Assembly (NCBI GenBank): GCA_965217895.1 | Contig: CBDCJV010000002.1 | Coordinates: 864,001-928,000, forward strand | Source of the DNA: Waterburya sp. | Lineage (GTDB): Bacteria > Cyanobacteriota > Cyanobacteriia > Cyanobacteriales > Xenococcaceae | DNA: 64,000 bases | Reading direction: 5' to 3' | In this document: piece by piece, positions 1 through 64,000 of the stretch | How the letters are laid out: the number at the start of each line of letters is the position of its first letter | Numbering within the stretch: position 1 is the stretch's first letter | Program-made: the position numbers and the translations under genes | The notes under the pieces: generated by a model | Database searches by the model: none | What the model saw: only the letters and a program-made list of their open reading frames with translations | Told to the model about the DNA's origin: nothing

Positions 1-821
1 ACCCTTGCTCCTTGTTGTTCTAATAAAGTGGTAAATTTACTCGATTGTGATGCAGCGCGAGTAACTAATACAGTCTTATTCACCAAAGGCAGAGAAGATA
101 GGGCAGGGAAATCTTGATTAAGTTTCACAACTTTTCCAATAACGATAACTGCGGGAGAAAGAGATACTCCAGTGGTTATTTCTACTATATCGGTTAAAGA
201 CCCCTGAAAAATTTCTTGTTGTAATCGTCCACAGTTACGAATAATAGCAATCGGTTCATCAGGCGATCGCCCATTGTCAATTAAATTCTTAATAATTTGG
301 CCGAGAGAACGTCCTCCCATTAAGATTACCAAGGTATCAATGCTAGCTAAAGCTGACCAATCTAGGATATTTGGCTCATGTCCGCTAACCACCGCAAAAC
401 AGCGACTTAGATCTTTATCTGTCAGCGGAATTCCTGCTAACAAGGGCGCAGCCAATACCGAAGAAATACCAGGAATAAATTCAAAGCTGCAAGCTGCTGT
501 TTTTAGTGCTGCAACTTCCTCGTTAGCGCGTCCAAAAATTAAGGGATCGCCACTTTTTAATCTGACTATTTGTTTACCCTGAAGACAATATTCTACCAAT
601 AGCTGATTAATTTTCGCTTGAGGAGTGCTGGCTTTTCCTCCTCGTTTACCAACGCTGATTTTAAGACAATTTTCAGGAGCTAAATTTAACAATGACTTAT
701 CTACTAAAGCATCATAAATTAATACATCAGCAACAGTAAGTAGTTTTTTAGCTTTAACAGTTAAATATTCTTCGTTACCTACTCCCGCACCGACTAAGTA
801 GACCTTACCGCCAGAAAACAT
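1..821 (-). CDS. cobA: Uroporphyrinogen-III C-methyltransferase / uroporphyrinogen-III synthase fusion (CobA-HemD), runs off the window start
   Basis: Manual translation from ATG at 821: MFSGGKVYLVGAGVGNEEYLT...YDALV...VGKRGG...RLKSGDPLIFGR...PGISS..., then LPLVNKTVLVTRAASQS (start of HemD domain). Absent from the ORF track because it has no stop in the window. Confidence 0.92.
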   Translation of the reverse strand, partial: MFSGGKVYLVGAGVGNEEYLTVKAKKLLTVADVLIYDALVDKSLLNLAPENCLKISVGKRGGKASTPQAKINQLLVEYCLQGKQIVRLKSGDPLIFGRANEEVAALKTAACSFEFIPGISSVLAAPLLAGIPLTDKDLSRCFAVVSGHEPNILDWSALASIDTLVILMGGRSLGQIIKNLIDNGRSPDEPIAIIRNCGRLQQEIFQGSLTDIVEITTGVSLSPAVIVIGKVVKLNQDFPALSSLPLVNKTVLVTRAASQSSKFTTLLEQQGAR

Positions 822-1109
822 AGACTGATCTTTACTTTGAAAGCATCCAAGTTTAAGATAACTCTATTTGCGATTATAAAATCAATAAAATAAAAATCGC
901 GATCGCGATCAAACAACATTACCGTTAGCTACAAAATTATGCTAATAGTTTTAAAAGCAGTAATTAAGTACGTTTATAGATCGCGTAGACGTGGGCGTAA
1001 ATAAGCTTACTAGGCGAAATGCTGCGAACAGCCTGTAAATTTATTCATTACCTATTACTTATTACCTATTACTTCCGCGTAGCAGTACTAGGCTATCACG
1101 ACAAAACAA

Positions 1110-1781
1110 ATGACCGAATCAACTATCGAGCATAACCATTTAGATTCTAAGCAAATATTAATCTCTCCTGATTTATTATCTTTACCAGATCGACTTCAGG
1201 TTGAATCTTTGCCTCTACAGTTAGGAATCATGGCTTCAGGTAGTGGAACGAATTTTGAAGCTATAGCTAAAGCGATCGCTGATGGTAAACTTAACGCAGA
1301 GATTCAAGTCTTAATTTACAATAACCCCCAAGCCAAAGTTAAAGAACGTGCAGAGAAATACAATATCCCTACGGTATTAATTGACCATCGACAATATCAA
1401 AAGCGAGAAAATCTCGATCACGAGATAGTTGCTGTGCTAAAAGCTTATGGTGCAAACTGGGTGGTCATGGCGGGATGGATGCGAATCATTACTCAGATTC
1501 TGCTTGATGGCTACCCCAATCGTGTAATCAATATTCATCCAAGTTTATTGCCTAGTTTTAAGGGTATTGGGGCAGTAGAACAGGCATTAGCTGCTAAGGT
1601 TAAAATTACGGGCTGTACCGTCCATTTAGTCAGTTTAGAAGTCGATAGTGGCGAAATAATCATGCAGGCTGCTGTACCTGTATTGCCTAGTGATAATTTT
1701 CAAACTCTGCACGCCAGAATACAGACACAAGAACATAATATCTTGCCCCAGGCGATCGCCCTAGCTGTATCAAAATTTTAA
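1110..1781 (+). CDS. purN: Phosphoribosylglycinamide formyltransferase
   Basis: MASGSGTNFEA, AGWMRI, NIHPSLLPSFKG, GCTVH, VDSGEII motifs. Confidence 0.95.
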   Translation: MTESTIEHNHLDSKQILISPDLLSLPDRLQVESLPLQLGIMASGSGTNFEAIAKAIADGKLNAEIQVLIYNNPQAKVKERAEKYNIPTVLIDHRQYQKRENLDHEIVAVLKAYGANWVVMAGWMRIITQILLDGYPNRVINIHPSLLPSFKGIGAVEQALAAKVKITGCTVHLVSLEVDSGEIIMQAAVPVLPSDNFQTLHARIQTQEHNILPQAIALAVSKF

Positions 1782-2117
1782 ACAACATATATTTAACCTA
1801 AATTCTATAAGCTTGATTTTATTAATTATCAATCAACCTCATTTTGCCTGTTAATAACTCCTGCATCATCCCCTGCTTGATGGCTTTGTATTTGTCTGGC
1901 TTTTGGCTTTTTTCTAAGCTTTCTATCTCTGTATCTACATTGCTTAACATAGAGTGCGATCGCGCTAGATTATTATTAAACCTCTAGCTTAGTTAAATAA
2001 AAGTATAGAAACTGCAATTTATCCTATTGATATTATTATTATTACTATTATTATCCACAAAAAATTATTTATAGTTCTTATAGCAACTATGAACTAATAT
2101 TTACTAATATTTTTTCC

Positions 2118-3323
2118 ATGAGTTTATGTATAAACCTCCAATGCAAAAAAGCAAAAAACTCTGATACACTACTTTTTTGTGAAAGCTGTGGTTCAGAACT
2201 TTTAATAGATGGGCGATATCGAGTACAGCGGCTACTAGGACAAGGAGGATTTGGTTTTACTTATGAAGTATTAGACCTCAATTCTAGACCAAAAGTACTA
2301 AAAGTATTGATGGACAATCATCCTAAATATGTAGAGCTATTTCAACAAGAAGCTCGCGTATTAGAAATCATGAATCATCCTGGTATTCCCAAACTTGATT
2401 TAGATGGTTACTTCACTTACTATCCCCAAAGTTGTCAAGAGCCTTTGCACTGTATTGTGATGGAAAAGATTGAAGGCTTAGATTTAGAAGAATACCTTGA
2501 TAAAAGAGGCAACAAACCAATATCTTGTAAACGGGCTTTACGTTGGTTAGCTGAACTAAGCTTAATTCTAGAACAGGTACACAATTTAGATTTTTTTCAT
2601 CGTGATATTAAGCCTAGTAATATCATGTTACAAGCGAATGGTTGTCTAGTTTTAATCGATTTTGGCACAGCGAGGCAGCTTTCTAACAGTTATATTCAAA
2701 AATTCTCGGCAGGTAAAATTACTGGGGTAATATCTAGCGGATATACTCCTATAGAACAAATGAGAGGTAAAGCTGTTAAGCAATCAGATTTTTATGCTTT
2801 GGGAGGCACGATGATCTATCTTCTCACTGCCCTTAATCCTCTGACATTTTATAATGCTCATCGAGACAAAATAGAATGGTCTAAAGCCGTTGAAAATATT
2901 CCACCCGAACTGATTAATCTTATTGATTCGATGATGTCTTCTCTGCCTGCAAACAGACCAACGAGTGCTAGAGCTATTTTTCAAGAAATTGTTAAGATTG
3001 ATTCTAGTCTACAAAGCGTAGAAAACTACTGGTTGAAGCCATCAGGTATTGCATCTTTTGAGTCAGTTAAAGCTCGCAGTCAAACAGCTTTTTCCAATAA
3101 TAATTTGACACAACCAATTGAATCCTATCAACAAGTATCCTCTCAATTTATCGATCTCTGTTATCATAATTTAGCAGAGTTTATTGGACCGATGGCAACA
3201 ATTATTTGCAGCCAAACTTTAGCTGCTAATCCTTATTTATCGAATGAGGAGTTTGTTCAAGCCTTGGCAAAAAAAATTCCCAATGACCAAGATGCTAAAC
3301 AATTTAAACAACGTTTGCTGTAG
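2118..3323 (+). CDS. Hanks-type Ser/Thr protein kinase with N-terminal 4-Cys prefix and small C-terminal helical domain
   Basis: CINLQC...CESCG prefix, LGQGGFG, HRDIKPSN, DFG, GYTPIEQ, SDFYALG; C-terminal LAEFIGPMATII segment. Confidence 0.92.
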   Translation: MSLCINLQCKKAKNSDTLLFCESCGSELLIDGRYRVQRLLGQGGFGFTYEVLDLNSRPKVLKVLMDNHPKYVELFQQEARVLEIMNHPGIPKLDLDGYFTYYPQSCQEPLHCIVMEKIEGLDLEEYLDKRGNKPISCKRALRWLAELSLILEQVHNLDFFHRDIKPSNIMLQANGCLVLIDFGTARQLSNSYIQKFSAGKITGVISSGYTPIEQMRGKAVKQSDFYALGGTMIYLLTALNPLTFYNAHRDKIEWSKAVENIPPELINLIDSMMSSLPANRPTSARAIFQEIVKIDSSLQSVENYWLKPSGIASFESVKARSQTAFSNNNLTQPIESYQQVSSQFIDLCYHNLAEFIGPMATIICSQTLAANPYLSNEEFVQALAKKIPNDQDAKQFKQRLL

Positions 3324-3442
3324 ATAAACTATTGTAGTTTAATACTAAATCCTGTTGGCGTAGGTTACTTATATTGTTAAGTAGTAAGTAGTATAATTCT
3401 GACTACAAACCACAAACTTAATGTTTAAGATATACATTTAAT

Positions 3443-4396
3443 TTATTTTGGTGATTGATTTTCAATCATTTCCATTGCCATTTTCAGACTCACCTTGAGA
3501 CGATTTAAAGAACGAGCTAAAATGCCAATTTCATCGTTACTTTTATGTTTAAACTCAACGCTAAAATCTCCAGTACTTAGATTTTTAGACTGGGAGGACA
3601 TCTTATTAATCGGGTCGGTAATAGTAAATTTAAGAAATATATTTAATAAGATGATTCCTAACACCAAAAAGATAGACACTCTGCCAAGAACTAGCCAGCG
3701 TAAATTTTGGGCTTGTTTTACTACTTGACTTGCAGGAACAGAAATAATCTGCGCTCCTACAATTTCATTCATTTTCCAGCCAAAACCATTATCTGTGCCA
3801 TAGGTAGCAATCTGGCTAGCAGGAGCATTTTTAGGGATACTATGACATCTTAAGCAACTCTCTTGCTTAATTGCCAAAGGACGAGCTATGTAAAACAATT
3901 CCCCTCCTGGTATGGTATGAAAACCATGCTGCTGCAAATCTACCATTTTCAGACCGGCAGAATTAGAGTTGTCTCGAAAAGACTCTATAATTTTAGTTTC
4001 AAACTTGTCTGCTTTATCTCTTAAATTGGTGGGGTTAAGAGTAGCTTCTTTGTAAAAAAACTGGCTGTATTCTTCATTGCTTCTAAAGTTTTCAAAAACT
4101 TCTCGCGCTGAGTAAGCAGGTACAGTTTGGGGTATAAAAAACTTTTCTGTTTCTAGTCTTGACGCTAATTCGGGATTAACCTGAGTGCTAGTATATTGAC
4201 GTACAGAGTTCATAGTTTCGATTAGCAACGATGCTCGGTCAGTAACAATCTGTTCTGCATAGTTTTGCAATATATTAGATAATATCAAGCTGATAGTTAA
4301 GGTTAAAACTAAAAGAATTATGCCTAAAAGAAGATTTAGCTTTGTACCCAAATTAATATTTCTAAACATAGAGAGTTTTACTTCAAAATGAAGCAA
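3443..4396 (-). CDS. Membrane sensor: c-type heme (DUF3365/Tll0287-like) periplasmic domain + HAMP, no output domain
   Basis: Two TM segments, YKEATLNPTN motif, CLRCH heme-binding motif, C-terminal HAMP (DEIGILARSLNRL). Start may be the second Met (MFRN). Confidence 0.85.
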   Translation of the reverse strand: MLHFEVKLSMFRNINLGTKLNLLLGIILLVLTLTISLILSNILQNYAEQIVTDRASLLIETMNSVRQYTSTQVNPELASRLETEKFFIPQTVPAYSAREVFENFRSNEEYSQFFYKEATLNPTNLRDKADKFETKIIESFRDNSNSAGLKMVDLQQHGFHTIPGGELFYIARPLAIKQESCLRCHSIPKNAPASQIATYGTDNGFGWKMNEIVGAQIISVPASQVVKQAQNLRWLVLGRVSIFLVLGIILLNIFLKFTITDPINKMSSQSKNLSTGDFSVEFKHKSNDEIGILARSLNRLKVSLKMAMEMIENQSPK

Positions 4397-4633
4397 ATAA
4401 TATTATTTTAAATCCACAATTCTAAATGTATTAACTAGAACTTCAACAATACATTAGAAATCAAAGCTCATTTTCTTAGCGATTAATAAGTTTAATAAAT
4501 AATAGTAAACTCGGCGTTACCAACTTTACTATAAAGTCGTATGTTTACTTGTAATAAAAATAACTTGATTTGTTGACTGCAAATATTAAATATTTTTAAA
4601 GACTTTTAGCTGAAATTATCGGAATAAATAACT

Positions 4634-5506
4634 ATGAGGCTGCATCGTTTATTGATAATAATACTTATTTTTGGCACAATAACAGCCTGCAATCAAGTAG
4701 AATCAGGGGTATCTCAACAATTAGCTGTAGGTGTGGTAGGTTATGGAGAAGGCGATCGCTCTTTAGATCGATACTCCGACTTACAAAACTATTTAGGTAT
4801 TCAACTAAAAAGCATTATAGAATTAGAGCCAGTTTATAATGAAATTCAAGCTTTAGATAAACTTGCCAAGCAAGAATGGGATTTAGCTTTTACTCCTCCA
4901 GGTTTAACGGCGATCGCAATTCAGCGACATCAATATAAGGCGATAATTCCCCTAGAAGGGGTTGAAGAACTACGCTCGGCAATCGTCGTTAATCAAGACA
5001 GTAGTTTGCAGAACATCAAAGATCTTACAGGTAAAACTATTGCTTTAGGACAGGAAGGTTCAGCAACTAGTTATTATTTGCCTATCTACAATCTTTATGG
5101 TTTGGCTTTAAAAAAAGTGCGTTTTGCTTCTACTCCCCAAATTAGCTTAGAATGGCTCGAACAAAGACAAGTTGATGCTGCTGCTTTATCTTTGCAAGAA
5201 TTTAATCAATATCGCCCAAATTTCCCACAAAAGCAATTTCGCATTATTGATGTTGATACTCACACTATTCCATCTGGTGCAATTATCATTGCTGACAAAA
5301 TCAAGCCAAAGCAAGCTCAAGTAATCCAAAATGTTTTGGCTCAAGCCCCCTCTAATGTTGCTGCTTCTGCAAATTTCTTACCTAACGAACCCGTTCCTCA
5401 GTATGAATATTTAATCAAGGTAATTGAAAGGGTGATACCCATTAGCAAAAGAATCAAAGAGCAGCCAGCTTTATTTTATGACTCCCACAAAAGTTTGGCT
5501 AAGTGA
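4634..5506 (+). CDS. PhnD-like phosphate/phosphite/phosphonate substrate-binding lipoprotein
   Basis: Lipobox-like ITAC, DLTGKTIALGQEGSATSYYLP, VDAAALS. Confidence 0.8.
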   Translation: MRLHRLLIIILIFGTITACNQVESGVSQQLAVGVVGYGEGDRSLDRYSDLQNYLGIQLKSIIELEPVYNEIQALDKLAKQEWDLAFTPPGLTAIAIQRHQYKAIIPLEGVEELRSAIVVNQDSSLQNIKDLTGKTIALGQEGSATSYYLPIYNLYGLALKKVRFASTPQISLEWLEQRQVDAAALSLQEFNQYRPNFPQKQFRIIDVDTHTIPSGAIIIADKIKPKQAQVIQNVLAQAPSNVAASANFLPNEPVPQYEYLIKVIERVIPISKRIKEQPALFYDSHKSLAK

Positions 5507-5694
5507 ACAGTTATAGCAACTATTTATTATGAAATTGCAGTCACCAAACAATAACTATAATTCTGGCTCATTAGTTATTTAAGTAGAATTGGCAAGTTAA
5601 AGATGAGACTGCTCAAATTTTAGATGATGCTATTGAGTTAATTAAAATTAGCATTGACAATACTAGAAAATATCTAATTTTAATATTTAATACT

Positions 5695-5931
5695 TTAGTA
5701 TTTGTTAAGGTTAATACCCGCTTCTTGCGCCATTGTGCCAATACCTTTTTTCTCTAAAGTTTTGATCGCTTTAGTAGATAAGCGCAATCTTACCCAGCGG
5801 TTACCTTCGGCCCACCAAACTCTTTTCCACTGCAAATTTACACCCTGCAATTTTTTGGTGCGACGATGAGAGTGTGAAACTGCCATTGCATTATTGGCTT
5901 TTTTCCCTGTTATCTGACATTTACGAGCCAT
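5695..5931 (-). CDS. rpmB: 50S ribosomal protein L28
   Basis: [34 protein letters not shown]. Confidence 0.97.
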
Positions 5932-6023
5932 AATTAGCCTCTGATTATATATTACAATCCATTATTATAGCCAAAGTTAGACTCAGACCCGAATTTTATT
6001 TTTGGGACTGTATTGTATCGATA

Positions 6024-6470
6024 ATGATAAACAATATTCAAGACTATTATCAAATAAGCGATCGCCAGGCAACTTCAGGACAGCCCACCAAGGAACAATT
6101 TGAGCTAATTGCTAAATCAAGATACCAAATCATAATTAATTTAGCCATGTCCACTTCGACCAATGCTCTAGCCAACGAAGGCGCAATTGTTACTGATTTG
6201 GGGATGGTTTATGTTCAGATTCCCGTAGTCTGGGAAAATCCTCAAATCAAAGATGTACAGCTTTTTTTCAAGACTATGCAATCTTTTGAGGAGAATCGAG
6301 TTTGGGTACACTGCGCCAAAAATATGCGAGTTTCCTGCTTTGTTTATCTCTGGCAAAAATATGTTCTGCAACTATCTGAAGCCGAAGCCAGACCTACCAT
6401 GGATCGAATTTGGCAACCCACAGGAGTTTGGCAAAAACTGATTGAGCAAGCCGAAATCAATTTTAGTTAA
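6024..6470 (+). CDS. Protein-tyrosine-phosphatase-like / DUF442-type protein
   Basis: TSGQP, IINLA, HCAKNMR (CX5R-like) motif. Confidence 0.8.
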   Translation: MINNIQDYYQISDRQATSGQPTKEQFELIAKSRYQIIINLAMSTSTNALANEGAIVTDLGMVYVQIPVVWENPQIKDVQLFFKTMQSFEENRVWVHCAKNMRVSCFVYLWQKYVLQLSEAEARPTMDRIWQPTGVWQKLIEQAEINFS

Positions 6471-6532
6471 ATATGCTGAATATCAATAAATTTTTCGTAT
6501 GGTAAACAGTTGTATCTCGTAAGCGAAAACCT

Positions 6533-7384
6533 ATGAATAAATCCGACCGAGCTTTATTTGATATTCCCAGGGAGATTGTCTATCTCAACTCTGCCAGTAT
6601 TGCTCCTAGACTTAAAGAAGTTTCTAAAGCTGGACATCAAGGCATCGATGTTTTTTCTAGCCCTTGGTCGATTACTCTTGACGATAGGTTTCGCAATCCA
6701 GAGATACTCCGTGAAGAATTTGCCCGTTTCATCAAAGTTGATGCCGACACTGTTGCCCTAGTTCCCTCTGCAAGCTATGGCATCGCGATCGCAGCCAAGA
6801 ACATTCCCCTAGAAGCAAATGCAAATATCGTCGTTCTCGAAGACCAATACCCTTCAAACATCTACGCTTGGAAAAGACGAGCCAACGAATCAAGAGCAAT
6901 CATACGGGTTGCTCAACGAGGGACAAATAATTCTCTGACTGAATCAGTGTTAAACCTCATTGATTCAAATACCGCCGTAGTTACAATTCCCAACTGCCAC
7001 TGGACGGATGGTGAACTGCTTGACCTTGTTGCTATTGGTGAAGCAGCTAGAACTGCGGGTGCTGCATTGGTTGTTGATGCTAGCCAATCTTTAGGGGCTT
7101 TGTCCATCAATTTTGATAGGGTTCGACCTGATTTTGTTGTTTCAGTTGGTCATAAGTGGCTACTGGGTTCTTATGGACTTGGATATTTATACGTTGACCA
7201 GAAATGGCATAGTTGCGGAATTCCCATAGAAGAATCTTCGCTTACCCGTCGGGGGAGCGAGGACTTCTCGCAACTAGCTAACTATGTCGATGAATACCGC
7301 CCAGGCGCACGCCGATTTGACTTTGGAGAGTTCACTCAATTTATTTCAATACCTATGGCTATAGCCGCTATTTCACAACTCATA
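6533..7384 (+). pseudogene. Class V PLP aminotransferase (cysteine desulfurase-like), C-terminally truncated at the IS630 insertion
   Basis: YLNSAS, DASQSLG, SVGHKWLLG motifs. After ...ISQLI the ORF reads into the IS terminal repeat. Removing the IS gives ATA TAA, so the native C-terminus is missing. Confidence 0.75.
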
Positions 7385-8541
7385 CTAAATCCGATTTATA
7401 AAGTATGTAAACAACAAGCGTTTTTTAGCCAATGATAGTTAGTCAATTTACGAACTTCATCTTTCATTTCACTGACTACACAACAACGCTCAACTAAAAT
7501 GTCCTCTATCTCATTGATAGTTTCAAAATATTGATTTACCAGAGGTTCATCTACTAACTGCCATAACCTTTCGGCTGGCTGTAACTCTGGAGAATAAGGA
7601 GGTAAAAAATCAATCTTTATTCCCTCTGGAATAATCGCTTTTTTGCTGTGATGCCATCCTGCATTATCTTCTATCAAAAGAATTTTTTTTGATTATTAAT
7701 TCCAGCATCAATAGCAAACTGTTGATAAACCAGATTCAGCCAATTTGTATTAACTCTGGGAATTAGATACCATAAAGTTTCTCCAGTTTTTGGCTTAACG
7801 AACCCATAAACATACAACCATTCGTATCGATGTTGTACTATTGCTTCTGGTCGATGACCAACTTTTGACCAAACCTTTTTTAGTATTGGTTTTAATCCTA
7901 CTCTATGCTCGTCGAAAAACCACAGTTCTACCTCCACATCTGGATTTTCTTGTTCAAGTTGCTTAAGTTTCAATGGCAAGTTACTTTTGAACATCTCTTG
8001 CTCTAATTTATTGGCTTTTTTATGTGTTGGTCTTGGACTTTGCCAAGAGTAACCGCACTTTTTTAAGTAGTCCCATCCTCTCTGATTCCCGACTTTTTCT
8101 CTGCCCGTTTCTTTTTCAATCCAGCGAGCTACCTTAGTTCCTGTCCAGATTCCTCCGTCTGGTAACTCTTTGGCGATCGCTTTTGTTAGTTTTTCTAATT
8201 GTGGTTGTGATAGTAACCTTTTTTTTCCTCTAACATGATTGCTGGTTTTATTTTGGCAATTTTTGACCCCTTCCTCTCCATAGAGGTTGTACCGACCGAG
8301 AATCTTTTGAGCATAAGAATAAGAACATCCCACAGCGAGCGCACTATTTTTAATCGTCCATCCCAAAGATATTTTCGCGATTCAGATGCCATCTTCTCAC
8401 TTCCACTGAGTTTTGACTCTTCAGATACTTTTCTTTTAGTTCAGAAGAACTAAAATGTTTTGCTAAATAAGCTGTTTTTGGCATTTAACATTTTTAAGTT
8501 ATTCCTCACTATTTTATACACACTTTGGTAATCGGATTTAG
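7385..8541 (-). mobile_element. IS630-family insertion sequence (decayed)
   Basis: Terminal inverted repeats CTAAATCCGATT / AATCGGATTTAG flanked by TA (7383-7384, 8542-8543); internal HTH + DDE transposase. Confidence 0.9.
7396..8484 (-). pseudogene. IS630 transposase, split into three frames
   Basis: MPKTAYLAKHF...RRWHL from 8484, frameshift near 8385 into GWTIKNSA...WFFDEHRVG, second shift at an A8 run near 7685 into IEDNAGWH...LPPYSPELQPAERLW. Confidence 0.85.
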
Positions 8542-9591
8542 TATAAGTCCCCTTTTCTATCTCGAAGAGATGAAAAGTCGCACAACGCGACTCAACGCTT
8601 CGCGTCTGCGACGCTCTGGGCGGTATCCCGCCCTGCATTAAAAGTAGTTTAAATCTACTTTTAATTAAGCTCTGAAGCTCATGACCCTGAAGCTCATAGC
8701 TACCGCGAAGCGGTTTTAATTATCCAAAAAGTAATTAAATAGTTTTTTGGAACTACTTAGCTGACAAAACTTGAGTAAAATGTGAACGCTTAGAAGATAG
8801 ATTCCACTAAGGAAAGGAATAAGTAGTGATGGAGCAATGTGCATATCGTCTGGTGTAATTTAATTATTGTGCATTCAGGTTCGAGCATTGCTGAACATAG
8901 CAGCAAAACTTTAGTAGTAAGAGTTTTTAGACCACTGTTTTTAGATCTCGATCGTAAACCAACAAGACCTGCATAAATCGCTTTGCGGGTTTTACTTCGC
9001 GATCGTAACCTTCAGTACTCAAGGCAAAAATAAGTTTTTGCGACCTAAAGTCGTTTGATTCGAGGTTTTTCCAGCGACCAAGAACTTTGTTCTTTTTTAC
9101 AGTTGCCTGTAGATGATAGCTAAAAGCTAACAGTTTCGTCATAAACGATTCCTATTAAAGCAATACTTGCAAAAAAATGCAACTAAATTTATCTTATGAA
9201 CAATATTGGACTTTGGTGAATCAAAATATATATAACTTAAATCATGATTTTGATATTTTGATAACTGAATATATGCCATAAATCTAATATAATCTTGTGG
9301 TTTTCAATACTGAAAAATAAAGTAAGGAAACGTCAACTATCATTAAAGATGAGCAGTTTACAAGCTAGCGAAAAGCTAGTTATATCTAGAGATAGATAAC
9401 AATTGTTAATTGCAACTAGTAAGTTATATAGACAAGCGATCGCTTTTTTTACCTATAAAATTACGAAAAGTAAATTATAAATTGTCTAAAAGATTTTTTA
9501 TGTATATTCATACTGCATATCTACATTATTTTTCGTGACCTGTAGCAAAATCAGCTTGCGAATAATAATTTTTGTTTAGGGAAAAAATAAA

Positions 9592-9981
9592 ATGGGTGGT
9601 TTGCCAACTCGTGGACAATTAGAGAGAAGAATATCCCAAGATATCCAAGCATTTTATCGTCGTTATCTCGGACATCAACCTTCTAAAGTAACTTGTCAAA
9701 TTTTTACTAATAAAATAACTTTGATTCTTGAAAATTCAATCACTAATGCTGAACTAGTTTTAATTGATGAAGGGAAAAATGAGCTAGCTAAAAAAGTTCG
9801 CCTCAATTTAAATGAGGCTATTCAACCAAAACTAAAAGAGTTGATTGAAGAAATAACCGCAGCTAAAGTTGCTGACATATTAAGTGCTGCTACTTTAGAC
9901 ACTGGTCGAACAGCAATTATTTGTATTTTAAGCGATACGCCCAAAGTTCGTAATTTAGACAGTATGTCTAAAATTAAATAG
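9592..9981 (+). CDS. DUF2294 domain protein
   Basis: PTRGQLERRISQ...LGHQPSKV...TLDTGRT pattern typical of cyanobacterial DUF2294. Confidence 0.8.
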   Translation: MGGLPTRGQLERRISQDIQAFYRRYLGHQPSKVTCQIFTNKITLILENSITNAELVLIDEGKNELAKKVRLNLNEAIQPKLKELIEEITAAKVADILSAATLDTGRTAIICILSDTPKVRNLDSMSKIK

Positions 9982-10098
9982 ACCTCCTGTATAAGTCTTC
10001 ACAACTCTGGCTGGGTTAAGTTAAAAGTCACAACTGACTCTCATAAGCTAAGTTTTTAAACTTTATTTGTCTATTTTCAAGACAGTTCTATTAGGCGA

Positions 10099-11694
10099 TT
10101 ACGCTTTACTTAACCTGAGAATCTCATTCACCTTTTCAGGATAGACTGACCTCAGTTGCTTTTCCTGTGCTTGAAATTCGGCTAGCTGTGCTTCAATTTC
10201 ATCTTTGACAATTTGACGATATTCGAGGAAATGCTCATTATGGGCGCACATGGTTAGGTAATGTTCCCAAACTCTAGGATTATGGCGGAAAATACCAAAT
10301 AAATGATGCCAAAACTTCCAGCGAGTATTTCGTTTAACGCCCTGTCGCCAAATAACAATACCTAAAGCGCGAATGTCCACCCAATTGGGCATAGTAAAGG
10401 ATGTTTCGTGTTGAGGTGAGCCTAGCTTGAGGAAACAGCGATATACACGGTCTAGGTATGTTTTTGGTTCGTAAAGCGTCCAAAATGCCAGAATGTACTC
10501 TTGGGCAATTTCTTCAATGGGGCGAGTCGGCATAAAGTTCATCAAGGTAGTTTGGTTGATGTCTTGCTGCTTACTATCTCGCAAACGATTTTCTTGTTCC
10601 AAACGCGCCCATAAAGCAGTTAAGGGCAAAGCCTGCAACATCCCAAACATAGCCGTGGGAATAGCTGCTTCCTCTACAAAATTAATAATTCTTTGACCTG
10701 CACCTGTTTTCTCGCCATCAAAACCGATAATAAATCCCGCCATCGGACGAAGCCCCGCCCTAATCATGGTATCGACAGTTTCTGCTAAAGAAGTACGGGT
10801 ATTTTGGAATTTTTTGGTTAGCTGCAAGCTTGTTTCATCAGGAGTTTCAATTCCTAAAAAGACAGCATTAAAATTACACTGCACCATCAATTCCATCAGT
10901 TCAGCGTCAGCAGCTAAATCTACCGAAGCCTCGGTATTAAAATCAAAAGGATATTGATGTTTCTCTTGCCAGACTTTCAATTCTTTGAGAAACAGCTTAA
11001 CATTACGTTTATTGCCAATAAAGTTATCGTCTACCATAAATACTGAACGTCGCCAGCCTAATTCATAGAGGTGATCTAATTCTCGTAACAGCTGTGCTGG
11101 TTCTTTGGTACGGGGTTTGCGACCATAGAGAACAATAATATCGCAGAACTCGCACTGAAACGGGCAACCACGGGAAAACTGTACCGACATAGAGTCATAA
11201 GCATCAAGCTCTAGCAAATCGTAGCGAGGGACAGGAGTGGTAGTCACATCAGGCTTTTCAGCAGCGCGGAAGACACCGCTGATTTCACCTTTGGCTATAG
11301 CTTCGACAAACATCGGCAAAGTTAACTCTCCCTCATCTAAAATGAGAAAATCTGCTCCTGCTGCCTTTGATTCATCAGGTAAAGAAGTTGAATAGGGACC
11401 ACCTACAGCTACTAATTTCCCCCGTCTTTTTGCCTCTTGAATTTGCTTTAGCAGGTCTTGCTTTTGGACAATCATGGCGGAGAAAATTACTAATTCTGCC
11501 CAATCCCATTCTGCTTCGGTAACTTCTCTGATGTTACGGTCTACTAGCTTAAATTCCCATTCTTGGGGCAATATAGCAGCAACGGTAAGCATTCCTAAAG
11601 GCGGTAACAACACTTTGCGATTAACTAGTTCTAAAATTTTGTCATAAGACCAAAAAGTCTTAGGAAAAACAGGATAAATTAATAAAGTTCGCAT
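10099..11694 (-). CDS. B12-binding domain radical SAM protein (DUF4070 C-terminus)
   Basis: PPLGMLTVAA, RGCPFQCEFC (CxxxCxxC), VDDNFIGN. Confidence 0.92.
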   Translation of the reverse strand: MRTLLIYPVFPKTFWSYDKILELVNRKVLLPPLGMLTVAAILPQEWEFKLVDRNIREVTEAEWDWAELVIFSAMIVQKQDLLKQIQEAKRRGKLVAVGGPYSTSLPDESKAAGADFLILDEGELTLPMFVEAIAKGEISGVFRAAEKPDVTTTPVPRYDLLELDAYDSMSVQFSRGCPFQCEFCDIIVLYGRKPRTKEPAQLLRELDHLYELGWRRSVFMVDDNFIGNKRNVKLFLKELKVWQEKHQYPFDFNTEASVDLAADAELMELMVQCNFNAVFLGIETPDETSLQLTKKFQNTRTSLAETVDTMIRAGLRPMAGFIIGFDGEKTGAGQRIINFVEEAAIPTAMFGMLQALPLTALWARLEQENRLRDSKQQDINQTTLMNFMPTRPIEEIAQEYILAFWTLYEPKTYLDRVYRCFLKLGSPQHETSFTMPNWVDIRALGIVIWRQGVKRNTRWKFWHHLFGIFRHNPRVWEHYLTMCAHNEHFLEYRQIVKDEIEAQLAEFQAQEKQLRSVYPEKVNEILRLSKA

Positions 11695-12038
11695 TTTTGA
11701 TAAATTATCTTATATTAAGAAACGTAATCTATCTGAGGGTAACTTAATCTTGGTAAGTTTTAGAATTAAGATTTTAGCAAGTAGCAAGGATTTAACTAAT
11801 CAACAAAAAGTTTTAGAGTGGGCAAATATTAAAAATGACTGCTAAATGAGCGACGCGATCGCTAGAAAATAAGTCTGTCAAAGAGCTTACCGATTTTTTG
11901 ATATGTATTCCCGACAAAAAACCCGAACATATTTGTGGTGTTCGTTCAATGGATCGAAGAAAAGAATTAGAGATATGCTGAATTGTTAACTGATGAATGG
12001 CGAAGTAAGTAAGGCAAATAACCGCTTGTCCTGAAGCA

Positions 12039-13379
12039 ATGGCAAAATCTAAAACTAAAAATGTCTCCGCAAAACAATTAACGGCTGCTCAAAGGCAAGC
12101 TTTAACTCAATTAAAATTATTTGTTAAAAGTGACGAAAGATGCGACGCGATGCGACCCCGCATTTTTCGCCTGAGTGGATATGCAGGGACAGGTAAAAGC
12201 TTTCTGATCTGTCATTTTATCGAGTGGCTTCGAGCAAATAACTTAGAATTGGTAGCAGCAGCACCAACAAACAAAGCAGCTAAAAGCCTAATGCAGGTGG
12301 CAGTGTCGATGGGCCTTAATATCGAGGTAAAAACTATTGCCCAATTATTAGGTCAGCAGCCAGAGATTAATGAAGAAACTGGCTTAGAAGAGTTTACTTC
12401 GATGGGGGAAGCAGAATTTGACCATTATGAAGTGGTGATCATCGATGAATTTTCGATGATTAATCGCAGTAACTTTGAAGAAATAGTCAAGGCGATCGCT
12501 TTAACTATAGATACTAAAGTGGTGTTTGTAGGAGATGAATCACAATTACCGCCAGTAAAAGAAAACGAGCCTGTAGTTGCTGTTTCCAACCAGATTGACA
12601 GTACATTTACCCTCAACGAAATTGTCCGTTATGAGGGTGAAATAGCCGTAGTTGCCGAGCAGATCCGCAGTGATGCTCAATATAATCGCCTTATTTATCC
12701 TTTTCAAAGCAGCGAGGATCGAACAATTGTCTGTCAGCCAAGAAAGCAATGGTTAGAAACGGTAGTTGAATATTTTCAGTCTGATGGTTATAAAATTAAC
12801 CCTGATTACGCCAGATTGCTAGTTTGGCGCAATAAAACAGCAAAATCTGCCAATAAATTCGTGCGATCGCGCTTGTGGGGTCAAGATGCACCGCTTTATG
12901 TACCAGGAGATAGATTAATCGCCAAAAAACCTCTATTTCGCTCTCGTCCTGGGCAAAAAGGTAAAAATAAGTGGAGTGTGCTAATTAATAATTCTGAGGA
13001 ATGTTCTGTCATTGAATCTGCATCAATTAAGCAGCTTTCTTTTGACAGGGTAGCTTATCAATATTGGTCAGTACCAGTCATAACTGATGCTGGGTTTGAA
13101 GTGAATTTATCTATCTTAACCGAGGAAGGAGAACAGCTAAAAAATGAACAGGCTAAATATTACGTAGAAAAAAAGCAGTGGAACAAATATTTTGATCTAT
13201 CACGGATGTTTGATGATGTTACCTACGCCTATGCCTTGACCGTACATAAAGCTCAAGGCTCTAGTATTGATTATGTCTTTTTGGACACCGAAGACATGAA
13301 AAATTGTCCAGATTTACAGAAGATGCTTTATACTGCTTTGACTCGTGCCAAGGTAAGAGCCTTTATTCCCGTAGATTAA
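12039..13379 (+). CDS. SF1B (RecD/Dda-like) ATP-dependent DNA helicase
   Basis: GYAGTGKS, APTNKAA, IIDEFSM, GDESQLPPV, YALTVHKAQGS, YTALTRA. Confidence 0.9.
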   Translation: MAKSKTKNVSAKQLTAAQRQALTQLKLFVKSDERCDAMRPRIFRLSGYAGTGKSFLICHFIEWLRANNLELVAAAPTNKAAKSLMQVAVSMGLNIEVKTIAQLLGQQPEINEETGLEEFTSMGEAEFDHYEVVIIDEFSMINRSNFEEIVKAIALTIDTKVVFVGDESQLPPVKENEPVVAVSNQIDSTFTLNEIVRYEGEIAVVAEQIRSDAQYNRLIYPFQSSEDRTIVCQPRKQWLETVVEYFQSDGYKINPDYARLLVWRNKTAKSANKFVRSRLWGQDAPLYVPGDRLIAKKPLFRSRPGQKGKNKWSVLINNSEECSVIESASIKQLSFDRVAYQYWSVPVITDAGFEVNLSILTEEGEQLKNEQAKYYVEKKQWNKYFDLSRMFDDVTYAYALTVHKAQGSSIDYVFLDTEDMKNCPDLQKMLYTALTRAKVRAFIPVD

Positions 13380-13384
13380 TATAT

Positions 13385-13855
13385 TCATTGTTCAGATGAA
13401 GATGTAAACATAGCGAATAACTCTTCCCCTGTCATGTTCTTAGTTTCATTAGCGAAAGAGTAATACTCAGGTTTCTCTTCAATAAAAACCTGAAGATCGA
13501 AAACCAGATTTTCATCATTATCGAAAATTCCCACTGGTATGTAGTAATGATTATTGTCTTTTAATCTATAAAAGAGATGGCTACCACACTGGTTACAGAA
13601 TCCACGCTCTGCCCATTCTGAAGATTGATAAACTCCGATATTTTCTTCGCCAGAAAAACTAACGTCACTCTCACACTCAACTCCTAATAAAGCTCCTCCA
13701 CCCCATTTACGACACATACTACAATGACACGCTGCTACATGAGGATTCATGGTGGTTGTAGAAATCTCTACCGCCCTACATAGACAACTACCTTTTGCCG
13801 TACTCAATTTAGACATATTATTTTCTCGCTTGAATCTTGAATAGAGTGAGATCAT
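13385..13855 (-). CDS. GFA (CENP-V/glutathione-dependent formaldehyde-activating) family protein
   Basis: GSCLC, CHCSMCRK, RGFCNQCGS; the real start is probably the internal MSKL. Confidence 0.9.
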   Translation of the reverse strand: MISLYSRFKRENNMSKLSTAKGSCLCRAVEISTTTMNPHVAACHCSMCRKWGGGALLGVECESDVSFSGEENIGVYQSSEWAERGFCNQCGSHLFYRLKDNNHYYIPVGIFDNDENLVFDLQVFIEEKPEYYSFANETKNMTGEELFAMFTSSSEQ

Positions 13856-14000
13856 TTTTAGTATTTTATCTTTAATCGTCTATTATGAGGCTGTGCGATC
13901 GCTTTAATCTCTGCATGAGATCACAGAAATAAGTTTTAGCTTGAGTTAGCTTTGAACAACAAATATAAAGTTTGAATAAAGCAAATATCAAGGTTTAACC

Positions 14001-14174
14001 ATGAATAATTTAACTGTTCTACAATTTTGTCAGCTAGAAACTTTAAAAACCGATCTTGATTTCTTAATTAATTCTGAATGTGAATGTCAAGAAAGAATTG
14101 AAGGTAATTTGACAGTGCTTGAACTCAAAGATGCTGAAGGGAAAATAGTTCAAGAATTAATTTTAGTAGTTTAA
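14001..14174 (+). CDS. Small hypothetical protein (57 aa)
   Basis: Manual ORF MNNLTVLQFCQLETLKTDLDFL...KIVQELILVV*; fills an otherwise empty intergenic space. Confidence 0.4.
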   Translation: MNNLTVLQFCQLETLKTDLDFLINSECECQERIEGNLTVLELKDAEGKIVQELILVV

Positions 14175-14212
14175 ACTAAGGCTTTTTATCATCATCCTTT
14201 TCCCAAGATTGT

Positions 14213-14764
14213 TTATTTTAATCCTAGCTTCTTACGTAGTTCTGTTGCACCCATAAATAGCAATGGTGTAACAATGAAGCCTGTAATAATCAAGTGCAAA
14301 GGAAAGTGAAAATAAAAATACCAGAGAATCAAAACTCCATAGGTAGAATCCATATGATCGATAAAATAAAATATTCTACTGCTTTCATCTCCAGGAGGTA
14401 TTTCTAAGCGACGCTTGACAAAAGAATTAGGTAATTCTGATAAGTTAAAAACAAATCCTACTAATAAGCCAAACTCTAAAAGATTAAGATTAGAAAATAA
14501 GATTGCTGATTGGGGTAAATTAGGAGTGAAAATTTCAATGGTATTTAATAAATAAACGCTAGCTACCATTGCTATGGGTAAACTAATCAATCCTCGCCAC
14601 TTTTTGTTTGCCCCAAACCATTGTGTTTGAATAGGAATATTTAACATTTGAAATAAACTAGTTTGCCATAAAAAAGATTCAATAACGCCAGCAAAAAATA
14701 GGCTAAGAGCCAGCCAGAGTAAATTTAGAGTATCTAGAATAAAAATTTGCGTCCAGCCCATCAT
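14213..14764 (-). CDS. CDP-archaeol synthase (CarS)-like cytidylyltransferase family membrane protein
   Basis: FGANKKWRG, SELPNSFVKRRLEIPPG, FIDHMDS motifs; multi-TM. Confidence 0.75.
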   Translation of the reverse strand: MMGWTQIFILDTLNLLWLALSLFFAGVIESFLWQTSLFQMLNIPIQTQWFGANKKWRGLISLPIAMVASVYLLNTIEIFTPNLPQSAILFSNLNLLEFGLLVGFVFNLSELPNSFVKRRLEIPPGDESSRIFYFIDHMDSTYGVLILWYFYFHFPLHLIITGFIVTPLLFMGATELRKKLGLK

Positions 14765-14971
14765 ATATTTAAAGAAACAGCTTTTATTTTAATTTGATCG
14801 CCTATAATTGCTTGTTTTTAGCAAATAGAAAAATTGTCAATTACCCACTTTTAATTGTCAATGAATTCTTTACCAAACCTGATTTAATTCATATTCTTAA
14901 GTTAATCTCAATTTTATCTAAAGTGTTTATATTAAATGCGTTGGTTATTTTAAAGAACAGCCTTAACGCTA

Positions 14972-16255
14972 ATGAAAATTGCAATTATTACTTCAGGTTT
15001 CTTGCCAATTATTGACGGAGTAAGCATTAGTGGACTACAAAGATTAACAAGATTAAGTCAGTGGGGACACGAGGTTATCTTGTTTTGTCCAGACTATAGT
15101 AGCTTAGAAGCAGACTATCCTAATTGGCGGGACTACACAGGAAATATTTTACCTGGGGTCAAGGTTGTTAATTTAAACAGCAGTTCCTTTGTGGGTTTAG
15201 ACTATGAACCAAATGTGAGTAAAAAGTCATATCAAACTGTCTTAGAAGAATTAGAGCAGTTTCAACCAGATATAGTTCATGTTGACGAACCTGAAAGACT
15301 CTTTGTTGGTTTTTGGCGAGTTGCGGGGATAGATTATGCAAAACGTGTTGGTGTTCCTTGCGTGAGCTTTTTTCGTACCAATTTCTTAGATTATCTAGAG
15401 GATTATTTTCCTCTACCAAAGCCAATTTCCATTGCCGTCAAATTTTTACTGCAACAGCTAATTGTTTGGGTATATAACTCCTATGATCTCACATTAGTTA
15501 CAAGTAAGATTACCTATCCCAAAGTTATTGAACTAGGTATTAAAAATGCTCAGTATAGCAATTTAGTCGGTTTTGATAGCGATCGCTTTAGTCTTTATTC
15601 ACCTCAAGCAGATTTTTTTAAGTCTAACTATGGGCTAGAAATAGACAAACTAACAAAAGTTATCTTTCTGGGGCGTTTATATCCAGATAAGGACTGGGAT
15701 TTTACCTTAGATGCGTTTACAGCCGTTTCTCAGCAAATTGATTTAAACAAGGTGGCAATAATTGTGGCAGGGGACGGCCCAATGCGTCAAGAAATAACCG
15801 ATAAATTAAGTAAGCTGACTTCTAATTTACACTTACTCGGCAGAGTAGCACCTGAAGATATACCCGCTTTATTAATTAACTGCGATCTCCACGTAACCAC
15901 TTCTGAAAAAGAAACTAGAGGCTTAACGATTTTAGAAGCATTTGCAGCGGGGATTCCTGTAATTGCGCCCAACTCAGGGGGAGTAGTCGAAAATATCCAA
16001 GCTGGTAGTAATGGATTTCTTTACACTCCAGGCGATCGCCTGGACTTTACTAGTAAACTAAAAATTCTCATTGAAAATCCTAGTTTAAGAAAAGAAATGG
16101 GCGATCGCGCTCATGATTCAATTCAAGCATACAGTTGGGAGCAAGCGATTCAAAATTTAGTTAATGTTTGGCAAGAGGCGATCAATAAACAATTATCAAT
16201 GACCAATGAACAATTTACGCCTCAACTAGCAACTAGCCTAGCCGATAGCAAATAA
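14972..16255 (+). CDS. GT4 family glycosyltransferase
   Basis: FLPIIDGVS, GRLYPDK, GDGPMR, ETRGLTILEAFAAGIPV. Confidence 0.9.
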   Translation: MKIAIITSGFLPIIDGVSISGLQRLTRLSQWGHEVILFCPDYSSLEADYPNWRDYTGNILPGVKVVNLNSSSFVGLDYEPNVSKKSYQTVLEELEQFQPDIVHVDEPERLFVGFWRVAGIDYAKRVGVPCVSFFRTNFLDYLEDYFPLPKPISIAVKFLLQQLIVWVYNSYDLTLVTSKITYPKVIELGIKNAQYSNLVGFDSDRFSLYSPQADFFKSNYGLEIDKLTKVIFLGRLYPDKDWDFTLDAFTAVSQQIDLNKVAIIVAGDGPMRQEITDKLSKLTSNLHLLGRVAPEDIPALLINCDLHVTTSEKETRGLTILEAFAAGIPVIAPNSGGVVENIQAGSNGFLYTPGDRLDFTSKLKILIENPSLRKEMGDRAHDSIQAYSWEQAIQNLVNVWQEAINKQLSMTNEQFTPQLATSLADSK

Positions 16256-18049
16256 CTAATCACTAAAAAACTGCCCTGCTAAATCGGTAATATCAGTATC
16301 GGCTATTTCGGACTGTTGCCACTGCGCCACTGTATTTAAGCTGCCATCCAAAAACATACTCTGACAAGCGCGACGCTGTATTTTACCGCTAGAAGTTTTA
16401 GGAATGCTGCCCGTTTTTAGTAAAGATACGGCAAATACATTGGCTAGGTTTTGTTCGCCGACTGCCAGACGAATTGCGCCGATGACTTCTTCGGCGTTAA
16501 GATTTCGTAAGTCAGCACGATTTATTTCGTGGGCAATTACTAATTGTTCCTCCCCACCGACTTCTACGCTAAAGGCTGCACCATGATTGGCACGCAAGGC
16601 AGGATGACAAGTTTCGACAGTTTCTTCAATGTGTTGAGGGTAATGATTGCGTCCCCAAAGAATCATCATTTCTTTGATACGCCCTGTTATATATAGTTCC
16701 CCGTCTTTGATAAAGCCAAGATCTCCTGTGCGGAGGTAGGTTTTATCTGGTTTGTCAGCTAAAGTTGCTTGAAAAGTTGCTGCTGTTTGTTCTGGTTTTT
16801 GCCAATATCCTTTGCCAATTCCTACCCCTGCTACCCAAATTTCTCCTACCTGATTACTTTTACACTCAGTTTTTGATTCGGTATTGACAATAATAATTTC
16901 ATCCTCCAACCAAGTATGACCACAGCTAACCACAGCTTTTGAGTTGGGGTGATCTGGCGTTACGGTGACAACTTCGTCTTTAGTTAAAGCTGTTTTATCT
17001 AGATAAGTAACTTTAGGGGATTCTGCTGCATTACCCCCCGTGATAAATAAAGTAGCTTCAGCCATGCCATAACAGGGATAAAAGGCTTCTGGTTTAAAAC
17101 CGCAGGGTTTGTATAACTCGGCAAATTTGGCTAGAGTTTGCGCCCTTACAGGTTCAGCACCAGTGAAAGCTACCTGCCAATGGCTTAAATCTAAACTAGC
17201 TCGTTGTTCTTCCGTAACTTTCTGACACAATAGGTCATAGGCAAAATTTGGGCCACCACTAGTGGTTATCTGGTATTTAGACAACGCCTGTAGCCAAAGA
17301 AAAGGCTTTTGTGCCAGAGCAATAGGAGACATTAGCACCGCAGGTAATCCTGTATATAAAGGCTGCATCACGCCACCAATTAAACCCATGTCATGAAACA
17401 TCGGCAGCCACATCAAAATTTTAGTGCGATCGTGATGTCCGAAAGACTGATAAATAACCTCTGAATTGTGGAGTACATTCCCATGAGTGACCATTACACC
17501 CTTGGGATCTCCTGTTGAACCAGAAGTATATTGTAAAAAAGCTAAGGTATCGCCGTCGATATTTGGTTTTTGCCACTTAGACGCTAAATTTAAATCAACT
17601 TTGTCACTGGCAATCCAGGGTAAAGCTTTTAGCTTTAGTGCCATGCCAGGATGGGCAACTAACTGTCCTTTAACGCGATCGCCAAATTCTTGAGTGGTTA
17701 AAATAATTCCAGCTTGACAATTATCGATCCGATCTTGATACTGACTCAAAGATTTAATATGCTGTCGGGGATAGTCGGTAACGGCGATAACTCCAGCATA
17801 GAGACAACCCAAAAAACTAGCGATAAACTCTAAACCAGAAGTGTAGGGATAAACCAACAAAGCGCGATCGCCTGGTTTAACTTTATCAAGGAGTTGTACA
17901 GCGATCACTCTTGCTTGAAGATCTAATTCTTGGTAAGTACAGCTACCCGATTCTTTCTCTCCATCGGCTAAAAAGGTATAGGCAGTCTGCTTGGGTTGGC
18001 ATACCGATTTATCAAGCAAAACATCTACTATGGTGGAATAATTAACCAT
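16256..18049 (-). CDS. Fatty acyl-AMP ligase (FAAL)
   Basis: AFLQYTSGSTGDPKGVMVTHGN, WLPMFHDMGLIG, YGMAEATL, LRTGDLG, PKTSSGKIQR. Confidence 0.9.
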   Translation of the reverse strand: MVNYSTIVDVLLDKSVCQPKQTAYTFLADGEKESGSCTYQELDLQARVIAVQLLDKVKPGDRALLVYPYTSGLEFIASFLGCLYAGVIAVTDYPRQHIKSLSQYQDRIDNCQAGIILTTQEFGDRVKGQLVAHPGMALKLKALPWIASDKVDLNLASKWQKPNIDGDTLAFLQYTSGSTGDPKGVMVTHGNVLHNSEVIYQSFGHHDRTKILMWLPMFHDMGLIGGVMQPLYTGLPAVLMSPIALAQKPFLWLQALSKYQITTSGGPNFAYDLLCQKVTEEQRASLDLSHWQVAFTGAEPVRAQTLAKFAELYKPCGFKPEAFYPCYGMAEATLFITGGNAAESPKVTYLDKTALTKDEVVTVTPDHPNSKAVVSCGHTWLEDEIIIVNTESKTECKSNQVGEIWVAGVGIGKGYWQKPEQTAATFQATLADKPDKTYLRTGDLGFIKDGELYITGRIKEMMILWGRNHYPQHIEETVETCHPALRANHGAAFSVEVGGEEQLVIAHEINRADLRNLNAEEVIGAIRLAVGEQNLANVFAVSLLKTGSIPKTSSGKIQRRACQSMFLDGSLNTVAQWQQSEIADTDITDLAGQFFSD

Positions 18050-18119
18050 TCGTTTACTATTTTTTAAACAATGACTGTAAGATTTCCTATAATGTAGTCC
18101 AATAATGGAGGAAGGTTAA

Positions 18120-19217
18120 ATGGTGGGGAGCGTAAAAATTGCAATTGTCGGTGTAGGGAACTGTGCTAGTTCACTCATCCAAGGAATTGAATACTATCGA
18201 GACAAACAAGAGACAGATGCGATCGGCTTAATGCACTGGGAAATCGGCGGCTATAAGCCTTACGATCTTCAGGTAGTTGCTGCTTTTGATATTGACCAAC
18301 GTAAGGTAGGAAAGGATGTTGCTGAGGCAATTTTTGCTCCTCCTAACTGTACAACGGTTTTTTGTGAAAACGTCCCCAAAACGGGGGTTACAGTGGAAAT
18401 GGGAGCAGTGTTAGACGGTGTGGCAGATCATATGAAAGATGCTGATGAAAAATACACTTTTGTGATCGGCGATCGCCCAGAACAGTCAAAAGCAGATGTT
18501 GTCAACAGTCTTAAGACATCTGGTGCAGAGGTTTTAGTTAACTATCTTCCCGTTGGTTCACAAGAAGCTGTAGAGTTCTATGCTGAATGTGCCTTGGATG
18601 CAGGAGTAGGCTTTGTTAACTGCATTCCTGTCTTTATTGCCAGCAAGCCATTATGGGCAGATAAATTTAAACATCACAATATTCCGATCATTGGCGATGA
18701 TATTAAATCTCAGTTTGGAGCAACTATTAGCCATCGTACTCTAGTCGATCTTTGTAAAAAGCGCGGAGTTAAGGTTGAGCGTACCTATCAGCTAAATACT
18801 GGCGGTAACACTGACTTTCGCAATATGCTCGATCGCTCTCGCTTAGATTCTAAAAAAGAGTCAAAAACTGAAGCAGTACAGGGAGTAATTGCCAAACGCC
18901 TAGAAGACGAAAATATTCATGTTGGCCCTAGTGACTATGTACCCTGGCAAAAAGATAACAAAGTGGCATTTATCCGCATTGAAGGTAAATTGTTTGGCGA
19001 TGTGCCAATGAACCTGGAGATGAGACTTTCTGTTGAGGATTCTCCCAATTCGGCAGGGGTAGTGATTGATGCTATTCGCTGCTGTAAATTGGGCTTAGAT
19101 CGAGGCGTTGGTGGCGTTTTAACTGCTCCTTCTGCTTATTTCATGAAGCATCCTCCTCAACAGTTTACCGATGACGAAGCTTATCAAATGACAGAAGCGT
19201 ATATCAATGAACAATGA
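18120..19217 (+). CDS. ino1: myo-Inositol-1-phosphate synthase
   Basis: IVGVGNCASSL, YLPVGS, GDDIKSQFGAT, QLNTGGNTDF, DSPNSAG. Confidence 0.92.
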   Translation: MVGSVKIAIVGVGNCASSLIQGIEYYRDKQETDAIGLMHWEIGGYKPYDLQVVAAFDIDQRKVGKDVAEAIFAPPNCTTVFCENVPKTGVTVEMGAVLDGVADHMKDADEKYTFVIGDRPEQSKADVVNSLKTSGAEVLVNYLPVGSQEAVEFYAECALDAGVGFVNCIPVFIASKPLWADKFKHHNIPIIGDDIKSQFGATISHRTLVDLCKKRGVKVERTYQLNTGGNTDFRNMLDRSRLDSKKESKTEAVQGVIAKRLEDENIHVGPSDYVPWQKDNKVAFIRIEGKLFGDVPMNLEMRLSVEDSPNSAGVVIDAIRCCKLGLDRGVGGVLTAPSAYFMKHPPQQFTDDEAYQMTEAYINEQ

Positions 19218-19361
19218 ACAAACTCGCGCGTACATGCGGCTTAAGCCTTTGTCTTGCGCCTGTCGGCGACGCGGGGGCGCTCGTCAATTATCAACAAATA
19301 ATTGCTGATCGAGAAAAGTAATAGAATTAGTGATTTTGATCAGTTGCTAACCAATATTAAG

Positions 19362-19400
19362 AAGCTAGAATTCGCTTAAATAGTGAGTCTAGCTTTTTTT
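19362..19400 (+). terminator. Putative intrinsic terminator after ino1
   Basis: AAGCTAGA...TCTAGCTT stem followed by a T tract. Confidence 0.55.
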
Positions 19401-19481
19401 CTTGAACCTAAATCTTTATCAACTAAAAGCTAAAAGCTAATACTGAAAATAAATCCTGTCTCAAAACCCAAAATTATAAAA

Positions 19482-20612
19482 ATGGATATAGTTGATTTTT
19501 TAAATGTATCAATTCACAACATCACTACTGCTGAGTTGTTGCAAGATTTGAACATTAATGGTGGGGTTGTGGTGACTCCAAATGTCGATCATTTAGTTAA
19601 AATACAAAGCGATCGCGAATTGCTCAAGGCTTATTATCATGCAGATTATCGAGTTTGTGATAGCAAAGTTCTGCAATATATTTCTTTGTTATTAGGTAGT
19701 CCAATCAAAGAAAAAATTTCGGGTTCTGATTTATTTCCCGCCTTTTATGAATACAACAAAGATAACGAAGATGTTCGCATATTTCTTTTAGGTGCCAAAG
19801 AAGGAATTGCTCAACAAGCATTAGTTAATATTAATCAAAAAGTGGGCAGAGAAATAGTAGTAGCTGCTCATTCTCCTTCTTTCGGCTTTGAACAAGATGA
19901 ACAAGAATGCCAGGCTATTATTGAACTCATAAATCATTCTGATGCTACGGTTTTAGCCGTGGGAGTTGGCGCACCCAAACAAGAAAAATGGATTGCTAAG
20001 TACCGAGATCGATTACCAAAAATAAAAATATTTCTGGCTATTGGCGCAACCATTGACTTTGAAGCGGGAAATGTTAAGCGATCGCCTAAAATAATGAGCG
20101 AGATGGGCTTAGAATGGTTATATCGTCTTTCTAGCGAACCTAATCGCCTCTGGAAAAGATATTTAATTGATAGCCTACCTTTATTTTATTTAGTAGGAAA
20201 ACAACGATTTCATCAATATAGATTTTCGCCTCAATTACAAACAGAAAATTTGCCTTTAGGAGAACTTTTACTTCAGGCGGGTTTGTTATCCCCCCAAAAT
20301 ATTAGACAGACTCTAAAACTTCAACAACAATACGCAGATTATCGTTTTGGCGAAATTTTAATTCAAGAAGGTTATCTTCCTTCAAAAACAGTTGGCTTTT
20401 TTGTGAATGAGCTACCAACGCTAGTTCACTCCCATGATAAGCTACGTTTGGGAGACTATTTAAACAATGCAGGACTTCTTTTGCCCGAACAAATCAGCGA
20501 TACTTTGCAGCAGCAATCTTTAACACATCGCAAATTTGGCGAAATCATCACTCAAAAAGGCTGGGTTAATCCCCGAACTCTTGATTGGTTTGTCAATTTA
20601 CAGCATGGGTAA
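19482..20612 (+). CDS. WecB/TagA/CpsF glycosyltransferase with C-terminal MshEN-like repeats
   Basis: TPNVDH, SGSDL, GVGAPKQEKW, GLEWLYRL; C-terminal LGELLLQAGLL / RFGEILIQEG / RLGDYLNNAGLL / KFGEIITQKG. Confidence 0.85.
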   Translation: MDIVDFLNVSIHNITTAELLQDLNINGGVVVTPNVDHLVKIQSDRELLKAYYHADYRVCDSKVLQYISLLLGSPIKEKISGSDLFPAFYEYNKDNEDVRIFLLGAKEGIAQQALVNINQKVGREIVVAAHSPSFGFEQDEQECQAIIELINHSDATVLAVGVGAPKQEKWIAKYRDRLPKIKIFLAIGATIDFEAGNVKRSPKIMSEMGLEWLYRLSSEPNRLWKRYLIDSLPLFYLVGKQRFHQYRFSPQLQTENLPLGELLLQAGLLSPQNIRQTLKLQQQYADYRFGEILIQEGYLPSKTVGFFVNELPTLVHSHDKLRLGDYLNNAGLLLPEQISDTLQQQSLTHRKFGEIITQKGWVNPRTLDWFVNLQHG

Positions 20613-20834
20613 ATAAAGTGCTTCGCCCTAGCTATAAGCCGCAAGCTAAGAGGGTTTCGTAATCCCCATCAAAATTAAGGTTTTGAAGAGTAAGTAGTTG
20701 GTAGTTTGTCGTAGGTAGTTTCCCGACTAATAACTACTTACTTAAAAAGCTTACAGCTATTGAACTAAAACCTAGATTAAATTTATGCAGCCAATAGATA
20801 TAATACAAGCAATTATTCAACATCTATTCAGATT

Positions 20835-21197
20835 TTAACTATTCATTATTTGACAATAATTAATTAATTTAGCAACTCGCTCTTTGATACTTTGTAATCG
20901 TTTATCAAGAGTAGAGCTTTGGCGTGCAGAAGCCAAAAACAAAATATCTGTAGCTAATAACTTAAATTCGCGCTTGATTTCGGTTTGTACCGACTGCCAT
21001 CTCAGAATAACATCTTGTTCTAAATTTTCACCCTCAAGCTCGGCAATATTCCTATCAAACCATGGCTGTAAATGCTGAAACTGCTGTTTTATCTGCAATT
21101 GGTTAACCTCTTCTTCAGAATTAATTAAGAAGCCGTTGAACTTTGTTAACAAATTCGAGAAATCCTGATATGCTCGATGATGTGATGCAGGCAACAT
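20835..21197 (-). CDS. patD: PatD-family protein (heterocyst frequency control protein homologue)
   Basis: MLPASH...WQSVQTEIKREFKLLATDILFLASARQ; divergent from relA/spoT; start taken at the internal ATG 21197. Confidence 0.75.
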   Translation of the reverse strand: MLPASHHRAYQDFSNLLTKFNGFLINSEEEVNQLQIKQQFQHLQPWFDRNIAELEGENLEQDVILRWQSVQTEIKREFKLLATDILFLASARQSSTLDKRLQSIKERVAKLINYCQIMNS

Positions 21198-21516
21198 TAT
21201 TAGCTTTATAATTTTAAGATAAGGTAAAATTCTAATAAGTGGGCTTGACTTTTTAGTTGGTTTAACATCTGAAAAATATCCTACCAATATAGATATTTAC
21301 CTTTTAAGAAATACACTTAATTTTATATCTCAGTAACAAAAAAGGTAGCAAGCTTAGTCCATACTTTAGTTTAGCTTTAAGCGTATGGCTGTTATTTAAG
21401 CTACCCAAATCAGATTTTAAAATGTTTTTTTAAAATGTTTCGGCAAAAATAGCATAAATCAAAGGTTTTCTCACTTTATCTCGTCCTTACACACTTAACT
21501 TATAATCTTAAAATCT

Positions 21517-23769
21517 ATGACCGCTATTTCTATCTCTATCATAGAAAGCAAATCTAACAAAGTTGAGCTTCCTCGCTGGTTAGAAGAATGTTTGCTCAAT
21601 CAGCATTCAGACCACTCAGAGCCAGATGCGACTTTAATTTGCCGTGCATTTAATTTCGCTTATGAGTTACATGAAGGACAGCTTCGTAAATCGGGAGAGC
21701 CTTATATTGCCCATCCCATAGCAGTAGCTAGTCTGTTGCGAAATTTGGGCGGAGATAGTGTAACTATTGCTGCGGGTTTCCTTCATGACGTGGTAGAAGA
21801 CACTGAAGTAACCCCAGAAGAAATTGAAGAAATGTTTGGGGGACAAGTAAGGCAGCTAGTTGAAGGAGTAACCAAGCTATCTAAATTTAACTTTTCTAGC
21901 ACCACTGAACGTCAGGCTGAAAACTTTCGACGAATGTTTTTGGCAATGGCAACGGATATCCGCGTCATTGTAGTCAAACTAGCAGACAGACTGCATAACA
22001 TGAGGACTCTAGATCATCTAAAACCTGAAAAACAACGACGCATCAGCCAAGAAACCAGAGAAATTTTTGCTCCTTTGGCAAATAGATTAGGTATTGGTCG
22101 CTTTAAGTGGGAACTAGAAGATTTATGCTTTAAATACCTAGAACCAGATGACTATAATCAAATTAAGGCGTTAATTGCCGAAAGAAGAACCGATCGCGAA
22201 GCGAGAGTTACTCAAGTTACGGAGACATTGCGATCGCGCTTAGAGCAGTTAAAAGTCAATGTGGTAGAGCTAAAGGGGCGACCCAAACATCTTTACGGCA
22301 TTTATCAAAAAATGCAGCGACAGCAAAAGGAATTTAGTCAGATCTATGACATTGCTGCCTTTAGAATTATTGTGGAAACCAACGAGGAATGTTACCGCGC
22401 CTTGGCGGTAGTTCACGATGCTTTCAAACCCATCCCAGGACGTTTTAAAGACTATATTGGATTACCCAAACCTAATCGTTATCAGTCTTTACATACTACT
22501 GTAGTTGGCTTAAATGGTCGTCCGATTGAGATCCAAATTCGCACCCTAGAAATGCACCAAATAGCCGAATACGGGATCGCAGCTCACTGGAAATACAAAG
22601 AGACAGGCACAAGCAACCCAGAGCTATCTTCTGAGGATACCAAATTTACTTGGCTGCGCCAGCTATTAGAATGGCAAAAAGATCTTAATGACGCTCAGGA
22701 ATACATGGAGAGCGTCAAAGATAATCTATTTGAAGATGATGTTTATGTCTTTACTCCCGATGGCGATGTAGTCTCTCTCGCTCAAGGAGCAACTCCTGTT
22801 GATTTCGCCTATCGCATTCATAGCGAAATTGGCAATCATATGAAGGGAGCGAGGGTTAACGGTCGCTGGTCGATGCTCTCAAAACCCCTAGAAAACGGCG
22901 ATATTGTCGAGATTGTTACTCAGAAAAACAGCCGTCCTAGTTTAGACTGGCTCAACTTTGTTGTCTCCCCAACAGCTCGTAACCGTATCCGTCAATGGTA
23001 CAAGCGATCTCACCGTGATGAAAACATCATCAGAGGTAGAGATTTATTAGAAAAAGAAATGGGCAAAAGTGGTTTTGATGCTTTGCTCAAGTCTGAGACA
23101 ATGCAAACTGTAGCACAACGCTGTAACTATCATTCTGTAGAAGACTTACTTGCGGCTTTAGGATATGGCGAAATTACTCAAAACCATGTAGTTAACCGCT
23201 GGCGAGATGTTGTCAAAGAGCAGCAGCCCATAGAAGAGGCAGAAATTATCACCGAAGAAGAGGTGGAGATTTCTAACTACACATCAAACAATGTTACAAG
23301 CAAAGGAAAATCTCCAATCATTGGCGTAGAGGGAATGCTTTATCATATCGCGGGATGTTGTAAACCTTTGCCAGGAGAATCGATTATTGGCGCAGTAACT
23401 TTAAGCTCTAGAGGCATTTCAATTCACACTCAGGGTTGTCATAACGTCAAAAAAGTTCCAGGAGAGCGGATTATTCCTGTTGATTGGAATACTCAAGGAG
23501 AGCCAGGAAAGCCTTTTACCTACCCTGTAGATATTCAAATTGAGGCAATGGATCGAGTGGGAGTTTTAAAGGATATTTTAGCCCGTCTAAGCGATCGCGG
23601 TATTAATGTGCGTAATGCAGGGGTGAAAACTGGTCGCAACAAGCCTGCCTTAATTTCTTTGAGTTTGGATATCAGGGATCGCCAGCAGCTAGAGTATATT
23701 TTCCAGGGCATTAAAAGTATGAGCGATACTTTACACATTCGTCGCGTAATTGATTCAGGCGATCGCTAA
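21517..23769 (+). CDS. spoT: Bifunctional (p)ppGpp synthetase/hydrolase RelA/SpoT
   Basis: RKSGEPYIAHP, HDVVEDT, KLADRLHNMRTL, YQSLHT, TGS and ACT domains. Confidence 0.95.
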   Translation: MTAISISIIESKSNKVELPRWLEECLLNQHSDHSEPDATLICRAFNFAYELHEGQLRKSGEPYIAHPIAVASLLRNLGGDSVTIAAGFLHDVVEDTEVTPEEIEEMFGGQVRQLVEGVTKLSKFNFSSTTERQAENFRRMFLAMATDIRVIVVKLADRLHNMRTLDHLKPEKQRRISQETREIFAPLANRLGIGRFKWELEDLCFKYLEPDDYNQIKALIAERRTDREARVTQVTETLRSRLEQLKVNVVELKGRPKHLYGIYQKMQRQQKEFSQIYDIAAFRIIVETNEECYRALAVVHDAFKPIPGRFKDYIGLPKPNRYQSLHTTVVGLNGRPIEIQIRTLEMHQIAEYGIAAHWKYKETGTSNPELSSEDTKFTWLRQLLEWQKDLNDAQEYMESVKDNLFEDDVYVFTPDGDVVSLAQGATPVDFAYRIHSEIGNHMKGARVNGRWSMLSKPLENGDIVEIVTQKNSRPSLDWLNFVVSPTARNRIRQWYKRSHRDENIIRGRDLLEKEMGKSGFDALLKSETMQTVAQRCNYHSVEDLLAALGYGEITQNHVVNRWRDVVKEQQPIEEAEIITEEEVEISNYTSNNVTSKGKSPIIGVEGMLYHIAGCCKPLPGESIIGAVTLSSRGISIHTQGCHNVKKVPGERIIPVDWNTQGEPGKPFTYPVDIQIEAMDRVGVLKDILARLSDRGINVRNAGVKTGRNKPALISLSLDIRDRQQLEYIFQGIKSMSDTLHIRRVIDSGDR

Positions 23770-23787
23770 ATGGTATATGGCACTTGT

Positions 23788-23919
23788 TTATAGCCAGCCT
23801 AGGTAATTGCCAATCATCAGCCCCAGACCGACCCCTGCCAAAGCACTAAAAGCAGTTGGCAGAAAAGACCAATTGTTGTGGTTATATAAACGAGTCTGGT
23901 ATTTGTGGTTAGTAATCAT
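23788..23919 (-). CDS. Putative small single-TM protein (43 aa)
   Basis: Manual ORF MITNHKYQTRLYNHNNWSFLPTAFSALAGVGLGLMIGNYLGWL*. Confidence 0.4.
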   Translation of the reverse strand: MITNHKYQTRLYNHNNWSFLPTAFSALAGVGLGLMIGNYLGWL

Positions 23920-24145
23920 GTTAATAAACTCTTTTTAGTTCAACTGATTACATCCTAAATATGCTCGACACTAGATAGTGTGATCTACTGCATACTAGTA
24001 GAGAGATTGTCCTCACATTTTAGTTTATTCATAAGTTTGTCGTTTATCTCAAAAAAACTACAAACTACATACTACCTACTACTAACTTCTTAACAGTTAA
24101 ATAACCTAACCCAACAGGATTTAGTCTCAGTAATTTTATACTTGT

Positions 24146-24160
24146 TGACAATATTTTTCA
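24146..24160. promoter_or_regulatory. Possible Fur-box-like site upstream of the phosphatase-porin pair
   Basis: TGACAAT-A-TTTTTCA versus the 7-1-7 consensus TGATAAT-N-ATTATCA (3 mismatches); AT-rich background lowers significance. Confidence 0.3.
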
Positions 24161-24208
24161 TTAAATGTATTCTGAAAAGTCTGAATACTAATAAGAACTA
24201 TTATCAAT

Positions 24209-24931
24209 ATGAAATCCGTAAAATTATTTTTAGCACTTAGTTTAGCTACTAGTGTTGGTCTATCTGGCACGGCAATAGTTAATGCTGATGAATCGAGAGA
24301 AGTAAGCACTTTCCTGATGGCAGAAGGTGGCGAAGGCGGGGAAGGTGAGACAGAACTTAGTCCTGGAGAACAGGCAAACGAAGATTTTCAGGACAAAATG
24401 AGTAGTGAAGAACTATTGAGTGAGCTACAAAATGGTGGTTATGTAATCTATTTCCGACACGCCCAAACAGAAACAGATTACGCCGATCAAATTAAAGCAG
24501 ATGTCAATGACTGTGCGACTCAACGAGTTCTTAGTGAAGAAGGTTGGCAACAAGCAATATTAATTGGCGATACTTTTGACGCTGCCGAAATACCTATTGG
24601 AAAAGTAACTACCAGCGAATATTGTCGTGCTTGGGAAACCGCTAGTTTAGCTTTTGGTCAATACCAGAAAGATTCTGCACTTAACTTTCTGCCTTTTGAA
24701 GACTACACCGATGAACAAGTAGAGCAAATGAAAGCTAATGTCACTCCTTTTCTAACTGCTGTACCTGAAACTGGAACTAATAATATCATCGTCGGACACG
24801 ATGACATATTTGAGGCAGCAACAGGCATTTATCCCGATCCTCAAGGAATGGCTTATGTGCTTAAACCAGATGGTGACGGTGGTTTTGAGGTTATTGCCAA
24901 TATGCTCCCTGAAGAGTGGGCAGAATTGTAA
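24209..24931 (+). CDS. Secreted histidine-phosphatase-superfamily protein with EGGEGGEG motif
   Basis: Signal peptide, YFRHAQT (RH motif), SEYCRAWET, IVGH. Confidence 0.8.
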   Translation: MKSVKLFLALSLATSVGLSGTAIVNADESREVSTFLMAEGGEGGEGETELSPGEQANEDFQDKMSSEELLSELQNGGYVIYFRHAQTETDYADQIKADVNDCATQRVLSEEGWQQAILIGDTFDAAEIPIGKVTTSEYCRAWETASLAFGQYQKDSALNFLPFEDYTDEQVEQMKANVTPFLTAVPETGTNNIIVGHDDIFEAATGIYPDPQGMAYVLKPDGDGGFEVIANMLPEEWAEL

Positions 24932-24960
24932 TAAGCTAGAAAACGTCGATCCCAGCGCAG

Positions 24961-24996
24961 CAGCTTCAGAAAAGGCGATCGCCTTTTCTGAAGCTG
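24961..24996. repeat. Perfect 36-bp palindrome centred on HIP1
   Basis: CAGCTTCAGAAAAGGCGA|TCGCCTTTTCTGAAGCTG. Confidence 0.95.
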
Positions 24997-25059
24997 AAAA
25001 TAGACTGGGCATTGCTCAGTAACGAGAATCAGAATCATTAGCGTAATTTTATTTAGTGT

Positions 25060-26733
25060 GTGAGGATAATCATGAAGAATATTTTGGTCAAAACCGCTCC
25101 TATTATTTTTGCGGCATTAGTTACAGGGATTTATGGCAATCCTGCCCAAGCCGAAACAAACGAGCTTATCGATCAGATCGAAAAATACGACCAAGAAGGC
25201 AAAGGCAATGGTATGGGGCAGGTAACTAACGTCAATCAGCTACGGGATGTATCGCCTACAGACTGGGCTTATGAAGCCTTAAGAAGTTTGGTAGATCGTT
25301 ATGGTTGCATTGCTGGCTATCCCAACCAAACCTATCGGGGCAACCAATCCCTAACTCGTTATGAGTTTGCTGCGGGCTTAAACTCCTGTTTAAATCAAAT
25401 TGAACGCCTAATTGCTTCTCAGGGATCTGTAAGTCAAGAAGATATTGATACCATTAATCGTCTATCTCAGGAATTTGAGGCAGAGTTAGCAACTTTAGGT
25501 GGCAGAGTTGATGAAATCGAGAGTCGTACAGCAGTATTAGAAGACAATCAGTTTTCTGCTACTACTAAGTTAGAGGGAGAAGTAGTATTTGGTCTTGCTA
25601 GCGTAGTAGCAGGTTCTAATCAAGAACTTATCGCCACAACTGGTGATGATAAAATTGATCGAGTACCTGTATTTGGTTATCGTACCCGTTTAGAGTTAAA
25701 TAGCAGCTTTACTGGTGAAGATTTACTGTTTACTCGTTTATCTACGGGCAATTTTCCTGAGTTGTCCGATACCACAGGCACATTTGAGGGAGAATTAGCT
25801 TTTGCCCAACCTGATGATAATAATTTAGCTTTAGAAGTTCTATTTTACGATCGCCCGATTGGCAAAAATACTAATGTCCTAATTGGTGCGACAGGACTAA
25901 AAGCTGATGATATTGCTGATACCGTAAGTGTTCTCGATGGTGATGGGGCTTCGGGGGCAATTTCTGCCTTTGGTACTCGTAGCCCTATTTATTATCCTCC
26001 TGGAGAAACAGGCTTGGGTATCATTCATCGCTTTGGCGAGAAACTGGAGTTGAGCGCGGGTTATCTAGCAGGGGAAGCCAGCGATCCTGCTAATGGTAGT
26101 GGTTTATTTAATGGTTCATATAGTGCTTTGGGACAACTAACTATTACTCCTATTGAAAAGTTAAAAATTGCTCTAACCTACGTTAATGGTTATGACCAGA
26201 GCGATACTGGGGTAGGTAGCGATTTAGCCAACATTAAATCTTTAACCGCAGCAGGTGACGATGCCGATCCTCTTCAACCTGGAGTTTTTGAGGGTGGAGT
26301 GCCTACATCTAGCAATTCCTATGGCGCACAGTTTTCTTTTGCCTTGAGCGATCGCCTTGTGATTGGTGGTTGGGGTGGTTTAAGTAAAGTCAGGACTCTT
26401 GAGAGCTTTGTTGTCGATGGGCAAACTATAGAGCGAGGTAGTCAAGACATTTGGAACTGGGCAGCTACTTTAGCCTTTCCAGACTTGCTTAAAGAAGGCA
26501 GTATGGGCGGTATCATTGTTGGTATGGAACCCTGGGTAGCTAGTTCTACTATTAATGCCGATGGATTTGGTGAAGATGCCGAACAGTCCCTTCATGTCGA
26601 AGCTTTTTATCAGTATCAGCTAAGTGACAACATTGGCATAACTCCTGGTGTAATTTACGTCAACAAACCTGATAACAACGATAATAATGACGATTTAGTT
26701 ATTACTACCCTGCGGACTACCTTTACCTTTTAA
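25060..26733 (+). CDS. Cyanobacterial outer-membrane porin (SLH + OprB-like barrel; 'iron uptake porin' family)
   Basis: QLRDVSPTDWAYEAL...YGCIAGYP...TRYEFAAGLN, FSATTKLEGEV, C-terminal LRTTFTF. Confidence 0.92.
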   Translation: MRIIMKNILVKTAPIIFAALVTGIYGNPAQAETNELIDQIEKYDQEGKGNGMGQVTNVNQLRDVSPTDWAYEALRSLVDRYGCIAGYPNQTYRGNQSLTRYEFAAGLNSCLNQIERLIASQGSVSQEDIDTINRLSQEFEAELATLGGRVDEIESRTAVLEDNQFSATTKLEGEVVFGLASVVAGSNQELIATTGDDKIDRVPVFGYRTRLELNSSFTGEDLLFTRLSTGNFPELSDTTGTFEGELAFAQPDDNNLALEVLFYDRPIGKNTNVLIGATGLKADDIADTVSVLDGDGASGAISAFGTRSPIYYPPGETGLGIIHRFGEKLELSAGYLAGEASDPANGSGLFNGSYSALGQLTITPIEKLKIALTYVNGYDQSDTGVGSDLANIKSLTAAGDDADPLQPGVFEGGVPTSSNSYGAQFSFALSDRLVIGGWGGLSKVRTLESFVVDGQTIERGSQDIWNWAATLAFPDLLKEGSMGGIIVGMEPWVASSTINADGFGEDAEQSLHVEAFYQYQLSDNIGITPGVIYVNKPDNNDNNDDLVITTLRTTFTF

Positions 26734-26827
26734 ATTCTCAACGGCTCGATATATTTCAGCAGTTTTCAACAGCGTGGTTGGATATGCCGACGCAGGTTCG
26801 GCATCCCCCACGCTCAATTGGGTAGAC

Positions 26828-26951
26828 TATGGTCATTCCAATTAATTTCCTTATGGTAGTTTTGTATTGATTGTAAGGTTAAATATTATTTGCTACTTGC
26901 TACTTGCTACTTTTTTCAAAGATAATCTGGTTGCTATTTAAAACGACTATA
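26828..26951. mobile_element. MITE-like dispersed element (family A, copy 1)
   Basis: Begins TATGGTCATTCCAATTAATTTCCTTATG and ends CTGGTTGCTATTTAAAACGACTATA; homologous to 51335-51466; contains TGCTACT repeats. Confidence 0.6.
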
Positions 26952-27133
26952 CGTTCGGGATTAACTGATTTTTAGCTATTAGCTTCTTAATAAGCTCAAC
27001 AGGGCAAACCCCCGCAACGGTTTTGCCTCGCTACGCAGGTACTTTACTTAATTAAAGCTAAAAGCTAATGGCTAAAAGCTAAAAGCTAACGTAAAGTCGT
27101 CCTAGAATGGACTTGCGCTTTAAACCCAGAACG
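26952..27133. mobile_element. MITE-like element abutting the previous one
   Basis: Imperfect terminal inverted repeats CGTTCGGGATTAA / TTAAACCCAGAACG; internal AAAGCTA heptamer repeats. Confidence 0.45.
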
Positions 27134-27254
27134 ACGGTAATTGCTATCAAAAAAGCCGAAAAATTTTAGCCTATGTTAGAAACCGTACATATATAAAATA
27201 TGAAACCGTTAACAATGAAATTAAATAGAACAACTCAAGCTAGCTATTATCAAA

Positions 27255-27665
27255 ATGGTTACTAAACGGCTCTTAATTATTGACGATAACGAAGATAATA
27301 GGATACTAGTTCAATTGGCTCTCGAAATGAACTCTGATTGGGAAGTGTTAACAGCGATCGATGGAGTAGAAGGCATTACCAAAGCAGAGTCAGAACGACC
27401 TGATATTATTCTGTTAGATTTTATTATGCCAGATTTAGATGGATTAACTGTTTGTGAGATTTTGAAGTCTAATTTATTTACCTGTTCGATTCCCGTCATT
27501 TTTATGACAGCTATAACTCAAGCTAAGGTACTTTCTCAATTAGAAACTACTTTGGCTGAGGGCATAATCATTAAGCCTTTCGATATTACCAGCCTAAATT
27601 CCCAAATTATGCAAATATGTAATTTTGAAAGAGGGTGGAGTTTGAGCAAAATAGGGTTCAATTGA
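27255..27665 (+). CDS. Single-domain response regulator (CheY-like)
   Basis: LIIDD, DIILLDFIMPDLDG, FMTA, IIKPFD. Confidence 0.92.
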   Translation: MVTKRLLIIDDNEDNRILVQLALEMNSDWEVLTAIDGVEGITKAESERPDIILLDFIMPDLDGLTVCEILKSNLFTCSIPVIFMTAITQAKVLSQLETTLAEGIIIKPFDITSLNSQIMQICNFERGWSLSKIGFN

Positions 27666-27817
27666 CTTAAAATAAGCGAATCATAGGCTTTTGCTTTTCT
27701 AATCTATAGAATGCTCAAGTTTAGTTGAAGCTGGTGTCATAAACATTTTATGATCTTTCAGCTTGTTTAAAAAATTAACGGCATGAGATTGAAAAATTTG
27801 TTTTTCTCCTTGTACTG

Positions 27818-28567
27818 TTGGCTTTTTTCAGAAGCAGTATAATCAAGAGGAGATTTGCAATGTTTCGCGATCGCTCGAGTTCAGCTAATCGTCTCCTTGC
27901 AGCTTTGCCAGAGGTTGAATATCAACGTTTAGAGCCTCACTTAACCTCTGTCTCTCTTCCCATAGGAAAGGTTTTCTACGAAGCTTCAGAAAGGATTGAA
28001 ACCGTTTATTTTCCTAAGAAGGCACTAATTTCTTTGGTTTCTACTTTAAGCAACGGTTCGACTACTGAAATTAGTTTGGTTGGCGGCACGGGAATGATAG
28101 GACTGCCAGTTATTTTTGGCAACAACTATAGTCATAGTCGCGCCATAGTCCAAATGGCAGATGGTGCTATGAAAATTTCTGCCCTGGTTTTAAAACGGGA
28201 GTTTGATCGCGGCGGAGAATTGCAAAAGCGTTTGCTTATATATGCCGACACTAGACTAAAAGAGGTTGCTCAACTAGCAGTTTGTAATCGCCATCACACA
28301 ATTGAAGAAAGGCTTGCTCGTTGGCTACTGACTGTTCGAGATTTAACTCAATCCAATGAGCTACCGCTGACTCAGGAATTTATTGGTGATATGCTTGGGG
28401 TTCGTCGTTCTGGGGTGACTATAGCAGCAGGAACTTTACAAAAGGCAGGATTGATTCGTTACTCCCGTGGCACAATTAATATCCTGGATAACCAAGCTTT
28501 AGAAGACTCTGCCTGCGAGTGTTATCAGCTTTTTCACGATAACTTTTATCGGCAAGAAGAAAGTTAA
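27818..28567 (+). CDS. Crp/Fnr family transcriptional regulator
   Basis: NRLLAALP, CNRHHTIEERLARWLL, LTQEFIGDMLGVRRSGVT HTH; start probably the ATG at 27860. Confidence 0.92.
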   Translation: MAFFRSSIIKRRFAMFRDRSSSANRLLAALPEVEYQRLEPHLTSVSLPIGKVFYEASERIETVYFPKKALISLVSTLSNGSTTEISLVGGTGMIGLPVIFGNNYSHSRAIVQMADGAMKISALVLKREFDRGGELQKRLLIYADTRLKEVAQLAVCNRHHTIEERLARWLLTVRDLTQSNELPLTQEFIGDMLGVRRSGVTIAAGTLQKAGLIRYSRGTINILDNQALEDSACECYQLFHDNFYRQEES

Positions 28568-28611
28568 AACATAAAGCTTTTTTACCTTTAAAAGCTATAA
28601 GCTTTTGAAAT

Positions 28612-28916
28612 ACGCCTAATGTGAATCAAAAAAGGTTTATTCTATTCTTTCTTTATATTCTGAGATTTTATCTGTACAAACCATATTCAATCCTGGGGGA
28701 ACTTTCCCCCAGACCCCCTGTTGGAGACGTTACGCCGTCCCCAAACCCCTCACGTAAACATTAACCTTGATTTTTTTTCCAATTAACTACAGTCTCATTA
28801 TTCACATAAACGTTTAAATTTGCCTAAGTTTAATTTGAAGAGAAAATCTCTCTCTTCACTGATGCATTAAAGTTTTTAATGAGATAAGAGAGAACAGGTT
28901 GATTCACATCAGACGT
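28612..28916. mobile_element. MITE-like element (family B, copy 1)
   Basis: Ends ACGCCTAATGTGAAT / ATTCACATCAGACGT; internal GGGGAACTTTCCCCCAGACCCC matches the reverse complement of 59634-59656. Confidence 0.6.
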
Positions 28917-29155
28917 GAAATATTTTCGATTAAACTACACTACGAAAGAACAGCGAACAATGCTATTTTTCAAATGCTTTTGTCACAAAGGTTTCTGCTT
29001 ATCCCGAACTCAGCTTGCTTTAGGCTCTAAGCTCTTGAGTTTAATGCCCCCGACAAACCACGTTTGGTGGTTCATAATTAAGAGAAGATTAAAGCTTCTT
29101 CGGTCTTATGCTTATAACTTGTGGCTTATAGCTTATAGCTTATAGCTTTGCTCGT

Positions 29156-30763
29156 TTACCAATCATCTTCAAGTTGTGCTGCCATTTCCTCAACTACTTC
29201 TAATTTCTGCGCCTCTTCCATTTCTTCAAGATCTTCCTCGCCCCAGGCTTCAGATAGAGGTTGAACTACTTTAGAGATTGCATCTTGGACAAAGGACTTG
29301 ATAAATTCATCCCGCCGACTAAGTTGAAACTGCTGCTGCACAACTTCGGTTATGCCTCCATCACCCCAATCTAAATTACGTTTAAAATACTCAATAAAGC
29401 TTTTACCAGCAATGCGAGTTAAATAAGCCGCCGAGACTGCCTGAATAGCTTTGCCCACAATATAGGTAGCAACATTAAACTGTAGGGCTTTAGCTAGAAT
29501 ATCCACCGCACCTTTGACAACTCCCAAACTCACAAGGGTTTTGCCTAAAGACAAAGCCAATTCTTTACCCTGTTCGAGATCTAGCTCTACGTTATAGACT
29601 CTGCCAATTTCAATTACCATCTGCGCATTAACCGCAGCAGCAGCCAGCATATCGACCACGGGGACGGGGGTTACGGCAATAACTCCTGCACCAATCCATT
29701 GATAGCGGTCAATGATTTTATCTGATTCCCTACGCCTTTGATTTTCTATTATTTTGCGTGCTTCTTCTCCTAAACGATGGGACTGAAGCAAAATATTATC
29801 GGCAATTAAATCTTCTCCTTCTGCCCGCAATACTGCTACTAGCCTTTTGATTAAAGGTAGAATTTCCACGCTGGGTTCAATGATTTCGCCAGTGGGTAAC
29901 TGTACTGGTTGAGGGTTAGCACAGATAGCCGTAACGTCACTAGGAGGAATAAAAGGCTTTACTCTTTCTTTAAGTCTGCCTAAGATTATTTCGCGATCTT
30001 CATCGGTATAGAGATCGGTTTTATTAAATACTAAAAGCGATCGCTTGCCAATCTCTGCTAGTGTCTTTAGAGGCTCGTATTCTGACTGTCGCAAATCGTT
30101 ATCCACGGTAAATACCAGCAAATCTGCTTCTGTGGCTAACTGTCTGGCTAGTTCTCCTCTCTCTGTCCCTGCTATTCCCGCTTCTAAAATACCAGGAGTA
30201 TCGATAATTAAGATTTCTCTACCCACCCCTCGCAGCTTGAGGCTATAGGTTTCTCCTTTGGTAGTTGTCCCCATAATGGGGTTAACTTCGCCTACGATCT
30301 CGCCGATTAGAGCGTTTACCAAAGAGGTTTTACCTGCCGATCCTGTACCAAAAATGACTACCTTAACTTCTCCCCGCTGTAAATCTGCCTCAATCTGCTG
30401 AGATTTGTTTAATAGGGCTTTTTGAGCAATTTTGTCCTGTATTTTTCCTACGTGCTGTCTTAAAGCCTGAAGATTTTGGGCAGCTACCTGAGTTTTTTCT
30501 TCGGGTATTCTGGCTTTGATTACCCCGCGTTTGCTTTTCTTGCGCCTAGATCCCTTTCTAGTGTATTTATTAACGTAATAAATATATCCGCCCATCATCG
30601 AGCCAATCAAGACTATGACCAGCAGCAGCAGCAAGTTAGCTAGAATTGGTGCGGTAAATGAGATCTGCATATATAGGTGAGACAAAGATGTCACCAACCA
30701 GATCGATAGCCCCAAAATAAGACTAAGACCAAGAAATAAAGCTACTAGACGCAACAAAGGCAT
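29156..30763 (-). CDS. Membrane-anchored GTP-binding protein with DUF697/YcjF domain
   Basis: Two N-terminal TMs, GTGSAGKTS, DTPG, NKTD, PVPVVD. Confidence 0.85.
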   Translation of the reverse strand: MPLLRLVALFLGLSLILGLSIWLVTSLSHLYMQISFTAPILANLLLLLVIVLIGSMMGGYIYYVNKYTRKGSRRKKSKRGVIKARIPEEKTQVAAQNLQALRQHVGKIQDKIAQKALLNKSQQIEADLQRGEVKVVIFGTGSAGKTSLVNALIGEIVGEVNPIMGTTTKGETYSLKLRGVGREILIIDTPGILEAGIAGTERGELARQLATEADLLVFTVDNDLRQSEYEPLKTLAEIGKRSLLVFNKTDLYTDEDREIILGRLKERVKPFIPPSDVTAICANPQPVQLPTGEIIEPSVEILPLIKRLVAVLRAEGEDLIADNILLQSHRLGEEARKIIENQRRRESDKIIDRYQWIGAGVIAVTPVPVVDMLAAAAVNAQMVIEIGRVYNVELDLEQGKELALSLGKTLVSLGVVKGAVDILAKALQFNVATYIVGKAIQAVSAAYLTRIAGKSFIEYFKRNLDWGDGGITEVVQQQFQLSRRDEFIKSFVQDAISKVVQPLSEAWGEEDLEEMEEAQKLEVVEEMAAQLEDDW

Positions 30764-30893
30764 TTTACATTTATTAAAACTAAAACACAGGTATTTTACC
30801 TATGGTAACTACTTTAGATCTCTTGCACGAATTAGAAATGTCGGTTGAAGCAGCTTGAATTTATAAGCTAATATAAATTTTATTATTTACTTC

Positions 30894-31526
30894 ATGAAAA
30901 ATAGCGATCGCCGTATAGCCTATACTACTTATATCTTAATCGCTTTAAATATCTTAGTATATGGTCTAGAAATAAAATTTGGAGGCAGCGAAAATGTTAT
31001 CACTTTAGAACATCTAGGTGGATTAGTTCCTGAAAAAGTTCTGGCGGGTGAATGGTGGCGATTAATTGAGGCTAATTTTTTGCACTATAACTTAATTCAT
31101 TTAGCGACTAATATGTTGTCTCTATTCTTTTTAGGACGTTTAGTTGAATTAAGTCTCGGTTCTAAATATTATCTAACTATTTACTTTTTTAGCGGTGTCG
31201 GCTCAATGCTGACATTTTCTTTATTATCCTTCAGGTTGGGTTTTGACAATGTTCTTCTAGTTGGTGCTTCGGCTGCCATTATGGGCTTGATGGGCGCAAT
31301 TTTAGCAATTTCGCTTCATATCTGGTTACGTAAAAGATATTCTCCCTCTGCCAAACGTCGCGTATGGCAAGTACTGTTAATTGTTTTAGTCCAGTTTATT
31401 TTTGATAATTTAATACCTCAAGTGAGCTTCCATATTCATCTTTTTGGTTTTATCATTGGCTTTTCGATCGGTAGTATTTTGATTTTTTATAAATATAATT
31501 TTAAGCAAGCAAGAGGCAATAAGTAA
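30894..31526 (+). CDS. Rhomboid intramembrane serine protease
   Basis: WWRL, HLATNM, VGASAAIMG, HLFG. Confidence 0.9.
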   Translation: MKNSDRRIAYTTYILIALNILVYGLEIKFGGSENVITLEHLGGLVPEKVLAGEWWRLIEANFLHYNLIHLATNMLSLFFLGRLVELSLGSKYYLTIYFFSGVGSMLTFSLLSFRLGFDNVLLVGASAAIMGLMGAILAISLHIWLRKRYSPSAKRRVWQVLLIVLVQFIFDNLIPQVSFHIHLFGFIIGFSIGSILIFYKYNFKQARGNK

Positions 31527-31717
31527 CTGATTGTTACGCATTTATCGATCTGTGAAGACTGGGTAGTGGGGTGTTTGGGGTAATGAGGTATTTGTGGTGG
31601 TGAGGTGTTTGAGGTAATTACTCCTCATATCGACCCTACTCCTCTATCTCCATCACTCCTCTGTCTTCTTATACTCCTTACTCACTACTCCATGACCCCA
31701 TGCTGCGTAACGTCAGT
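31526..31717. mobile_element. MITE-like element with 5-bp AAGTA direct repeat
   Basis: Termini ACTGATTGTTACGCA / TGCGTAACGTCAGT; AAGTA on both sides; interior G-rich then C-rich short repeats; a similar end at about 49919. Confidence 0.6.
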
Positions 31718-31753
31718 AAGTAATTAAAGGGCGATCGCCCCTACTAAATAGTA

Positions 31754-33058
31754 CTAGCGATCGCGATGGGTAAAAGGTTTAGCATCTGCGCCTGTGTAGG
31801 TGGCTGCAATATGACCATCGCCAGTTACCTTGTATTTATAGGTTACTAAGCCTTCTAAGCCAACAGGACCACGAGGAGGCATTTGTTGGGTGCTGATGCC
31901 AACTTCTGCACCAAAGCCATAGCGAAAACCATCGGCAAAACGGGTTGAACAGTTATGATAGACTCCAGCAGCATCGACGCGATTTTGAAATATGACTGCG
32001 GTTTGATTATCTTCGGTGACGATCGCATCGGTATGTTTTGAGCCATATTTGTTGATATGAGCGATCGCTGTTTCTACTGAATCAACTATCTTAATCGCTA
32101 AAATTAAATCGCTATATTCTGTTTTCCAGTCGTGTTCATCAGCAAGTTTGACCTCAATTATCTTGCTAGCTGCTTCATCTCCCCTTAGCTGCACGCCTTC
32201 TGCTTGTAAAGCTTTAGCTATTTGGGGCAAAAACTCTGCTACAATATCTTGATGAACTAATAATGTCTCGATCGCATTACAGGCTGCGGGATAATGAGTT
32301 TTTGCATCGACGGTAATTTTGATGGCTTTATTAATTTCTGCTGCTTTGTCTAAATACAGATGACAGATACCGTCAGCATGACCCAATACAGGAATACGAG
32401 TATGATCCTGAACGTATTGCACAAAGGAGTTAGAGCCTCTGGGAATAATCAGATCTACATATCGATCTAGCTTTAAAAGCTCTTTAATTTCTTCTCTGGT
32501 GGTTAATAACTGTACTGCTGCTGGATCTACTGCCGTAGATTTCAAAGCCTGTTGAATAACTTTTTTTAATATCCGACAAGAATTAATTGCTTCAGTGCCA
32601 CCTTTTAAAATTACCCCGTTACCAGACTTAATCGCCAAACTGGTAATTTGAATCAAGGCTTCAGGACGCGCCTCAAAAATAATTCCTAGCACTCCTAAAG
32701 GACAGGTAACTCGTTTTAAAATCAATCCCTCGTCCAATTGGCGATGAATTTGATTTACGCCAATGGGATCTTCTAGTTTAGCTACATCCCGCACGCCAGC
32801 GATCGCTGCTTGCAGTTTAGATTCTCCCAACTTAAGTCTGGCATACAGTGCGGGCGCAATATTATCCGCTTTTGCTGCCTGTAGATCTTTTTCATTACCA
32901 GCTAAAATTTCTGAGTGGGCTGCTTCTAAAGCCTGTGCCACGGCTTCTAAGGCAGAATTCCTGGCTTCTGTAGATAATACAGCTAGTTTTCCTGCTGCTG
33001 TGCGAGTTTGTTGAGCAATTTCAATTAAAGAAGGTGATGCTATCTCAAAGGCAACCAT
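31754..33058 (-). CDS. proA: Gamma-glutamyl phosphate reductase
   Basis: [59 protein letters not shown]. Confidence 0.96.
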
Positions 33059-33165
33059 ACTTGTTACTGAATATTCTGGAGTATCAACAATTTTAACGGA
33101 TTGAGTTAACAGCTAACATAAAGCTTACTGACTCTTCATAACTTCCTCAAATTTGCCAACTATAG

Positions 33166-33918
33166 TTGAAATTAATATTGAGATTGGTAAGAACAATGAA
33201 AACAGTTTTTTCTAATAGACGAGAAGCAGGAAAAAGATTAGCTACAGAACTTGCTGCTTATGCTAATCATCCTCAAGCAATAGTATTGGGACTACCTCGT
33301 GGTGGCGTACCTGTAGCGTATGAAGTTGCCAAAACTCTAAATCTTCCCTTAGATGTTTGTTTGGTCAAAAAATTAGGTTTGCCTGACCGTCCAGAAACAG
33401 CGATGGGTGCAGTTGCCGAAGATGCACTGTTACCTAACTACTGTGGCAACATTACTGTTATCGATCGAGACACGGGTGAAATTCACGGAATTGATTCCCA
33501 ACAAATTCAAGCGATCGCTGCTCAAGCAAAAGTTGAATTAAGATGGCGCGATCGCTGTTATCGAAGCTTCCGTCCGATGCTAAAAATCTCGCAGCGTATT
33601 GTTATCGTTGTTGATGATGGTATTGCTACGGGTCAAACTATGCAGGCTGCGGTGACTGTTTTGCGTCAACATCAACCAGAAAAGATTATCATTGCTACTC
33701 CCGTTGCTGCTTTGCCAGCTATAGAAAAATTAGCAACTCAAGTAGACGATTTTGTTTGCTCAATTAAACCAAAATCTTTAGGTGCAGTGGGCTTTTGGTA
33801 CGAAGATTTTACTCAAACAACAGACCGAGAAGTAGGCAATTTACTTTCTCAAGTGACTTACAAAACCGCCCAAGGCGGTGAACGAGTGACTGTTGACCAA
33901 AATTGTTTATTAGTATAA
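33166..33918 (+). CDS. Phosphoribosyltransferase family protein
   Basis: LGLPRGGVPVA, VVDDGIATG, GAVGFWYEDF; start likely MKTVF. Confidence 0.88.
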   Translation: MKLILRLVRTMKTVFSNRREAGKRLATELAAYANHPQAIVLGLPRGGVPVAYEVAKTLNLPLDVCLVKKLGLPDRPETAMGAVAEDALLPNYCGNITVIDRDTGEIHGIDSQQIQAIAAQAKVELRWRDRCYRSFRPMLKISQRIVIVVDDGIATGQTMQAAVTVLRQHQPEKIIIATPVAALPAIEKLATQVDDFVCSIKPKSLGAVGFWYEDFTQTTDREVGNLLSQVTYKTAQGGERVTVDQNCLLV

Positions 33919-33949
33919 ATAGTCTGGCAACAACCTTGTTGTTTACTTT

Positions 33950-34651
33950 TTACTGTTTATCTAGCCATTCTGTAAATAGACGCTCGATAACTTGATGACG
34001 TATTTCATTAAATTCTGGTTGGATAATTTCCTCAACAAAAATTAAATGAGCTTGTTTATCGACACGAATTGGTTTTAATACTTGAGGAGGTTTGGCTGCA
34101 AAAACAGCAGCAGAAATTTCTGGTTTTAAGTCGCTACGATTTAACAATCCTCGATAGCCTCCTCGACGGCGTAGTTCTATATCTGCAATATATTGATGTG
34201 CAATCTCCCAGAAGCTAAATTCCCGTTCTTGAACACCATAAAAAAGCTCTAAAGCTAAATCAAATTGAGGTAAAACTATTTCATAAATTACAGCTTTTGT
34301 ATAATCTAGCTGATGCTCATAAAAATAAGCCTCCGCTTTGTCTGCAAACAGGAAATTAGCTAATTTAGTCTTCAAGGCTCTAGTGTTGATTAAATATTCA
34401 AAATCTTCGGTAGTTAGACTATATTTTTTTAACCAGTTAAAAGTTGCTTCTGCACTAATCAAATTGTTTTGTAAACGAAAACTATCCGCGGCTTGCTGTG
34501 ACTCTTCCTCACTGAGAATTACTTGTTGGACTTGAGCGGTATTGTTAATAATTTTGTGAATACGAATATCTTTTAAGATCTTTGGTAGTTGACAAGAAAT
34601 TTTCAATTGCTGAATAATTTCTGGCTCGGAAATTGAAATCTTTTCTGACAT
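33950..34651 (-). CDS. PpiC/parvulin-related peptide maturation or foldase protein
   Basis: QQAADSFRLQNNL, FWEIAHQY...RRRGGYRG...LKPEISAAVF, typical of cyanobacterial type I secretion clusters. Confidence 0.8.
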   Translation of the reverse strand: MSEKISISEPEIIQQLKISCQLPKILKDIRIHKIINNTAQVQQVILSEEESQQAADSFRLQNNLISAEATFNWLKKYSLTTEDFEYLINTRALKTKLANFLFADKAEAYFYEHQLDYTKAVIYEIVLPQFDLALELFYGVQEREFSFWEIAHQYIADIELRRRGGYRGLLNRSDLKPEISAAVFAAKPPQVLKPIRVDKQAHLIFVEEIIQPEFNEIRHQVIERLFTEWLDKQ

Positions 34652-34699
34652 TTATTGAAATTATTTTTATTTACTGATAAGCGATCGCTCTTAGCTTTT

Positions 34700-34857
34700 G
34701 GCGTTGCATAATTAAGATACGAATTGGAGTAAAAAATAATGCACTATCCCGCCTGTGCGATCGCATCAATTATTTCTAATTACAGTACTCATCGAGTAGA
34801 AGAATCATTTGATATGTTCCTATTCTTGATTGATTTGTGTCTTGATTCGGCAACACC
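34700..34857. mobile_element. MITE-like element between the PPIase and HlyD genes
   Basis: Imperfect terminal inverted repeats GGCGTTGCATAATTAAGATAC / GTCTTGATTCGGCAACACC; related half-sites near 36980, 46741 and 52071. Confidence 0.5.
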
Positions 34858-34863
34858 TAACTT

Positions 34864-36891
34864 TTAAAGCTGTATTCCGCCTTTTTGTAGGCTTTTGAAG
34901 GGAGCAAGAAAAATATCGGCTAGACGACGCTGGCGAATAATAATTTCTGCTGTAGCAGTTTGTCCTGGGGTTAAGATAATATGGCGATCGCCATACTGGA
35001 TATAATTTTGGGCTAGCTGTATTTCTAGTTCGTAAAAATCTCCTTGTTCTTTATTGTCTGCGCCAGAAGCTGAAGATGGCGAGGTGGGAGTAACTCTAGA
35101 ATCAGGAGACACCCAGGTTAAAACTCCAGCAACTATGCCATAGTCTTGAAATGGGTAGGCATCGAACTTGATTTTTACTGGTAATCCAACTTTTAAAAAA
35201 CCACTTTCGCTGCTGTTCATTTTTGCCCGCAAAATTAAAGGAGAATTATATGGTGCAATCTGAGCTATGTTTTGTCCTGGCTGGACGACGGCACCAGGTT
35301 TTTGAATTGGTAATTGAAATACTGTTCCTTTAACTGGGGCATATAACACTCGTTGTTTTAACTGATAGTTTAGTCCTGAAATTATACTGCTAATTTGGGC
35401 GATTTCTCCTTTTGCAGTCTCAATTTGGGCATCGGTATTTTCAAATTCCTCTTTTGCTTTAAGTAAGCTCAAGTTATTACCCTTAACTAGAGAGTTATAA
35501 CCCCTTTGTTGTTCCTGCAAGCGTAATTCTGCTTGGTCTATTTCCGTAGAGGTCTGACGGACTAATTTCTCATAACCATTTTGTTGTTCTTGGTAGCTAG
35601 ATTTGGCTTGAGCAATTTCGGCTGCGGTGCGATTGAGGCTTTCTTTTGCTTCTTTGAATTCCCTGACCATATCCAATAAACGATCCTTAGCAATTACTCC
35701 CTGGCTGAAAGCATCCTGGTAACGAATAACTTTTTCTTGTGTCGCTTCTGTCTGAATTTGTGCCGTATTTTGCTCAGATTTACGGGCAGCGATCGCTTCT
35801 TTTGCTTGTTTTACTAAAGCAGCTTTTTCAGCCATTTGCGAGCTATAGCTAGATTTTGCTCCCAAAAAAGTCTGTTGTGCCTGATCGATCAAAGCCTGCT
35901 TTTCAAACTGTTGAGCTTGGCTTTGCTGTTCTTGCGCCCGTAATGATAGTAGCTGTTGGTCTTTTAGAGATTCCAGGCGATCGAGTTGATTTTGTTGGGC
36001 GGTCAATTTTTGCTGCTGTTGTTGTAATTCTGACTCAACAAGCTCAGATTCAAGCTTAAGTAAACTTTGTCCTGCTTTTACCTGCTCTCCTTCTTTGACC
36101 TCAATCGACATTACCGTACCGCTAACGGGAGAATCAAGATTAACAACTTTGCCCTTTGGCTCTAATTTACCCCTAGCAGAACCAACTTCATCAACTTTGG
36201 CGAATAATGCCCAGGGAACTGCTACTGCAACCAAAATCAAAGTTACATACAATAATCCTCTCAAAGAGACTCTTGGTAAAGTTTCGACCGCCTCTCGCGT
36301 CGAATCTGCCCATTCATTTTCTGCTAGAAGCTCTTGTGGTTTTTCTGGCTCGGTAATTATTTCTACTTCAGGAATTAATACTTTTTCCAATAGCCCAGGA
36401 CTGAATTGAGTATATCCTTTGTGTATAGAGCAGATAGCATCGGTTAATTCTTCTACTGGACTACCTTTTAACAAATAGCCTTTTGCTCCAGCATACAGAG
36501 CCTTTTGCAGGCGATCGCTGTCTTTGTGAGAACTAAGAACCAAAACCTTAGTATTAGGAAATCGCTGAGAAATAATATCTGTAGCTTTCACCCCATCCAT
36601 TTCTGGCATTTCTATGTCGATTAGAACCACATCTGGCTGCAATAATTCGACCTGTTCAACTGCCTGTTGCCCATTCTCCGCAGTGCCGACAATCTTTAAA
36701 TTAGTTACAGATTCAAGAGATTTGCTAATAAATTTACGGACAAAACTTTGATCGTCTACTAATAAAAGACGAATTTGAGGTTGGCTTACTTCATTAATAA
36801 TTTTATAGTTTTCTATCTTTTTCATATCTAAAGCAATTGTTGATTTTTGTTGGTTAATTACTACATTGCTAAATCGGGGTATGATTCTCAA
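34864..36891 (-). CDS. HlyD-family membrane fusion protein with N-terminal response-regulator receiver domain
   Basis: LLVDDQ, DVVLIDIEMPEMDG, GAKGYLLK; then TM, ARGKLEPKG, long coiled coil, KFDAYPFQDYG, LTPGQTATAEI. Confidence 0.9.
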   Translation of the reverse strand: MRIIPRFSNVVINQQKSTIALDMKKIENYKIINEVSQPQIRLLLVDDQSFVRKFISKSLESVTNLKIVGTAENGQQAVEQVELLQPDVVLIDIEMPEMDGVKATDIISQRFPNTKVLVLSSHKDSDRLQKALYAGAKGYLLKGSPVEELTDAICSIHKGYTQFSPGLLEKVLIPEVEIITEPEKPQELLAENEWADSTREAVETLPRVSLRGLLYVTLILVAVAVPWALFAKVDEVGSARGKLEPKGKVVNLDSPVSGTVMSIEVKEGEQVKAGQSLLKLESELVESELQQQQQKLTAQQNQLDRLESLKDQQLLSLRAQEQQSQAQQFEKQALIDQAQQTFLGAKSSYSSQMAEKAALVKQAKEAIAARKSEQNTAQIQTEATQEKVIRYQDAFSQGVIAKDRLLDMVREFKEAKESLNRTAAEIAQAKSSYQEQQNGYEKLVRQTSTEIDQAELRLQEQQRGYNSLVKGNNLSLLKAKEEFENTDAQIETAKGEIAQISSIISGLNYQLKQRVLYAPVKGTVFQLPIQKPGAVVQPGQNIAQIAPYNSPLILRAKMNSSESGFLKVGLPVKIKFDAYPFQDYGIVAGVLTWVSPDSRVTPTSPSSASGADNKEQGDFYELEIQLAQNYIQYGDRHIILTPGQTATAEIIIRQRRLADIFLAPFKSLQKGGIQL

Positions 36892-36990
36892 TTTGTCGTA
36901 TTTTGAACGAGAATTTAAAAAGCTAAGAGCTGATAGCTAAGAGCTAAGAACAGTATTACTCTCAGTTCCATACTTCAAATCAGCAACGCC

Positions 36991-39981
36991 TTAATTGCTA
37001 ATGGCTAACTGTTGTTGATTGAGATGATAATACTGACCCTTACTGCTCATTAATTGCCGATGAGTACCGCTTTCTACCAGTAACCCCCGTTCCATCACTA
37101 AGATTAAATCCGCATTACGAACCGTAGATAAGCGATGGGCAATGATAAAGGTAGTTTGATTTTTGAGAATAGTTTCTAAATTGTTTTGGATAATGCGCTC
37201 TGATTCGGCATCCAAATTGCTAGTAGCCTCATCAAGAATCAATAAACGAGGCTTACCCAATAAAGCACGAGCGATCGCCAGTCTTTGCCTTTGTCCCCCC
37301 GACAGCAATCCACCCCCTTCACCAATCTGAGTATTATATTTTAGAGGCATTTCGTTAATAAATTCTGCTGCCCCAGCCAGTCTACAGGCTTCATCAATCG
37401 CAGCTTTACTTGCTTGAGGATGCCCAATAGTTAGGTTTTCGAGAATTGTTCCGCCAAACAGAAAAGTATCTTGATCGACTACTCCAGCTTGTTCCCGTAA
37501 TGAATGGAGAGAAAGGTTGTTGATGTCGTAGCCATCGATTAAAATTTTACCTTTAGTGGTACTGTACAGTCCTAAAAGTAGTTTAGAGATCGTGGTTTTT
37601 CCCGAACCACTACGACCAACTAAGGCAACGGTTTGTCCTGGTTTGACGACAAAACTAAGATTTTCTAAGGTGTTGATCTCACTTTCTAAGTTGTAGCGGA
37701 AGGTAACATCTTCAAAACAGATATGTCCTTTAATTGGTGGCAACGTAGCTAAATTAAACCTAGACAAATCCTCTTCTGTCTGGGAATTAATCACATCATC
37801 AGTACGCTCGATCGCAATTCTAATTTCTTGAAAATCATTCCAGAGGGCAATTAAGCGTTTGAAAGGACTAATTACATTTGCTACCAACATATTGAAGGCG
37901 ATCAGTTGTCCAATAGTTAATTGATTCTGAATCACCTGCCATACCCCAAATAGCAGCAAGAAGCTAGAAACCAGGGTTTCCATAACTGAGGTAGCAACCT
38001 GGATTCTTTCTCGAATCATTTTGCCCTTAAAATTGATCCGCACAGCTTCATTAATTAAATCTTCCCAACGCCACCTTACTGTCCTTTCGACTCCCATAGA
38101 TTTGATAGTGCCGACTCCCGTTAAAGCTTCAATTAAGTAACTTCGTTCAGTAGTATCAGCATTAAATATTTCGCGAGAAATTCGCACTAAAAAAGGAGTA
38201 GAAATAAAAGTAGTAACTCCAAAGATGGGAATAATGATTAAAGCCAATAAAGACATTTGCCAGCTATACCAAAACATTAAACCTAGATAAATAAAAATAC
38301 TGAGAATATCTAGAACTGTGGTGATGGCATCTCCAGTAATAAAGCTCCTAATCTTACGATTCTCGCTAATTCTGGAGGTAATATCCCCTACATAGCGAGT
38401 TTCAAAATAGCTAAGCGGTAATTGTAGAGCGTGGCTAATAAAGCCGATAATTAAGGATAAATCAAGCTTGTTGGCAGTATGATAGAGCAGATAACGTCGC
38501 AGGCTAGAAAGGGCAATGTCAAACAAGCGGAAGATAATTAAACCTATACCTACTGCTACTAGGGTTGATACGCTGCGCTGTACTACTACCCGATCTAACA
38601 GTACCTGGGTGAAGATCGGTGAGAACAAACCGACAATTTGAATCATTAGAGAAGTAACAAAAACTTCCAACAATACAAACCAATAAGGTTTTAGCAATGC
38701 CGTATATTTCCAGAGATCTTGTTTGGCTTCCCCTGCTTGTTTAAATTTCGCTGTCGGTGTCAGCAAAACAATATATCCAGTCCAGCCAGCAACAAATTCT
38801 TGACGGGTTAAAATCTTTCTGCCAATAGCAGGATCGCAGATAATTACTTGGCTTTTTGTGACCTGATAAACAACAATATAATGGTTTCCCTGCCAGTGAG
38901 CGATCGCAGGTAGTTCTTGACGCGCTAAGGCTGGTAAGTCAGCTTTACGAGGACGCACCGTAAAACCCAGAAATTCTGCTGCCCTAATCAAGCCTTTAAT
39001 GGATGTACCAGCCCGATCTACATTGGCAATATGACGTAACTGATTGACGCTAAAAGTTTTGCCCCAATATTTGCCCACCATTACCAAACAAGCGACTCCG
39101 CAGTCAGATGCACTGTGTTGCTTGTGAAAAGGATAGCGTCTTAACCGCTGTTGCCACCACTGAGTAATTCTGGTTCTGGGAGTAGGAAAATAAAATTGGT
39201 TATCCTCAACTTCAGAATCTTTTTTGGTTGTCTCAGAGGGTAAAACCTGCTCTAATTTTGCTAGAGAAATTCGATTCTGACTAGGGACTGGCTGGATAGA
39301 GGTTAGCTGGGTTCTATTTCTGTCTAGGCTATAAAGTTCTGTTGGTTCACTGACTAACCACTCGCCATTTTGAGGTAATTTATCAACTTCGTAAAGATTA
39401 CTAGGAGTGATTTTTGTGCCTGATGAATGGATAATTTCTCCTTGACGCAAAAGCCAAAGTTCTTGTTCTAATAGAGACTTTGGTAAACTACCCTGCTGTA
39501 GCTCATGTTGTTCTAAAAGCCGCAGCAAAGGCAAAATATCTTTTTTAGATTCAGCTTTACCTTGCTGATAGCGTAAAAGTAAATCTAGCTTCATTCCCTG
39601 AAGATAGAAAATAGATTCTAGCTGTTGATTTTCTGCCACTAAAGATTCCCAGCTAGAGCGATCGAGATAGCCTAACTTTAAACCTAATGAGGCACGTACT
39701 GCATAGGGTTTTAGACTGCCAAGCGGAAACAAGGTTATTTGCCCAAACCAACCTTCAGACAAAGAAATAATTAAATTGTCATCATGATCTAGTAACCTCG
39801 CTTTGCCTTCAATAATTAAATAGACTCCAGCCTCGGAAGTTTGAAAATTCCAGAATAGTTCTCCTGGTTTTGGTTCAATGATTTGTAATTTTCGCAGGCA
39901 GCTTTCTAGCTGTGCAGAGTCAAAAATATTATTTAAAGAAGAATTTAAATTTTGTTTTAAATTTTGTTTTGAAAGCACCAT
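36991..39981 (-). CDS. C39 peptidase-containing ABC exporter (PCAT) with degenerate N-terminal cNMP-binding-like region
   Basis: QHSASDCGVAC (catalytic Cys), HWQGNHYIVV, CDPA; TM domain; GRSGSGKTT, LSGGQRQR, ILDEATS, IAHRLST. Confidence 0.93.
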   Translation of the reverse strand: MVLSKQNLKQNLNSSLNNIFDSAQLESCLRKLQIIEPKPGELFWNFQTSEAGVYLIIEGKARLLDHDDNLIISLSEGWFGQITLFPLGSLKPYAVRASLGLKLGYLDRSSWESLVAENQQLESIFYLQGMKLDLLLRYQQGKAESKKDILPLLRLLEQHELQQGSLPKSLLEQELWLLRQGEIIHSSGTKITPSNLYEVDKLPQNGEWLVSEPTELYSLDRNRTQLTSIQPVPSQNRISLAKLEQVLPSETTKKDSEVEDNQFYFPTPRTRITQWWQQRLRRYPFHKQHSASDCGVACLVMVGKYWGKTFSVNQLRHIANVDRAGTSIKGLIRAAEFLGFTVRPRKADLPALARQELPAIAHWQGNHYIVVYQVTKSQVIICDPAIGRKILTRQEFVAGWTGYIVLLTPTAKFKQAGEAKQDLWKYTALLKPYWFVLLEVFVTSLMIQIVGLFSPIFTQVLLDRVVVQRSVSTLVAVGIGLIIFRLFDIALSSLRRYLLYHTANKLDLSLIIGFISHALQLPLSYFETRYVGDITSRISENRKIRSFITGDAITTVLDILSIFIYLGLMFWYSWQMSLLALIIIPIFGVTTFISTPFLVRISREIFNADTTERSYLIEALTGVGTIKSMGVERTVRWRWEDLINEAVRINFKGKMIRERIQVATSVMETLVSSFLLLFGVWQVIQNQLTIGQLIAFNMLVANVISPFKRLIALWNDFQEIRIAIERTDDVINSQTEEDLSRFNLATLPPIKGHICFEDVTFRYNLESEINTLENLSFVVKPGQTVALVGRSGSGKTTISKLLLGLYSTTKGKILIDGYDINNLSLHSLREQAGVVDQDTFLFGGTILENLTIGHPQASKAAIDEACRLAGAAEFINEMPLKYNTQIGEGGGLLSGGQRQRLAIARALLGKPRLLILDEATSNLDAESERIIQNNLETILKNQTTFIIAHRLSTVRNADLILVMERGLLVESGTHRQLMSSKGQYYHLNQQQLAISN

Positions 39982-40529
39982 TGGGAGTTTTTAAGTTGAG
40001 ATATAGATGCTGGATTAAGATCCTCGATCGCAATACCGCATTTGTCTTTGGTAAATACTTTTTGATGGTTTAGTTTTTGCTGTTTTTTGGTTGACAGTCC
40101 CATCTGCTTGAGTAAACGATTAACGTGGCGATCGCTTATCTCGATTCCTAACTCCTGCGCCAGATGCTTGCTTAACCACTTTGCCGTCCAGCGTTCAAAC
40201 GAATACCCATAATCTTTTGGGCTATTGATAACCAGTTTTTGCAGACGATTTAGATATTCATCATTTACTGTTTTTGGTCTACCCACAGAATGCTCTTGCC
40301 AAGAACTTACTTTTTCTGTTTTGGCGATCGCCATCCAATATCTGGCTGTATCTCTAGAACAACCCAAGGCAGAACAGATTTCTGTCTGGGACTGCCCCAT
40401 ACGAGCGCGAAGCACAATTTCTAGGCGACGACGCTTAGTTTCATCTAAGTGGACTGGAATATCTTCGGGAATTATCTGCGCCAGTAAAGAAGATAATTCT
40501 TTTATTTGATTGACTTCCTGTTTTTTCAT
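39957..40529 (-). CDS. Transposase-like (IS630-type) HTH DNA-binding protein lacking a DDE domain; probable regulator of the export operon
   Basis: RRLEIVL...SQTEICSALGCSRDTARYW, GRP, SPKDYGYSFERWTAKWLSKHL; overlaps the exporter start. Confidence 0.8.
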   Translation of the reverse strand: MKKQEVNQIKELSSLLAQIIPEDIPVHLDETKRRRLEIVLRARMGQSQTEICSALGCSRDTARYWMAIAKTEKVSSWQEHSVGRPKTVNDEYLNRLQKLVINSPKDYGYSFERWTAKWLSKHLAQELGIEISDRHVNRLLKQMGLSTKKQQKLNHQKVFTKDKCGIAIEDLNPASISQLKNSQWCFQNKI

Positions 40530-41103
40530 TACTCTGCTTGTTTGAAAACTTTATAGCCGTTAACTAGAACTTTTTAGATCATCGCTAATCTACTGTTAAC
40601 TAGACATTAACTTTTACGAAGACATAATAGCCTCCATTGTGTCTTTAAATTAGTCATTATTTTAATATTTCAAACTGAGCCAACTAACAAAAAATATGTT
40701 TATCTAAGAAATAATGATACAACAGCAAAGCCTTTTGATTAGCTCAAAGAATCTTAAATTTAAATTTAATCTAACCGCCTAATATAAGCCATAATGGGAT
40801 TCATTCCGTATCATAACTACTATTGAAAGATATATATAGTAATTTAAAATACATTAGGGGACTCGAACAGATATCTAATCTAAAGTTAGTGTCTTTTTAA
40901 ACTATCAAACATTAGAGACATAATTATTTGCTTAAACTAATTTATGTCCAACTATTTGAGCAATTTAGGTTGATTTTGAATGGTTTTTTAAATTAAAACT
41001 AAGGCTAGATGAAAAAACGGTTATGGCAATTTAACATTCCATCAGCCTGATTCATCGCTAGTTTTGTAGATCATCTAATCAGCACTAAAGGAGAATTAAA
41101 GCA

Positions 41104-41361
41104 ATGGGAATTAATATTAACGATTTAAACCAAAAGCCTCTTGGTGGAGAATTGTTGTCTGGTTCTGAGAGCATTATGGACAACCTTCGCGTTCTTTCTG
41201 AAGAAGAATTGAGCATATCTGGTGGTGGCGGCTCCTGTGGTGGCGGCAGCAAAGGCAGTAAAGGCGGCAGTAAAGGTAGTAAAGGCGGCAGTAAAGGTAG
41301 TAAAGGCGGCAGCAAAGGCGGTGGATGTTACAATCCATGCCCCCCCCCTTGCCACCCTTAA
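41104..41361 (+). CDS. Double-glycine RiPP/secreted peptide precursor with GGSKGSK-repeat, Cys/Pro-rich core
   Basis: RBS AAGGAG upstream; leader MGININDL...GGELL...LSEEELSISGG; core GGSCGGGSKGSKGGSKGSKGGSKGSKGGSKGGGCYNPCPPPCHP. Confidence 0.88.
   Translation: MGININDLNQKPLGGELLSGSESIMDNLRVLSEEELSISGGGGSCGGGSKGSKGGSKGSKGGSKGSKGGSKGGGCYNPCPPPCHP
41242..41319 (+). repeat. Coding 21-bp tandem repeat (3 full copies + partial)
   Basis: GGCGGCAGYAAAGGYAGTAAA x3 + GGCGGCAGCAAAGGC; variation only at synonymous positions. Confidence 0.95.
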
Positions 41362-41383
41362 AAACTTTGTCCCTTGACAATAG

Positions 41384-41461
41384 GTAGCTTCAAAATACTC
41401 CATCAAAGGCGATCAATAACTTAATATTAGCGATCCTTTTGATGGAGAAGCTACTTTTTTT
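41384..41461 (+). terminator. Long stem-loop with T tract between precursor and kinase genes
   Basis: GTAGCTT...CTCCATCAAAGG...CCTTTTGATGGAG-AAGCTAC followed by T7. Confidence 0.7.
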
Positions 41462-41504
41462 CTAATTAATTCAAATTAATACTTTTTCTTAAAACTGATT
41501 TGTT

Positions 41505-42707
41505 ATGGGATTAATTCTTAGTGCTGACAATGTAGTTAATTTCTTAAAGCAGCACCAGATTTGTCCTCCAGATTTTCAACCTACTGTTCCAGTAATCTGT
41601 AAAGAGAGTAAAAACTTTAATTTAGTAGTTCAGTCGAAAGATAGTCCTAGTTTTTTAGTTAAGCAAAATCGGCTTGATAGTCAAGGGAAAACTTCAGGGA
41701 ATTTATTTAGCGAATGGTTAGTCCAAGAACTAGTCAATAACTTTAACGAGCTAGCTTCTATTCAACCTTTAATCTCGGAAGTAGTATTATTTGATCGAGC
41801 CAACTCAATTCTGGTATCGGTTTTCTACGATCAATATATCTCTATTGATGACTATTACGAGGTTCGCCAAAGCTATAATCCGCAGATAGCTCAGATGGTT
41901 GGAGCCAATTTAGCTCAAGTTCATCGCACTACCTATCAAAAGCCACATCTCAAAAAGTTTTTGAGTCAATACTTTAATTTAGAACTAGCAAAAAAACCAC
42001 CAGGATTTATTAGAAGATTAAATAGTCTTAGTCCTAGTATTTTTGGTGAAATCTGTCCTGATGGCTTAAATTTTTATAAACTATATCAACGGTTTCCTAG
42101 TCTTAATCGAGCAGTTGTAGAACTGTACGACGATCTACAGCCAGCTTGTCTTACCCATGATGACTTGAAACTAGATAACTTTATTATTGATAATAGTTTT
42201 GATGCCGATCTTGATAGCATTAAGCCAGAACAAATCAAGATAATTGATTGGGAATTGTGTTGCTGGGCAGATCCAGCAACAGATTTAGGAATGCTGATAT
42301 CTCAATATTTAGCAGAATGGCTTAATAGTTTAGTTGCTGATCCAAACCTGGAACTCGATATCATCCTCAGTATAGCTATCTGTCCTCTAGAAAAAATTAC
42401 GCCAAGTCTTAGAGAATTATTGCGAGGATATTTGAATGCCTTTCCCGAAATTATAGAGGATCGCCCTGATTTCGTAAGTAGAATTGTGCAGTTTGCAGGA
42501 ATTGGCATTCTCGATCGCTTAAGTTACCACGTTGAACATCATTATCCTTTCGACAATGATGCTCTTTGCAAACTACAGGTTGCCAAGAATTTACTTTGCT
42601 ATGCCGATAAAGGAATTAAAACGATATTTGGCACTACCGAAGCTGAGTTGATAGAACATTATAGCTCAAAAAAATTAAGTAATTTAAAGACTGTAGCCTT
42701 AAAATAA
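41505..42707 (+). CDS. APH-like phosphotransferase / peptide kinase (class V LanK-like)
   Basis: KNFNLVV, FLVKQ, LTHDDLKLDN (HxDxxxxN), IIDWE, DPATDLG. Confidence 0.85.
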   Translation: MGLILSADNVVNFLKQHQICPPDFQPTVPVICKESKNFNLVVQSKDSPSFLVKQNRLDSQGKTSGNLFSEWLVQELVNNFNELASIQPLISEVVLFDRANSILVSVFYDQYISIDDYYEVRQSYNPQIAQMVGANLAQVHRTTYQKPHLKKFLSQYFNLELAKKPPGFIRRLNSLSPSIFGEICPDGLNFYKLYQRFPSLNRAVVELYDDLQPACLTHDDLKLDNFIIDNSFDADLDSIKPEQIKIIDWELCCWADPATDLGMLISQYLAEWLNSLVADPNLELDIILSIAICPLEKITPSLRELLRGYLNAFPEIIEDRPDFVSRIVQFAGIGILDRLSYHVEHHYPFDNDALCKLQVAKNLLCYADKGIKTIFGTTEAELIEHYSSKKLSNLKTVALK

Positions 42708-42751
42708 CTCGATATAAATATAAAAATAAAATTAAGCTTAATTTTAAAATT

Positions 42752-43840
42752 ATGATTTCAGCGATCGCTTCTGCAAATCAGTCAGATTTAATAGCCCACC
42801 AGTTTAAGTTTAAACAGCAGCTAGAAAACGTTGTCGCTAAAGTGGCGATCGCCTCAAATTTTACGATCTCCTATGAAGATTTTGAACCTTTAGAAGTTAA
42901 ACCTCATCTTAAAGAGTATTTAAACCAAATCTCTCCTACAGAGCGCAATCAATATCTTGCAGCTAAACTGCAAACATATCTTTACAGTATTTTTTGTACT
43001 AGACTTAAGCCAGATCTCAATAATTCTTTGACTACTGAAGATACGACTAGGGTAGCTAATCGGATTAAAAAATGGTATAAAACCGAGTTTTACCAACAAC
43101 TTACTCAAAATAATCACGGTCAAGGTTACAGCGATCCTAATTGGTTAGTCACTAAGCAAGTAGATGATTATTGGCACGTCACCAAAAATCATCTAACCTT
43201 GCATATTAAAAATAGTCATCTTGTCGAAGCCTCAGAAAAATTATCTCTAGGAAAATTAGTGTCAATTAAAATGCCCTCAAACTTAGTAGATAGAGGTATA
43301 TATATTGCAGTGGGGGATAAAGGTTCAGCCAATAGTATAGGTGGCGATCGAGGCTCTATAATTAACCAACTGTATTTTAATGTTGACTCTCAAGGGGCAT
43401 TACGTCTGCTGGATGATTTAACTCAAACATTAAATCAAATCAAAGTTCCTTTTGATTTTAAAATTGCTTACAACGAGACAAAATTCGACGATCTTGATGC
43501 GGTGGTTTTAGAGTTTAGAAACAATGATTTCGATCTGATATATCCTGTAGTCCAAACTGCTTGTTACGAACGTCAAACTTATTTTCGCTCAGAGATCCCC
43601 TTCTTTTGCCAGTTTCTCTCCCCTGGTTTGGGGTTGGCAGAAAAACCGCGATCGCCAAAATTCGCACGAGAGAATATCGGGCAACACTATTGCGGTATCA
43701 TCGCCCAGGCTTTAGTCGAAATATGGCAGCAAAACAATTTAATTGAAAATAAATTAGATTATGTCCTAAATTACTTATCCGCAGGGGGGGTAGATATCGA
43801 ACGTCTTTATCTTAATCCTCATTTACAGAGCAATGATTGA
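42752..43840 (+). CDS. HopA1-family protein (class V LanY-like), apparently degenerate active site
   Basis: NHGQGYSDPNW, YIAVGD, LYFNV, PFDFKI, PGLGLAEKP, LYLNP. Confidence 0.8.
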   Translation: MISAIASANQSDLIAHQFKFKQQLENVVAKVAIASNFTISYEDFEPLEVKPHLKEYLNQISPTERNQYLAAKLQTYLYSIFCTRLKPDLNNSLTTEDTTRVANRIKKWYKTEFYQQLTQNNHGQGYSDPNWLVTKQVDDYWHVTKNHLTLHIKNSHLVEASEKLSLGKLVSIKMPSNLVDRGIYIAVGDKGSANSIGGDRGSIINQLYFNVDSQGALRLLDDLTQTLNQIKVPFDFKIAYNETKFDDLDAVVLEFRNNDFDLIYPVVQTACYERQTYFRSEIPFFCQFLSPGLGLAEKPRSPKFARENIGQHYCGIIAQALVEIWQQNNLIENKLDYVLNYLSAGGVDIERLYLNPHLQSND

Positions 43841-43929
43841 CAGAATGCAGGTATTAAATCTCCTGTTTAGAAAAAGTAAAAAACACGGCTCTTAATTAAA
43901 ATTTAATCTATCAACCAATCATTTTTATT

Positions 43930-44634
43930 ATGCCTATTGAACCTTGGTTTCCCCTTGTTGTCTATTATGCAGACTTAGAAGATGCCTCAAAACATAAAGA
44001 GTCTCTAGTATCTACAATTCTCAAGCTGGAAAAAGAAAATGGTTATCAAAGAAGAATCGATGCTGATATTGCCTGGACTGGAGATTTTCACGGAGTAGGA
44101 CATATTCATGAACATCCCAATTTTACTTGGATTGTTGAGCAAATGGAAGCTCACATTCTCCGTTATCTTGAAGAGTTGGGGATTGATTTAGACAAAATAG
44201 AATTGTATATTCAAAGAGCTTGGCCCATTGTGTCTCGTGAAAATCAAGCAATTCCTCCCCATGCTCATCACAATGCTCACGTCAGTGCCGTATACTATGT
44301 ATCCATTCCTGAAAGTGGTACTGCCAAATCTGGTGCGTTTACGATTTACAATGATGCGGGGATGAACGAAATTCTTGAAGGTATAGGAGACGAGTATACT
44401 AATGCCATTAAGAAAAGAAACCCATTCAACTATGAAACAGGATACTATGCGCCTAAAGAAGGAAGAATATTAATATTTCCCTCAAAGCAACGTCATGGCG
44501 TAGAAGCCAACGAAACTGGAGAGATCAGAATCTCATTATCTTTCGATGTTGTCATTACCTCTTCAGAAAATGGAGATCCTGGATTGCATGAATTTTTATC
44601 GCCCCCACCAAGCCAGTGGAAAAAATTTGGATAG
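43930..44634 (+). CDS. 2-oxoglutarate/Fe(II)-dependent oxygenase-like protein (TIGR02466-type)
   Basis: PHAHHNAHVSAVYY, PKEGRILIFPS, HGV, RISLSFD. Confidence 0.85.
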   Translation: MPIEPWFPLVVYYADLEDASKHKESLVSTILKLEKENGYQRRIDADIAWTGDFHGVGHIHEHPNFTWIVEQMEAHILRYLEELGIDLDKIELYIQRAWPIVSRENQAIPPHAHHNAHVSAVYYVSIPESGTAKSGAFTIYNDAGMNEILEGIGDEYTNAIKKRNPFNYETGYYAPKEGRILIFPSKQRHGVEANETGEIRISLSFDVVITSSENGDPGLHEFLSPPPSQWKKFG

Positions 44635-44816
44635 AAACAAAGGTAGTCTTGAAGAAGAGTCATTCCAACTAATTTCCTCTTTGCACCATTTCTTTAACCA
44701 ATGGAAGAAAAATGGCGATCGCTTCTTGTCGATCGATGATTCTAATTTTAATGAGCAAATCTGAAGCTAAAGCCAGTAAGTTTGCCGTGTGAATAAAACG
44801 ATGAACTCCAAAAAAT

Positions 44817-45737
44817 TTAGTCATGACGACGTGAGAAAGATTTTGCTTCGACAAAGAGATTTTTAATCTCTGGATGCTGACTACGAATTTTTGCTTCTAA
44901 ACGATCGATGGCCTCTGTTAGCTCTTCAACTGATAATTCTCGCTGAAAGATAATTTCAATATTAAGTAATACTTCGTCAGGTCCAAAATGCAATGTAAGT
45001 ACTCGCATTACTTCTTTAACGGCCCGATCTTTGGCTGCTAATTCGCGAATACTGTTAACCGTCGCAATATCAGCACTTTCACCTACTAATAAACCTTTAC
45101 ATTCATACGCCAGCAGAACAGCAACTATTGTCAAAATAATGCCAATAATAACCGAAGCTGCTCCGTCAAAATAAGGATTTTTTAATAAATGACCCAAGAA
45201 AACGCCCAAAAAAGCGACTATTAAACCTAGAAGAGCAGCAGAGTCTTCAAATAAAACCGTAAAAATAGTCGGGTCTTTACTATTTTTTGCTGCTTGCCAA
45301 ATGTTTCGATCGCCCTGGGATGATAATAACTCCCGATAAGCCACACGCCAAGATAATCCTTCAAACACGAACGCACAGCCTAAAACAATATAACTCCATA
45401 AAGGATCTTCTAAAGGAGACGGCTCAATTAAATGAGTTATGCCTTCATAAAAAGACATTCCACCACCAAGGGCAAAAATGAGAATCGCTACGATTAGAGT
45501 CCAGAAATATAATTCTTGACCATAACCAAACGGATGACTGGCATCTGCTGGTTTTTTACTGAGACGGATGCCCAATAATAACAGTAATTCATTGCTTGTA
45601 TCGACTACCGAATGAATACCTTCTGAGAGCATAGCCGAACTACCGCTAATTCCTGCTGCAATAAATTTAGTAATGGCGATCGCTAAGTTAGCAGCGATCG
45701 CCGCAAAAATAGTTTTTTTTGAGGAGTCAGATGCCAT
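44817..45737 (-). CDS. Cation diffusion facilitator transporter
   Basis: SEGIHSVVD, HPFGYG, FEDSAALLG, DGAAS. Confidence 0.92.
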   Translation of the reverse strand: MASDSSKKTIFAAIAANLAIAITKFIAAGISGSSAMLSEGIHSVVDTSNELLLLLGIRLSKKPADASHPFGYGQELYFWTLIVAILIFALGGGMSFYEGITHLIEPSPLEDPLWSYIVLGCAFVFEGLSWRVAYRELLSSQGDRNIWQAAKNSKDPTIFTVLFEDSAALLGLIVAFLGVFLGHLLKNPYFDGAASVIIGIILTIVAVLLAYECKGLLVGESADIATVNSIRELAAKDRAVKEVMRVLTLHFGPDEVLLNIEIIFQRELSVEELTEAIDRLEAKIRSQHPEIKNLFVEAKSFSRRHD

Positions 45738-45830
45738 AATCGGTTTAAGTAGTTAATTATAAGAGAAAACCAATACCGATAATAATGGACTAAGGAGTCG
45801 GCGACATACTGCCTAAACCTAAAAGCTTGT

Positions 45831-46172
45831 TCAGGTTTGCGGTTTAGATAAAGCTTGTAATTCCGACCAAGAATAGTGAGCGAGAATTTCATTTTCTCCC
45901 TGGGCTTCTCCTAAAACTTCCATCGCTTTTTGTTCGAGTTCTTCTAGATCTTCTCCTACTACATCACCAACTGCACCGCCAACTACCGCACCAGCGATCG
46001 CCCCCAATACCTTACCAGTTTTGCCGCCAATTAATTTACTACCAATCGCAGCACCAGCTACACCGCCACTTACCGCGCCAATTCCTGTTTCTATGGCGTT
46101 ATGCTTCGGTTGCTGAGTGAGTTCTTGTGTTTTTTGCTCTTGCCTTTCTTTATTCTTGTTTTCTTCGTTCAT
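45831..46172 (-). CDS. Glycine-zipper domain protein
   Basis: GIGAVSGGVAGAAIG...GAIAGAVVGGAVG. Confidence 0.7.
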   Translation of the reverse strand: MNEENKNKERQEQKTQELTQQPKHNAIETGIGAVSGGVAGAAIGSKLIGGKTGKVLGAIAGAVVGGAVGDVVGEDLEELEQKAMEVLGEAQGENEILAHYSWSELQALSKPQT

Positions 46173-46204
46173 CTTAGGCTATCCTCTCTTACTTTTTACT
46201 TTTT

Positions 46205-46325
46205 ACTCAAGGGGTCAAGCTGGAGAAATACCGCCTTTATACTGTACCTGTTCAAAGTCCCGTTCTCTCAAAGGCAACAGTAACAGTGCTGCGCCATAAA
46301 CTTTAGTATTGCCACCTACCCAATC
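46205..46325 (-). pseudogene. Isolated fragment of a GMC-family oxidoreductase
   Basis: Reads WVGGNTKVYGAALLLLPLRERDFEQVQYKGGISPA*PL; matches the VGGNTKxYGAAL...RDF...GISPxWP motif, with a stop at the Trp. Confidence 0.65.
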
Positions 46326-46858
46326 TAAATGCTTAACAGCTTAACAGGGCAAGAGATAGCAAAAAAGCGTCGAGCAAATAAGTTTCTATCAGCCAATACA
46401 TCCATTTTATTGCTAATTTCCTTTGCGATCTACTTTAATAGAGTAGATCGATTAAATGTCAGAGTTGTGTCAATGTCATAAAATTCAGCAAGTTTCATCT
46501 AATTGTTAATGAAGTAAGAAGTAACTGACCTCTGACCTCTGACCTGAAGCGAGCGAACATCAACGTTGAATTTAATTTTGTCCAACTACTTTAGAATCTC
46601 TGTAAAAACTTTAAAATAGTTAAATGGTTATTTGAATGGACTATTAGCCAAGATATATTTGGCTTTCCTAAGCTATCAATGTACGGCTCTTTCTCATAAA
46701 TCATTCCTGATTGCTATAGCTTTCTGAGGCTATTACGTTTAGGCGTTGCTAAATCACTAATTGTAGAAGTCATCTGTGGTAGATTAGACTTTAACTATGG
46801 AAAGTACTTGTCGTCTCTATAAATTGAAATTGGCAATTTTTATTTTATTTTTAAGCTT

Positions 46859-48148
46859 ATGGTAATTACAAAAAAAGGACTGATTTTGGGAACAACTGCT
46901 GTAGCTCTATCGGCTGTTGCAGTTGTTGGAACAGGCATATACCTAAAAAGTCAGGCTTTCATTCAAACTGGTCCAAAAGAGACAGTGGACGAAGTCTGGC
47001 AAATTATCAATCATCAGTATGTAGACACTAGCTTTAATCATACTGATTGGTCAAAAATTCGTCAGCAATATGTTAAAAATGCTGCTTATGAAAACAAACA
47101 AGATGCTTACAAAGCAATTCGAGAAATGCTGGGTAAGCTAGGAGATCCTTATACGCGCTTTATGAATCCAGAGGAGTTTCAGAATATGCGCATTGATACT
47201 TCAGGGGAGTTAACTGGAGTAGGTATTACCATTGCTAAAGATGAAAAGACAAACAGATTAATAGTTATATCTCCCGTTGAAGATACTCCTGCGTTTAAAG
47301 CGGGTATCCTAGCACAAGATTTAATTACCAAAATTGACGGTCAAGATACTAAAGGAATGGATGTCAACGATGCGGTTAAGTTGATTAGAGGCGAAGAAGG
47401 AACTCAGGTTAATCTAACAATTGATCGCCAGGGTAAAAAGAAAGACTATAACATTGTGCGCGAAAAAATTGAGATTCATCCTGTTCGAGCAGCCGTTAAA
47501 GATACTGACATCGGCAAGATAGGATATATTCGCCTGACAACCTTCAATGAGAATGCTGCTAAAGATATGCAGAAGGCGATTGAATCTCAGGAAAAAGAAG
47601 GTGTTGTTGGCTATGTACTAGATCTACGCTCTAATCCAGGGGGTTTACTTTACTCGTCAATTAATATTGCTCGGATGTGGATTAATGACGGTACGATTGT
47701 CTCTACTGTCGATCGCCAAGGAGTAAGCGATCGCGAATCAGCAACCCACAAAGCTTTAACGCAAAAGCCTCTAGTTGTTTTGGTCAACGAAGGTTCAGCC
47801 AGTGCCAGCGAAATTCTTTCTGGTGCGCTACAAGATAATAAACGAGCAACTTTACTTGGTACAAAAACTTTTGGTAAAGGTCTGGTGCAGTCAGTTCGTC
47901 CTCTGGGGGATGGCTCTGGATTAGCAGTGACTATTGCTAAGTATCTTACCCCTAGCGGTAGAGATATTAACAAGCATGGAATTGACCCCGATGTCTTAGT
48001 AAAATTGAACGAAAAGCAGCTAAAAGAGCTTTATGGTGGCACTTCTGATAATTTAGGTTCAAAAAATGATCCGCAATTTTCTAAGGCAATTGATGTGCTA
48101 AATAAAGATTTGGCGCATCAGGACTCTAAACCTCAAGCAGCTAAGTAA
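46859..48148 (+). CDS. S41 carboxyl-terminal processing protease (Ctp family)
   Basis: DPYTRF, PDZ, DLRSNPGG, SASASEI, TFGKGLVQ; paralogue (CtpA/B/C) not assignable by eye. Confidence 0.93.
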   Translation: MVITKKGLILGTTAVALSAVAVVGTGIYLKSQAFIQTGPKETVDEVWQIINHQYVDTSFNHTDWSKIRQQYVKNAAYENKQDAYKAIREMLGKLGDPYTRFMNPEEFQNMRIDTSGELTGVGITIAKDEKTNRLIVISPVEDTPAFKAGILAQDLITKIDGQDTKGMDVNDAVKLIRGEEGTQVNLTIDRQGKKKDYNIVREKIEIHPVRAAVKDTDIGKIGYIRLTTFNENAAKDMQKAIESQEKEGVVGYVLDLRSNPGGLLYSSINIARMWINDGTIVSTVDRQGVSDRESATHKALTQKPLVVLVNEGSASASEILSGALQDNKRATLLGTKTFGKGLVQSVRPLGDGSGLAVTIAKYLTPSGRDINKHGIDPDVLVKLNEKQLKELYGGTSDNLGSKNDPQFSKAIDVLNKDLAHQDSKPQAAK

Positions 48149-48175
48149 GACTAAAGTTACTAATAACTAACTTAA

Positions 48176-48358
48176 CTATTGGGGTTTGCACTTACCAGCC
48201 CTAATTAAACCAATTTTCTTGGCGATCGCCTCTTGCTCGCTAGCAAATGAACCCCAATGTTTTTGCTCTGGGGTTTTTGTTTGAGATTTGTCAAAAACAG
48301 CTATTTCACAAGTTCCATTGCCTTGCTTTATTACATACCAAAACTGTTTATCCGTCAT
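48176..48358 (-). CDS. Small conserved cyanobacterial hypothetical protein
   Basis: WYVIKQ..GTCEI...WGSFASEQEAIAKKIGLIRAGKCKP; directly downstream of psbI. Confidence 0.7.
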   Translation of the reverse strand: MTDKQFWYVIKQGNGTCEIAVFDKSQTKTPEQKHWGSFASEQEAIAKKIGLIRAGKCKPQ

Positions 48359-48431
48359 AGTTTAGCCAAAAAAATAAGGGGCTATGATACTTGCCCCAGC
48401 TTTTGATATTTTAAATTAAACAAAAGAAAAA

Positions 48432-48548
48432 TTATTCTGAATCACTACGACCAGGATTACGGGAAGGATCGCTAGATAGGAAGCCAAAGATAAAAATGCC
48501 AATGAAGAAAAATACGGTGATGTAAACAACAATTTTGAGAGTAGCCAT
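48432..48548 (-). CDS. psbI: Photosystem II reaction centre protein I
   Basis: Manual translation [38 protein letters not shown]. Confidence 0.96.
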
Positions 48549-48795
48549 GTTAATTATCTCCTGATAAGTCTAAAAAATGTTAACCAAATTATTAATAAGC
48601 GTTTTTTGTTCCAAAAACATATTTTAGTAGCTGATAATGTTACTAAAATGAACTACCCTATACAACCATAAGGTCGCAGACGGAATTAAAATTTTGAAAC
48701 CAATATTACGTAATTATTAAATCATACCTGAATACACTCCCACAATCCGATTTTTTCTCTGATATGGGTTCAAGTACTTAAAATATATCTACAAC

Positions 48796-49914
48796 ATGGC
48801 TAATTCTGAACTATCTCCATTATTACGAACTCCTCTTTATAGTCTGGCACAAGCTGCAAAAGCTCGTTTTACTGGCTTTTCAGGCTGGGAAATGCCCGTA
48901 CAGTATTTAGGGTTAAAAATTGAACATCAAGCAGTACGTACCCAAGCAGGAATGTTTGATATTTCTCACATGGGTAAATTTACTTTTGCGGGTAAGAATT
49001 TAATTAGTGCTTGGCAGAATTTAGTACCTTCAGACTTGAGCCGTTTGCAGCCTGGAGAAGCAATGTATACGGTGCTGCTTAACCCCCAAGGCGGAATTAT
49101 CGACGACATTATTTTTTATTACCAAGGAGAACGCGAAACAGAGCAAAAAGCTGTGCTAATTGTTAATGCAGGAACAACCGACAAGGATAAAGCCTGGATT
49201 TTAGAAAATCTGCAATCTGATTCGGTGACGATGGCAGACATATCCCAGCAACAGGCTCTAATTGCTTTACAAGGGCCTAAAGCCAGTCAGATTTTACAAA
49301 GTTTGGTGGCAGAAGATATAAGTGCGATGAAGGCTTTTACACATCAAACCGTCAGCATCAACGGTAGTGCTGCATTTATTGCTCGAACTGGCTATACAGG
49401 AGAAGATGGGTTTGAAATTATGCTTGAACCAGCAGCAGCACTACAGCTATGGCAGTCTTTTTTGAAGGCGGGGGTAATTCCCTGTGGTTTGGGTGCTAGA
49501 GATACTTTGCGCTTAGAAGCAGCAATGAGTCTTTATGGGCAAGAGATTGATGAGACCATTTCGCCTCTAGAAGCTGGCTTAAACTGGGTGGTGCATCTAG
49601 ATGACAAGCAAGACTTTATCGGACGCTCTGCCTTAGAAAAACAAAAAGAAGAGGGAGTAAAACGCCGTTTAGTAGGTTTGGAAATGTCAGGTAGACACAT
49701 AGCTCGTCATGGCTATCGTGTTATGTCCGAAGGGGAAGCAGTAGGAGAAGTAACCAGCGGAACTTTAGCTCCTACTGTAGGAAAAGCGATCGCTTTGGCC
49801 TATGTGCCTAAGTTTTTAAGTAAAGTGGGACAGGCTTTAGAAATTGAAATCCGTGGCAAAACCTATCCTGCTACGGTGGTCAAAAAACCCTTTTATCGTT
49901 CACCCCATCGTTAA
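48796..49914 (+). CDS. gcvT: Glycine cleavage system aminomethyltransferase T
   Basis: RTPLY, FDISHMG, RTGYTGEDGFE, GLGARDTLRLEA. Confidence 0.96.
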   Translation: MANSELSPLLRTPLYSLAQAAKARFTGFSGWEMPVQYLGLKIEHQAVRTQAGMFDISHMGKFTFAGKNLISAWQNLVPSDLSRLQPGEAMYTVLLNPQGGIIDDIIFYYQGERETEQKAVLIVNAGTTDKDKAWILENLQSDSVTMADISQQQALIALQGPKASQILQSLVAEDISAMKAFTHQTVSINGSAAFIARTGYTGEDGFEIMLEPAAALQLWQSFLKAGVIPCGLGARDTLRLEAAMSLYGQEIDETISPLEAGLNWVVHLDDKQDFIGRSALEKQKEEGVKRRLVGLEMSGRHIARHGYRVMSEGEAVGEVTSGTLAPTVGKAIALAYVPKFLSKVGQALEIEIRGKTYPATVVKKPFYRSPHR

Positions 49915-50011
49915 ATTAACTGATGTTACGCACTAATTAATCTGTTGAGACTGGGAAAGCCCACCGCCCTGAGATGCGGACAAGTCCTTTGTGAGGTTTT
50001 GCGACTACGTA

Positions 50012-50455
50012 TTAAACAAATGGTTTGATAATCTTGCGGGAAATTGCCAAGTCAAGAATAAAACGAGCGATCGCAAAACAAATAATACTTTGAAAGACTA
50101 AAAATAATAAAGATAATAGCTCAGATAAAACAAAGTTTACTTCAACCAGGGCAAGTCCTCTAACCAAGCCAAATGCCAATACTGCACCATCGTTTAAATG
50201 AAAGTTGCGATCGTCACGAATAATATATCGATAGGTAACGCCAAACAGAAAACCGCTAATTGAACCGATAGCTAGCTGTATCAGCAATTGCCAGTCTACT
50301 ACTGCCGTAGCTTCTGGCTTTGCCACTAGTTCGACAATCAAAGTTTTAGCTAAAATAATCACCAATTCGGCGACAGTAAAAGCGACTGCACCCAATATTC
50401 CTGCTTTGACAGATTCTATTCTTTCGATTACTAAACTTGGCACAATCCTCACCAC
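50012..50455 (-). CDS. Conserved hypothetical membrane protein
   Basis: ERIESVKAG, LFGVTYRYIIRDD, GAVLAFGLVRGL; about 4 TMs. Confidence 0.75.
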   Translation of the reverse strand: MVRIVPSLVIERIESVKAGILGAVAFTVAELVIILAKTLIVELVAKPEATAVVDWQLLIQLAIGSISGFLFGVTYRYIIRDDRNFHLNDGAVLAFGLVRGLALVEVNFVLSELLSLLFLVFQSIICFAIARFILDLAISRKIIKPFV

Positions 50456-50526
50456 AAAAGACCACTTAAGAAGTATGATAGGGTTTATATTGCCAGATTA
50501 ATTACATATTTCCCAAAAATACTAAT

Positions 50527-50616
50527 ATGGATATTTTGACACTAGGCTGGGTGACTATCTTAGCTTTGTTTACGTGGTCGATTGCTATGGTTGTTTGGGG
50601 TCGTAACGGATTCTAA
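50527..50616 (+). CDS. petN: Cytochrome b6-f complex subunit VIII
   Basis: Manual translation [29 protein letters not shown]. Confidence 0.96.
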
Positions 50617-50619
50617 GTC

Positions 50620-50763
50620 GTGGAAACAAACGAATTACTAAACACTCTATTTCTTGCTGCCGTAGGTATACTAGGGCTAGTTAGTTTGGGGATTTCATAC
50701 CTGACTATAGTTCAATGGCGCGATCGCCGTCGTCAAGGGCGCGATAAGCGAGGCGGAGTCTAA
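50620..50763 (+). CDS. Small single-TM protein (47 aa) coupled to petN
   Basis: GTG start 3 nt after the petN stop: METNELLNTLFLAAVGILGLVSLGISYLTIVQWRDRRRQGRDKRGGV*. Confidence 0.7.
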   Translation: METNELLNTLFLAAVGILGLVSLGISYLTIVQWRDRRRQGRDKRGGV

Positions 50764-50793
50764 AACTCAACAAAAAGCAATATTTGACCGCGG

Positions 50794-50828
50794 TAGGGAT
50801 GCTATTTTTAGTATCCCTATAGTTTTTT
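50794..50828 (+). terminator. Putative intrinsic terminator of the petN transcript
   Basis: TAGGGAT...ATCCCTA stem followed by a T tract. Confidence 0.55.
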
Positions 50829-50969
50829 AGAGTTTTTTAAACTTGCTATTTAAAAAAAATTATAATTATCACGAACAAGAATTACCCATTCGCAGGGGGA
50901 AGTGCGTAAATCCTAGATTATCTTCTTGTTAATAAATTCTCTTTAAATTCAATTAATACAGGTATAATA

Positions 50970-51311
50970 ATGAGTCAATTTACTCTCAATTTACTTCAAG
51001 GTGCAGTAATTTTTAACTTTAGCAAAGAATCTGCCCAAGAACTTCAGACAGAAATATCTACCTTAATGCAAAGTTTAAAAGCAGCCTCTAACAGCGTTTC
51101 TAGCAGCGGTAGCCGTCCATCTCCCCAAAAATCTATGGAATACCAATACACAGGAGATGTCTTTCTCGAAATTTTTTGTAACCCTAATATTTACCCTAGC
51201 CCCTTTGCTGCCAAAATTCTGATTACCTTAAGAGATAGTCGTATTCGTTTGACAAGCGAAGCCGAACTAACTCAGCTAATCGAAGATTTAAATCTATATT
51301 TAGAAAGTTAA
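50970..51311 (+). CDS. Conserved cyanobacterial hypothetical protein
   Basis: MEYQYTGDVFLEIFCNPNIYPSPFAAK motif. Confidence 0.75.
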   Translation: MSQFTLNLLQGAVIFNFSKESAQELQTEISTLMQSLKAASNSVSSSGSRPSPQKSMEYQYTGDVFLEIFCNPNIYPSPFAAKILITLRDSRIRLTSEAELTQLIEDLNLYLES

Positions 51312-51334
51312 AAAGGCTTGCAGCTTGGAGCTTA

Positions 51335-51466
51335 TATAGTCATTCCAATTAATTTCCTTATGATTAACTGATTTTTAAGTCAGAAGTCAGAAGCCAGAAT
51401 TCAGAAGGCTTATAGAGATTTATTACCGCCTATAAATTCATCTGGTTTCTATTTGAAATGACTATA
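51335..51466. mobile_element. MITE-like dispersed element (family A, copy 2)
   Basis: TATAGTCATTCCAATTAATTTCCTTATG ... TTGAAATGACTATA; interior TCAGAAG repeats. Confidence 0.6.
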
Positions 51467-51488
51467 CTTATAGCACTGACGTTCATAG

Positions 51489-51836
51489 TTAACCACCGCT
51501 TATTTTGGCTTTGTAACCTGATTGCGTCAATAGCTCTAAAAGTTTTTGCTTATGTTCTCCTTGAATTTCTAGACTATTATCTTTGACGGTGCCACCAGTG
51601 CCACATTTGGCTTTTAGCTGTTTCAATAGCTTGCTGAGAGTTTCGGGTTTATGCTGAAACCCAGTGATTATCGTTACCGTTTTGCCTTTTCTGCCCGAAC
51701 GAGTCGCTTGTATTCTAAGATCTTGCTGTTGGGGTGGTAAATCAGGCATTCCTCTTTCTAATGCCTGAGAATTATTAGTATTGCCAAATTCTTGATAAGC
51801 AATAGGTTGACGTTGGGAATTACGTTTAGCAGCCAT
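51489..51836 (-). CDS. yciH: Translation initiation factor SUI1/YciH
   Basis: RSGRKGKTVT, LKAKCGTGGTVKD, EIQGEH. Confidence 0.9.
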   Translation of the reverse strand: MAAKRNSQRQPIAYQEFGNTNNSQALERGMPDLPPQQQDLRIQATRSGRKGKTVTIITGFQHKPETLSKLLKQLKAKCGTGGTVKDNSLEIQGEHKQKLLELLTQSGYKAKISGG

Positions 51837-52132
51837 TTTAAGTTTCTTTATAATCTTTTTTGTTGCAAATCTCGTTAGTTAATTCATAAAATAACATCCG
51901 ATGGCAGTTAGGACAGTTAAAAATTTTTAGCCTTTCAAGCTTATGCGTCATCTAAATCTGGGAGGAGATGAAGCCATTAACGAATCTCTAGCAATTTTAT
52001 TGCGCCAGTTTACCAGCCGTCACCCAGAAACTCAGACTCTTTCCTTTATATGTGATTTTCGCGCTCTCGATTCAGCAACGCCGATTATTTGCATACAATC
52101 AAAGTTAGAGATTTACATACCTAAGTCAAAGA

Positions 52133-52194
52133 CTAGGCAAAAAATAGGTTGTCACCTTGCCGATGAGAGCAGTGACAACCTATTTTTTGCCTAG
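52133..52194. repeat. Perfect 23-bp inverted repeat with 16-nt loop
   Basis: CTAGGCAAAAAATAGGTTGTCAC - N16 - GTGACAACCTATTTTTTGCCTAG. Confidence 0.92.
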
Positions 52195-52411
52195 GGCGAA
52201 GAAAAAGTATTTTTAATAAGATGAAATCAAGCAGTAGACAGAGCTGATAAGTATTCGTACTTACCTGACAGAACTTCCTGAAAAGCTCGGAGTAGAGCAT
52301 TATTTCACTGTCTCTGTTGACTTGTCGTGGCAAATAGTCGTCCCTACCAAATTTAATCATCGAACATTATAACTTTTAGCTTGATAAACGTAAACTTATC
52401 AAATATAAACA

Positions 52412-53305
52412 ATGTTGTCCTCCAAACTACGAGATCCTTCTAACTCAAATACTCAGGTGCTTAGACCACAATGGGATTATCGACCTTTTTTGTCTAGTCA
52501 GGGTTTAGACTGGCAAGGTATTCAGTTTGATTATTATCAGCATTATCCATCCGTCTTACCTCAAAATAGCTCACAATATTCACTACAGATTTTTCTCTCT
52601 GAAGGTGATGTGAAGGAGAGTTTGGATGGACAAGAACGAATTGAGCATATTTCTCCTGGTGATGTGACTATTATCCCCGCTGACACTAATTATCATGCCA
52701 GTTTGCAAGACGAAATCGAGTTTATTTTGCTGACGCTTCAACCAAATTTATTTAACGATCTAGGGAAAAACAAACTTGACGGTAACAAGGCGGAAATCTT
52801 GCCCCAGTTTGCTGTAGACGATCCTCTAATCGCTGGTATTGCCATGACCCTGAAAAATCAGCTAGAAAGAGATCGCTCTGCTTGTTCTGACTATGCTCGC
52901 ACTTTAGGTAAAGCGATCGCCGTTCACCTATTCAAGAAATATTCTAAACCATCTACAGCTAATAATAGTAGCTATAAAAATGCAGTTGAAAGAAAATTGC
53001 AGGTTGTACTAGAGTATATCGGGCAAAATCTAGATGAGAAACTCTCTTTAGACTCAATCGCTAAGCAGGTAAACTTGAGTAAATATTATCTGTGTCGCTT
53101 ATTTACTAAATATCTAAACATATCACCCCATCAATATATTATCCAAAAGCGAATCGACAAATCAAAACAGTTACTCAAACAAGAACTATCCCTGCAAATC
53201 GTTGAGATTGCTTTTGACTGTGGTTTTGCCAGTCACAGTCATTTCAATCGCCAGTTCAACAAAAATGTAGGCATGAGTCCTAGAGACTATCGCCATGCTG
53301 CATAG
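52412..53305 (+). CDS. AraC family transcriptional regulator
   Basis: C-terminal dual HTH: LSLDSIAKQVNLSKYYLCRLF ... IAFDCGFASHSHFNRQF..GMSPRDYR. Confidence 0.93.
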   Translation: MLSSKLRDPSNSNTQVLRPQWDYRPFLSSQGLDWQGIQFDYYQHYPSVLPQNSSQYSLQIFLSEGDVKESLDGQERIEHISPGDVTIIPADTNYHASLQDEIEFILLTLQPNLFNDLGKNKLDGNKAEILPQFAVDDPLIAGIAMTLKNQLERDRSACSDYARTLGKAIAVHLFKKYSKPSTANNSSYKNAVERKLQVVLEYIGQNLDEKLSLDSIAKQVNLSKYYLCRLFTKYLNISPHQYIIQKRIDKSKQLLKQELSLQIVEIAFDCGFASHSHFNRQFNKNVGMSPRDYRHAA

Positions 53306-53542
53306 TAGAAAGTAAGAAGTAAAAAATAGGAATTTTTGAACGAGGGCAGAAGGCAGAAGGCAGAAGGACAATTGCAGGGAGATTCAGACTCACTCCTCGA
53401 TTGAACAAAGGCTTTAGCTGCATGCGGGCAAGCTCTTTGCGCCATCTGCCCTAAAACTTCTGTCTTAAGGGCGAAGCCCGATAATAATGTCAAACAGGTT
53501 TATACATGATGCTATACAATGTTCCAAGCAGTTATTACCAAG

Positions 53543-54223
53543 TTAACGGCGATCGCTCATCAAGCCTAACATCGGACCTAAAATAGCTCCGAAAATAAAA
53601 CCCCCAGCGTGCGCCCAATATGCTACTCCAGTAGTCTCTGGTATCCCCAGAGAAGCAACGCTACTAATTGCCTGTTGTACAAACCAAAACCCCAGGAAAA
53701 AAACAGCAGGGATACGTACCGTAGTCCAAATAATAAATAAAGGCAGAAGAGTTACAATTTTTGCCTTGGGATATTTTACCAGATACGCTCCCATAACCCC
53801 CGCGATCGCACCGCTTGCACCAACGGTAGGCGCAGCAGACTGCATCCCAAAAAACCAATGAGTTAACCCCGCTAAAACACCACAAAGTAAATAAAAGAAA
53901 AGAAATTTAACGTGACCGAGATCGTGTTCGATATTATCGCCAAATGTCCATAAAAACAGCATATTTCCCGCAATGTGCATAAAACCTCCATGTAAAAATT
54001 GGGAGGTTATTAGGGTAGCTAGTTCTGGGACAGGCTGATCGGGGGGTGTGCCATTAAAGCTAGCACTCAACTGCTGGGGAATGACGGCATAAAGCTGAAA
54101 AAAGCCGTCTAAACCTGAACCCAAAGACATTTCGTGGAGAAAAACTATGACATTGATAGCTATCAAGGCATAAACTACAATTGGAGTGCTGTAGGTAGGA
54201 TTCTCATCATTAATTGGAATCAT
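53543..54223 (-). CDS. Rhomboid intramembrane serine protease
   Basis: FLHGGFMHIAGNM, GASGAIAG, AYWAHAGGF. Confidence 0.93.
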   Translation of the reverse strand: MIPINDENPTYSTPIVVYALIAINVIVFLHEMSLGSGLDGFFQLYAVIPQQLSASFNGTPPDQPVPELATLITSQFLHGGFMHIAGNMLFLWTFGDNIEHDLGHVKFLFFYLLCGVLAGLTHWFFGMQSAAPTVGASGAIAGVMGAYLVKYPKAKIVTLLPLFIIWTTVRIPAVFFLGFWFVQQAISSVASLGIPETTGVAYWAHAGGFIFGAILGPMLGLMSDRR

Positions 54224-54238
54224 ACTAAATCTTTAAAG

Positions 54239-54436
54239 TTAACTAATTCCTAACATAGCTTCTAAAGTCAGATATAGCAGAGAAAAAGTACCGATTAAAA
54301 AACCGACTAGAGCGATCGCGGTTACAGGGTTTTTCAAAAAAGGCTTTAATTGCTGAAAGAAAAACCAAAAAATTCCCAGGCTAATGCTGATTAAGTAGCG
54401 GGGATAGCGAGAAACGTTTTGAAAGAAATCTTGCAT
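54239..54436 (-). CDS. DUF751 / Ycf33-like protein
   Basis: DFFQNVSRYPRYLIS...TLEAMLG. Confidence 0.8.
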   Translation of the reverse strand: MQDFFQNVSRYPRYLISISLGIFWFFFQQLKPFLKNPVTAIALVGFLIGTFSLLYLTLEAMLGIS

Positions 54437-54550
54437 TGTATTATTGTAAAAATATAAAATTTTTTATTTTAGCTTGCCTTTATTATCAAACATAAAGCGA
54501 TCGACATTCAATATTCCGTCTCAGACTTTACCTAGCTGAGAAGCTGGTAG

Positions 54551-56197
54551 TTACTTTTGACGATTAATATCTTTAAAAGTGCTGCCAATTCCTTGAATGA
54601 TGCCTTTACCTATTAATCCTAATCCTTTGCCAATCACCTGAGTTAAGACAAAAACTACGCCACTACCAGTCAGAGAGATAAATTTTCTGGCTAACGGAGC
54701 GATCGCATCGCGAATTTCAATGACGATGGTAGTTAACCAAGGAACTCCCGATAATTGTTCTAATTCAATTTTGCGGGGAGCATAAAGATATAAAGTTCTG
54801 ATACCATTACTCAAGATAAAGAGGCGATGGCGACTTTCAAAAATGTTTTGCGGATGTTCAAAATACTTTTCCTGACGATATCTCCAGGATAGCTGGTTGC
54901 GAAAGCGAGCTAACTGGCGATCGCTTTTGTACTCTAATTTATATAGTTGATATTTAAAATTTTCTAGGTCATAAAAATTATTTAGCATTACCTGCATGAC
55001 ACCGTTAGCCAAGTGAATAATTAAATTGTGCAGTAAAAATTCTATATGCGCGATGGATTCAGCAGCATCAGACTGATAAATTACATTATCGATAGTTAAC
55101 CCTGGTTGGCCAAGTAAATAGGCAAAAAGCTCTGGGATACCATAGATATAGTTGAAAATATTTTGCTTAACTACCGTAAATTCTTGCTCGATTAAATTAC
55201 TTAACTGCTGTTCTTCTTCTAGAGTTAATTGACCATAATATTGCACGAAGAAAGCTTTTATACTCCATAACCAAATGTCTTGTAAATAATCTAGATAATT
55301 TTGTTCTAAAGTATTAGCGATGGGAATTTGGGTAACTGTATCGCCGAGACGTTTTAAAATTAAATGGCATAAACTTTTTTGAATTTCTGGCTGAAGAATA
55401 TCAATTTCTAAAGGTATATTGGTTCGATTACCTAAGCCTAGCTGGATATCGATGACAACTCGCTCAAAAATTGTTTTGTTGGCAGAATCTGCAAAAACAG
55501 GCAAAGGAGTTAACTCTGTGGGAGTAGAAAGAACTAGCTTTCCCTCTGCTGCTTCATCGGGGATATCTTCGCTTAAGACAATTTCTTCTGCCACTAAACG
55601 ATTAGATAGCCAACGAGCCGTTAATAATTCTCGTTTACGACCAATTAAAAATACCCGATCCCAGTCCGATAAATTAGGATTGCTTAAGCGATCGTCAATC
55701 TCTCTGAGAGTCTCTTCAAGCTCTATTCTGCCAGACTGACTAAAGCGAGATAAAGCAGTTTGCCAGAGTTTGGGGCGACTTTTGCGGTTATTTTGCCAAT
55801 AAGTATTGCCATAGGCAACGGTATGTAATCCCTCAATAATAGTATTAATACTAGAACTGCGATCGCAGTAACCCTTGATACCCAAAGACTTAATCTTAGC
55901 TAGCCTTTTCGGGGTAAAATCAAAAGTTAGAAGAAACAAGGGTAAGCGAGGATATAGCTGTCTTACCTGTTGACAAAATTCTAAACTAGAGGTTTGGGAA
56001 GTGGAGTCATGGAAACCAATACCCACAACCAAGACATTAAGCACCAAGCCTTGAGTCAACTCTCGCCAGGTGTCATTACTCATGTCTCCCTCGCCCACAA
56101 TGGCAAAGTTGGGATATTGGGCAATGGCAGTACGTAAACCCAGGCGAAATATGGAATCGCGATCGACAATAAACAGTTTAATCTTGTCTGGGGTCAT
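54551..56197 (-). CDS. DUF3685 / Ycf55-like protein with degenerate receiver domain
   Basis: IVDRDSIFRLGL, GRKRELLTARW, RFRNQLSWRYR, EIRDAIAP, VIGKGLGLIGKGIIQGIG. Confidence 0.8.
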   Translation of the reverse strand: MTPDKIKLFIVDRDSIFRLGLRTAIAQYPNFAIVGEGDMSNDTWRELTQGLVLNVLVVGIGFHDSTSQTSSLEFCQQVRQLYPRLPLFLLTFDFTPKRLAKIKSLGIKGYCDRSSSINTIIEGLHTVAYGNTYWQNNRKSRPKLWQTALSRFSQSGRIELEETLREIDDRLSNPNLSDWDRVFLIGRKRELLTARWLSNRLVAEEIVLSEDIPDEAAEGKLVLSTPTELTPLPVFADSANKTIFERVVIDIQLGLGNRTNIPLEIDILQPEIQKSLCHLILKRLGDTVTQIPIANTLEQNYLDYLQDIWLWSIKAFFVQYYGQLTLEEEQQLSNLIEQEFTVVKQNIFNYIYGIPELFAYLLGQPGLTIDNVIYQSDAAESIAHIEFLLHNLIIHLANGVMQVMLNNFYDLENFKYQLYKLEYKSDRQLARFRNQLSWRYRQEKYFEHPQNIFESRHRLFILSNGIRTLYLYAPRKIELEQLSGVPWLTTIVIEIRDAIAPLARKFISLTGSGVVFVLTQVIGKGLGLIGKGIIQGIGSTFKDINRQK

Positions 56198-56413
56198 TTC
56201 TATCCGCCCTCGGTGCGGTTTCTTTGATGCAGCTTGACAGTCTGTCGTCTAGCTTGGCAATAACAATCAATTATATTGCTCAACGAGTATCAAACTAGGA
56301 GTACGAGGTATAATAGTCACTTCTTCAGTATTAGTCATAATAGTTTTGAAATTTTAAACTGATGATTATTTGTTAATTTATAGCCTTTTATTTACCCATA
56401 GCTGATAAATATT

Positions 56414-58246
56414 GTGTCTGAATCACTAAGCGATCGCTATTTTGCCCTTATCGACCAAATCGTCGAGCTTACTCTCCAGGGAAAAATTAGCTCTTTGGAG
56501 CGAGTTTACAAAATCTTAGTAGAGCAAGTAGACGCTGGTACAGGAGAAATATTAGAACGCTGTCTTAATCAACGGATTGAGGCCACTGAGGCACAATTAG
56601 ACACTAAACTAAAGGCAGCACGGGTATTAAGAGCATTACAAACCATTGAAAAGCAGTGGTTACGTTGGCAATCAGAAAATCAAGATAGTGCCGAAATTGA
56701 CGAGACGGCACAAGATATTTTAGCTGCCGATCCTGATGATTACTTTTTAGCAATGATAGATGCGATCGATCTCAATCAAGATCGACCTTTAAACATCGAT
56801 CAACTACATAAATTAGCAGCAAGTTTGAAAGCTGCTGCTGATGGGCAGGAGAATGCCGAAATAGCTCAGTCATGGCAGCAGCTAGCTACAGGTATTACAA
56901 GCGGTTTAAAATCTTTTACCGCTTTGGAAGGAGATTTAGTTAGCTGGATGTATAGTTCGGCAAGTAACTTTGCGGGATTTGGCAGCGAAAAACCAAATCC
57001 TTGGCGTATTTGGGCGCAAAAAGTCCCTAGTCCTTTACCCAAGCAGCTATTTCAAACCCTAGCGCAACAACAGTCGGCGATCGCTTTTGCCAGAGTTGCC
57101 AGTAATTTAGAGCTGCAAGCCTGGGTAGAATTGGCAATTTTATTGCAGTATCTCCAGCGAGGTTTAGTAACCTGGTTCGATCGGCAGCCCTATAATTCTA
57201 AGTTTGGCAAGGAGTTATCCAATAGCACTTTTCTGACTTTTGCCTATATTTGGTGTGAACTGTGGCAGGTATTTATCGATAGCAAGCCTGCCTTAGCCGA
57301 TGGATGCTTTTTGGCAATGCTACAAATTTTGCGTACTTTTGCCCAACGCCCAGACTTCCCTCTTTATAGCGGGGTGTTTGCTTCCTTTTCTGGGGACTAT
57401 TTACAAGATACTTTAGATTATTTTGACGAACCCCTCAAGCAGGTGGAGGGAACAGAAGAAAAAGCGCGTATTCTCACCTTACTGGGCTATTCCCAACGAA
57501 CAATTGGCGCATACGATAAAGCCGTCGATTTTCATCAAGAGGCTCTAGAGATTGCTATTGATGCCAATGATTATGCCTGTGAGATCGCTAATCTCAACCA
57601 TCTTAGCCGTACTAGCGTTAACTTAAAAAAATATAGTGAGGCAATTAACTATAGCCAAAGAGCTTTAATTGCAGCTAGACAGGTAGGAGATAAGCTAGGG
57701 GAAGCCAACGCTTCGGTTAACTTAGGGTATGCCCAGGTATTTGCAGCCCGACAGTTGGATAATATGGCACCTGAAGGCTATAGCGAAGCCATTCGTTATT
57801 TAGAGCAAGGAGTGGAATTAGCCAAAAAACAGGGTGATTTACAAAGCCAATCCTTTGGCTGTAGTAGTTTGGGTATTGCCTACGTTATTTTAGAACAGCC
57901 TACAGCAGCGATCGCATCTTTGACCAAAGGAGCTGAATTGGCACAGTATTCTAGGGATGTCTATCTTCAAGGATTAAGCTTTTCTTATCTGGCAGAGGCT
58001 CATTACAGTATTGAAAATATCCCTACCGCGATCGCCTTTGGCAGTCTGGGAATGTATCTGCTTAATCAGATCAACTCGGTAGAGTGGCGACAGGTGGCAG
58101 GTTTGATGTCAATTATCCAAGGACAATTGGGCGAGTCAGACTTTACGACTATTCTGGGGCAACAGCGATCGCAAATTATTGGCTTGATTGGCGTAGACGG
58201 CTATGATTATCTGCCTAAATTGTTGACAGAATATAAGCAAAATTAA
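56414..58246 (+). CDS. Tetratricopeptide repeat protein
   Basis: C-terminal TPRs (LGYSQRTIGAYDKAVDFHQEAL, LGIAYVIL...). Confidence 0.85.
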   Translation: MSESLSDRYFALIDQIVELTLQGKISSLERVYKILVEQVDAGTGEILERCLNQRIEATEAQLDTKLKAARVLRALQTIEKQWLRWQSENQDSAEIDETAQDILAADPDDYFLAMIDAIDLNQDRPLNIDQLHKLAASLKAAADGQENAEIAQSWQQLATGITSGLKSFTALEGDLVSWMYSSASNFAGFGSEKPNPWRIWAQKVPSPLPKQLFQTLAQQQSAIAFARVASNLELQAWVELAILLQYLQRGLVTWFDRQPYNSKFGKELSNSTFLTFAYIWCELWQVFIDSKPALADGCFLAMLQILRTFAQRPDFPLYSGVFASFSGDYLQDTLDYFDEPLKQVEGTEEKARILTLLGYSQRTIGAYDKAVDFHQEALEIAIDANDYACEIANLNHLSRTSVNLKKYSEAINYSQRALIAARQVGDKLGEANASVNLGYAQVFAARQLDNMAPEGYSEAIRYLEQGVELAKKQGDLQSQSFGCSSLGIAYVILEQPTAAIASLTKGAELAQYSRDVYLQGLSFSYLAEAHYSIENIPTAIAFGSLGMYLLNQINSVEWRQVAGLMSIIQGQLGESDFTTILGQQRSQIIGLIGVDGYDYLPKLLTEYKQN

Positions 58247-58249
58247 GTA

Positions 58250-59258
58250 ACGTGAGTTCGGGTTAAGCAGAAGCAGATAAAACGAAGTCATCAATGGCAA
58301 TAGACGGTTTTTTAGAGCGATGGCGAGCTTGCAACTAAGCCAGCCAGCAAATTAACGACAAAGTTAGTAGGTGAACGATGACGAGAGTGTTCGATCTGGC
58401 TGATATGCTTTAACTGTTCAATCACAGATTCAACGATTGCTCTTTTTCGTAATAGTTGTTTGTCCAGCATCGTCATCAATCGATTGTTCATATTCTTCTT
58501 GAATTTAGTCACTAGTATGACGTTAGAAGCTCTCAGGTCGCGCGCTAAAGGTGCAGAAATGTAACCTTTGTCGCCAAAAAACTGACCAAACTGCCCTTGA
58601 AGTAATTCTTTAACAGGTTTACGGTCGTCAATATTTCCTTTTGTTAAAGCTACATTTAATAATTCTCCTTTGTGATTGATTGCCAAATGAAGTTTGAAAC
58701 CATAAAACCAATCTACGGATGTTTTTCCTCTTTCAGCGATTGCTTGAAAAACTCGATGCTGTTTAATACGTCGATTGTGACAGACTTTTAGACTCGTTGA
58801 ATCAATAAATCCGATTCCCGTACTTGCTCCTAAACGGGAGCGAAGATATGCCATTAAAGGAATTAGAGTGCTTGGTTGCCATTCGACAAAACGGTTATAA
58901 CTGACTAAGTTTGGGAAAGCCTCGCGCCAATAGAAGCTAACAATTTCTAGGTAAAATGTCTTGAAAGTTTTGTAGGCAGACAAATGAAATGCTATTTCTA
59001 TAGTCAACGCGGTGGTTGGACAAGCTGCTTACGAAGCAGCGTCCCCCACCGCCATAATTTCACTCAAACTTAATCGGCGATTACGAAGACGACGTTTTCC
59101 CTGTGTCAATAGCTGCTGCTTCCAGCCAAGCTCAAAATTAGAGCAAAAATCGTCAACAGAACAAAATAATTCTTCTAAACTGAACATAGGGCAGGTTTAC
59201 TGAATTTGTCGTTATTTTCAGCTTACTACCTGTCCCTTCTCTTATCCCGAACTCACGT
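58250..59258 (-). mobile_element. IS982-family insertion sequence (decayed)
   Basis: Terminal inverted repeats ACGTGAGTTCGGGTTAAG / CTTATCCCGAACTCACGT; direct repeat TAAGTA on both sides (58244-58249, 59259-59264). Confidence 0.9.
58263..59187 (-). pseudogene. IS982 transposase, interrupted by a 48-bp hairpin insertion and a C-terminal frameshift
   Basis: MFSLEELFCSVDDFC...LSLSEIM [insert with in-frame TAA] TIEIAFH...FIDST...WFYGFKLHL...GDKGY...KRAIVESV...HSRHRS; KKPSI tail lies in another frame. Confidence 0.85.
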
Positions 59259-59264
59259 TAAGTA

Positions 59265-59732
59265 ACGCCTAATGTGAATTGACTTTTTGACTATCAGCTT
59301 ATAAGAAGTCCAATATTTTTTGAGAACCTAACCCAAGCAAATTAAATTTTTTATCTAGATAATTAGAAATTAGCTAATGAGTGAAATCATGGTTAATTTT
59401 TACGGAAGACGGCACTTAAAGGGGCGAATACATTCGCCCCACGTTGCCTCGGCTTTGGGGAGGGTCGTCACGTCCCCAACAGGCGAGCGACCCCTAAAGG
59501 GTTCGACAGTTTGCTTATGCCGGTGAAACCTTTCAACACTTTGCTCAACGGGTCATAGACCCGCAACGCAAGTGTCTCACCACCGCAACTGTCTCACCGC
59601 GTCGCCGTCAGGCGCAAGGGAACGCGCGAGATTGGGGTCTGGGGGAAAGTTCCCCCAGTATTACATTTCGGTTTTGACAGACAAATTTTGGATAGGAATA
59701 AAAAATCAGCTTTTTTAATTCACATTAGACGT
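59265..59732. mobile_element. MITE-like element (family B, copy 2), immediately adjacent to IS982, carrying nested GC-rich hairpin repeats
   Basis: Termini ACGCCTAATGTGAATT / AATTCACATTAGACGT; AAGTA on both flanks. Confidence 0.65.
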
Positions 59733-59749
59733 AAGTAGGAAAATTTCAC

Positions 59750-60025
59750 CTAATCTTCCCTGATCCAAAGTATTCTCAACGCCATAGTTGCAAAGCCGAT
59801 CGCAGCCAGGGATTTCAAAAGCTTTTCTGGTAAGAATTGCGCTACCGCACCACCAGCCAAAACGCCGATAAAACTGGCTAAAATCAGGGCGATAGTTGAA
59901 CCAACAAATACGGCGCGGGGGTTATTTGAACTTCCACCAAGGGCGATCGCAGCAAGCTGGCTTTTATCACCAATTTCCGCTAGAAATACTGTCACAAAGC
60001 TGATTCCAATTAGTTGCCAATCCAT
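59750..60025 (-). CDS. TMEM165/GDT1 (UPF0016) family half-size protein
   Basis: FLAEIGDKSQ motif. Confidence 0.9.
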   Translation of the reverse strand: MDWQLIGISFVTVFLAEIGDKSQLAAIALGGSSNNPRAVFVGSTIALILASFIGVLAGGAVAQFLPEKLLKSLAAIGFATMALRILWIRED

Positions 60026-60051
60026 ATTTCATTTAACATTTAACATTTAAA

Positions 60052-60426
60052 CTACAGATTAATAATGTCGCTAATTAACAAGGCGGTAATGATCAGCAAT
60101 AAGATAGCTACAGAAAAATCAAGGGTTTCGGGAGTAAGTTTTTTTGATAGCCAATAGCCAATCGAAACCCCAATCAAACTAGTCGCAATCAAAGCTAAAG
60201 CTGCACCTGTAAAAACTACCCAAGGTGCTTGAGATTCAGCACTCATTAACAGGGTAACTATTTGAGTTTTATCACCCATTTCGGCTAGAAAAATCGTGAT
60301 AAAAGTAGAGCTAAAAACCACCCAAAAGTTATTTTGTTTTTGCTGTTGAGATGCCGGTACTTTGGTAATTGTTTCTAGAGATTGGCGATCGCTATCCATT
60401 AATTTCTTCGATCCAAGTTGAGACAT
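60052..60426 (-). CDS. TMEM165/GDT1 (UPF0016) family half-size protein
   Basis: FLAEMGDKTQ motif. Confidence 0.9.
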   Translation of the reverse strand: MSQLGSKKLMDSDRQSLETITKVPASQQQKQNNFWVVFSSTFITIFLAEMGDKTQIVTLLMSAESQAPWVVFTGAALALIATSLIGVSIGYWLSKKLTPETLDFSVAILLLIITALLISDIINL

Positions 60427-60722
60427 ATCCTCAACGTCTTAATTAAATAATTAATTGAGTCTTTGCTATTGTCGCAAAGTTTGTCTGAAACTCCAACCAT
60501 TACCTAAACTAAAAAAGATGTTCCCAGCGCGATAAACTAAACGTTGGGTGATTTCTTAGAACGATAGTACCTGGTAAGGTGGGCAATAATAAGATTCAAA
60601 CAAATAACAAATTTTAAAAATACTCTTGCCCACCCTACTATTATTGGTATTTTTTTAATGGAAATGATGTTAGAACAATTAGCCTCGTCGAAGTTGTCTA
60701 TTGTTAATTATTAATTGTTTTT

Positions 60723-61658
60723 ATGCCTTTTTTTCATCAAGACGAACAGTTAGCTAAAGTTGCTCAAAATATTCTAGAAAATACTAGAGCCAAATTTCCT
60801 ACTTTAACTAGAGATAAGATTGCCATGACCTGGATTGTATATGAAGATCCTGTCATTGTTAATACAGGAGGTGCGTTATCTGCTGCGGAGTTTTGGCAAT
60901 ATGAAGTAAAAGGCTATAGCTATCGGGGAGTAGAAAGAATCTATCCTGCTAGTATAGTTAAGCTCTTTTATCTGGTAGCGATACAAGAATGGTTTAACGA
61001 GAGAATGGTAGCTGAGTCTTTAGAATTGGAAAGAGCTATACGAGATATGATTATCCTTTCAAGTAATGATGCGACTAATTTAATTGTCGATGTTTTGACA
61101 GGTACGACTAGTGGTCCAGAGTTACCATCCCAACCGTTCGCAACTTGGCAACAGCAACGCAATATAGTCAATCGCTATTTTAAATCTCTATGCTGGTCAG
61201 AATTAGAAAGTATCAACGTCAATCAAAAGACTTGGTGTGATGGTGCTTACGGTAGAGAAAGAGAATTCTTGGGAGAATTGATGGAAAATCGCAATATGCT
61301 GACTACTGATGCAGTAACTAGATTATTACACAGCATTATTGGTGGGGTTGCAGTATCAAGAGAGCGATCGCAAAAGATGATGCAGCTACTAAAGCGTAGT
61401 CTCAATCCCGCAGAGTTTATTGACAGTGATGGCGAAAATCAAATTACAGGATTTCTGGGAGAAGGTTTGCCAACCAATGCTCAAATATGGTCTAAGGGCG
61501 GTTGGACGAGTCGAATACGCCATGATACGGCATATATTGAAATTCCTAACTTATCTCCTTACTTATTAACTGTTTTTACTGAAGGCAAAGACAATGCCCA
61601 GAATAAAAATATTTTACCGTTTATTTCTCAATCTATCGTCGAGGCACTAAGCAGTTAA
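60723..61658 (+). CDS. Serine hydrolase, class A beta-lactamase-like
   Basis: YPASIVK (SxxK), SSNDAT, SKGGWTS..RHD. Confidence 0.88.
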   Translation: MPFFHQDEQLAKVAQNILENTRAKFPTLTRDKIAMTWIVYEDPVIVNTGGALSAAEFWQYEVKGYSYRGVERIYPASIVKLFYLVAIQEWFNERMVAESLELERAIRDMIILSSNDATNLIVDVLTGTTSGPELPSQPFATWQQQRNIVNRYFKSLCWSELESINVNQKTWCDGAYGREREFLGELMENRNMLTTDAVTRLLHSIIGGVAVSRERSQKMMQLLKRSLNPAEFIDSDGENQITGFLGEGLPTNAQIWSKGGWTSRIRHDTAYIEIPNLSPYLLTVFTEGKDNAQNKNILPFISQSIVEALSS

Positions 61659-61732
61659 TTTGAGTAAATTAATCTTCTTAAAATGCAATGAGAAGTCGCG
61701 AAGCTAAGAGACGACGCGCGATCGCCGTTTAG

Positions 61733-61812
61733 TGGGCGAAGAGAGACTCGAACTCTCACGATTTCTCGCCACATTTTGAGTGTGGTGCGTCTACCAATTC
61801 CGCCACTCGCCC
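61733..61812 (-). tRNA. trnL: tRNA-Leu(CAA)
   Basis: GGGCGAGTGGCGGAATTGGTAGACGCACCACA-CTCAAAA-TGTGG...GTTCGAGTCTCTCTTCGCCCA; extended variable arm; no encoded CCA. Confidence 0.93.
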
Positions 61813-61988
61813 GTGAGTGAACTTTTATCAGTATAGTCTATGTTAGGTAATTGATACAAGCTATTTTGAACAAGTAAATTTTTTGGATTCGAGATATTTC
61901 AAAGAAACGCATTTAGATAACAGAAGTCATTAAGAATTGCCAAAATAGAAAGATAGTTAATAATTATTATGAGTCATGGCGATCGCCT

Positions 61989-62741
61989 TTGCGTATGAAT
62001 CTATCTAATCAGTTTTCCAAATCTCAGCCAACCATCATTCGCCTAGAAGCAGTAGAAAAAGTTTACGGTAGTGGCAATACAGCAGTTCATGCTCTAGATA
62101 AAGTCGATCTGACTATCCATCAGGGGGAATACTGCTCGATAATGGGTGCGTCTGGTTCAGGCAAATCTACCGTGATGAATATAATTGGCTGTTTGGATCG
62201 ACCAACCGCAGGAAAATATTATTTAGACAATATAGCAGTAGCAGGATTAGCTGATGAAGATTTAGCAGAAATTCGTAACCGCAAAATCGGCTTTGTCTTT
62301 CAACAGTTTCATTTACTGCCTCAAGTTAGTGCCTTAGAAAATGTTATGTTGCCTATGGTCTATGCTGGAATACCTAGCAAACAGAGGCAGGAAAGAGCAG
62401 CCGTAGCATTAGACAAAGTTGGTTTAAGCAATAGAATTCACAATCGACCTAACCAGCTTTCTGGAGGGCAACAGCAGCGAGTTGCGATCGCTAGAGCTAT
62501 TGTTAACGAACCATTATTATTATTGGCAGATGAACCTACTGGAGCGTTAGACTCTCATACAACTAAGGAAGTATTAGCAATTTTTGGCGATCTGCATCGC
62601 AGTGGCATTACCGTCGTCATGGTTACTCACGAGTCTGAAGTAGCCAAGCTAACTGAGAGAATTGTCTGGTTTAAAGATGGTCAAATAGTTTACTCTCACC
62701 TTACCCCCGAAGAAATGATTGCTGTAGCAGTAGCTACTTAA
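61989..62741 (+). CDS. ABC transporter ATP-binding protein (LolD/MacB/DevA-like)
   Basis: [36 protein letters not shown]. Confidence 0.93.
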
Positions 62742-62956
62742 TCTATATATATTTGTTAACTGCCACGGCGAATTATAAACTAAAAGATCATCAAGTGCTA
62801 AGTAAAATGTAGTTTTGTATACTATTATGATTAATAGTAATCACATCACATATTGCTTTGAATGCAAAGAGTGAGAATTAATTAAGTCGGTAGACAAAGG
62901 TGGATTTCAAGAGCGAAAAGCATTTATCTGTACGTCCAGGCGTTCAGCAAGCAACA

Positions 62957-64000
62957 ATGGATTATTCTCAGCTAGAACCTACTTATTCTTTGCGCTATGA
63001 TGCCAAAGCGATAGCGTCTCAGTATCGTTGGCGACCTTTGCAAATAATCTGGCGGGCGATCGCCGTTATTTGGCTATTTGGCAATTTTGCTCTGCATCTT
63101 TGGTTAGATAAGTGGACAAATAGAGTAGAAAAGAATCGCCAAAGGCGAGCTATTGAACTGCGCCGAGTCTTAACTAAACTTGGCCCTACATACATCAAGG
63201 TAGGACAGGCTCTTTCTACCAGACCTGATTTGATTCGCAAGGATTTTTTAGATGAGTTAATTAAGCTCCAGGATCAGCTTCCAGCTTTTGATAACCGCAT
63301 TGCTTTTAATATTATTGAATCAGAGCTAGAACGCTCTATCGAAGAAGCATATCGAGAATTTTCCGCTAACCCCGTAGCTGCTGCCAGCTTGGGTCAAGTA
63401 TATAAGGCGGTGCTGCATACTGGCGAAGATGTGGCTGTAAAAGTTCAACGTCCCAATTTACGTCCCACACTCAATCTCGATCTTTATTTGATGAGACGTT
63501 TAGCAGTTTGGGTAGAACCTTGGCTACCGTTGAACCTGGGTCATGACTTGGCTCTAATTGTTGATGAATTTGGGATGAAACTATTTGAAGAAATAGATTA
63601 TTATCACGAGGCAAGAAACGCCGAACAGTTCGCTCTCAATTTCGCTGGCGATCCTGATGTTAAGGTGCCAGTTATTTATAACCAGTTTAGTAGCGAAAAA
63701 GTCTTAACCTTAGAGTGGATTGATGGCATTAAGCTAACCGACTTAGATAAATTAGCAGCAGCAGGTTTGGATGCAGACAATCTGATTAAAATTGGTGTAA
63801 CTTCAGGCTTGCGTCAGCTATTAGAATATGGCTTTTTCCACGCCGATCCTCATCCTGGTAATCTCTTTGCTACCCTTGATGGTCGCATGGCTTATATTGA
63901 CTTTGGCATGATGGATCAGCTAAGTGAGTCGATGAAAGAAACTATAGCCAGTGCTGTAGTGCAGCTAATTAATCGTGACTATCAAAGTTTGGCAAGAGAT
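62957..64000 (+). CDS. ABC1/UbiB (AarF) family atypical kinase, runs off the window end
   Basis: Manual translation MDYSQLEP...LGPTYIKVGQALSTRPDL...LQDQLP...AAASLGQVY...VAVKVQRP...FFHADPHPGN...DFGM; alternative in-frame GTG at 62900. Confidence 0.92.
   Translation, partial: MDYSQLEPTYSLRYDAKAIASQYRWRPLQIIWRAIAVIWLFGNFALHLWLDKWTNRVEKNRQRRAIELRRVLTKLGPTYIKVGQALSTRPDLIRKDFLDELIKLQDQLPAFDNRIAFNIIESELERSIEEAYREFSANPVAAASLGQVYKAVLHTGEDVAVKVQRPNLRPTLNLDLYLMRRLAVWVEPWLPLNLGHDLALIVDEFGMKLFEEIDYYHEARNAEQFALNFAGDPDVKVPVIYNQFSSEKVLTLEWIDGIKLTDLDKLAAAGLDADNLIKIGVTSGLRQLLEYGFFHADPHPGNLFATLDGRMAYIDFGMMDQLSESMKETIASAVVQLINRDYQSLARD

Follow-up and report, generated by a model that had tools for sequence, protein, structure and literature searches.

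We tentatively assign a conserved eight-gene locus for peptide maturation and export (positions 33950..44634 of the window, which is the whole 64,000-nucleotide stretch of Waterburya sp. DNA that was analysed) to an oxygenase-bearing branch of the cyanobacterial kinase/HopA1 clusters catalogued as Family 1A; taken together with the mechanism of modification and export proposed below, this reading has, in our judgement, a little less than an even chance of being right. It is plain that precursor, kinase, HopA1 homologue, oxygenase and exporter stay linked in distant cyanobacteria and that the three enzymes are under purifying selection; every enzymatic step is a prediction. The branch probably does not use the sulfur-bridged chemistry usual for 'lanthipeptides', because relatives have pure Gly-Lys cores devoid of Ser, Thr and Cys.

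Gene content and distribution of the locus

The initial annotation described a complete modification and export locus, and all eight genes are indeed intact ORFs with the expected domains (ORF list, Pfam and NCBIfam). The export arm lies on the minus strand and encodes a PpiC/rotamase-like accessory protein of 233 aa (33950..34651, the arm's last gene; PF13145, 32.8 bits; PF00639, 27 bits), a 675-aa protein in which a receiver domain is fused to an HlyD-type periplasmic adaptor (34864..36891), a long-type C39 peptidase/ABC exporter of 996 aa (36991..39981) and an HTH protein of 190 aa (39957..40529), whose gene overlaps the start of the ABC gene by 25 nt. The PpiC-like protein matches TIGR04500 ('peptide maturation system') at 62.6 bits against a cut-off of 180, and its gene is syntenic in loci L005, L007, L008, L010, L011, L013, L014 and L017. 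The receiver-HlyD protein matches PF00072 (92.9 bits, residues 43-153), PF13437 (75.3 bits) and, above its cut-off of 208.65, TIGR01843 (238 bits). In the exporter, an N-terminal extension of about 280 aa, with a weak cNMP-binding-like match (Pfam), precedes the Peptidase_C39 (138 bits, residues 283-411), ABC_membrane (144 bits) and ABC_tran (120 bits) domains; we take its SDCGVAC and GNHYIVV...ICDP stretches to be the Cys and His motifs of C39 peptidases. It represents one of three C39 loci in the window's genome. The HTH protein (matches to HTH_33, HTH_32 and HTH_28) aligns with positions 1-121 only of the 299 of an IS630 transposase model, which is the N-terminal DNA-binding part. We considered that its gene might be a stray insertion-sequence remnant, and rejected this, as it recurs across loci as a conserved part of the export module (beside the C39-ABC gene in L002-L005, L007-L011, L014, L017, L027-L029, L032 and L033); its product is likely to be a regulator.

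An AT-rich divergent intergenic region (40530..41103, by sequence read; GC 0.34-0.35) separates the export arm from the precursor/enzyme arm. Promoter-like matches in it are not enriched (15, against 14.7 in shuffles), and so we claim no promoter. On the plus strand follow the precursor gene (41104..41361), an LxmK-like APH-fold kinase of 400 aa (41505..42707), a HopA1-family protein of 362 aa with an LxmY-like fold (42752..43840) and a 234-aa protein of the TIGR02466/PF13759 2OG-Fe(II) oxygenase fold (43930..44634). The ORF list and a Pfam scan also bear out the annotation's remark that an oxygenase is present instead of a flavin-dependent Cys decarboxylase, a methyltransferase and LanC: the cluster contains no flavoprotein, methyltransferase, LanC, LanD or second (LanX-type) APH gene.

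The annotation had suggested a comparison of gene neighbourhoods across cyanobacteria, and this revealed a conserved linkage of such precursors to the enzymes and exporter. The block recurs at 13 genome loci and on eight metagenome contigs, in Pleurocapsa, Xenococcus, Waterburya, Hyellaceae, Acaryochloris and Thermosynechococcaceae. Six of the 13 genome loci (L005, L007, L008, L010, L011 and L014) have the full set of eight genes; of the other seven, contig ends truncate six, and the remaining one (L013) is degraded. There are two arrangements, divergent and co-linear (L003, L004 and L027), with the exporter beside the enzymes in both. The PRTase and CDF genes that flank the cluster in the window never co-occur with it at other loci (synteny comparison). 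Long residence had been proposed from the abundance of HIP1 sites, and their density does fit: the window has 77 where chance would give 0.44, and twelve of them lie inside 33950-44634, a density equal to that of the rest. The distribution of the locus is nevertheless patchy, since close orthologues occur in only three of 200 other sampled genomes of the order and two of seven of the same genus.

A conserved leader with hypervariable cores

The precursor (85 aa) consists of a leader of residues 1-41 (41104..41226, from the leader alignment), ending in ...LSEEELSISGG, and a Gly/Ser/Lys core of 44 aa (41227..41361, including the stop codon), GGSCGGGSKGSKGGSKGSKGGSKGSKGGSKGGGCYNPCPPPCHP; the exact position of cleavage inside the GGGG is uncertain. 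That so small an ORF is a real gene is argued by its leader, conserved in 24 more precursors found in other genomes and in metagenomes, by an AAGGAG 8 nt upstream of the ATG (sequence read), and by a hairpin after the stop codon. This hairpin, with the tract of seven T that follows it (41382..41461, plus strand), has a predicted energy of -33.6 kcal/mol (z -6.4; none of 200 shuffles reached this stability) and is likely to act before the enzyme genes as an intrinsic terminator or attenuator; strong hairpins also occur downstream of the precursor at L003, L007, L008, L011, L027 and L029 (judged against mononucleotide shuffles only). Mean column identity is 75% across 16 leaders (alignment A2), in which M1, I3, L8, L18, S19, E22, L28, R29, L31, S32, E35, G40 and G41 are invariant. 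Branch clusters usually have one precursor each, and a leader search found only one in the window's genome.

The cores attached to these leaders are hypervariable, of low complexity and mostly cationic; their repeats take the form (GK)n, (GSK)n or (SK/SR)n, and their tails are of Tyr/His/Cys type. The window core comprises 17 Gly, 8 Ser, 7 Lys, 4 Cys, 5 Pro, 1 Tyr and 1 His; a 21-nt tandem repeat (3.7 copies, 41242-41319) encodes its GGSKGSK units, and it terminates in CYNPCPPPCHP. The lanthipeptide frame given to the locus in the initial annotation does not suit the branch, as Cys is absent from 14 of the 25 cores, Ser/Thr from four (L007, L008, L011 and L030), and both from three, which are of a (Gly-Lys)n-RYYYH type. 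None of the 25 lacks all of Ser, Thr and Tyr: the Ser/Thr-free cores have three to six Tyr each. In the three genomes that contain L007, L008 and L011, the Ser/Thr/Cys-free precursor is the sole strong leader match, while kinase and HopA1 homologue are kept, so dehydration of Ser/Thr cannot explain their retention there.

The kinase, the HopA1 homologue and the oxygenase

The annotation likened the kinase/HopA1 pair to the split dehydratase of class V lanthipeptides, a likeness strengthened by our finding that profiles of the two proteins match both chains of the LxmKY structure 9DK1. The kinase (PF01636, 40 bits) matches a single NCBIfam model, NF038156 (LxmK), and with 72.7 bits falls far short of that model's cut-off of 315; its profile (A3) matches 9dk1_A 'Kinase' (E 1.9e-4), and all 21 sequences compared share its ATP-binding and catalytic residues K53, H218, D248, W249 and E250. 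For the HopA1 homologue there was no NCBIfam match, but it covers all of PF17914 (profile positions 1-170 of 170, 152 bits), and its structural model (pLDDT 82.6) has LxmY (9dk1_B) as best Foldseek match (E 3e-17, TM 0.65/0.73, 357 columns). Values of dN/dS are 0.05-0.21 for the kinase and 0.20-0.37 for the HopA1 homologue.

Within the branch, the HopA1 homologue shows only about 33% identity to other cyanobacterial homologues, and has branch-specific substitutions. A HMMER alignment places K237, D247 and E254 of the window protein opposite LxmY K221, R231 and Y238, which correspond by spacing to CaoY K219, R229 and Y236. Among 15 branch members the Lys-aligned column is K8/R4/N2/S1, the Arg-aligned column is variable (Arg in three), and the column aligned with the catalytic Tyr is E9/D5/N1, never Tyr; a column with Arg in seven of 13 other homologues is Gln in all 15. 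Because lyase-aligned residues are not kept, the lyase may be altered or inactive in the branch. The mapping is not secure, however, since the 13 other homologues also vary at these columns (K6/Q7; Y7/C3/N2/S1).

Of the three enzymes, the oxygenase (PF13759, 80.5 bits; TIGR02466, 98.2 bits with a cut-off at 62.5) is under the tightest constraint, with 79-97% amino-acid identity and dN/dS of 0.04-0.11. Its model (pLDDT 93.7) is closest by Foldseek to the uncharacterised structures 3bvc and 2rg4, and then to many 2OG oxygenases; literature and fold searches found no characterised member of its family. All 61 sequences compared have H113, and conservation reaches 90% or more at H111, H189 and R200, giving a motif H-x-H...H rather than H-x-D/E...H.

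Possible chemistry of the branch

In the mechanism that we favour, all three enzymes would be guided by the leader to the low-complexity core. The kinase would phosphorylate core hydroxyl groups, and the HopA1 homologue, bound to it as in LxmKY, would eliminate phosphate where a beta-hydroxyl residue is present, with up to eight Ser of the window core becoming dehydroalanine; the oxygenase would independently add hydroxyl groups. Cleavage after Gly-Gly and export of the peptide would likely be the work of the C39 ABC transporter together with the receiver-HlyD adaptor, and the predicted product is secreted, strongly cationic and Gly-rich, with a modified Cys/Tyr/His/Pro tail. In the window peptide, addition of the four Cys to dehydroalanines could nevertheless occur with no dedicated cyclase to assist it.

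Is the product, then, a true class V-type lanthipeptide, in which Ser would be dehydrated, lanthionine rings would be closed by the four Cys, and tailoring would fall to the oxygenase? The eight Ser and four Cys of the window core, the LxmKY-like structure of the enzyme pair and CGCG motifs in the cores of L003, L005, L014, L032 and L033 speak for this, but we consider it improbable: the window's Cys are confined to a C-x-x-x-C-P-P-P-C tail away from the Ser repeats, the cluster has no LanX-type second APH, LanC or LanD, and the cores without Ser, Thr and Cys, together with purifying selection on kinase and HopA1 homologue and the possibly altered lyase, indicate that lanthionine formation is not the conserved chemistry. 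Somewhat more plausible, while still unlikely, is a sequence of events primed by hydroxylation: the oxygenase would install a beta-hydroxyl on Lys or on Tyr/His of the tail, the kinase would phosphorylate it and the HopA1 homologue eliminate the phosphate, leaving dehydro-residues at non-Ser/Thr positions (net -2 Da per site). This would accommodate the sole (Gly-Lys)n-RYYYH precursors alongside intact, constrained enzymes, the strong constraint on the oxygenase, and its co-inheritance with the branch (14 of the 15 loci that extend past HopA1, with none seen next to the kinase/HopA1 pairs L015-L026, which are more distant), and branch-specific changes at lyase positions would fit a changed substrate. 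On the other hand, the literature searched offered no precedent, the fold search does not point to any substrate for the oxygenase, and the Tyr in all Ser/Thr-free cores mean that the kinase does not strictly depend on a new hydroxyl. Moreover, the exceptional L002 keeps kinase and HopA1 homologue with a TnpB-like ORF (identified by eye only) in the oxygenase's place, and oxygenase homologues of 49-57% identity occur elsewhere in cyanobacteria with no cluster genes adjacent.

The HopA1 columns bear also on a further possibility, that the homologue has lost lyase activity and is only a structural or leader-binding partner of the kinase, the product being a phosphorylated, hydroxylated polycationic peptide. 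The Glu/Asp/Asn at the Tyr-aligned position and the substitutions at the Lys and Gln columns would agree with this, and since LxmK and LxmY are soluble only in each other's company (PMC12141560), a non-catalytic partner could still be under selection. Against this, the alignment with LxmY is weak (E 1e-4), spanning only profile residues 219-331, other cyanobacterial homologues vary at the same columns, and many other positions (Y184, Y208, N210 and Y240 among them) are invariant in the branch, as expected of an active site; we regard it as quite improbable. Least credible to us is that the peptide is an ordinary double-glycine bacteriocin or matrix peptide exported unmodified, with the three enzymes acting on some other substrate. 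C39/HlyD modules do export such unmodified peptides in many bacteria (PMC3140520), and around some distant kinase/HopA1 pairs (L024, for example) neither a precursor nor an exporter lies within about 5 kb; but precursor, kinase, HopA1 homologue and oxygenase are adjacent in two arrangements across distant cyanobacterial groups, and the roughly 30 conserved leader residues upstream of the double glycine appear to be more than a C39 peptidase alone would require.

Relationship to known systems

The class V enzymes CaoK/CaoY and LxmK/LxmY dehydrate Ser/Thr by phosphorylation and subsequent elimination (PMC9486802; PMC12141560), and the characterised systems come from Streptomyces (PMC9486802). 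The branch shares with them a split APH-fold kinase and HopA1-fold partner encoded side by side, the HopA1 model aligning to LxmY over its full length. It differs in that the members examined are cyanobacterial, the cluster lacks LanX, LanD and a reductase, the cores need no Ser, Thr or Cys, and conservation is lost in the columns that align with the catalytic Lys, Arg and Tyr.

Thioamitides come from Actinobacteria, and their clusters carry YcaO/TfuA thioamidation enzymes, absent from the branch cluster; to our knowledge they have neither a double-glycine leader nor a C39 exporter. They are the one published RiPP type that we found, in the sources as far as available, to pair kinase/HopA1 with a 2OG-Fe(II) oxygenase on the same peptide: TsaC is a phosphotransferase, TsaD is HopA1-like, and the 2OG oxygenase TsaJ is predicted to beta-hydroxylate His (PMC8153245). 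TsaJ, however, belongs to PF05721 (PhyH) rather than PF13759/TIGR02466, and thioamitide clusters also have a cysteine decarboxylase and methyltransferases (PMC8153245), both absent here.

The export arm recalls the bacteriocin clusters of Wang, Fewer and Sivonen (2011, citing Dirix et al., 2004; PMC3140520), in which C39 transporters process double-glycine leaders: there too are long-type C39 ABC proteins with an N-terminal extension of about 300 aa, HlyD proteins, frequently a rotamase-domain protein, and Gly-rich double-glycine precursors. The accessible passages of that paper contain no receiver-HlyD fusion or IS630-like HTH gene, and neither 'response regulator' nor kinases occur in them.

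The closest relatives are the cyanobacterial kinase/HopA1 clusters with double-glycine leaders that Eyles et al. (2021, Chem Sci) named Family 1A (570 double-glycine peptides in 183 HopA1/phosphotransferase clusters; PMC8153245); cyanobacterial 'type-B' candidates are mentioned also by Xue et al. (2022; PMC9486802). The locus had been called apparently uncharacterised, which stands to the extent that we found no characterised product of it or of Family 1A in the searchable literature, but its kind had thus been catalogued. Like the branch, Family 1A is confined to cyanobacteria, has a HopA1 homologue adjoining a phosphotransferase, and combines a conserved double-glycine leader with hypervariable cores without conserved Ser, Thr or Cys (PMC8153245). 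Leaders in the available dataset (...DSESFL.EL..EEL..ILGG) resemble ...GSESIMDNLRVLSEEELSISGG of the window, although an LLSGSES leader, a GKGKGKGK core and Xenococcus were not found in the searched part of the dataset text. The branch leader profile finds the leaders of a Family-1A-type Chroococcus cluster (E 3e-8 and 1e-4), which has the same export module of HTH, C39-ABC, HlyD and PpiC genes. What is new, and what the branch adds to Family 1A, is a recruited TIGR02466 2OG oxygenase beside the kinase/HopA1 pair, with low-complexity, mostly cationic cores and usually a single precursor per cluster.

Architecture and residence of the locus

The cluster at 33950-44634 is a real, complete and conserved locus, and represents a distinct branch of a kind of gene cluster that has been catalogued and is chemically unsolved. 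The branch is marked by a recruited TIGR02466 oxygenase, by polycationic, low-complexity core peptides (some of them free of Ser, Thr and Cys), and by branch-specific changes at lyase positions. Reading of the open reading frames gave eight intact genes, arranged as two divergent arms. The minus-strand arm specifies a 190-aa helix-turn-helix (HTH) protein (39957-40529; it matches positions 1-121 only of a 299-position IS630 transposase model), a 996-aa C39 ABC transporter whose Peptidase_C39 domain (residues c. 283-411) follows an N-terminal extension of c. 280 aa, an HlyD-type adaptor (34864-36891) that begins with a response-regulator receiver domain at residues 43-153, and a PpiC-like protein. 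On the plus strand are genes for an 85-aa precursor peptide, an APH-fold kinase, a full-length HopA1-family protein and an oxygenase matching TIGR02466 and PF13759. The gene list of the initial annotation was thus borne out in every item, with all eight genes intact and the domains confirmed by Pfam and NCBIfam scans.

The precursor gene has a Shine–Dalgarno sequence, and a hairpin predicted at -33.6 kcal/mol, followed by a run of seven T residues, lies directly 3′ of it; this was found by folding of the strand (a simple terminator scan did not pick it up). The inner stem of this hairpin (41382-41456) contains two opposed GCGATC half-HIP1 words. Promoter-like sites showed no excess over shuffled sequences (15 vs. 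14.7), and no Rfam family reached its gathering score within 33000-46500.

The window contains 77 HIP1 sites, against 0.44 expected by chance; 12 are in the cluster, at a density equal to that of its surroundings, and the GC content of the cluster resembles that of its flanks. The abundance of HIP1, together with the fact that all close relatives are cyanobacterial, supports assignment of the host to the cyanobacteria. The HIP1 sites had at first been taken to indicate a long-resident locus rather than a recent import, a view that needs qualifying: the cluster does carry the host density of HIP1, but its distribution is patchy. In a sample of the order, close orthologues (at least 49% identity) were seen in only three of 200 other genomes, all three from the window's family, and more distant homologues of HopA1 in 50 of 201; within the genus, two of seven genomes have a close orthologue. 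The locus is therefore old enough to have acquired the host HIP1 signature, yet patchily distributed.

Conservation across cyanobacteria

HopA1 homologues were sought by a word-indexed protein search, loci by a scan of one genome per species, and the presence of individual genes by tblastn with the window proteins. The protein search returned 79 HopA1 homologues, every named one of them cyanobacterial, and the genome scan 25 loci, of which 13 (L002-L014) carry HopA1 at 44-62% identity. The hosts of these 13 include Pleurocapsa, Hyellaceae, Xenococcus sp. PCC 7305, Waterburya, Acaryochloris, Thermosynechococcaceae and further metagenome-assembled genomes (MAGs). By tblastn, all eight genes are present in six of the 13; six others are interrupted by contig ends, and the copy in L013 is degraded. 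A co-linear order, with the export genes downstream of that for the oxygenase and on its strand, is seen in L003, L004 and the metagenome contig L027, so the linkage withstands rearrangement. The flanking PRTase and CDF genes of the window never accompany the cluster in orthologous loci, which delimits it to 33950-44634.

The oxygenase gene is found in 14 of the 15 loci that reach past HopA1. In the exception, L002, an ORF resembling TnpB (by eye, from its translation only) occupies the oxygenase position (7790-9205); another TnpB-like ORF, likewise recognised by eye from its translation, separates the oxygenase from the precursors in L010 (12184-13419). In L013 (7709-10750), the ABC gene is reduced to its C-terminal part, which abuts a truncated kinase gene, and the HTH and precursor genes are absent. 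These three orthologous clusters bear signs of decay and mobile-element traffic.

Two unusual arrangements were also seen. Downstream of the oxygenase, the Waterburya locus L014 (12451-16832) encodes three distinct precursors and, after them, another kinase/HopA1 pair that is divergent from the proteins of the window (41% and 29% identity, respectively), giving two dehydratase-like pairs for one precursor set. In Anabaena sp. 4-3 (L024, 8581-11053), a distant kinase/HopA1 pair sits among genes with no apparent link to peptide maturation or export. The gene that follows the pair resembles a thioesterase by eye, and neither a double-glycine precursor nor an exporter was found within c. 5 kb.

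The export module and its putative regulator

The C39 ABC protein combines matches to PF03412 (138 bits), PF00664 (144 bits) and PF00005 (120 bits) in a single polypeptide, and its scores on TIGR01846, TIGR03796 and TIGR01193 all lie below the cut-offs; the adjoining HlyD-family adaptor exceeds the cut-off of TIGR01843, with 238 bits. There is no outer-membrane factor among the eight genes of the cluster. Elsewhere in the same genome are two further C39-peptidase ABC loci (G000:C2:788803-789189 and 1948408-1948806).

The HTH gene is directly upstream of the C39-ABC gene, and in the window the two overlap by 25 nt. This adjacency is kept in L002-L005, L007-L011, L014, L017, L027-L029, L032 and L033, and hence across the branch and in a related Chroococcus cluster (L017) discussed below. 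The HTH protein looks like a domesticated transposase DNA-binding domain that regulates the export module. Orthologues of the HlyD adaptor match it in tblastn from residue 23-40 onward, while the Chroococcus homologue matches from residue 193 only and so has no receiver. Through this receiver–HlyD fusion, export may be gated by a phosphorelay.

Precursors with hypervariable cores

The 16 leaders in our alignment have a mean column identity of 75%, and a metagenome scan with this alignment added eight contigs, bringing the precursors to 25 in total. Their cores are hypervariable and of low complexity. One type consists of (GK)n followed by RYYYH, RYYYKW, GRYW or GGYGCGCGSRYHH; another of (SK/SR)n with Tyr/His flanks; and a third is rich in Asn, Asp and Ser and ends in RYFYY. 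The core in the window, (GGSKGSK)n ending in CYNPCPPPCHP, has eight Ser and four Cys, and belongs to the only precursor in its genome. Its repeat is encoded by a 21-nt tandem array (41242-41319; 3.7 copies, 92% matches), and replication slippage of such an array would explain the unequal repeat lengths among orthologous cores. The number of Lys residues per orthologous core ranges from 3 to 22, with none in two non-cationic cores.

Four of the 25 cores contain no Ser or Thr, 14 no Cys, and three none of these residues. All have at least one Ser, Thr or Tyr. Tyr is present in 23, and as a universal target it is ruled out by the Tyr-free cores of L028 and L031. In the genomes containing L007, L008 and L011, the (GK)n precursor within the cluster is the sole strong match to the leader profile (two of the three are MAGs, and perhaps incomplete); these cores have the tail RYYYH or RYYYKW, the modifying enzymes are intact, and the oxygenase is nearby. 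In the cluster of the Xenococcus sp. PCC 7305 type, the core reads (Gly-Lys)n-YRYYYH and is free of Ser, Thr and Cys. A distant kinase/HopA1 cluster that lacks an oxygenase, in a Xenococcaceae MAG (L018, 8458-8631), specifies the core GCCYCSYSGSKSKSKSKSKSKSYS after a ...DSESFLTEL...RGG leader, so (Ser-Lys)n cores are not confined to the oxygenase branch.

The kinase and the HopA1 homologue

The kinase has the APH fold and its catalytic residues: all 21 sequences compared, those encoded beside Ser/Thr-free cores among them, share K53, H218 and D248-W249-E250. Its sole NCBIfam match is to LxmK, at 72.7 bits far below the cut-off of 315, and its profile matches chain A of PDB 9DK1 (E 1.9e-4), just as the HopA1 profile matches chain B. 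The 9DK1 structure is that of LxmKY, the lexapeptide dehydratase (PMC12141560). The HopA1 homologue itself scores 152 bits on PF17914, and its AlphaFold model (pLDDT 82.6) has LxmY as best fold match (E 3e-17).

In a weak HMMER alignment (E 1e-4), K237, D247 and E254 of the window protein lie opposite K221, R231 and Y238 of LxmY, which by spacing correspond to K219, R229 and Y236 of CaoY; R187 and K219 of CaoY are required for elimination (PMC9486802). At position 206, all 15 branch sequences have Gln, and seven of 13 other homologues have Arg. Position 237 is Lys in eight branch members, Arg in four, Asn in two and Ser in one, against six Lys and seven Gln in the others (several Nostocales homologues have Gln in the catalytic-Lys column); position 247 is Arg in three of the 15, against 11 of the 13; and position 254 is Glu (9), Asp (5) or Asn (1) in the branch, against Tyr (7), Cys (3), Asn (2) or Ser (1). 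The branch thus differs systematically at the aligned lyase positions, and the idea of an altered lyase is kept as a lead rather than a result because the 13 outgroup homologues also vary at the same columns. Residue 237 does not cleanly track Ser/Thr-free cores: it is Asn in L008 and Ser in L011, but Lys in L007, and L002 has Asn despite a Ser-rich core.

The oxygenase had the lowest rough dN/dS ratios (0.04-0.11), followed by the kinase (0.05-0.21) and HopA1 (0.20-0.37). Comparisons between Ser/Thr-free loci are included, and the values are approximate, since dS often exceeded 1. All three enzymes are intact and evolve under purifying selection, also beside cores that are pure Gly-Lys repeats with an RYYYH or RYYYKW tail.

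The oxygenase

The oxygenase, the most conserved of the three enzymes, scores 98.2 bits on TIGR02466 (cut-off 62.5) and 80.5 bits on PF13759 (cut-off 27). Its model (pLDDT 93.7) has a double-stranded beta-helix fold, which Foldseek matched with probability 1.00 to 3bvc, 2rg4 and many 2-oxoglutarate (2OG) oxygenases. The closest solved structures, 3bvc and 2rg4, are uncharacterised, and the other matches are to PhyH-like or prolyl-hydroxylase-like enzymes (TM c. 0.5); with fold neighbours either uncharacterised or so widely spread, the structure permits no inference of substrate. H111, H113, H189 and R200 are conserved. The usual arrangement is an H-x-D/E...H triad with a 2OG-binding Arg or Lys, and on our inferred assignment of ligands the carboxylate position of the triad appears to be taken by His or Asn.

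The TIGR02466 family, which is uncharacterised, has 1651 representative matches at E 1e-3 or better. The nearest (P0080-P0090, 44-49% identity) are N-terminal domains of proteins of 560-718 aa. Some are fused multi-oxygenases, with a second domain of the PhyH type in P0080 and P0083 and of the 2OG-FeII_Oxy_3 type in P0084; the C-terminal parts of the other long representatives scanned had no domain match. The fusions are suggestive of multi-step oxidation, and of nothing beyond that. In four other cyanobacteria, oxygenase homologues sharing 49-57% identity have no cluster genes as neighbours. The titles of papers on TIGR02466 or PF13759 concern giant viruses, grapevine and cyanophages, and none of these titles names a function; to judge by them, the family is present in cyanophages.

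What might the enzymes make?

In the scheme that we favour, every enzymatic step is inferred. The three enzymes would modify the core under guidance of the leader, after which the C39 domain would cleave behind Gly-Gly and the product, a cationic peptide of c. 3-4 kDa, would be exported. On the simplest reading for the peptide of the window, the kinase and HopA1 would phosphorylate and eliminate at some of the eight Ser residues, giving dehydroalanines to which the four Cys might add uncatalysed, and the oxygenase would hydroxylate independently. Such Ser dehydration cannot fully account for the branch, since both kinase and HopA1 persist in genomes whose sole strong leader match carries a core free of Ser, Thr and Cys.

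How, then, might the same enzymes act on such cores? The oxygenase could itself make the hydroxyls on which the kinase and HopA1 act, so that lysines or aromatic residues would be turned into phospho-hydroxy or dehydro forms, and the products would be adhesive, matrix or mineral-interacting peptides rather than antibiotics. The secreted molecules, made by rock-dwelling cyanobacteria, would then be polycations of the type (Gly-Lys)n or (Gly-Ser-Lys)n that end in Tyr/His tails; they would resemble silaffins and mussel foot proteins. We found no precedent for a hydroxylation-primed route in any RiPP in the literature searched, and we consider it unlikely, if the least so of the three ideas weighed here. 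A phosphopeptide might instead be the end product, with HopA1 as a non-lytic partner of the kinase; the substitutions at the aligned lyase positions would point this way, though we think it distinctly improbable. About as improbable to us is a true lanthipeptide, towards which the initial annotation leaned. The eight Ser and four Cys of the window core and the LxmY-like fold of HopA1 do fit that leaning, but a cyclase is missing, and the Cys-free and Ser/Thr-free cores elsewhere in the branch (three of the 25 lacking all these residues) are against it.

Kinase/HopA1 pairs are among the commonest unexplained peptide-cluster signatures in cyanobacteria, with 183 clusters in one survey (PMC8153245) and presence in a quarter (50/201) of our sample from the order. 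The puzzle posed by Family 1A, the cyanobacterial HopA1/phosphotransferase clusters of that survey, is why the cores have no conserved Ser, Thr or Cys, and it is sharpened by the present branch. Three outcomes are at stake: a second substrate class for the kinase/lyase pair, a non-lytic HopA1 partner, or an oxygenase that feeds the pair.

Relationship to known systems

The locus differs from those of class V lanthipeptides in lacking the cyclase LanX (a second APH-like protein) and the usual flavoprotein LanD: one APH gene and no flavoprotein are found among the eight. Neither was seen in orthologous loci, in a search that could reveal only homologues of the window's own genes, and the absence of a LanC match from the window's genome is uninformative, as the control genomes had none either. 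Moreover, class V lanthipeptides need both Ser/Thr and Cys in the core, residues that many branch cores lack (no Cys in 14/25, no Ser/Thr in 4/25, neither in 3/25). Cyanobacterial ‘type-B’ candidates are mentioned, after a pre-filter for Cys and Ser/Thr, by Xue et al. (2022; PMC9486802). The portion consulted of an account of cyanobacterial bacteriocin clusters has long-type C39 transporters, HlyD partners and a rotamase domain, and does not describe kinases (Wang et al., 2011; PMC3140520).

The closer likeness is to Family 1A (Eyles et al., 2021; PMC8153245). Of the 1,340 HopA1 proteins found in that survey, 96% adjoined a phosphotransferase; Family 1A, with 570 peptides in 183 clusters, was exclusive to cyanobacteria, and its products were undetermined there. 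In the literature searched we found no later characterisation of a Family 1A-type product. The window fits in having a HopA1 gene adjoining that of a phosphotransferase in a cyanobacterium, and the branch in the make-up of its short precursors, whose double-glycine leader is conserved but whose variable cores have no Ser, Thr or Cys in common. The strings LLSGSES, RVLSEEEL and GKGKGKGK did not occur in the text of the survey's peptide table, which may be incomplete; the same text lists Stanieria and Pleurocapsa peptides with ...DSESF..EL..EEL..ILGG leaders (PMC8153245). By eye, the branch leader resembles two listed Family 1A peptides of similarity network 1 (40% identity cut-off), and the profile of 16 leaders recovers those of the Chroococcus cluster (L017; E 3e-8 and 1e-4). 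This Family-1A-type cluster has the same module of HTH, C39-ABC, HlyD and PpiC genes as the branch, but its cores are hydrophobic and it has no oxygenase.

Follow-up and report, generated by a model that had tools for sequence, protein, structure and literature searches.

The window analysed here, a stretch of 64,000 nucleotides from Waterburya sp. (contig CBDCJV010000002.1), contains a run of four genes encoding a precursor peptide, a kinase, a LanY/HopA1-like protein and a 2-oxoglutarate-Fe(II) oxygenase, from which the export genes diverge (Table 1). Close relatives of this cluster are found in Pleurocapsa-, Waterburya-, Xenococcus-, Acaryochloris- and Thermosynechococcaceae-type cyanobacteria.

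Table 1. Features of the locus, with positions counted from the first letter of the window
Feature	Position	Strand	Basis and remarks
PpiC-like protein	33950..34651	-	PF13145; TIGR04500 below cut-off; co-located with export genes in relatives
HlyD adaptor fused to response-regulator receiver domain	34864..36891	-	TIGR01843 above cut-off; PF00072
Peptidase C39 ABC transporter	36991..39981	-	PF03412, PF00664, PF00005
Helix-turn-helix protein, IS630-like HTH type	39957..40529	-	~60% identity, precedes transporter in relatives
Precursor peptide gene	41104..41361	+	85 codons; 41-aa double-glycine leader and 44-aa Gly/Ser/Lys core with Cys/Pro tail
21-bp tandem repeat	41242..41319	+	TRF; encodes GGSKGSK three times and a partial unit
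Long stem-loop and T run just 3' of precursor gene	41383..41456	+	Folding energy
LanK-like APH-family kinase	41505..42707	+	PF01636, E 5e-10; motifs HDDLKLDN and IIDWE intact
LanY/HopA1-like protein, degenerate lyase site	42752..43840	+	PF17914, E 1e-44
2-Oxoglutarate-Fe(II) oxygenase	43930..44634	+	TIGR02466 / PF13759; H111-x-H113, H189, R200

The precursor, which has no Pfam or NCBIfam match, shares 74-92% identity with its relatives over ~38 residues of the leader, and a leader search of the genome returned it as the sole match. The double-glycine motif LSEEELSISGG (glycines 40 and 41) is the processing site common to these relatives, the GGGG run at this motif leaving one or two residues of doubt on the exact position. 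An earlier, sequence-only reading of the locus had placed cleavage after the first GG, which taken literally is residues 14-15, a site that is not conserved in relatives and was rejected, but the 44-residue core that it proposed is the one obtained by cleavage after residue 41. Its count of 8 Ser, 7 Lys and 4 Cys in this core was reproduced on recomputation, and the core also has 17 Gly, a single Tyr and no acidic residue, with three occurrences each of KGSK, GSKGSK and KxxK. That the KGSK units come from a 21-bp repeat varying purely at synonymous sites was likewise confirmed, by TRF (period 21 bp, 3.7 copies, score 128) and by codon comparison of the three full units, the fourth having diverged to GGSKGGG. 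The stem-loop downstream (-33.6 kcal/mol, z -7.3, with 0 of 200 shuffles equally stable), which a simple terminator scan did not pick up, probably stabilises the precursor transcript or causes its partial termination.

By its family assignment, the C39 transporter would remove the leader and export the peptide. The receiver domain of the HlyD adaptor sits at its N-terminus and the transporter shows a weak N-terminal cNMP-binding match, in view of which export may be signal-controlled. The helix-turn-helix protein upstream of the transporter is likely a regulator and not a transposase. Domain searches of the cluster genes revealed no phosphatase, no immunity gene and no methyl- or polyamine-transferase, and no cyclase, decarboxylase or reductase was found among them. 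A 113-residue glycine-zipper protein (45831-46172) lies just outside the cluster beside a cation efflux gene, with no link to it in relatives.

The kinase has the intact HxDxxxxN and DWE catalytic motifs of a class V LanK. It matches NF038156 (LxmK) with an E-value of 3e-20 at 73 bits, far under the equivalog cut-off of 315, and weakly matches the LxmK structure 9DK1_A. No second LanK or second APH-family kinase was found in the genome, which is 99.9% complete.

The sequence-only reading named the adjacent kinase and 2-oxoglutarate oxygenase and overlooked the HopA1 gene lying between them, whose product, when modelled (pLDDT 83), finds its best structural match in LxmY (9DK3_B, E 3e-17). Kinase and HopA1 protein together make up the class V LanK/LanY dehydratase as described in the text of Liang et al. 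(PMC9486802), in which the phospho-lyase normally converts phospho-Ser to dehydroalanine. Since LanY normally strips the phosphates, its presence would at face value refute a lasting phospho-Ser product. What makes such a product plausible is that the lyase of this cluster is degenerate, and its sequence suggests that the peptide likely stays phosphorylated. In CaoY, R187A nearly abolishes elimination, leaving traces of dehydration, K219A abolishes it, R229Q impairs it and Y236 is conserved; without Arg187 or Lys219, it is phosphorylated peptide that accumulates (PMC9486802). These positions were mapped by aligning the LxmY chain 9DK1_B with intact cyanobacterial LanY and counted from the printed alignment, with the LxmY-CaoY numbering offset of 2 fixed by V132/V136/L165/F169/Y171 (PMC12141560). 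Where active lyases have R, K, R and Y, within the motifs VRIYFN, FKVL and RYDSGVLY, the window protein has Q206, K237, D247 and E254 (INQLYFN, FKIA and DLDAVVLE). Three of the four residues expected of a class V LanY (Arg187, Lys219, Arg229 and Tyr236) are thus lost.

This loss extends to a clade with an SH-aLRT support of 100 in a quick LanY tree. Among 92 LanY sequences at least 39% identical to that of the window, a set that includes near-duplicates and combines 79 database matches, filtered to at least 300 residues, with the non-duplicate loci, Arg187 is present in 1, Lys219 in 51, Arg229 in 27 and Tyr236 in none. No member has all four, and the catalytic base is missing from 41. By comparison, all four residues are kept in 27 of 40 other cyanobacterial LanY, in 20 of 23 distant family representatives and in two HopA1-LanC fusions, and their retention in the distant proteins and the fusions implies that the loss in the clade is derived. 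Complementation by another lyase was considered and rejected, the 99.9% complete genome having a single PF17914 match and no second LanY; LanC was the sole other lyase class covered, and the empty LanC search is weak evidence because the control search was empty too. Although its active site is degenerate, the clade LanY is under purifying selection and not decaying, with dN/dS values of 0.22-0.38 (7 pairs) versus 0.12-0.20 (5 pairs) for intact LanY. LanK and LanY depend on each other for solubility (PMC9486802; PMC12141560), which would explain why a dead lyase is retained as a scaffold. The clade also has conserved residues of its own (Q206 in 87, D249 in 88 and N308 in all 92 sequences), which could mean a new activity instead of none and, together with the Lys219 equivalent retained in the window, leave room for slow or novel lyase chemistry.

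A broader survey suggests that the state of the lyase goes together with the type of core. To gather LanY loci, the genomes of 61 relatives, 61 members of the family and 401 of the class were searched, with most matches fetched; all full-length class-search matches were taken, six weaker or fragmentary family-search matches were left out and 11 duplicate loci were dropped. All four sites were readable in 138 LanY domains, 102 of which had a precursor within 5.5 kb, and 51 of these 102 loci are without the key Arg of the lyase. The core contains at least 15% Lys plus Arg at 41 of the 51 Arg-less loci versus 4 of the 51 Arg-bearing ones, and the median hydrophobic fraction is 0.03 in the former versus 0.39 in the latter, Arg-less cores consisting mostly of (SK)n, SKK, RS or poly-Arg repeats and Arg-bearing ones being hydrophobic and containing Ser/Thr. 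Eight of the ten Arg-less loci that have no basic core belong to the clade with the oxygenase. Where the next ORF could be scored and was not the oxygenase, LanY is followed by an aldo/keto reductase at 27 of 45 Arg-bearing versus 0 of 37 Arg-less loci, and at 21 of these 37 the C39 transporter follows directly. The reductase, which comes right after an intact LanY at L041, L044, L049, L054, L057, L089, L094, L159, L172, L189, L195 and other loci, is plausibly a dehydroalanine reductase, and if so Family 1A peptides would acquire D-amino acids through it.

On a FastTree phylogeny of 130 kinase rows, the Arg state changes 6 times, against a mean of 43 when shuffled, and most Arg-less systems cluster in one large region; L191, an apparently separate case nested among intact systems, has an SK core. 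Loss of the Arg is one main event, with perhaps a second, and not 51 independent ones, and the Fisher p of 3e-14 for its association with a basic core is an overstatement because there are just 6 changes in 130 rows. Other architectures were seen along the way. Fused kinase-LanY genes (780-880 residues) without the Arg occur at L098, L127, L130, L132, L133, L135, L139, L152-L154 and elsewhere, with a C39 transporter and double-glycine precursors of the protamine-like, poly-Arg/Ser kind as neighbours. A clade in family f7 (L045, L085, L086, L088, L165, L171, L174-L178, L183-L185 and L187) keeps Arg187 and has Gln or Glu in place of the catalytic Lys; no precursor was found within 5.5 kb, and several of its loci continue with a 4HBT thioesterase-like gene. 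A tandem of two kinase/LanY pairs, each degenerate in its own way, surrounds three acidic, Asp-rich precursors at L079 (7565-14240).

The third enzyme is the oxygenase, whose H-x-H...H and Arg set is invariant among the homologues compared and which is the most constrained gene (dN/dS 0.05-0.17). Of the 13 degenerate LanY loci in the family, 12 have the oxygenase alongside, and no high-scoring match lies elsewhere; in the wider set it is found at 16 of 18 clade loci versus 1 of 120 others, that one lying inside a clade locus. A structure search returned the uncharacterised 3BVC and 2RG4 as top matches, followed by generic 2-oxoglutarate oxygenase folds, with no characterised relative among them. 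Homologues of about 50% identity or less stand alone: a match was present in 64 other genomes, and none of the 20 loci fetched from these has a kinase, LanY or precursor beside it, which argues that the oxygenase was recruited to the clade and that it may have a non-peptide substrate. These stand-alone genes (L099-L118) are single-copy TIGR02466 oxygenases with the H-x-H...H metal set, conserved in several cyanobacterial families and standing in unrelated gene contexts.

The only residues present in the cores at all 16 oxygenase loci are Lys, Tyr and Gly. Asn (8 of 16 loci) and Asp (6 of 16) were rejected as the conserved target, and so was Pro, found at 8 of 16. The earlier proposal that kinase and oxygenase would yield phospho-Ser and hydroxy-Lys or hydroxy-Pro consequently survives in its first two parts, which are plausible given the degenerate lyase and Lys at 16 of 16 loci, but not in its third as a conserved role. 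In the 22 cores from oxygenase loci, the residue before Lys is Gly 117 times and Ser 8 times, versus 16 and 71 times, respectively, in 39 Arg-less oxygenase-free cores. When cores with at least three Lys are considered, GK is more frequent than SK in 16 of the 17 from oxygenase loci, the window being the exception, whereas SK is the more frequent in 14 of the 24 that are Arg-less and oxygenase-free. A (Gly-Lys)n core thus replaces the usual (Ser-Lys)n core in the oxygenase-bearing clade. Twelve of 21 clade cores have at most two Ser/Thr and four (L039, L068, L069 and L072) have none, versus 0 of 38 outside the clade. A hidden, Ser-rich second precursor was rejected as an explanation for the Ser-free cores, with one match per genome in the 10 genomes checked, although fragmented assemblies could hide more; precursor P0086 was not found in genome G082. 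The clade kinases of Ser-free cores retain HxDxxxxN and DWE. L031, a clade locus without the oxygenase in a complete genome, has a core with 17 Ser/Thr in 46 residues, while L076 has a clade LanY, no oxygenase in the 2.1 kb downstream and a precursor off the contig. The kinase loop reads HxDL[K] in just 2 of 16 clade kinases, those of the window and L031, which are also the two loci read that have SK/KS dipeptides in their cores; the other 14 have Thr, and Lys is usual outside the clade.

The oxygenase is hence predicted to hydroxylate Lys in the peptide, and the simplest account is that in clade relatives it may supply the Lys hydroxyl that the kinase then phosphorylates, with Tyr (16 of 16 oxygenase loci) as the main alternative phospho-acceptor. 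The window is a mixed case, combining Ser-Lys repeats, a Lys-type kinase loop and the oxygenase, which points to phospho-Ser plus hydroxy-Lys. From known LanK/LanY biochemistry, the kinase would bind the leader and phosphorylate hydroxyl side chains, leaving lasting phosphates on the core serines, the lyase having lost three of its four catalytic residues and being kept as a scaffold. The oxygenase would hydroxylate lysines of the peptide, the new hydroxyl serving as the kinase acceptor in (Gly-Lys)n relatives without Ser, to give phospho-hydroxylysine, and a zwitterionic product would leave the cell through the C39 transporter, which would also cleave off the leader. This scheme as a whole (a dead-lyase kinase system, lasting phospho-Ser, predicted hydroxy-Lys and an exported zwitterionic peptide) is one in which we place slightly better than even confidence. 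Its least certain extension, by analogy and only tentative, is that the extracellular peptide would act in the matrix or in adhesion by binding Ca2+, anionic sheath or mineral surfaces. Peptides rich in Gly, Lys and Tyr with alternating phospho-Ser recall the adhesives of caddisflies, sandcastle worms and mussels. The most far-reaching version joins all these elements: a class V dehydratase turned phosphopeptide writer, an oxygenase making its own acceptor (Lys to hydroxy-Lys to phospho-hydroxy-Lys), a window peptide that would carry phospho-Ser and (phospho)hydroxy-Lys, and a silaffin-like convergence on a mineral-binding or underwater-adhesive matrix peptide. In this joint form it is doubtful.

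Several other explanations have to be weighed. One concerns function and is compatible with the chemistry just described: phosphate would mask a polycation while it is being made and exported, the active form outside the cell being a dephosphorylated, cationic antimicrobial or nucleic-acid-binding peptide. C39 export is typical of bacteriocins, and the poly-Arg and RS-rich cores of Arg-less systems would be expected to bind nucleic acids if unmasked. However, membrane-active peptides are not almost free of hydrophobic residues as these cores are (median 0.03), acidic or Asn-rich cores occur in the clade (L035, L039 and L079) and the cluster has neither phosphatase nor immunity gene, which makes masking unlikely. 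Ordinary class V dehydration, in which Ser becomes dehydroalanine and Cys or Lys adds to it to form lanthionine or lysinoalanine, would fit the LanK/LanY fold and gene order, the retained K237, the 8 Ser and 4 Cys of the core and the purifying selection on LanY. It is nevertheless improbable in view of the three lost residues, the absence of the base itself from 41 of 92 clade members, the many clade cores with at most two Ser/Thr (12 of 21), the lack of a cyclase or reductase in the cluster and of a second APH protein, and the empty LanC search, with its equally empty control.

A third possibility is that the kinase phosphorylates Tyr-rich tails, plus Ser where present, and that the oxygenase targets Tyr, another residue or a small molecule. 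The occurrence of Tyr at every oxygenase locus and the stand-alone oxygenase homologues speak for it, as does the precedent of a cyanobacterial peptide kinase preferring Tyr (PMC12639078). It leaves unexplained the switch from SK to GK that accompanies the oxygenase, there is a single Tyr in the window core and Tyr tails occur with intact lyases too, so that it is distinctly improbable. Finally, the lyase might have been repurposed, with a beta-hydroxy-Lys phosphorylated by the kinase and then eliminated by the altered LanY to give dehydrolysine, or with some other new reaction. This would agree with the clade-specific conservation of Q206, N308 and D249, the strict linkage of the three enzymes and the Ser-free Lys repeats. 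However, neither the base (K in 51 of 92) nor a phosphate-binding Arg (R in 27 of 92) is conserved and the clade LanY evolves faster than intact ones; moreover, loss of the Arg is common to many oxygenase-free systems and so preceded the oxygenase. Repurposing is for these reasons very improbable.

The likeness to diatom silaffins, which had been the starting point, fared less well than the chemistry. Silaffin R5 does contain GSKGSK, as had been stated (PMC3806462). By chance the motif arises in 0.5% of 100,000 shuffles of the core and in 7 of the 210 possible orders of its 7-residue unit, so that for a single motif fixed in advance the match would not be trivial, but this one was picked post hoc and all three copies derive from one duplicated unit. 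GSKGSK is absent from all 21 other clade cores and from 17 further precursors with the same leader. The KxxK spacing, of which the window core has three instances, is not conserved as it is in silaffins, at least two being found in 1 of 21 clade and 2 of 17 same-leader cores. Orthologous cores thus conserve no S/K repeat motif, the result named beforehand as counting against the idea. The motif does occur in 4 of 29 other precursor-search matches (P0099, P0105, P0106 and P0108), which have different leaders and were retrieved by core likeness. Separately, P0104 and P0106 have GSKG-repeat cores behind a different leader (LEERIAP or LEQRIAP), which suggests similar peptides in another system or phylum.

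The resemblance to silaffin-1A of Cylindrotheca fusiformis lies in Ser/Lys/Gly repeats (PMC4557024; PMC3806462). As described in the text of these sources, all Ser of native silaffin-1A are phosphorylated, as is its trimethyl-hydroxylysine, polyamines are also present and the Lys modifications appear essential for activity at acid pH (PMC4557024). Phospho-Ser and delta-phosphorylated hydroxylysine make it zwitterionic, and the chemistry predicted for the window overlaps with this in part. It differs in being eukaryotic, in its processing at RXL sites and in needing polyamine and methyl groups (PMC4557024; PMC3806462). A strict silaffin equivalent, templating silica via GSKGSK and KxxK, is accordingly the least probable of all the alternatives and hardly credible: the motif in common with R5 and with four further precursors and a partial match in predicted chemistry stand against its absence from the clade and same-leader cores, a cluster without enzymes for Lys methylation or polyamine transfer and a genome with no match to a diatom-type silicon transporter (PF03842). 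The peptide is not a silaffin; it would be an analogue in charge pattern, with no homology, and may resemble silaffin as a self-assembling, mineral-binding zwitterion.

Among ribosomal peptides, phosphorylation is reported to be rare and known from a handful of cases (PMC12639078). From the Arg-less half of the sampled loci, with its mostly basic repeat cores, one would expect secreted phosphopeptides to form a large and so far unexamined family within a group assumed to make dehydro-peptides. For the branch that bears the oxygenase, the predicted product is peptide-bound phospho-hydroxylysine, which provides the uncharacterised TIGR02466 family with a substrate that can be tested. If the phosphopeptide-writer reading is true, the locus would represent a three-gene kit; peptide-level enzymes for phospho-hydroxylysine were found in no literature searched. 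If the products bind minerals, cyanobacterial surface adhesion or calcification could be approached genetically through these clusters, whose enzymes could also serve to make silaffin-like peptides. In the same literature, most subscription journals lying outside its scope, we found no degenerate cyanobacterial LanY, no product of these clusters and no hydroxylysine with a 2-oxoglutarate enzyme in a RiPP.

How does the locus relate to known systems? HYKK/AGPHD1, a eukaryotic APH-domain kinase, phosphorylates 5-hydroxylysine, showing what the fold is capable of, but its substrate is the free amino acid and its role catabolic. Cyanobacterial Family 1A comprises 570 peptides in 183 clusters, with products unknown (Eyles et al., 2021; PMC8153245), and corresponds to the 'type-B LanA' of Liang et al. 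(2022; PMC9486802). The window shares with it a cyanobacterial origin, a HopA1 protein beside a phosphotransferase and a short double-glycine precursor with a variable core that has no conserved Ser/Thr/Cys, and one leader profile finds its precursor together with those of both intact and degenerate loci. The HopA1 gene between kinase and oxygenase makes it a member of the Family 1A kinase/lyase clusters. Both papers assume dehydration as the chemistry, and in the main and supplementary text covered, figures being outside this scope, neither mentions loss of the lyase site, the oxygenase or an association with basic cores (PMC8153245; PMC9486802). With class V CaoK/CaoY and LxmK/LxmY (PDB 9DK1-9DK3), the window shares an APH-type kinase and a HopA1-fold partner, but it has lost the Arg187, Arg229 and Tyr236 equivalents, uses double-glycine/C39 export and has no cyclase gene in the cluster and no second APH protein in the genome. 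A direct precedent, by analogy, for the logic of a dead elimination step is phospeptin, in which EmbM, a LanM-type maturase whose elimination residues are mutated, makes a linear, poly-phosphorylated product (Paoli et al., 2022; PMC9259500). EmbM is a single, class II-derived protein that acts on Thr, with no oxygenase and a different core, whereas the window kinase is of APH type and separate from the lyase-fold protein. By gene content the locus belongs to a catalogued family, it departs from class V at the lyase site, and it is the predicted chemistry that would set it apart.

Follow-up and report, generated by a model that had tools for sequence, protein, structure and literature searches.

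Current annotation treats kinase/HopA1 gene pairs without distinction as Ser/Thr dehydratases, under labels such as 'lanthidin' or class V. In class V lanthipeptide clusters, the gene for the lyase LanY lies directly after that of an APH-type kinase; examples are CaoY with CaoK and LxmY with LxmK (PDB 9DK1-9DK3), and both kinases depend on their partners. Mutants of CaoY indicate which residues elimination needs. According to PMC9486802, K219A abolishes elimination, R187A nearly abolishes it (a trace is kept) and R229Q is a partial defect that leaves most of the activity in place. Kinase-HopA1 pairs have also been described in cyanobacteria, as the 'Family 1A' HopA1/phosphotransferase clusters of Eyles et al. 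(2021, PMC8153245). That a modified ribosomal peptide can stay phosphorylated is known from phospeptin (EmbA/EmbM), which Paoli et al. (2022, PMC9259500) present as a linear peptide that ends up poly-phosphorylated; the lanthipeptide-type dehydration domain behind it keeps its kinase function, while its elimination residues are mutated. Here we compare these systems with a HopA1/LanY-fold protein from the cyanobacterium Waterburya sp. and with the clade to which it belongs.

The protein and its clade

The window, that is, the whole stretch of 64,000 nucleotides that was analysed, encodes at 42752..43840 (+) a protein of 362 aa, a member of what we call the divergent 'Q clade' of HopA1/LanY-fold proteins. 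It matches PF17914, the HopA1 effector protein family, with 152.3 bits (E 1.5e-44; cut-off 22.7) over profile positions 1-170 of 170. A scan of the whole genome agrees and finds it as a single copy. NCBIfam, searched at E<=0.01, returned no family for it. Its AF2 model (pLDDT 84.2, pTM 0.83) has the lyase LxmY as top structural match, with Z 22.8 and an rmsd of 3.7 A over 290 aligned residues. Other matches are HopA1 (4rsx, Z 14.2), LanKC lyase domains (Z about 10) and OspF/SpvC (Z 8-9). Identity to LxmY is 16-17%, and phmmer with the 362-aa protein alone gave no match among PDB sequences; it took the profile and P0079 to reach LxmY (9dk1_B) by HMMER.

An earlier note on this DNA had proposed that the protein is a pseudo-lyase, comparing its motifs with a cyanobacterial consensus. 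All motif strings quoted there are present in the translation of 43361-43699 (+), INQLYFN...FDFKIAYNETKFDDLDAVVLEF...IPFFCQFLSPGLGLAEKP...ENIGQHYCGI, which is residues 204-316 of the ORF. The consensus is real as well: it matches the motifs [VT]RIYFN, FSFKxLYNPxDYxRYDSxVLYF, PLFTK, AEEP and ESFGxNRC that we find in 30 canonical cyanobacterial HopA1 genes, chosen by Pfam score only.

The divergent pattern is common to 78 proteins at 40-69% identity, and these form a monophyletic clade (support 100). Judged from these sequences, the divergent residues are a trait of the clade, neither chance nor a one-off. The ORFs are full-length in all 78 homologues, and an alignment of 28 of them holds 26 invariant and 39 nearly invariant columns. 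A metagenome scan added only three further loci. In the literature on HopA1/LanY lyases, kinase-HopA1 RiPPs and (GK)n peptides we found no description of the clade or its peptides.

Active-site positions

In the HMMER alignment with LxmY (9dk1_B), Q206, K237, D247, E254 and Y313 of the window protein fall on R189, K221, R231, Y238 and R299, and the spacing of CaoY R187/K219/R229/Y236 (PMC9486802) is that of the aligned window positions. Q206 (codon 43367..43369, +) takes the place of the carbonyl-activating Arg, CaoY R187; the clade has Q in 73, E in 4 and R in 1 of its 78 members, against R in 30/30 canonical genes. The catalytic base, CaoY K219, is kept in the window as K237 (43460..43462, +). 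Among canonical genes this column holds K in 25/30 and Q in 5/30, and in the clade it holds K in 42, R in 22, N in 7, S in 3, Q in 2, I in 1 and E in 1 (n=78). D247 (43490..43492, +) stands at the phosphate-binding Arg, CaoY R229. This residue is R in 30/30 canonical genes and in only 24/78 clade members, the rest having D, N, H, S, K, Y and others. Where CaoY has Y236, the window has E254 (43511..43513, +): the clade shows E in 58, D in 14, N in 4, S in 1, a gap in 1 and Tyr in none (n=78), whereas 29/30 canonical genes have Tyr. Finally, Y313 (43688..43690, +) replaces the Arg of the 'NRC' motif, LxmY R299, which is R in 120/146 members of the wider family; the clade has Y in 46, H in 14, C in 9 and L in 6, plus others (n=80). 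The window protein therefore has neither the Arg of LanY at CaoY 187 / LxmY 189, nor the Arg at CaoY 229 / LxmY 231, nor the Tyr at CaoY 236 / LxmY 238.

The loss of three Arg that the earlier note had suspected is thus borne out (Q206, D247 and Y313 in place of LxmY R189, R231 and R299). Its lost Lys fares less well. The Lys of PLFTK, at position 287, is indeed replaced in the window and is K in 89% of the pattern-defined canonical set, but 49/80 clade members still have K there, we know of no catalytic role for the position, and the catalytic K237 is kept. The Tyr-to-Glu change at 254 is a further substitution beyond those that had been named. Aligning the protein with LxmY and CaoY, the check that had been proposed, does place the substitutions at residues that CaoY needs. 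R187 and Y236 are, however, not universal in the HopA1 family at large: of 146 representatives, 46 carry all four residues (RKRY) and 100 differ, and many keep K, R229 and R313 and have neither R187 nor Y236. Some active lyases may thus do without these two residues.

The residues that replace the canonical ones are themselves strongly conserved in the clade: Q206 in 94%, E/D254 in 93%, C286 in 94%, K298 in 99% and N308 in 99%. Together with E242 they make up a clade-specific conserved set. By homology to CaoY and LxmY the replaced residues are predicted to line one pocket, and the former pocket segment, residues 240-255, is acidic (net charge -4.3 versus -0.8). Residues of interface and fold are common to clade and canonical proteins (N121, G125, W131, L148, P175, Y184, A186).

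Cassette and cognate peptides

The clade has a fixed cassette of double-glycine precursor, kinase, HopA1-like protein and 2OG oxygenase. In all 17 clade loci the kinase gene lies directly upstream of the HopA1-like gene, so that the neighbourhood is that of a LanY, with an APH-type kinase and a leader-bearing precursor. The kinase of the window (41505..42707, +; 400 aa) is LanK-like, of the APH fold (PF01636, E 4.8e-10), and is predicted to be active. It scores 72.7 bits against the LxmK model NF038156, below the cut-off of 315, and matches LxmK (9dk1_A) weakly; we take it as related to LxmK and not as its equivalog. The VKQ lysine, HxDxxxxN and IDWE are kept in 12/12 clade kinases compared, and the same motifs are found in 18 canonical kinases.

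Downstream of the HopA1-like gene follows a 2OG-Fe(II) oxygenase-like protein of 234 aa (43930..44634, +; TIGR02466 / PF13759). An oxygenase gene occupies this position in 15/17 clade loci and in 0/18 canonical regions; the two clade loci where it does not lie directly downstream are L002 and L063. The closest solved relatives, 2rg4 and 3bvc, both bear the title 'uncharacterized protein', and the literature on PF13759 offered nothing useful on function. On the other strand lie an HTH protein of 190 aa (39957..40529, -; Pfam HTH_33, HTH_32, HTH_28), which adjoins the ABC gene in clade and canonical loci alike, a C39-peptidase ABC exporter of 996 aa (36991..39981, -; Pfam Peptidase_C39, ABC_membrane, ABC_tran), predicted to cleave after GG and to export and syntenic in related loci, and a HlyD-type membrane-fusion protein of 675 aa with an N-terminal response-regulator receiver domain (34864..36891, -; Pfam Response_reg and HlyD_3), syntenic where contigs reach. 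A Pfam scan of eight neighbouring proteins gave no LanX, LanC or LanD. PF05147 (LanC) has no match in the genome, and control genomes were likewise silent.

The precursor peptide of the window (41104..41361, +; 85 aa) is the only copy in its genome and has no Pfam or NCBIfam match. Its leader reads MGININDL..LLSGSESIM..LRVLSEEELSISGG, its core GGSCGGG(SKG/SKGG)n GGGCYNPCPPPCHP, with 8 Ser, 7 Lys, 4 Cys and 1 Tyr; each Ser except the first precedes a Lys. Using a leader HMM we collected 22 precursors from 16 related loci, across which the leader is conserved. Their cores are of low complexity; some consist of (GK)n or (SKG)n ahead of an aromatic tail. Tyr occurs in all 22, Lys in 20 and Cys in 8 (for example in GCGCGSRY motifs); 13 are net cationic, and 4 contain neither Ser nor Thr. 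By comparison, all cores of the canonical precursors, which come from 11 of the 18 regions, contain Ser/Thr. The Ser-richest core of the clade, that of L002, has 17 Ser alternating with Arg/Lys, and its partner protein has Asn at the catalytic-Lys position. The cassettes with N or S at this position (L002, L008, L011) are otherwise intact. Over 16 loci we saw no link between core composition and the residue at 237 or 247.

Function and known systems

The loss of canonical phospho-Ser/Thr beta-elimination is a well-supported prediction from these comparisons, with four of the five compared active-site residues replaced. It is supported by the mutagenesis of CaoY, since residues that CaoY needs are replaced throughout the clade, by the tolerance of the catalytic-Lys position, which holds N, S, Q, I, E or R in 36/78 members, including those in intact cassettes, and by the peptides, since some cores have no Ser/Thr and the Ser-richest core is paired with the Asn partner. 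Against it one can hold that the window protein keeps K237, that CaoY R229Q and R187A retain most and a trace of activity, respectively, and that a core with 8 Ser and 4 Cys is typical of lanthipeptides. What takes the place of elimination is more tentative. The reading we favour, to which we would give slightly less than an even chance, is that the protein is kept as the obligate partner of the kinase, that its old pocket has been retooled into an acidic peptide-binding site and that the end product is phosphorylated. A role as partner of the kinase would fit the intact kinase motifs, the shared interface and fold residues and the fixed adjacency of the two genes; an acidic peptide-binding pocket would fit the conserved replacements, the charge of segment 240-255 and the many cationic cores. 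The earlier suggestion that the protein is kept as a scaffold undersells the site, because conserved replacements and an acidic pocket point to retooling, as does the clade-specific oxygenase. The suggestion of an unremoved phosphate holds up as far as needed CaoY residues are replaced beside a kinase with intact motifs, but phospho-Ser as a stable end point cannot apply throughout, since 4/22 cognate cores are free of both Ser and Thr.

Under the favoured reading the conserved double-glycine leader would dock on the kinase, by analogy with CaoA-CaoK and LxmA-LxmK, and the kinase would phosphorylate core hydroxyls, in this genome probably the Ser of the (SKG)n repeats. The substrate cavity is predicted to have the HopA1-like subunit as its second wall; there the cationic, Gly/Lys-rich core would be held and its phosphate left in place. 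A further modification would come from the cassette-specific oxygenase, while cleavage after GG and export would fall to the C39-ABC/HlyD pair. This course would lead to an end product that carries phosphate, and possibly hydroxyl groups, rather than dehydrated residues or lanthionine bridges.

One could also argue that the protein is still a phospho-Ser lyase, with K/R237 or E/D254 as base, Q206 hydrogen-bonded to the carbonyl and Lys/Arg of the substrate stabilising the phosphate; dehydroalanines would then react with Cys or Lys to lanthionine or lysinoalanine without a dedicated cyclase. We consider this unlikely. In its favour, K or R is found at position 237 in 64/78 clade members, and E/D254, Q206, K298 and N308 are 93-99% conserved, as in a working site. 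E/D254 could serve as an alternative base, and the Lys or Arg that flank Ser in the window core and in the alternating (SR)n-type core of L002 could stabilise the phosphate leaving group. Cys is present in 8/22 cores, and family members that keep K, R229 and R313 suggest that R187 and Y236 are not strictly required. Yet 14/78 members have N, S, Q, I or E at the base position and the Arg of another 22 would be a poor base, the Ser-richest core goes with an Asn there, and four cores offer no Ser/Thr to eliminate from. In addition, none of the three Arg that bind phosphate or enolate is left, an acidic pocket segment would repel phosphate, and no cyclase or LanD was found among the neighbours scanned, nor LanC in the genome (the silence of the control genomes applies here too).

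Against our favoured reading, too, the strong conservation of the new residues would be expected of an active enzyme no less than of a binding site. In another reading the protein has acquired a new activity. Together with the oxygenase and the kinase it would act on residues other than Ser/Thr: for example, hydroxylation of the Lys of X-Lys-Gly or of the C-terminal Tyr/His would create a site for phosphorylation, and the phospho-ester would then be transformed by the retooled pocket. X-Lys-Gly is the target of collagen lysyl hydroxylases, and an APH fold is found in the animal hydroxylysine kinase. The oxygenase is present in 15/17 clade loci and in none of the 18 canonical regions, Ser/Thr-free cores still adjoin a kinase with intact motifs, nearly every core offers Tyr and Lys, and the clade-specific residues are conserved. 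We nevertheless find this reading quite improbable: the particular chemistry is purely hypothetical, the nearest solved structures of the oxygenase are uncharacterised, L002 and L063 have no oxygenase directly downstream, and two cores have no Lys. Similarly doubtful to us is the general form of this idea, that the clade, far from being a dead lyase, is an enzyme of a new kind in which the scaffold of LanY has been rebuilt around Gln206, Glu254, Lys298, Cys286 and Asn308 and which, with oxygenase and kinase, gives secreted low-complexity (Gly-Lys)n peptides with an aromatic tail a hitherto undescribed modification; if true, it would define a new RiPP class. A last reading, that a lyase gene is decaying here into a remnant without function, has next to no probability in our view. 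It is true that the protein has lost several residues which are catalytic in characterised relatives, but we reject the pseudogene on the conservation of full-length ORFs, of alignment columns and of the replacement residues; the synteny with the kinase is fixed and the AF2 model is confident (pLDDT 84).

Returning to our favoured reading of a kinase partner without elimination, the closest relatives to compare it with are the class V LanY proteins. The window protein shares with them fold, Pfam family, a gene directly after an APH-type kinase, a leader-bearing substrate and the catalytic Lys. It differs in having Q, D, E and Y at CaoY R187, R229, Y236 and LxmY R299, and the Lys is not conserved in its clade. 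The cassette differs as well, with an oxygenase added and no LanX, LanC or LanD found among the eight neighbours scanned, and with low-complexity cores that often have no Ser, Thr or Cys. The Pseudomonas syringae effector HopA1 (PDB 4RSX, 4RSW), after which the Pfam family is named, is structurally similar (Z about 14), but it is a secreted protein of a plant pathogen without a kinase partner, whereas the window protein belongs to a cyanobacterial peptide-maturation operon. LanKC lyase domains and OspF/SpvC resemble the window protein in a distant core fold (Z 8-10) but not in sequence, and it lacks their Lys/His/Arg active-site set.

The 'Family 1A' clusters of Eyles et al. have the same kinase-HopA1 pair, double-glycine leaders, variable cores and HTH/C39-ABC/HlyD neighbours, and a leader motif of the ELFQDSES / ELLSGSES type is common to them and the clade precursors. 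The clade differs from canonical members of the family, which keep R/K/R/Y, have no oxygenase (0/18) and carry cores of about 40 aa with conserved Ser/Thr. In the supplementary tables 1 and 2 of PMC8153245 (file 2 has 1,697 rows), the part of the supplement that we searched, none of Xenococcus, Xen7305DRAFT, GKGKGKGK, LLSGSES or LRVLSEEEL occurs. The clade shows that annotation as dehydratase may mislead for an entire conserved lineage: the lyase half has lost residues that experiments show to be needed, yet it is still under strong selection beside an intact kinase. The clade is also a natural experiment on what LanY does besides catalysis, for example for kinase solubility or the substrate cavity.

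Phospeptin is a precedent in logic only, since its maturase is a single LanM-like domain of another fold and from another phylum. The enzymes here are a split system of APH-fold kinase and HopA1-fold protein, in which the dismantled lyase persists as a separate conserved protein. If the products are indeed phosphorylated or newly modified poly-(Gly-Lys) and (Ser-Lys-Gly) peptides, ribosomal peptides would be shown to become phosphorylated by a second route, independent of that of phospeptin, and one that leads to an unusual type of product, highly charged and of low complexity.

Residues at the canonical lyase site

The HopA1-like gene (42752–43840, plus strand), within which the span 43361–43700 falls, encodes a 362-aa, full-length member of the Pfam HopA1 family (PF17914, E 1.5e-44, 152.3 bits, profile positions 1–170 of 170). 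It is the only HopA1-family gene that a Pfam profile search finds in the 5.29-Mb genome. The AF2 model, for which 28 sequences were used, has good confidence values (pLDDT 84.2, pTM 0.83). It matches the lexapeptide lyase LxmY, whose structure is solved (9dk1_B), with Z 22.8 (rmsd 3.7 Å, 290 residues; Foldseek E 8e-17), P. syringae HopA1 with Z about 14, lyase domains from class III/IV lanthipeptide synthetases with Z about 10 and OspF/SpvC with Z 8–9. Because of these matches, the predicted fold is that of a LanY lyase.

An earlier note had proposed, by comparison with a cyanobacterial HopA1 consensus, that this protein is a pseudo-lyase that lost three Arg and one Lys. The strings it quoted (QLYFN, FKIAYNETKFDDLDAVVLEF, PFFCQ, AEKP and ENIGQHYC) are all present in the translation of 43361–43699. 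The consensus that it gave is also exactly what is seen in 30 canonical loci, the top-scoring ones (picked by score, not motif) from 401 cyanobacterial genomes scanned with the Pfam HopA1 model: [VT]RIYFN, FSFKxLYNPxDYxRYDSxVLYF, PLFTK, AEEP and ESFGxNRC. HopA1 genes occur in 61 of the 401 genomes, including 45 of 45 from one family, mostly in 2–3 copies each.

LxmY aligns both with the profile of the window protein's relatives and with P0079, a canonical homologue. In the alignment, LxmY R189, K221, R231, Y238 and R299 pair with Q206, K237, D247, E254 and Y313 of the window protein. The key residues are spaced just as R187, K219, R229 and Y236 are in the lyase CaoY (Arg to Lys 32, Lys +10, Lys +17). 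In the CaoY study, elimination is abolished by K219A, nearly abolished by R187A and partial with R229Q, and Y236 is the counterpart of the SpvC tyrosine that takes part in abstracting the alpha proton (PMC9486802). By this mapping, the window protein has other residues in place of three conserved Arg and the Tyr, and it keeps the catalytic Lys (K237). The proposed loss of three Arg thus stands. The Lys that the note counted as lost, in the change from PLFTK to PFFCQ, belongs to a less conserved position without a known role. By homology, the replaced residues would be grouped in space.

A clade trait within a variable family

Our results show that the replacement is a trait of a clade rather than an accident. 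Among 5.8 billion proteins there were 79 matches, of which one is the window protein itself, 77 are homologues with 40–69% identity and one is a canonical protein (P0079, 34% identity). In the 78 clade members, the position of CaoY Arg187 is occupied by Q (73), E (4) or R (1) and that of Lys219 by K (42), R (22), N (7), S (3), Q (2), I (1) or E (1). Arg229 is R in only 24, and Tyr236 is E (58), D (14), N (4), S (1) or a gap (1), never Tyr. The 30 canonical loci have R in 30, K in 25, R in 30 and Y in 29 at these columns. In a FastTree tree of 188 sequences (five key columns removed, the clade thinned to 22 rows, rows with more than 25% gaps dropped) the clade is a single branch (support 100, stem length 0.47). 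The clade is rare. It was found in one of the 401 sampled cyanobacterial genomes, the window's own, at 13 loci among species-representative genomes (hosted only by Pleurocapsa, Hyellaceae, Xenococcus, Waterburya, Acaryochloris, Thermosynechococcaceae and unnamed Cyanobacteriota) and at three loci from metagenomes.

A column comparison suggests that the former pocket has been rebuilt and constrained, not drifted. We compared 80 clade sequences with 72 sequences carrying Arg, Lys, Arg and Tyr at the four positions (RKRY). Since the pattern itself defines the latter group, its 100% at those columns is circular; the remaining columns are independent. Both groups share fold and interface residues (N121, G125, W131, L148, P175, Y184, A186, Y208, N210, F234, L253, F285, G292, A296-E297, P299, G310, C314). 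Other positions are conserved within each group yet differ between clade and RKRY sequences: Q206/R, E242/P, F245/Y, C286/T, K298/E or D and N308/S. The mean net charge of segment 240–255 is −4.3 in the clade versus −0.8 in the 30 canonical loci.

The wider HopA1 family also varies at these positions. Among the best 146 new matches from 2,689 representatives (E<=1e-3), a list biased towards the query's relatives, RKRY occurs in only 46, and the Lys is kept in 106, Arg229 in 117 and the Arg299 equivalent in 120. Since most non-RKRY forms vary at Arg187 and Tyr236 and keep the other three, these two positions may not be indispensable, which calls for caution with every reading. The window's clade is the extreme case, since Arg229 and Arg299 are also lost and the Lys is relaxed.

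Five of the 30 canonical loci, paralogues from one cyanobacterial family (f6; L032, L038, L039, L043, L044), form one supported subclade in which Gln takes the place of the catalytic Lys (FTFQVLY), with retention of both Arg and, mostly, of the Tyr. Because their genomes carry 2–3 HopA1 copies, inactive-looking paralogues may be common. At the five key positions, the low-scoring cyanobacterial HopA1 genes L066–L070 read EARSR, QQRHR, RQRIR, -ELKR and, in an ORF of 834 aa, QGRRR; several are without the catalytic Lys. Canonical residues thus seem to have been lost repeatedly within the HopA1 family. A C-terminal HopA1 domain in which Glu, Gln or Ser replaces Arg187 is found in proteins of ~760–830 aa (P0105, P0109, P0120, P0122, P0134, P0138, P0141, P0149, P0154, P0158), presumably kinase-HopA1 fusions; in other proteins, of ~720–780 aa, the domain is N-terminal and RKRY is intact.

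Cassette and peptide cores

In the window the HopA1-like gene is part of a compact plus-strand operon. It follows the gene for an 85-aa precursor (41104–41361), with a double-glycine leader ending in LSEEELSISGG and the core GGSCGGG(SKG/SKGG)nGGGCYNPCPPPCHP, and an APH-fold kinase (41505–42707), and precedes a 2OG-Fe(II) oxygenase-like gene (43930–44634; TIGR02466/PF13759). Four more ORFs of 51–93 aa (41085–41406, both strands) overlap the precursor gene. They are repeat-built (LLPLLPP, AAFTTFT etc.) and apparently not genes but mechanical by-products of GGTAGTAAAGG-type repeat DNA. Upstream, the minus strand carries an HTH gene, a C39-peptidase ABC exporter (36991–39981) and an HlyD-type membrane-fusion protein (34864–36891). 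Peptide export may be signal-gated, because the HlyD protein has an N-terminal response-regulator receiver domain and the exporter a weak cNMP-binding-like N-terminus (E 0.009). A LanC search of the window's genome gave no match, and the control for that search was likewise silent.

The kinase lies directly upstream of the HopA1-like gene in 17 of 17 clade loci (the window, L002–L014, L063–L065), and the oxygenase follows in all except L002 and L063 (15/17). The kinase-HopA1 pair is also present in 18 canonical regions of 16 kb, eight of which have the same HTH/ABC/HlyD neighbours and none an oxygenase. All 12 clade kinases compared have intact catalytic motifs (VKQ lysine, HxDxxxxN, IDWE) of the same type as the 18 canonical kinases. 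In L014, a Waterburya MAG locus, the main cassette is followed downstream by another kinase/HopA1 pair (10437–12673), which looks doubly degenerate: the kinase reads HGNLRLDK versus H(N/D)DLxLDN elsewhere, which replaces the catalytic Asp and Asn, and the HopA1-like ORF ends at 294 aa and reads D, Y and S in place of Arg187, Arg229 and Tyr236.

A leader HMM gave 26 rows, or 22 distinct clade precursors once duplicate domain rows and one weak match without a delimitable core were dropped. Their leaders are conserved (MGININDL..LLSGSES..LRVLSEEEL.ISGG) and share an ELxxxSES motif with canonical leaders. The cores are hypervariable and of low complexity, i.e., (GK)n, (SR)n, (SKG)n or Asn/Ile/Asp-rich. 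An aromatic/His tail (e.g. RYYYH, SRYHH, SRHY, RYW or SRYFYY) usually closes them. Tyr is present in all 22 and Lys in 20; four (L007, L008, L011, L013) contain neither Ser nor Thr. The HopA1-like protein that accompanies the Ser-richest core (17 Ser, L002) carries Asn in place of the catalytic Lys. Canonical precursors, recovered from 11 of the 18 regions, all contain Ser/Thr, and most have conserved cores of ~40 residues (e.g. ..SDVSD.STLTKLAEAFVN.YGIGHI.YLAKSYSDKGYY). Almost pure (Gly-Lys)n cores, in which as many as 22 of 54 residues are Lys and which have RYYYH, RYYYKW, RYW or SRYHH tails, occur in the precursors of predicted secreted peptides at L005, L007, L008, L009, L011, L064 and L065; the literature searched contains no description of (GK)n precursor peptides.

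Possible functions and known relatives

In the clade, as our results show, selection does not maintain the canonical LanY elimination machinery: the Arg that activates the enolate, the two Arg on the phosphate side and the Tyr have been lost, the clade can dispense with the base and some substrates offer nothing to eliminate from. On the same grounds we tentatively favor, as the likeliest reading, that phosphate elimination has been lost from the window protein. The protein would remain as the structural, substrate-holding partner of the kinase, probably in a heterodimer like CaoK-CaoY and LxmK-LxmY, where the kinase alone is insoluble and the substrate cavity is enclosed by both subunits together (PMC9486802, PMC12141560). 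Its acidic pocket would suit the mostly cationic cores, and the cassette would export phosphorylated, perhaps hydroxylated, peptides. Of this picture, our analysis shows the fold, the replaced residues and their spread through the clade, the synteny, the kinase's intact motifs and the make-up of the cores, from which the heterodimer, the phospho-acceptor, the loss of elimination and the part played by the oxygenase are inferred.

One could also argue that the window protein is a non-canonical lyase. K237 is kept, E/D254 could serve as base, a substrate Lys/Arg beside each Ser could stand in for the enzyme's arginines, and the window core offers 8 Ser and 4 Cys; we nevertheless consider such an enzyme rather unlikely. 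Somewhat less probable still is a neofunctionalised enzyme coupled to the oxygenase. Such an enzyme would agree with the strongly conserved new residues, the restriction of the oxygenase to the clade and the Ser/Thr-free cores. That the protein is a decaying remnant is contradicted by its conservation and hence highly improbable.

Cyanobacterial kinase/HopA1 clusters with double-glycine precursors have been catalogued as 'Family 1A', with products unknown in that study (PMC8153245). The window's clade belongs with this kind of cluster. Two data tables of PMC8153245 contain neither the clade's leader and core strings nor Xenococcus, and the literature searched describes no LanY clade without the catalytic residues. 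For a phosphorylated end product, as we propose for the window cassette, phospeptin provides a natural precedent, in which a dehydration domain of the lanthipeptide type whose elimination residues are mutated yields a poly-phosphorylated final product (PMC9259500).
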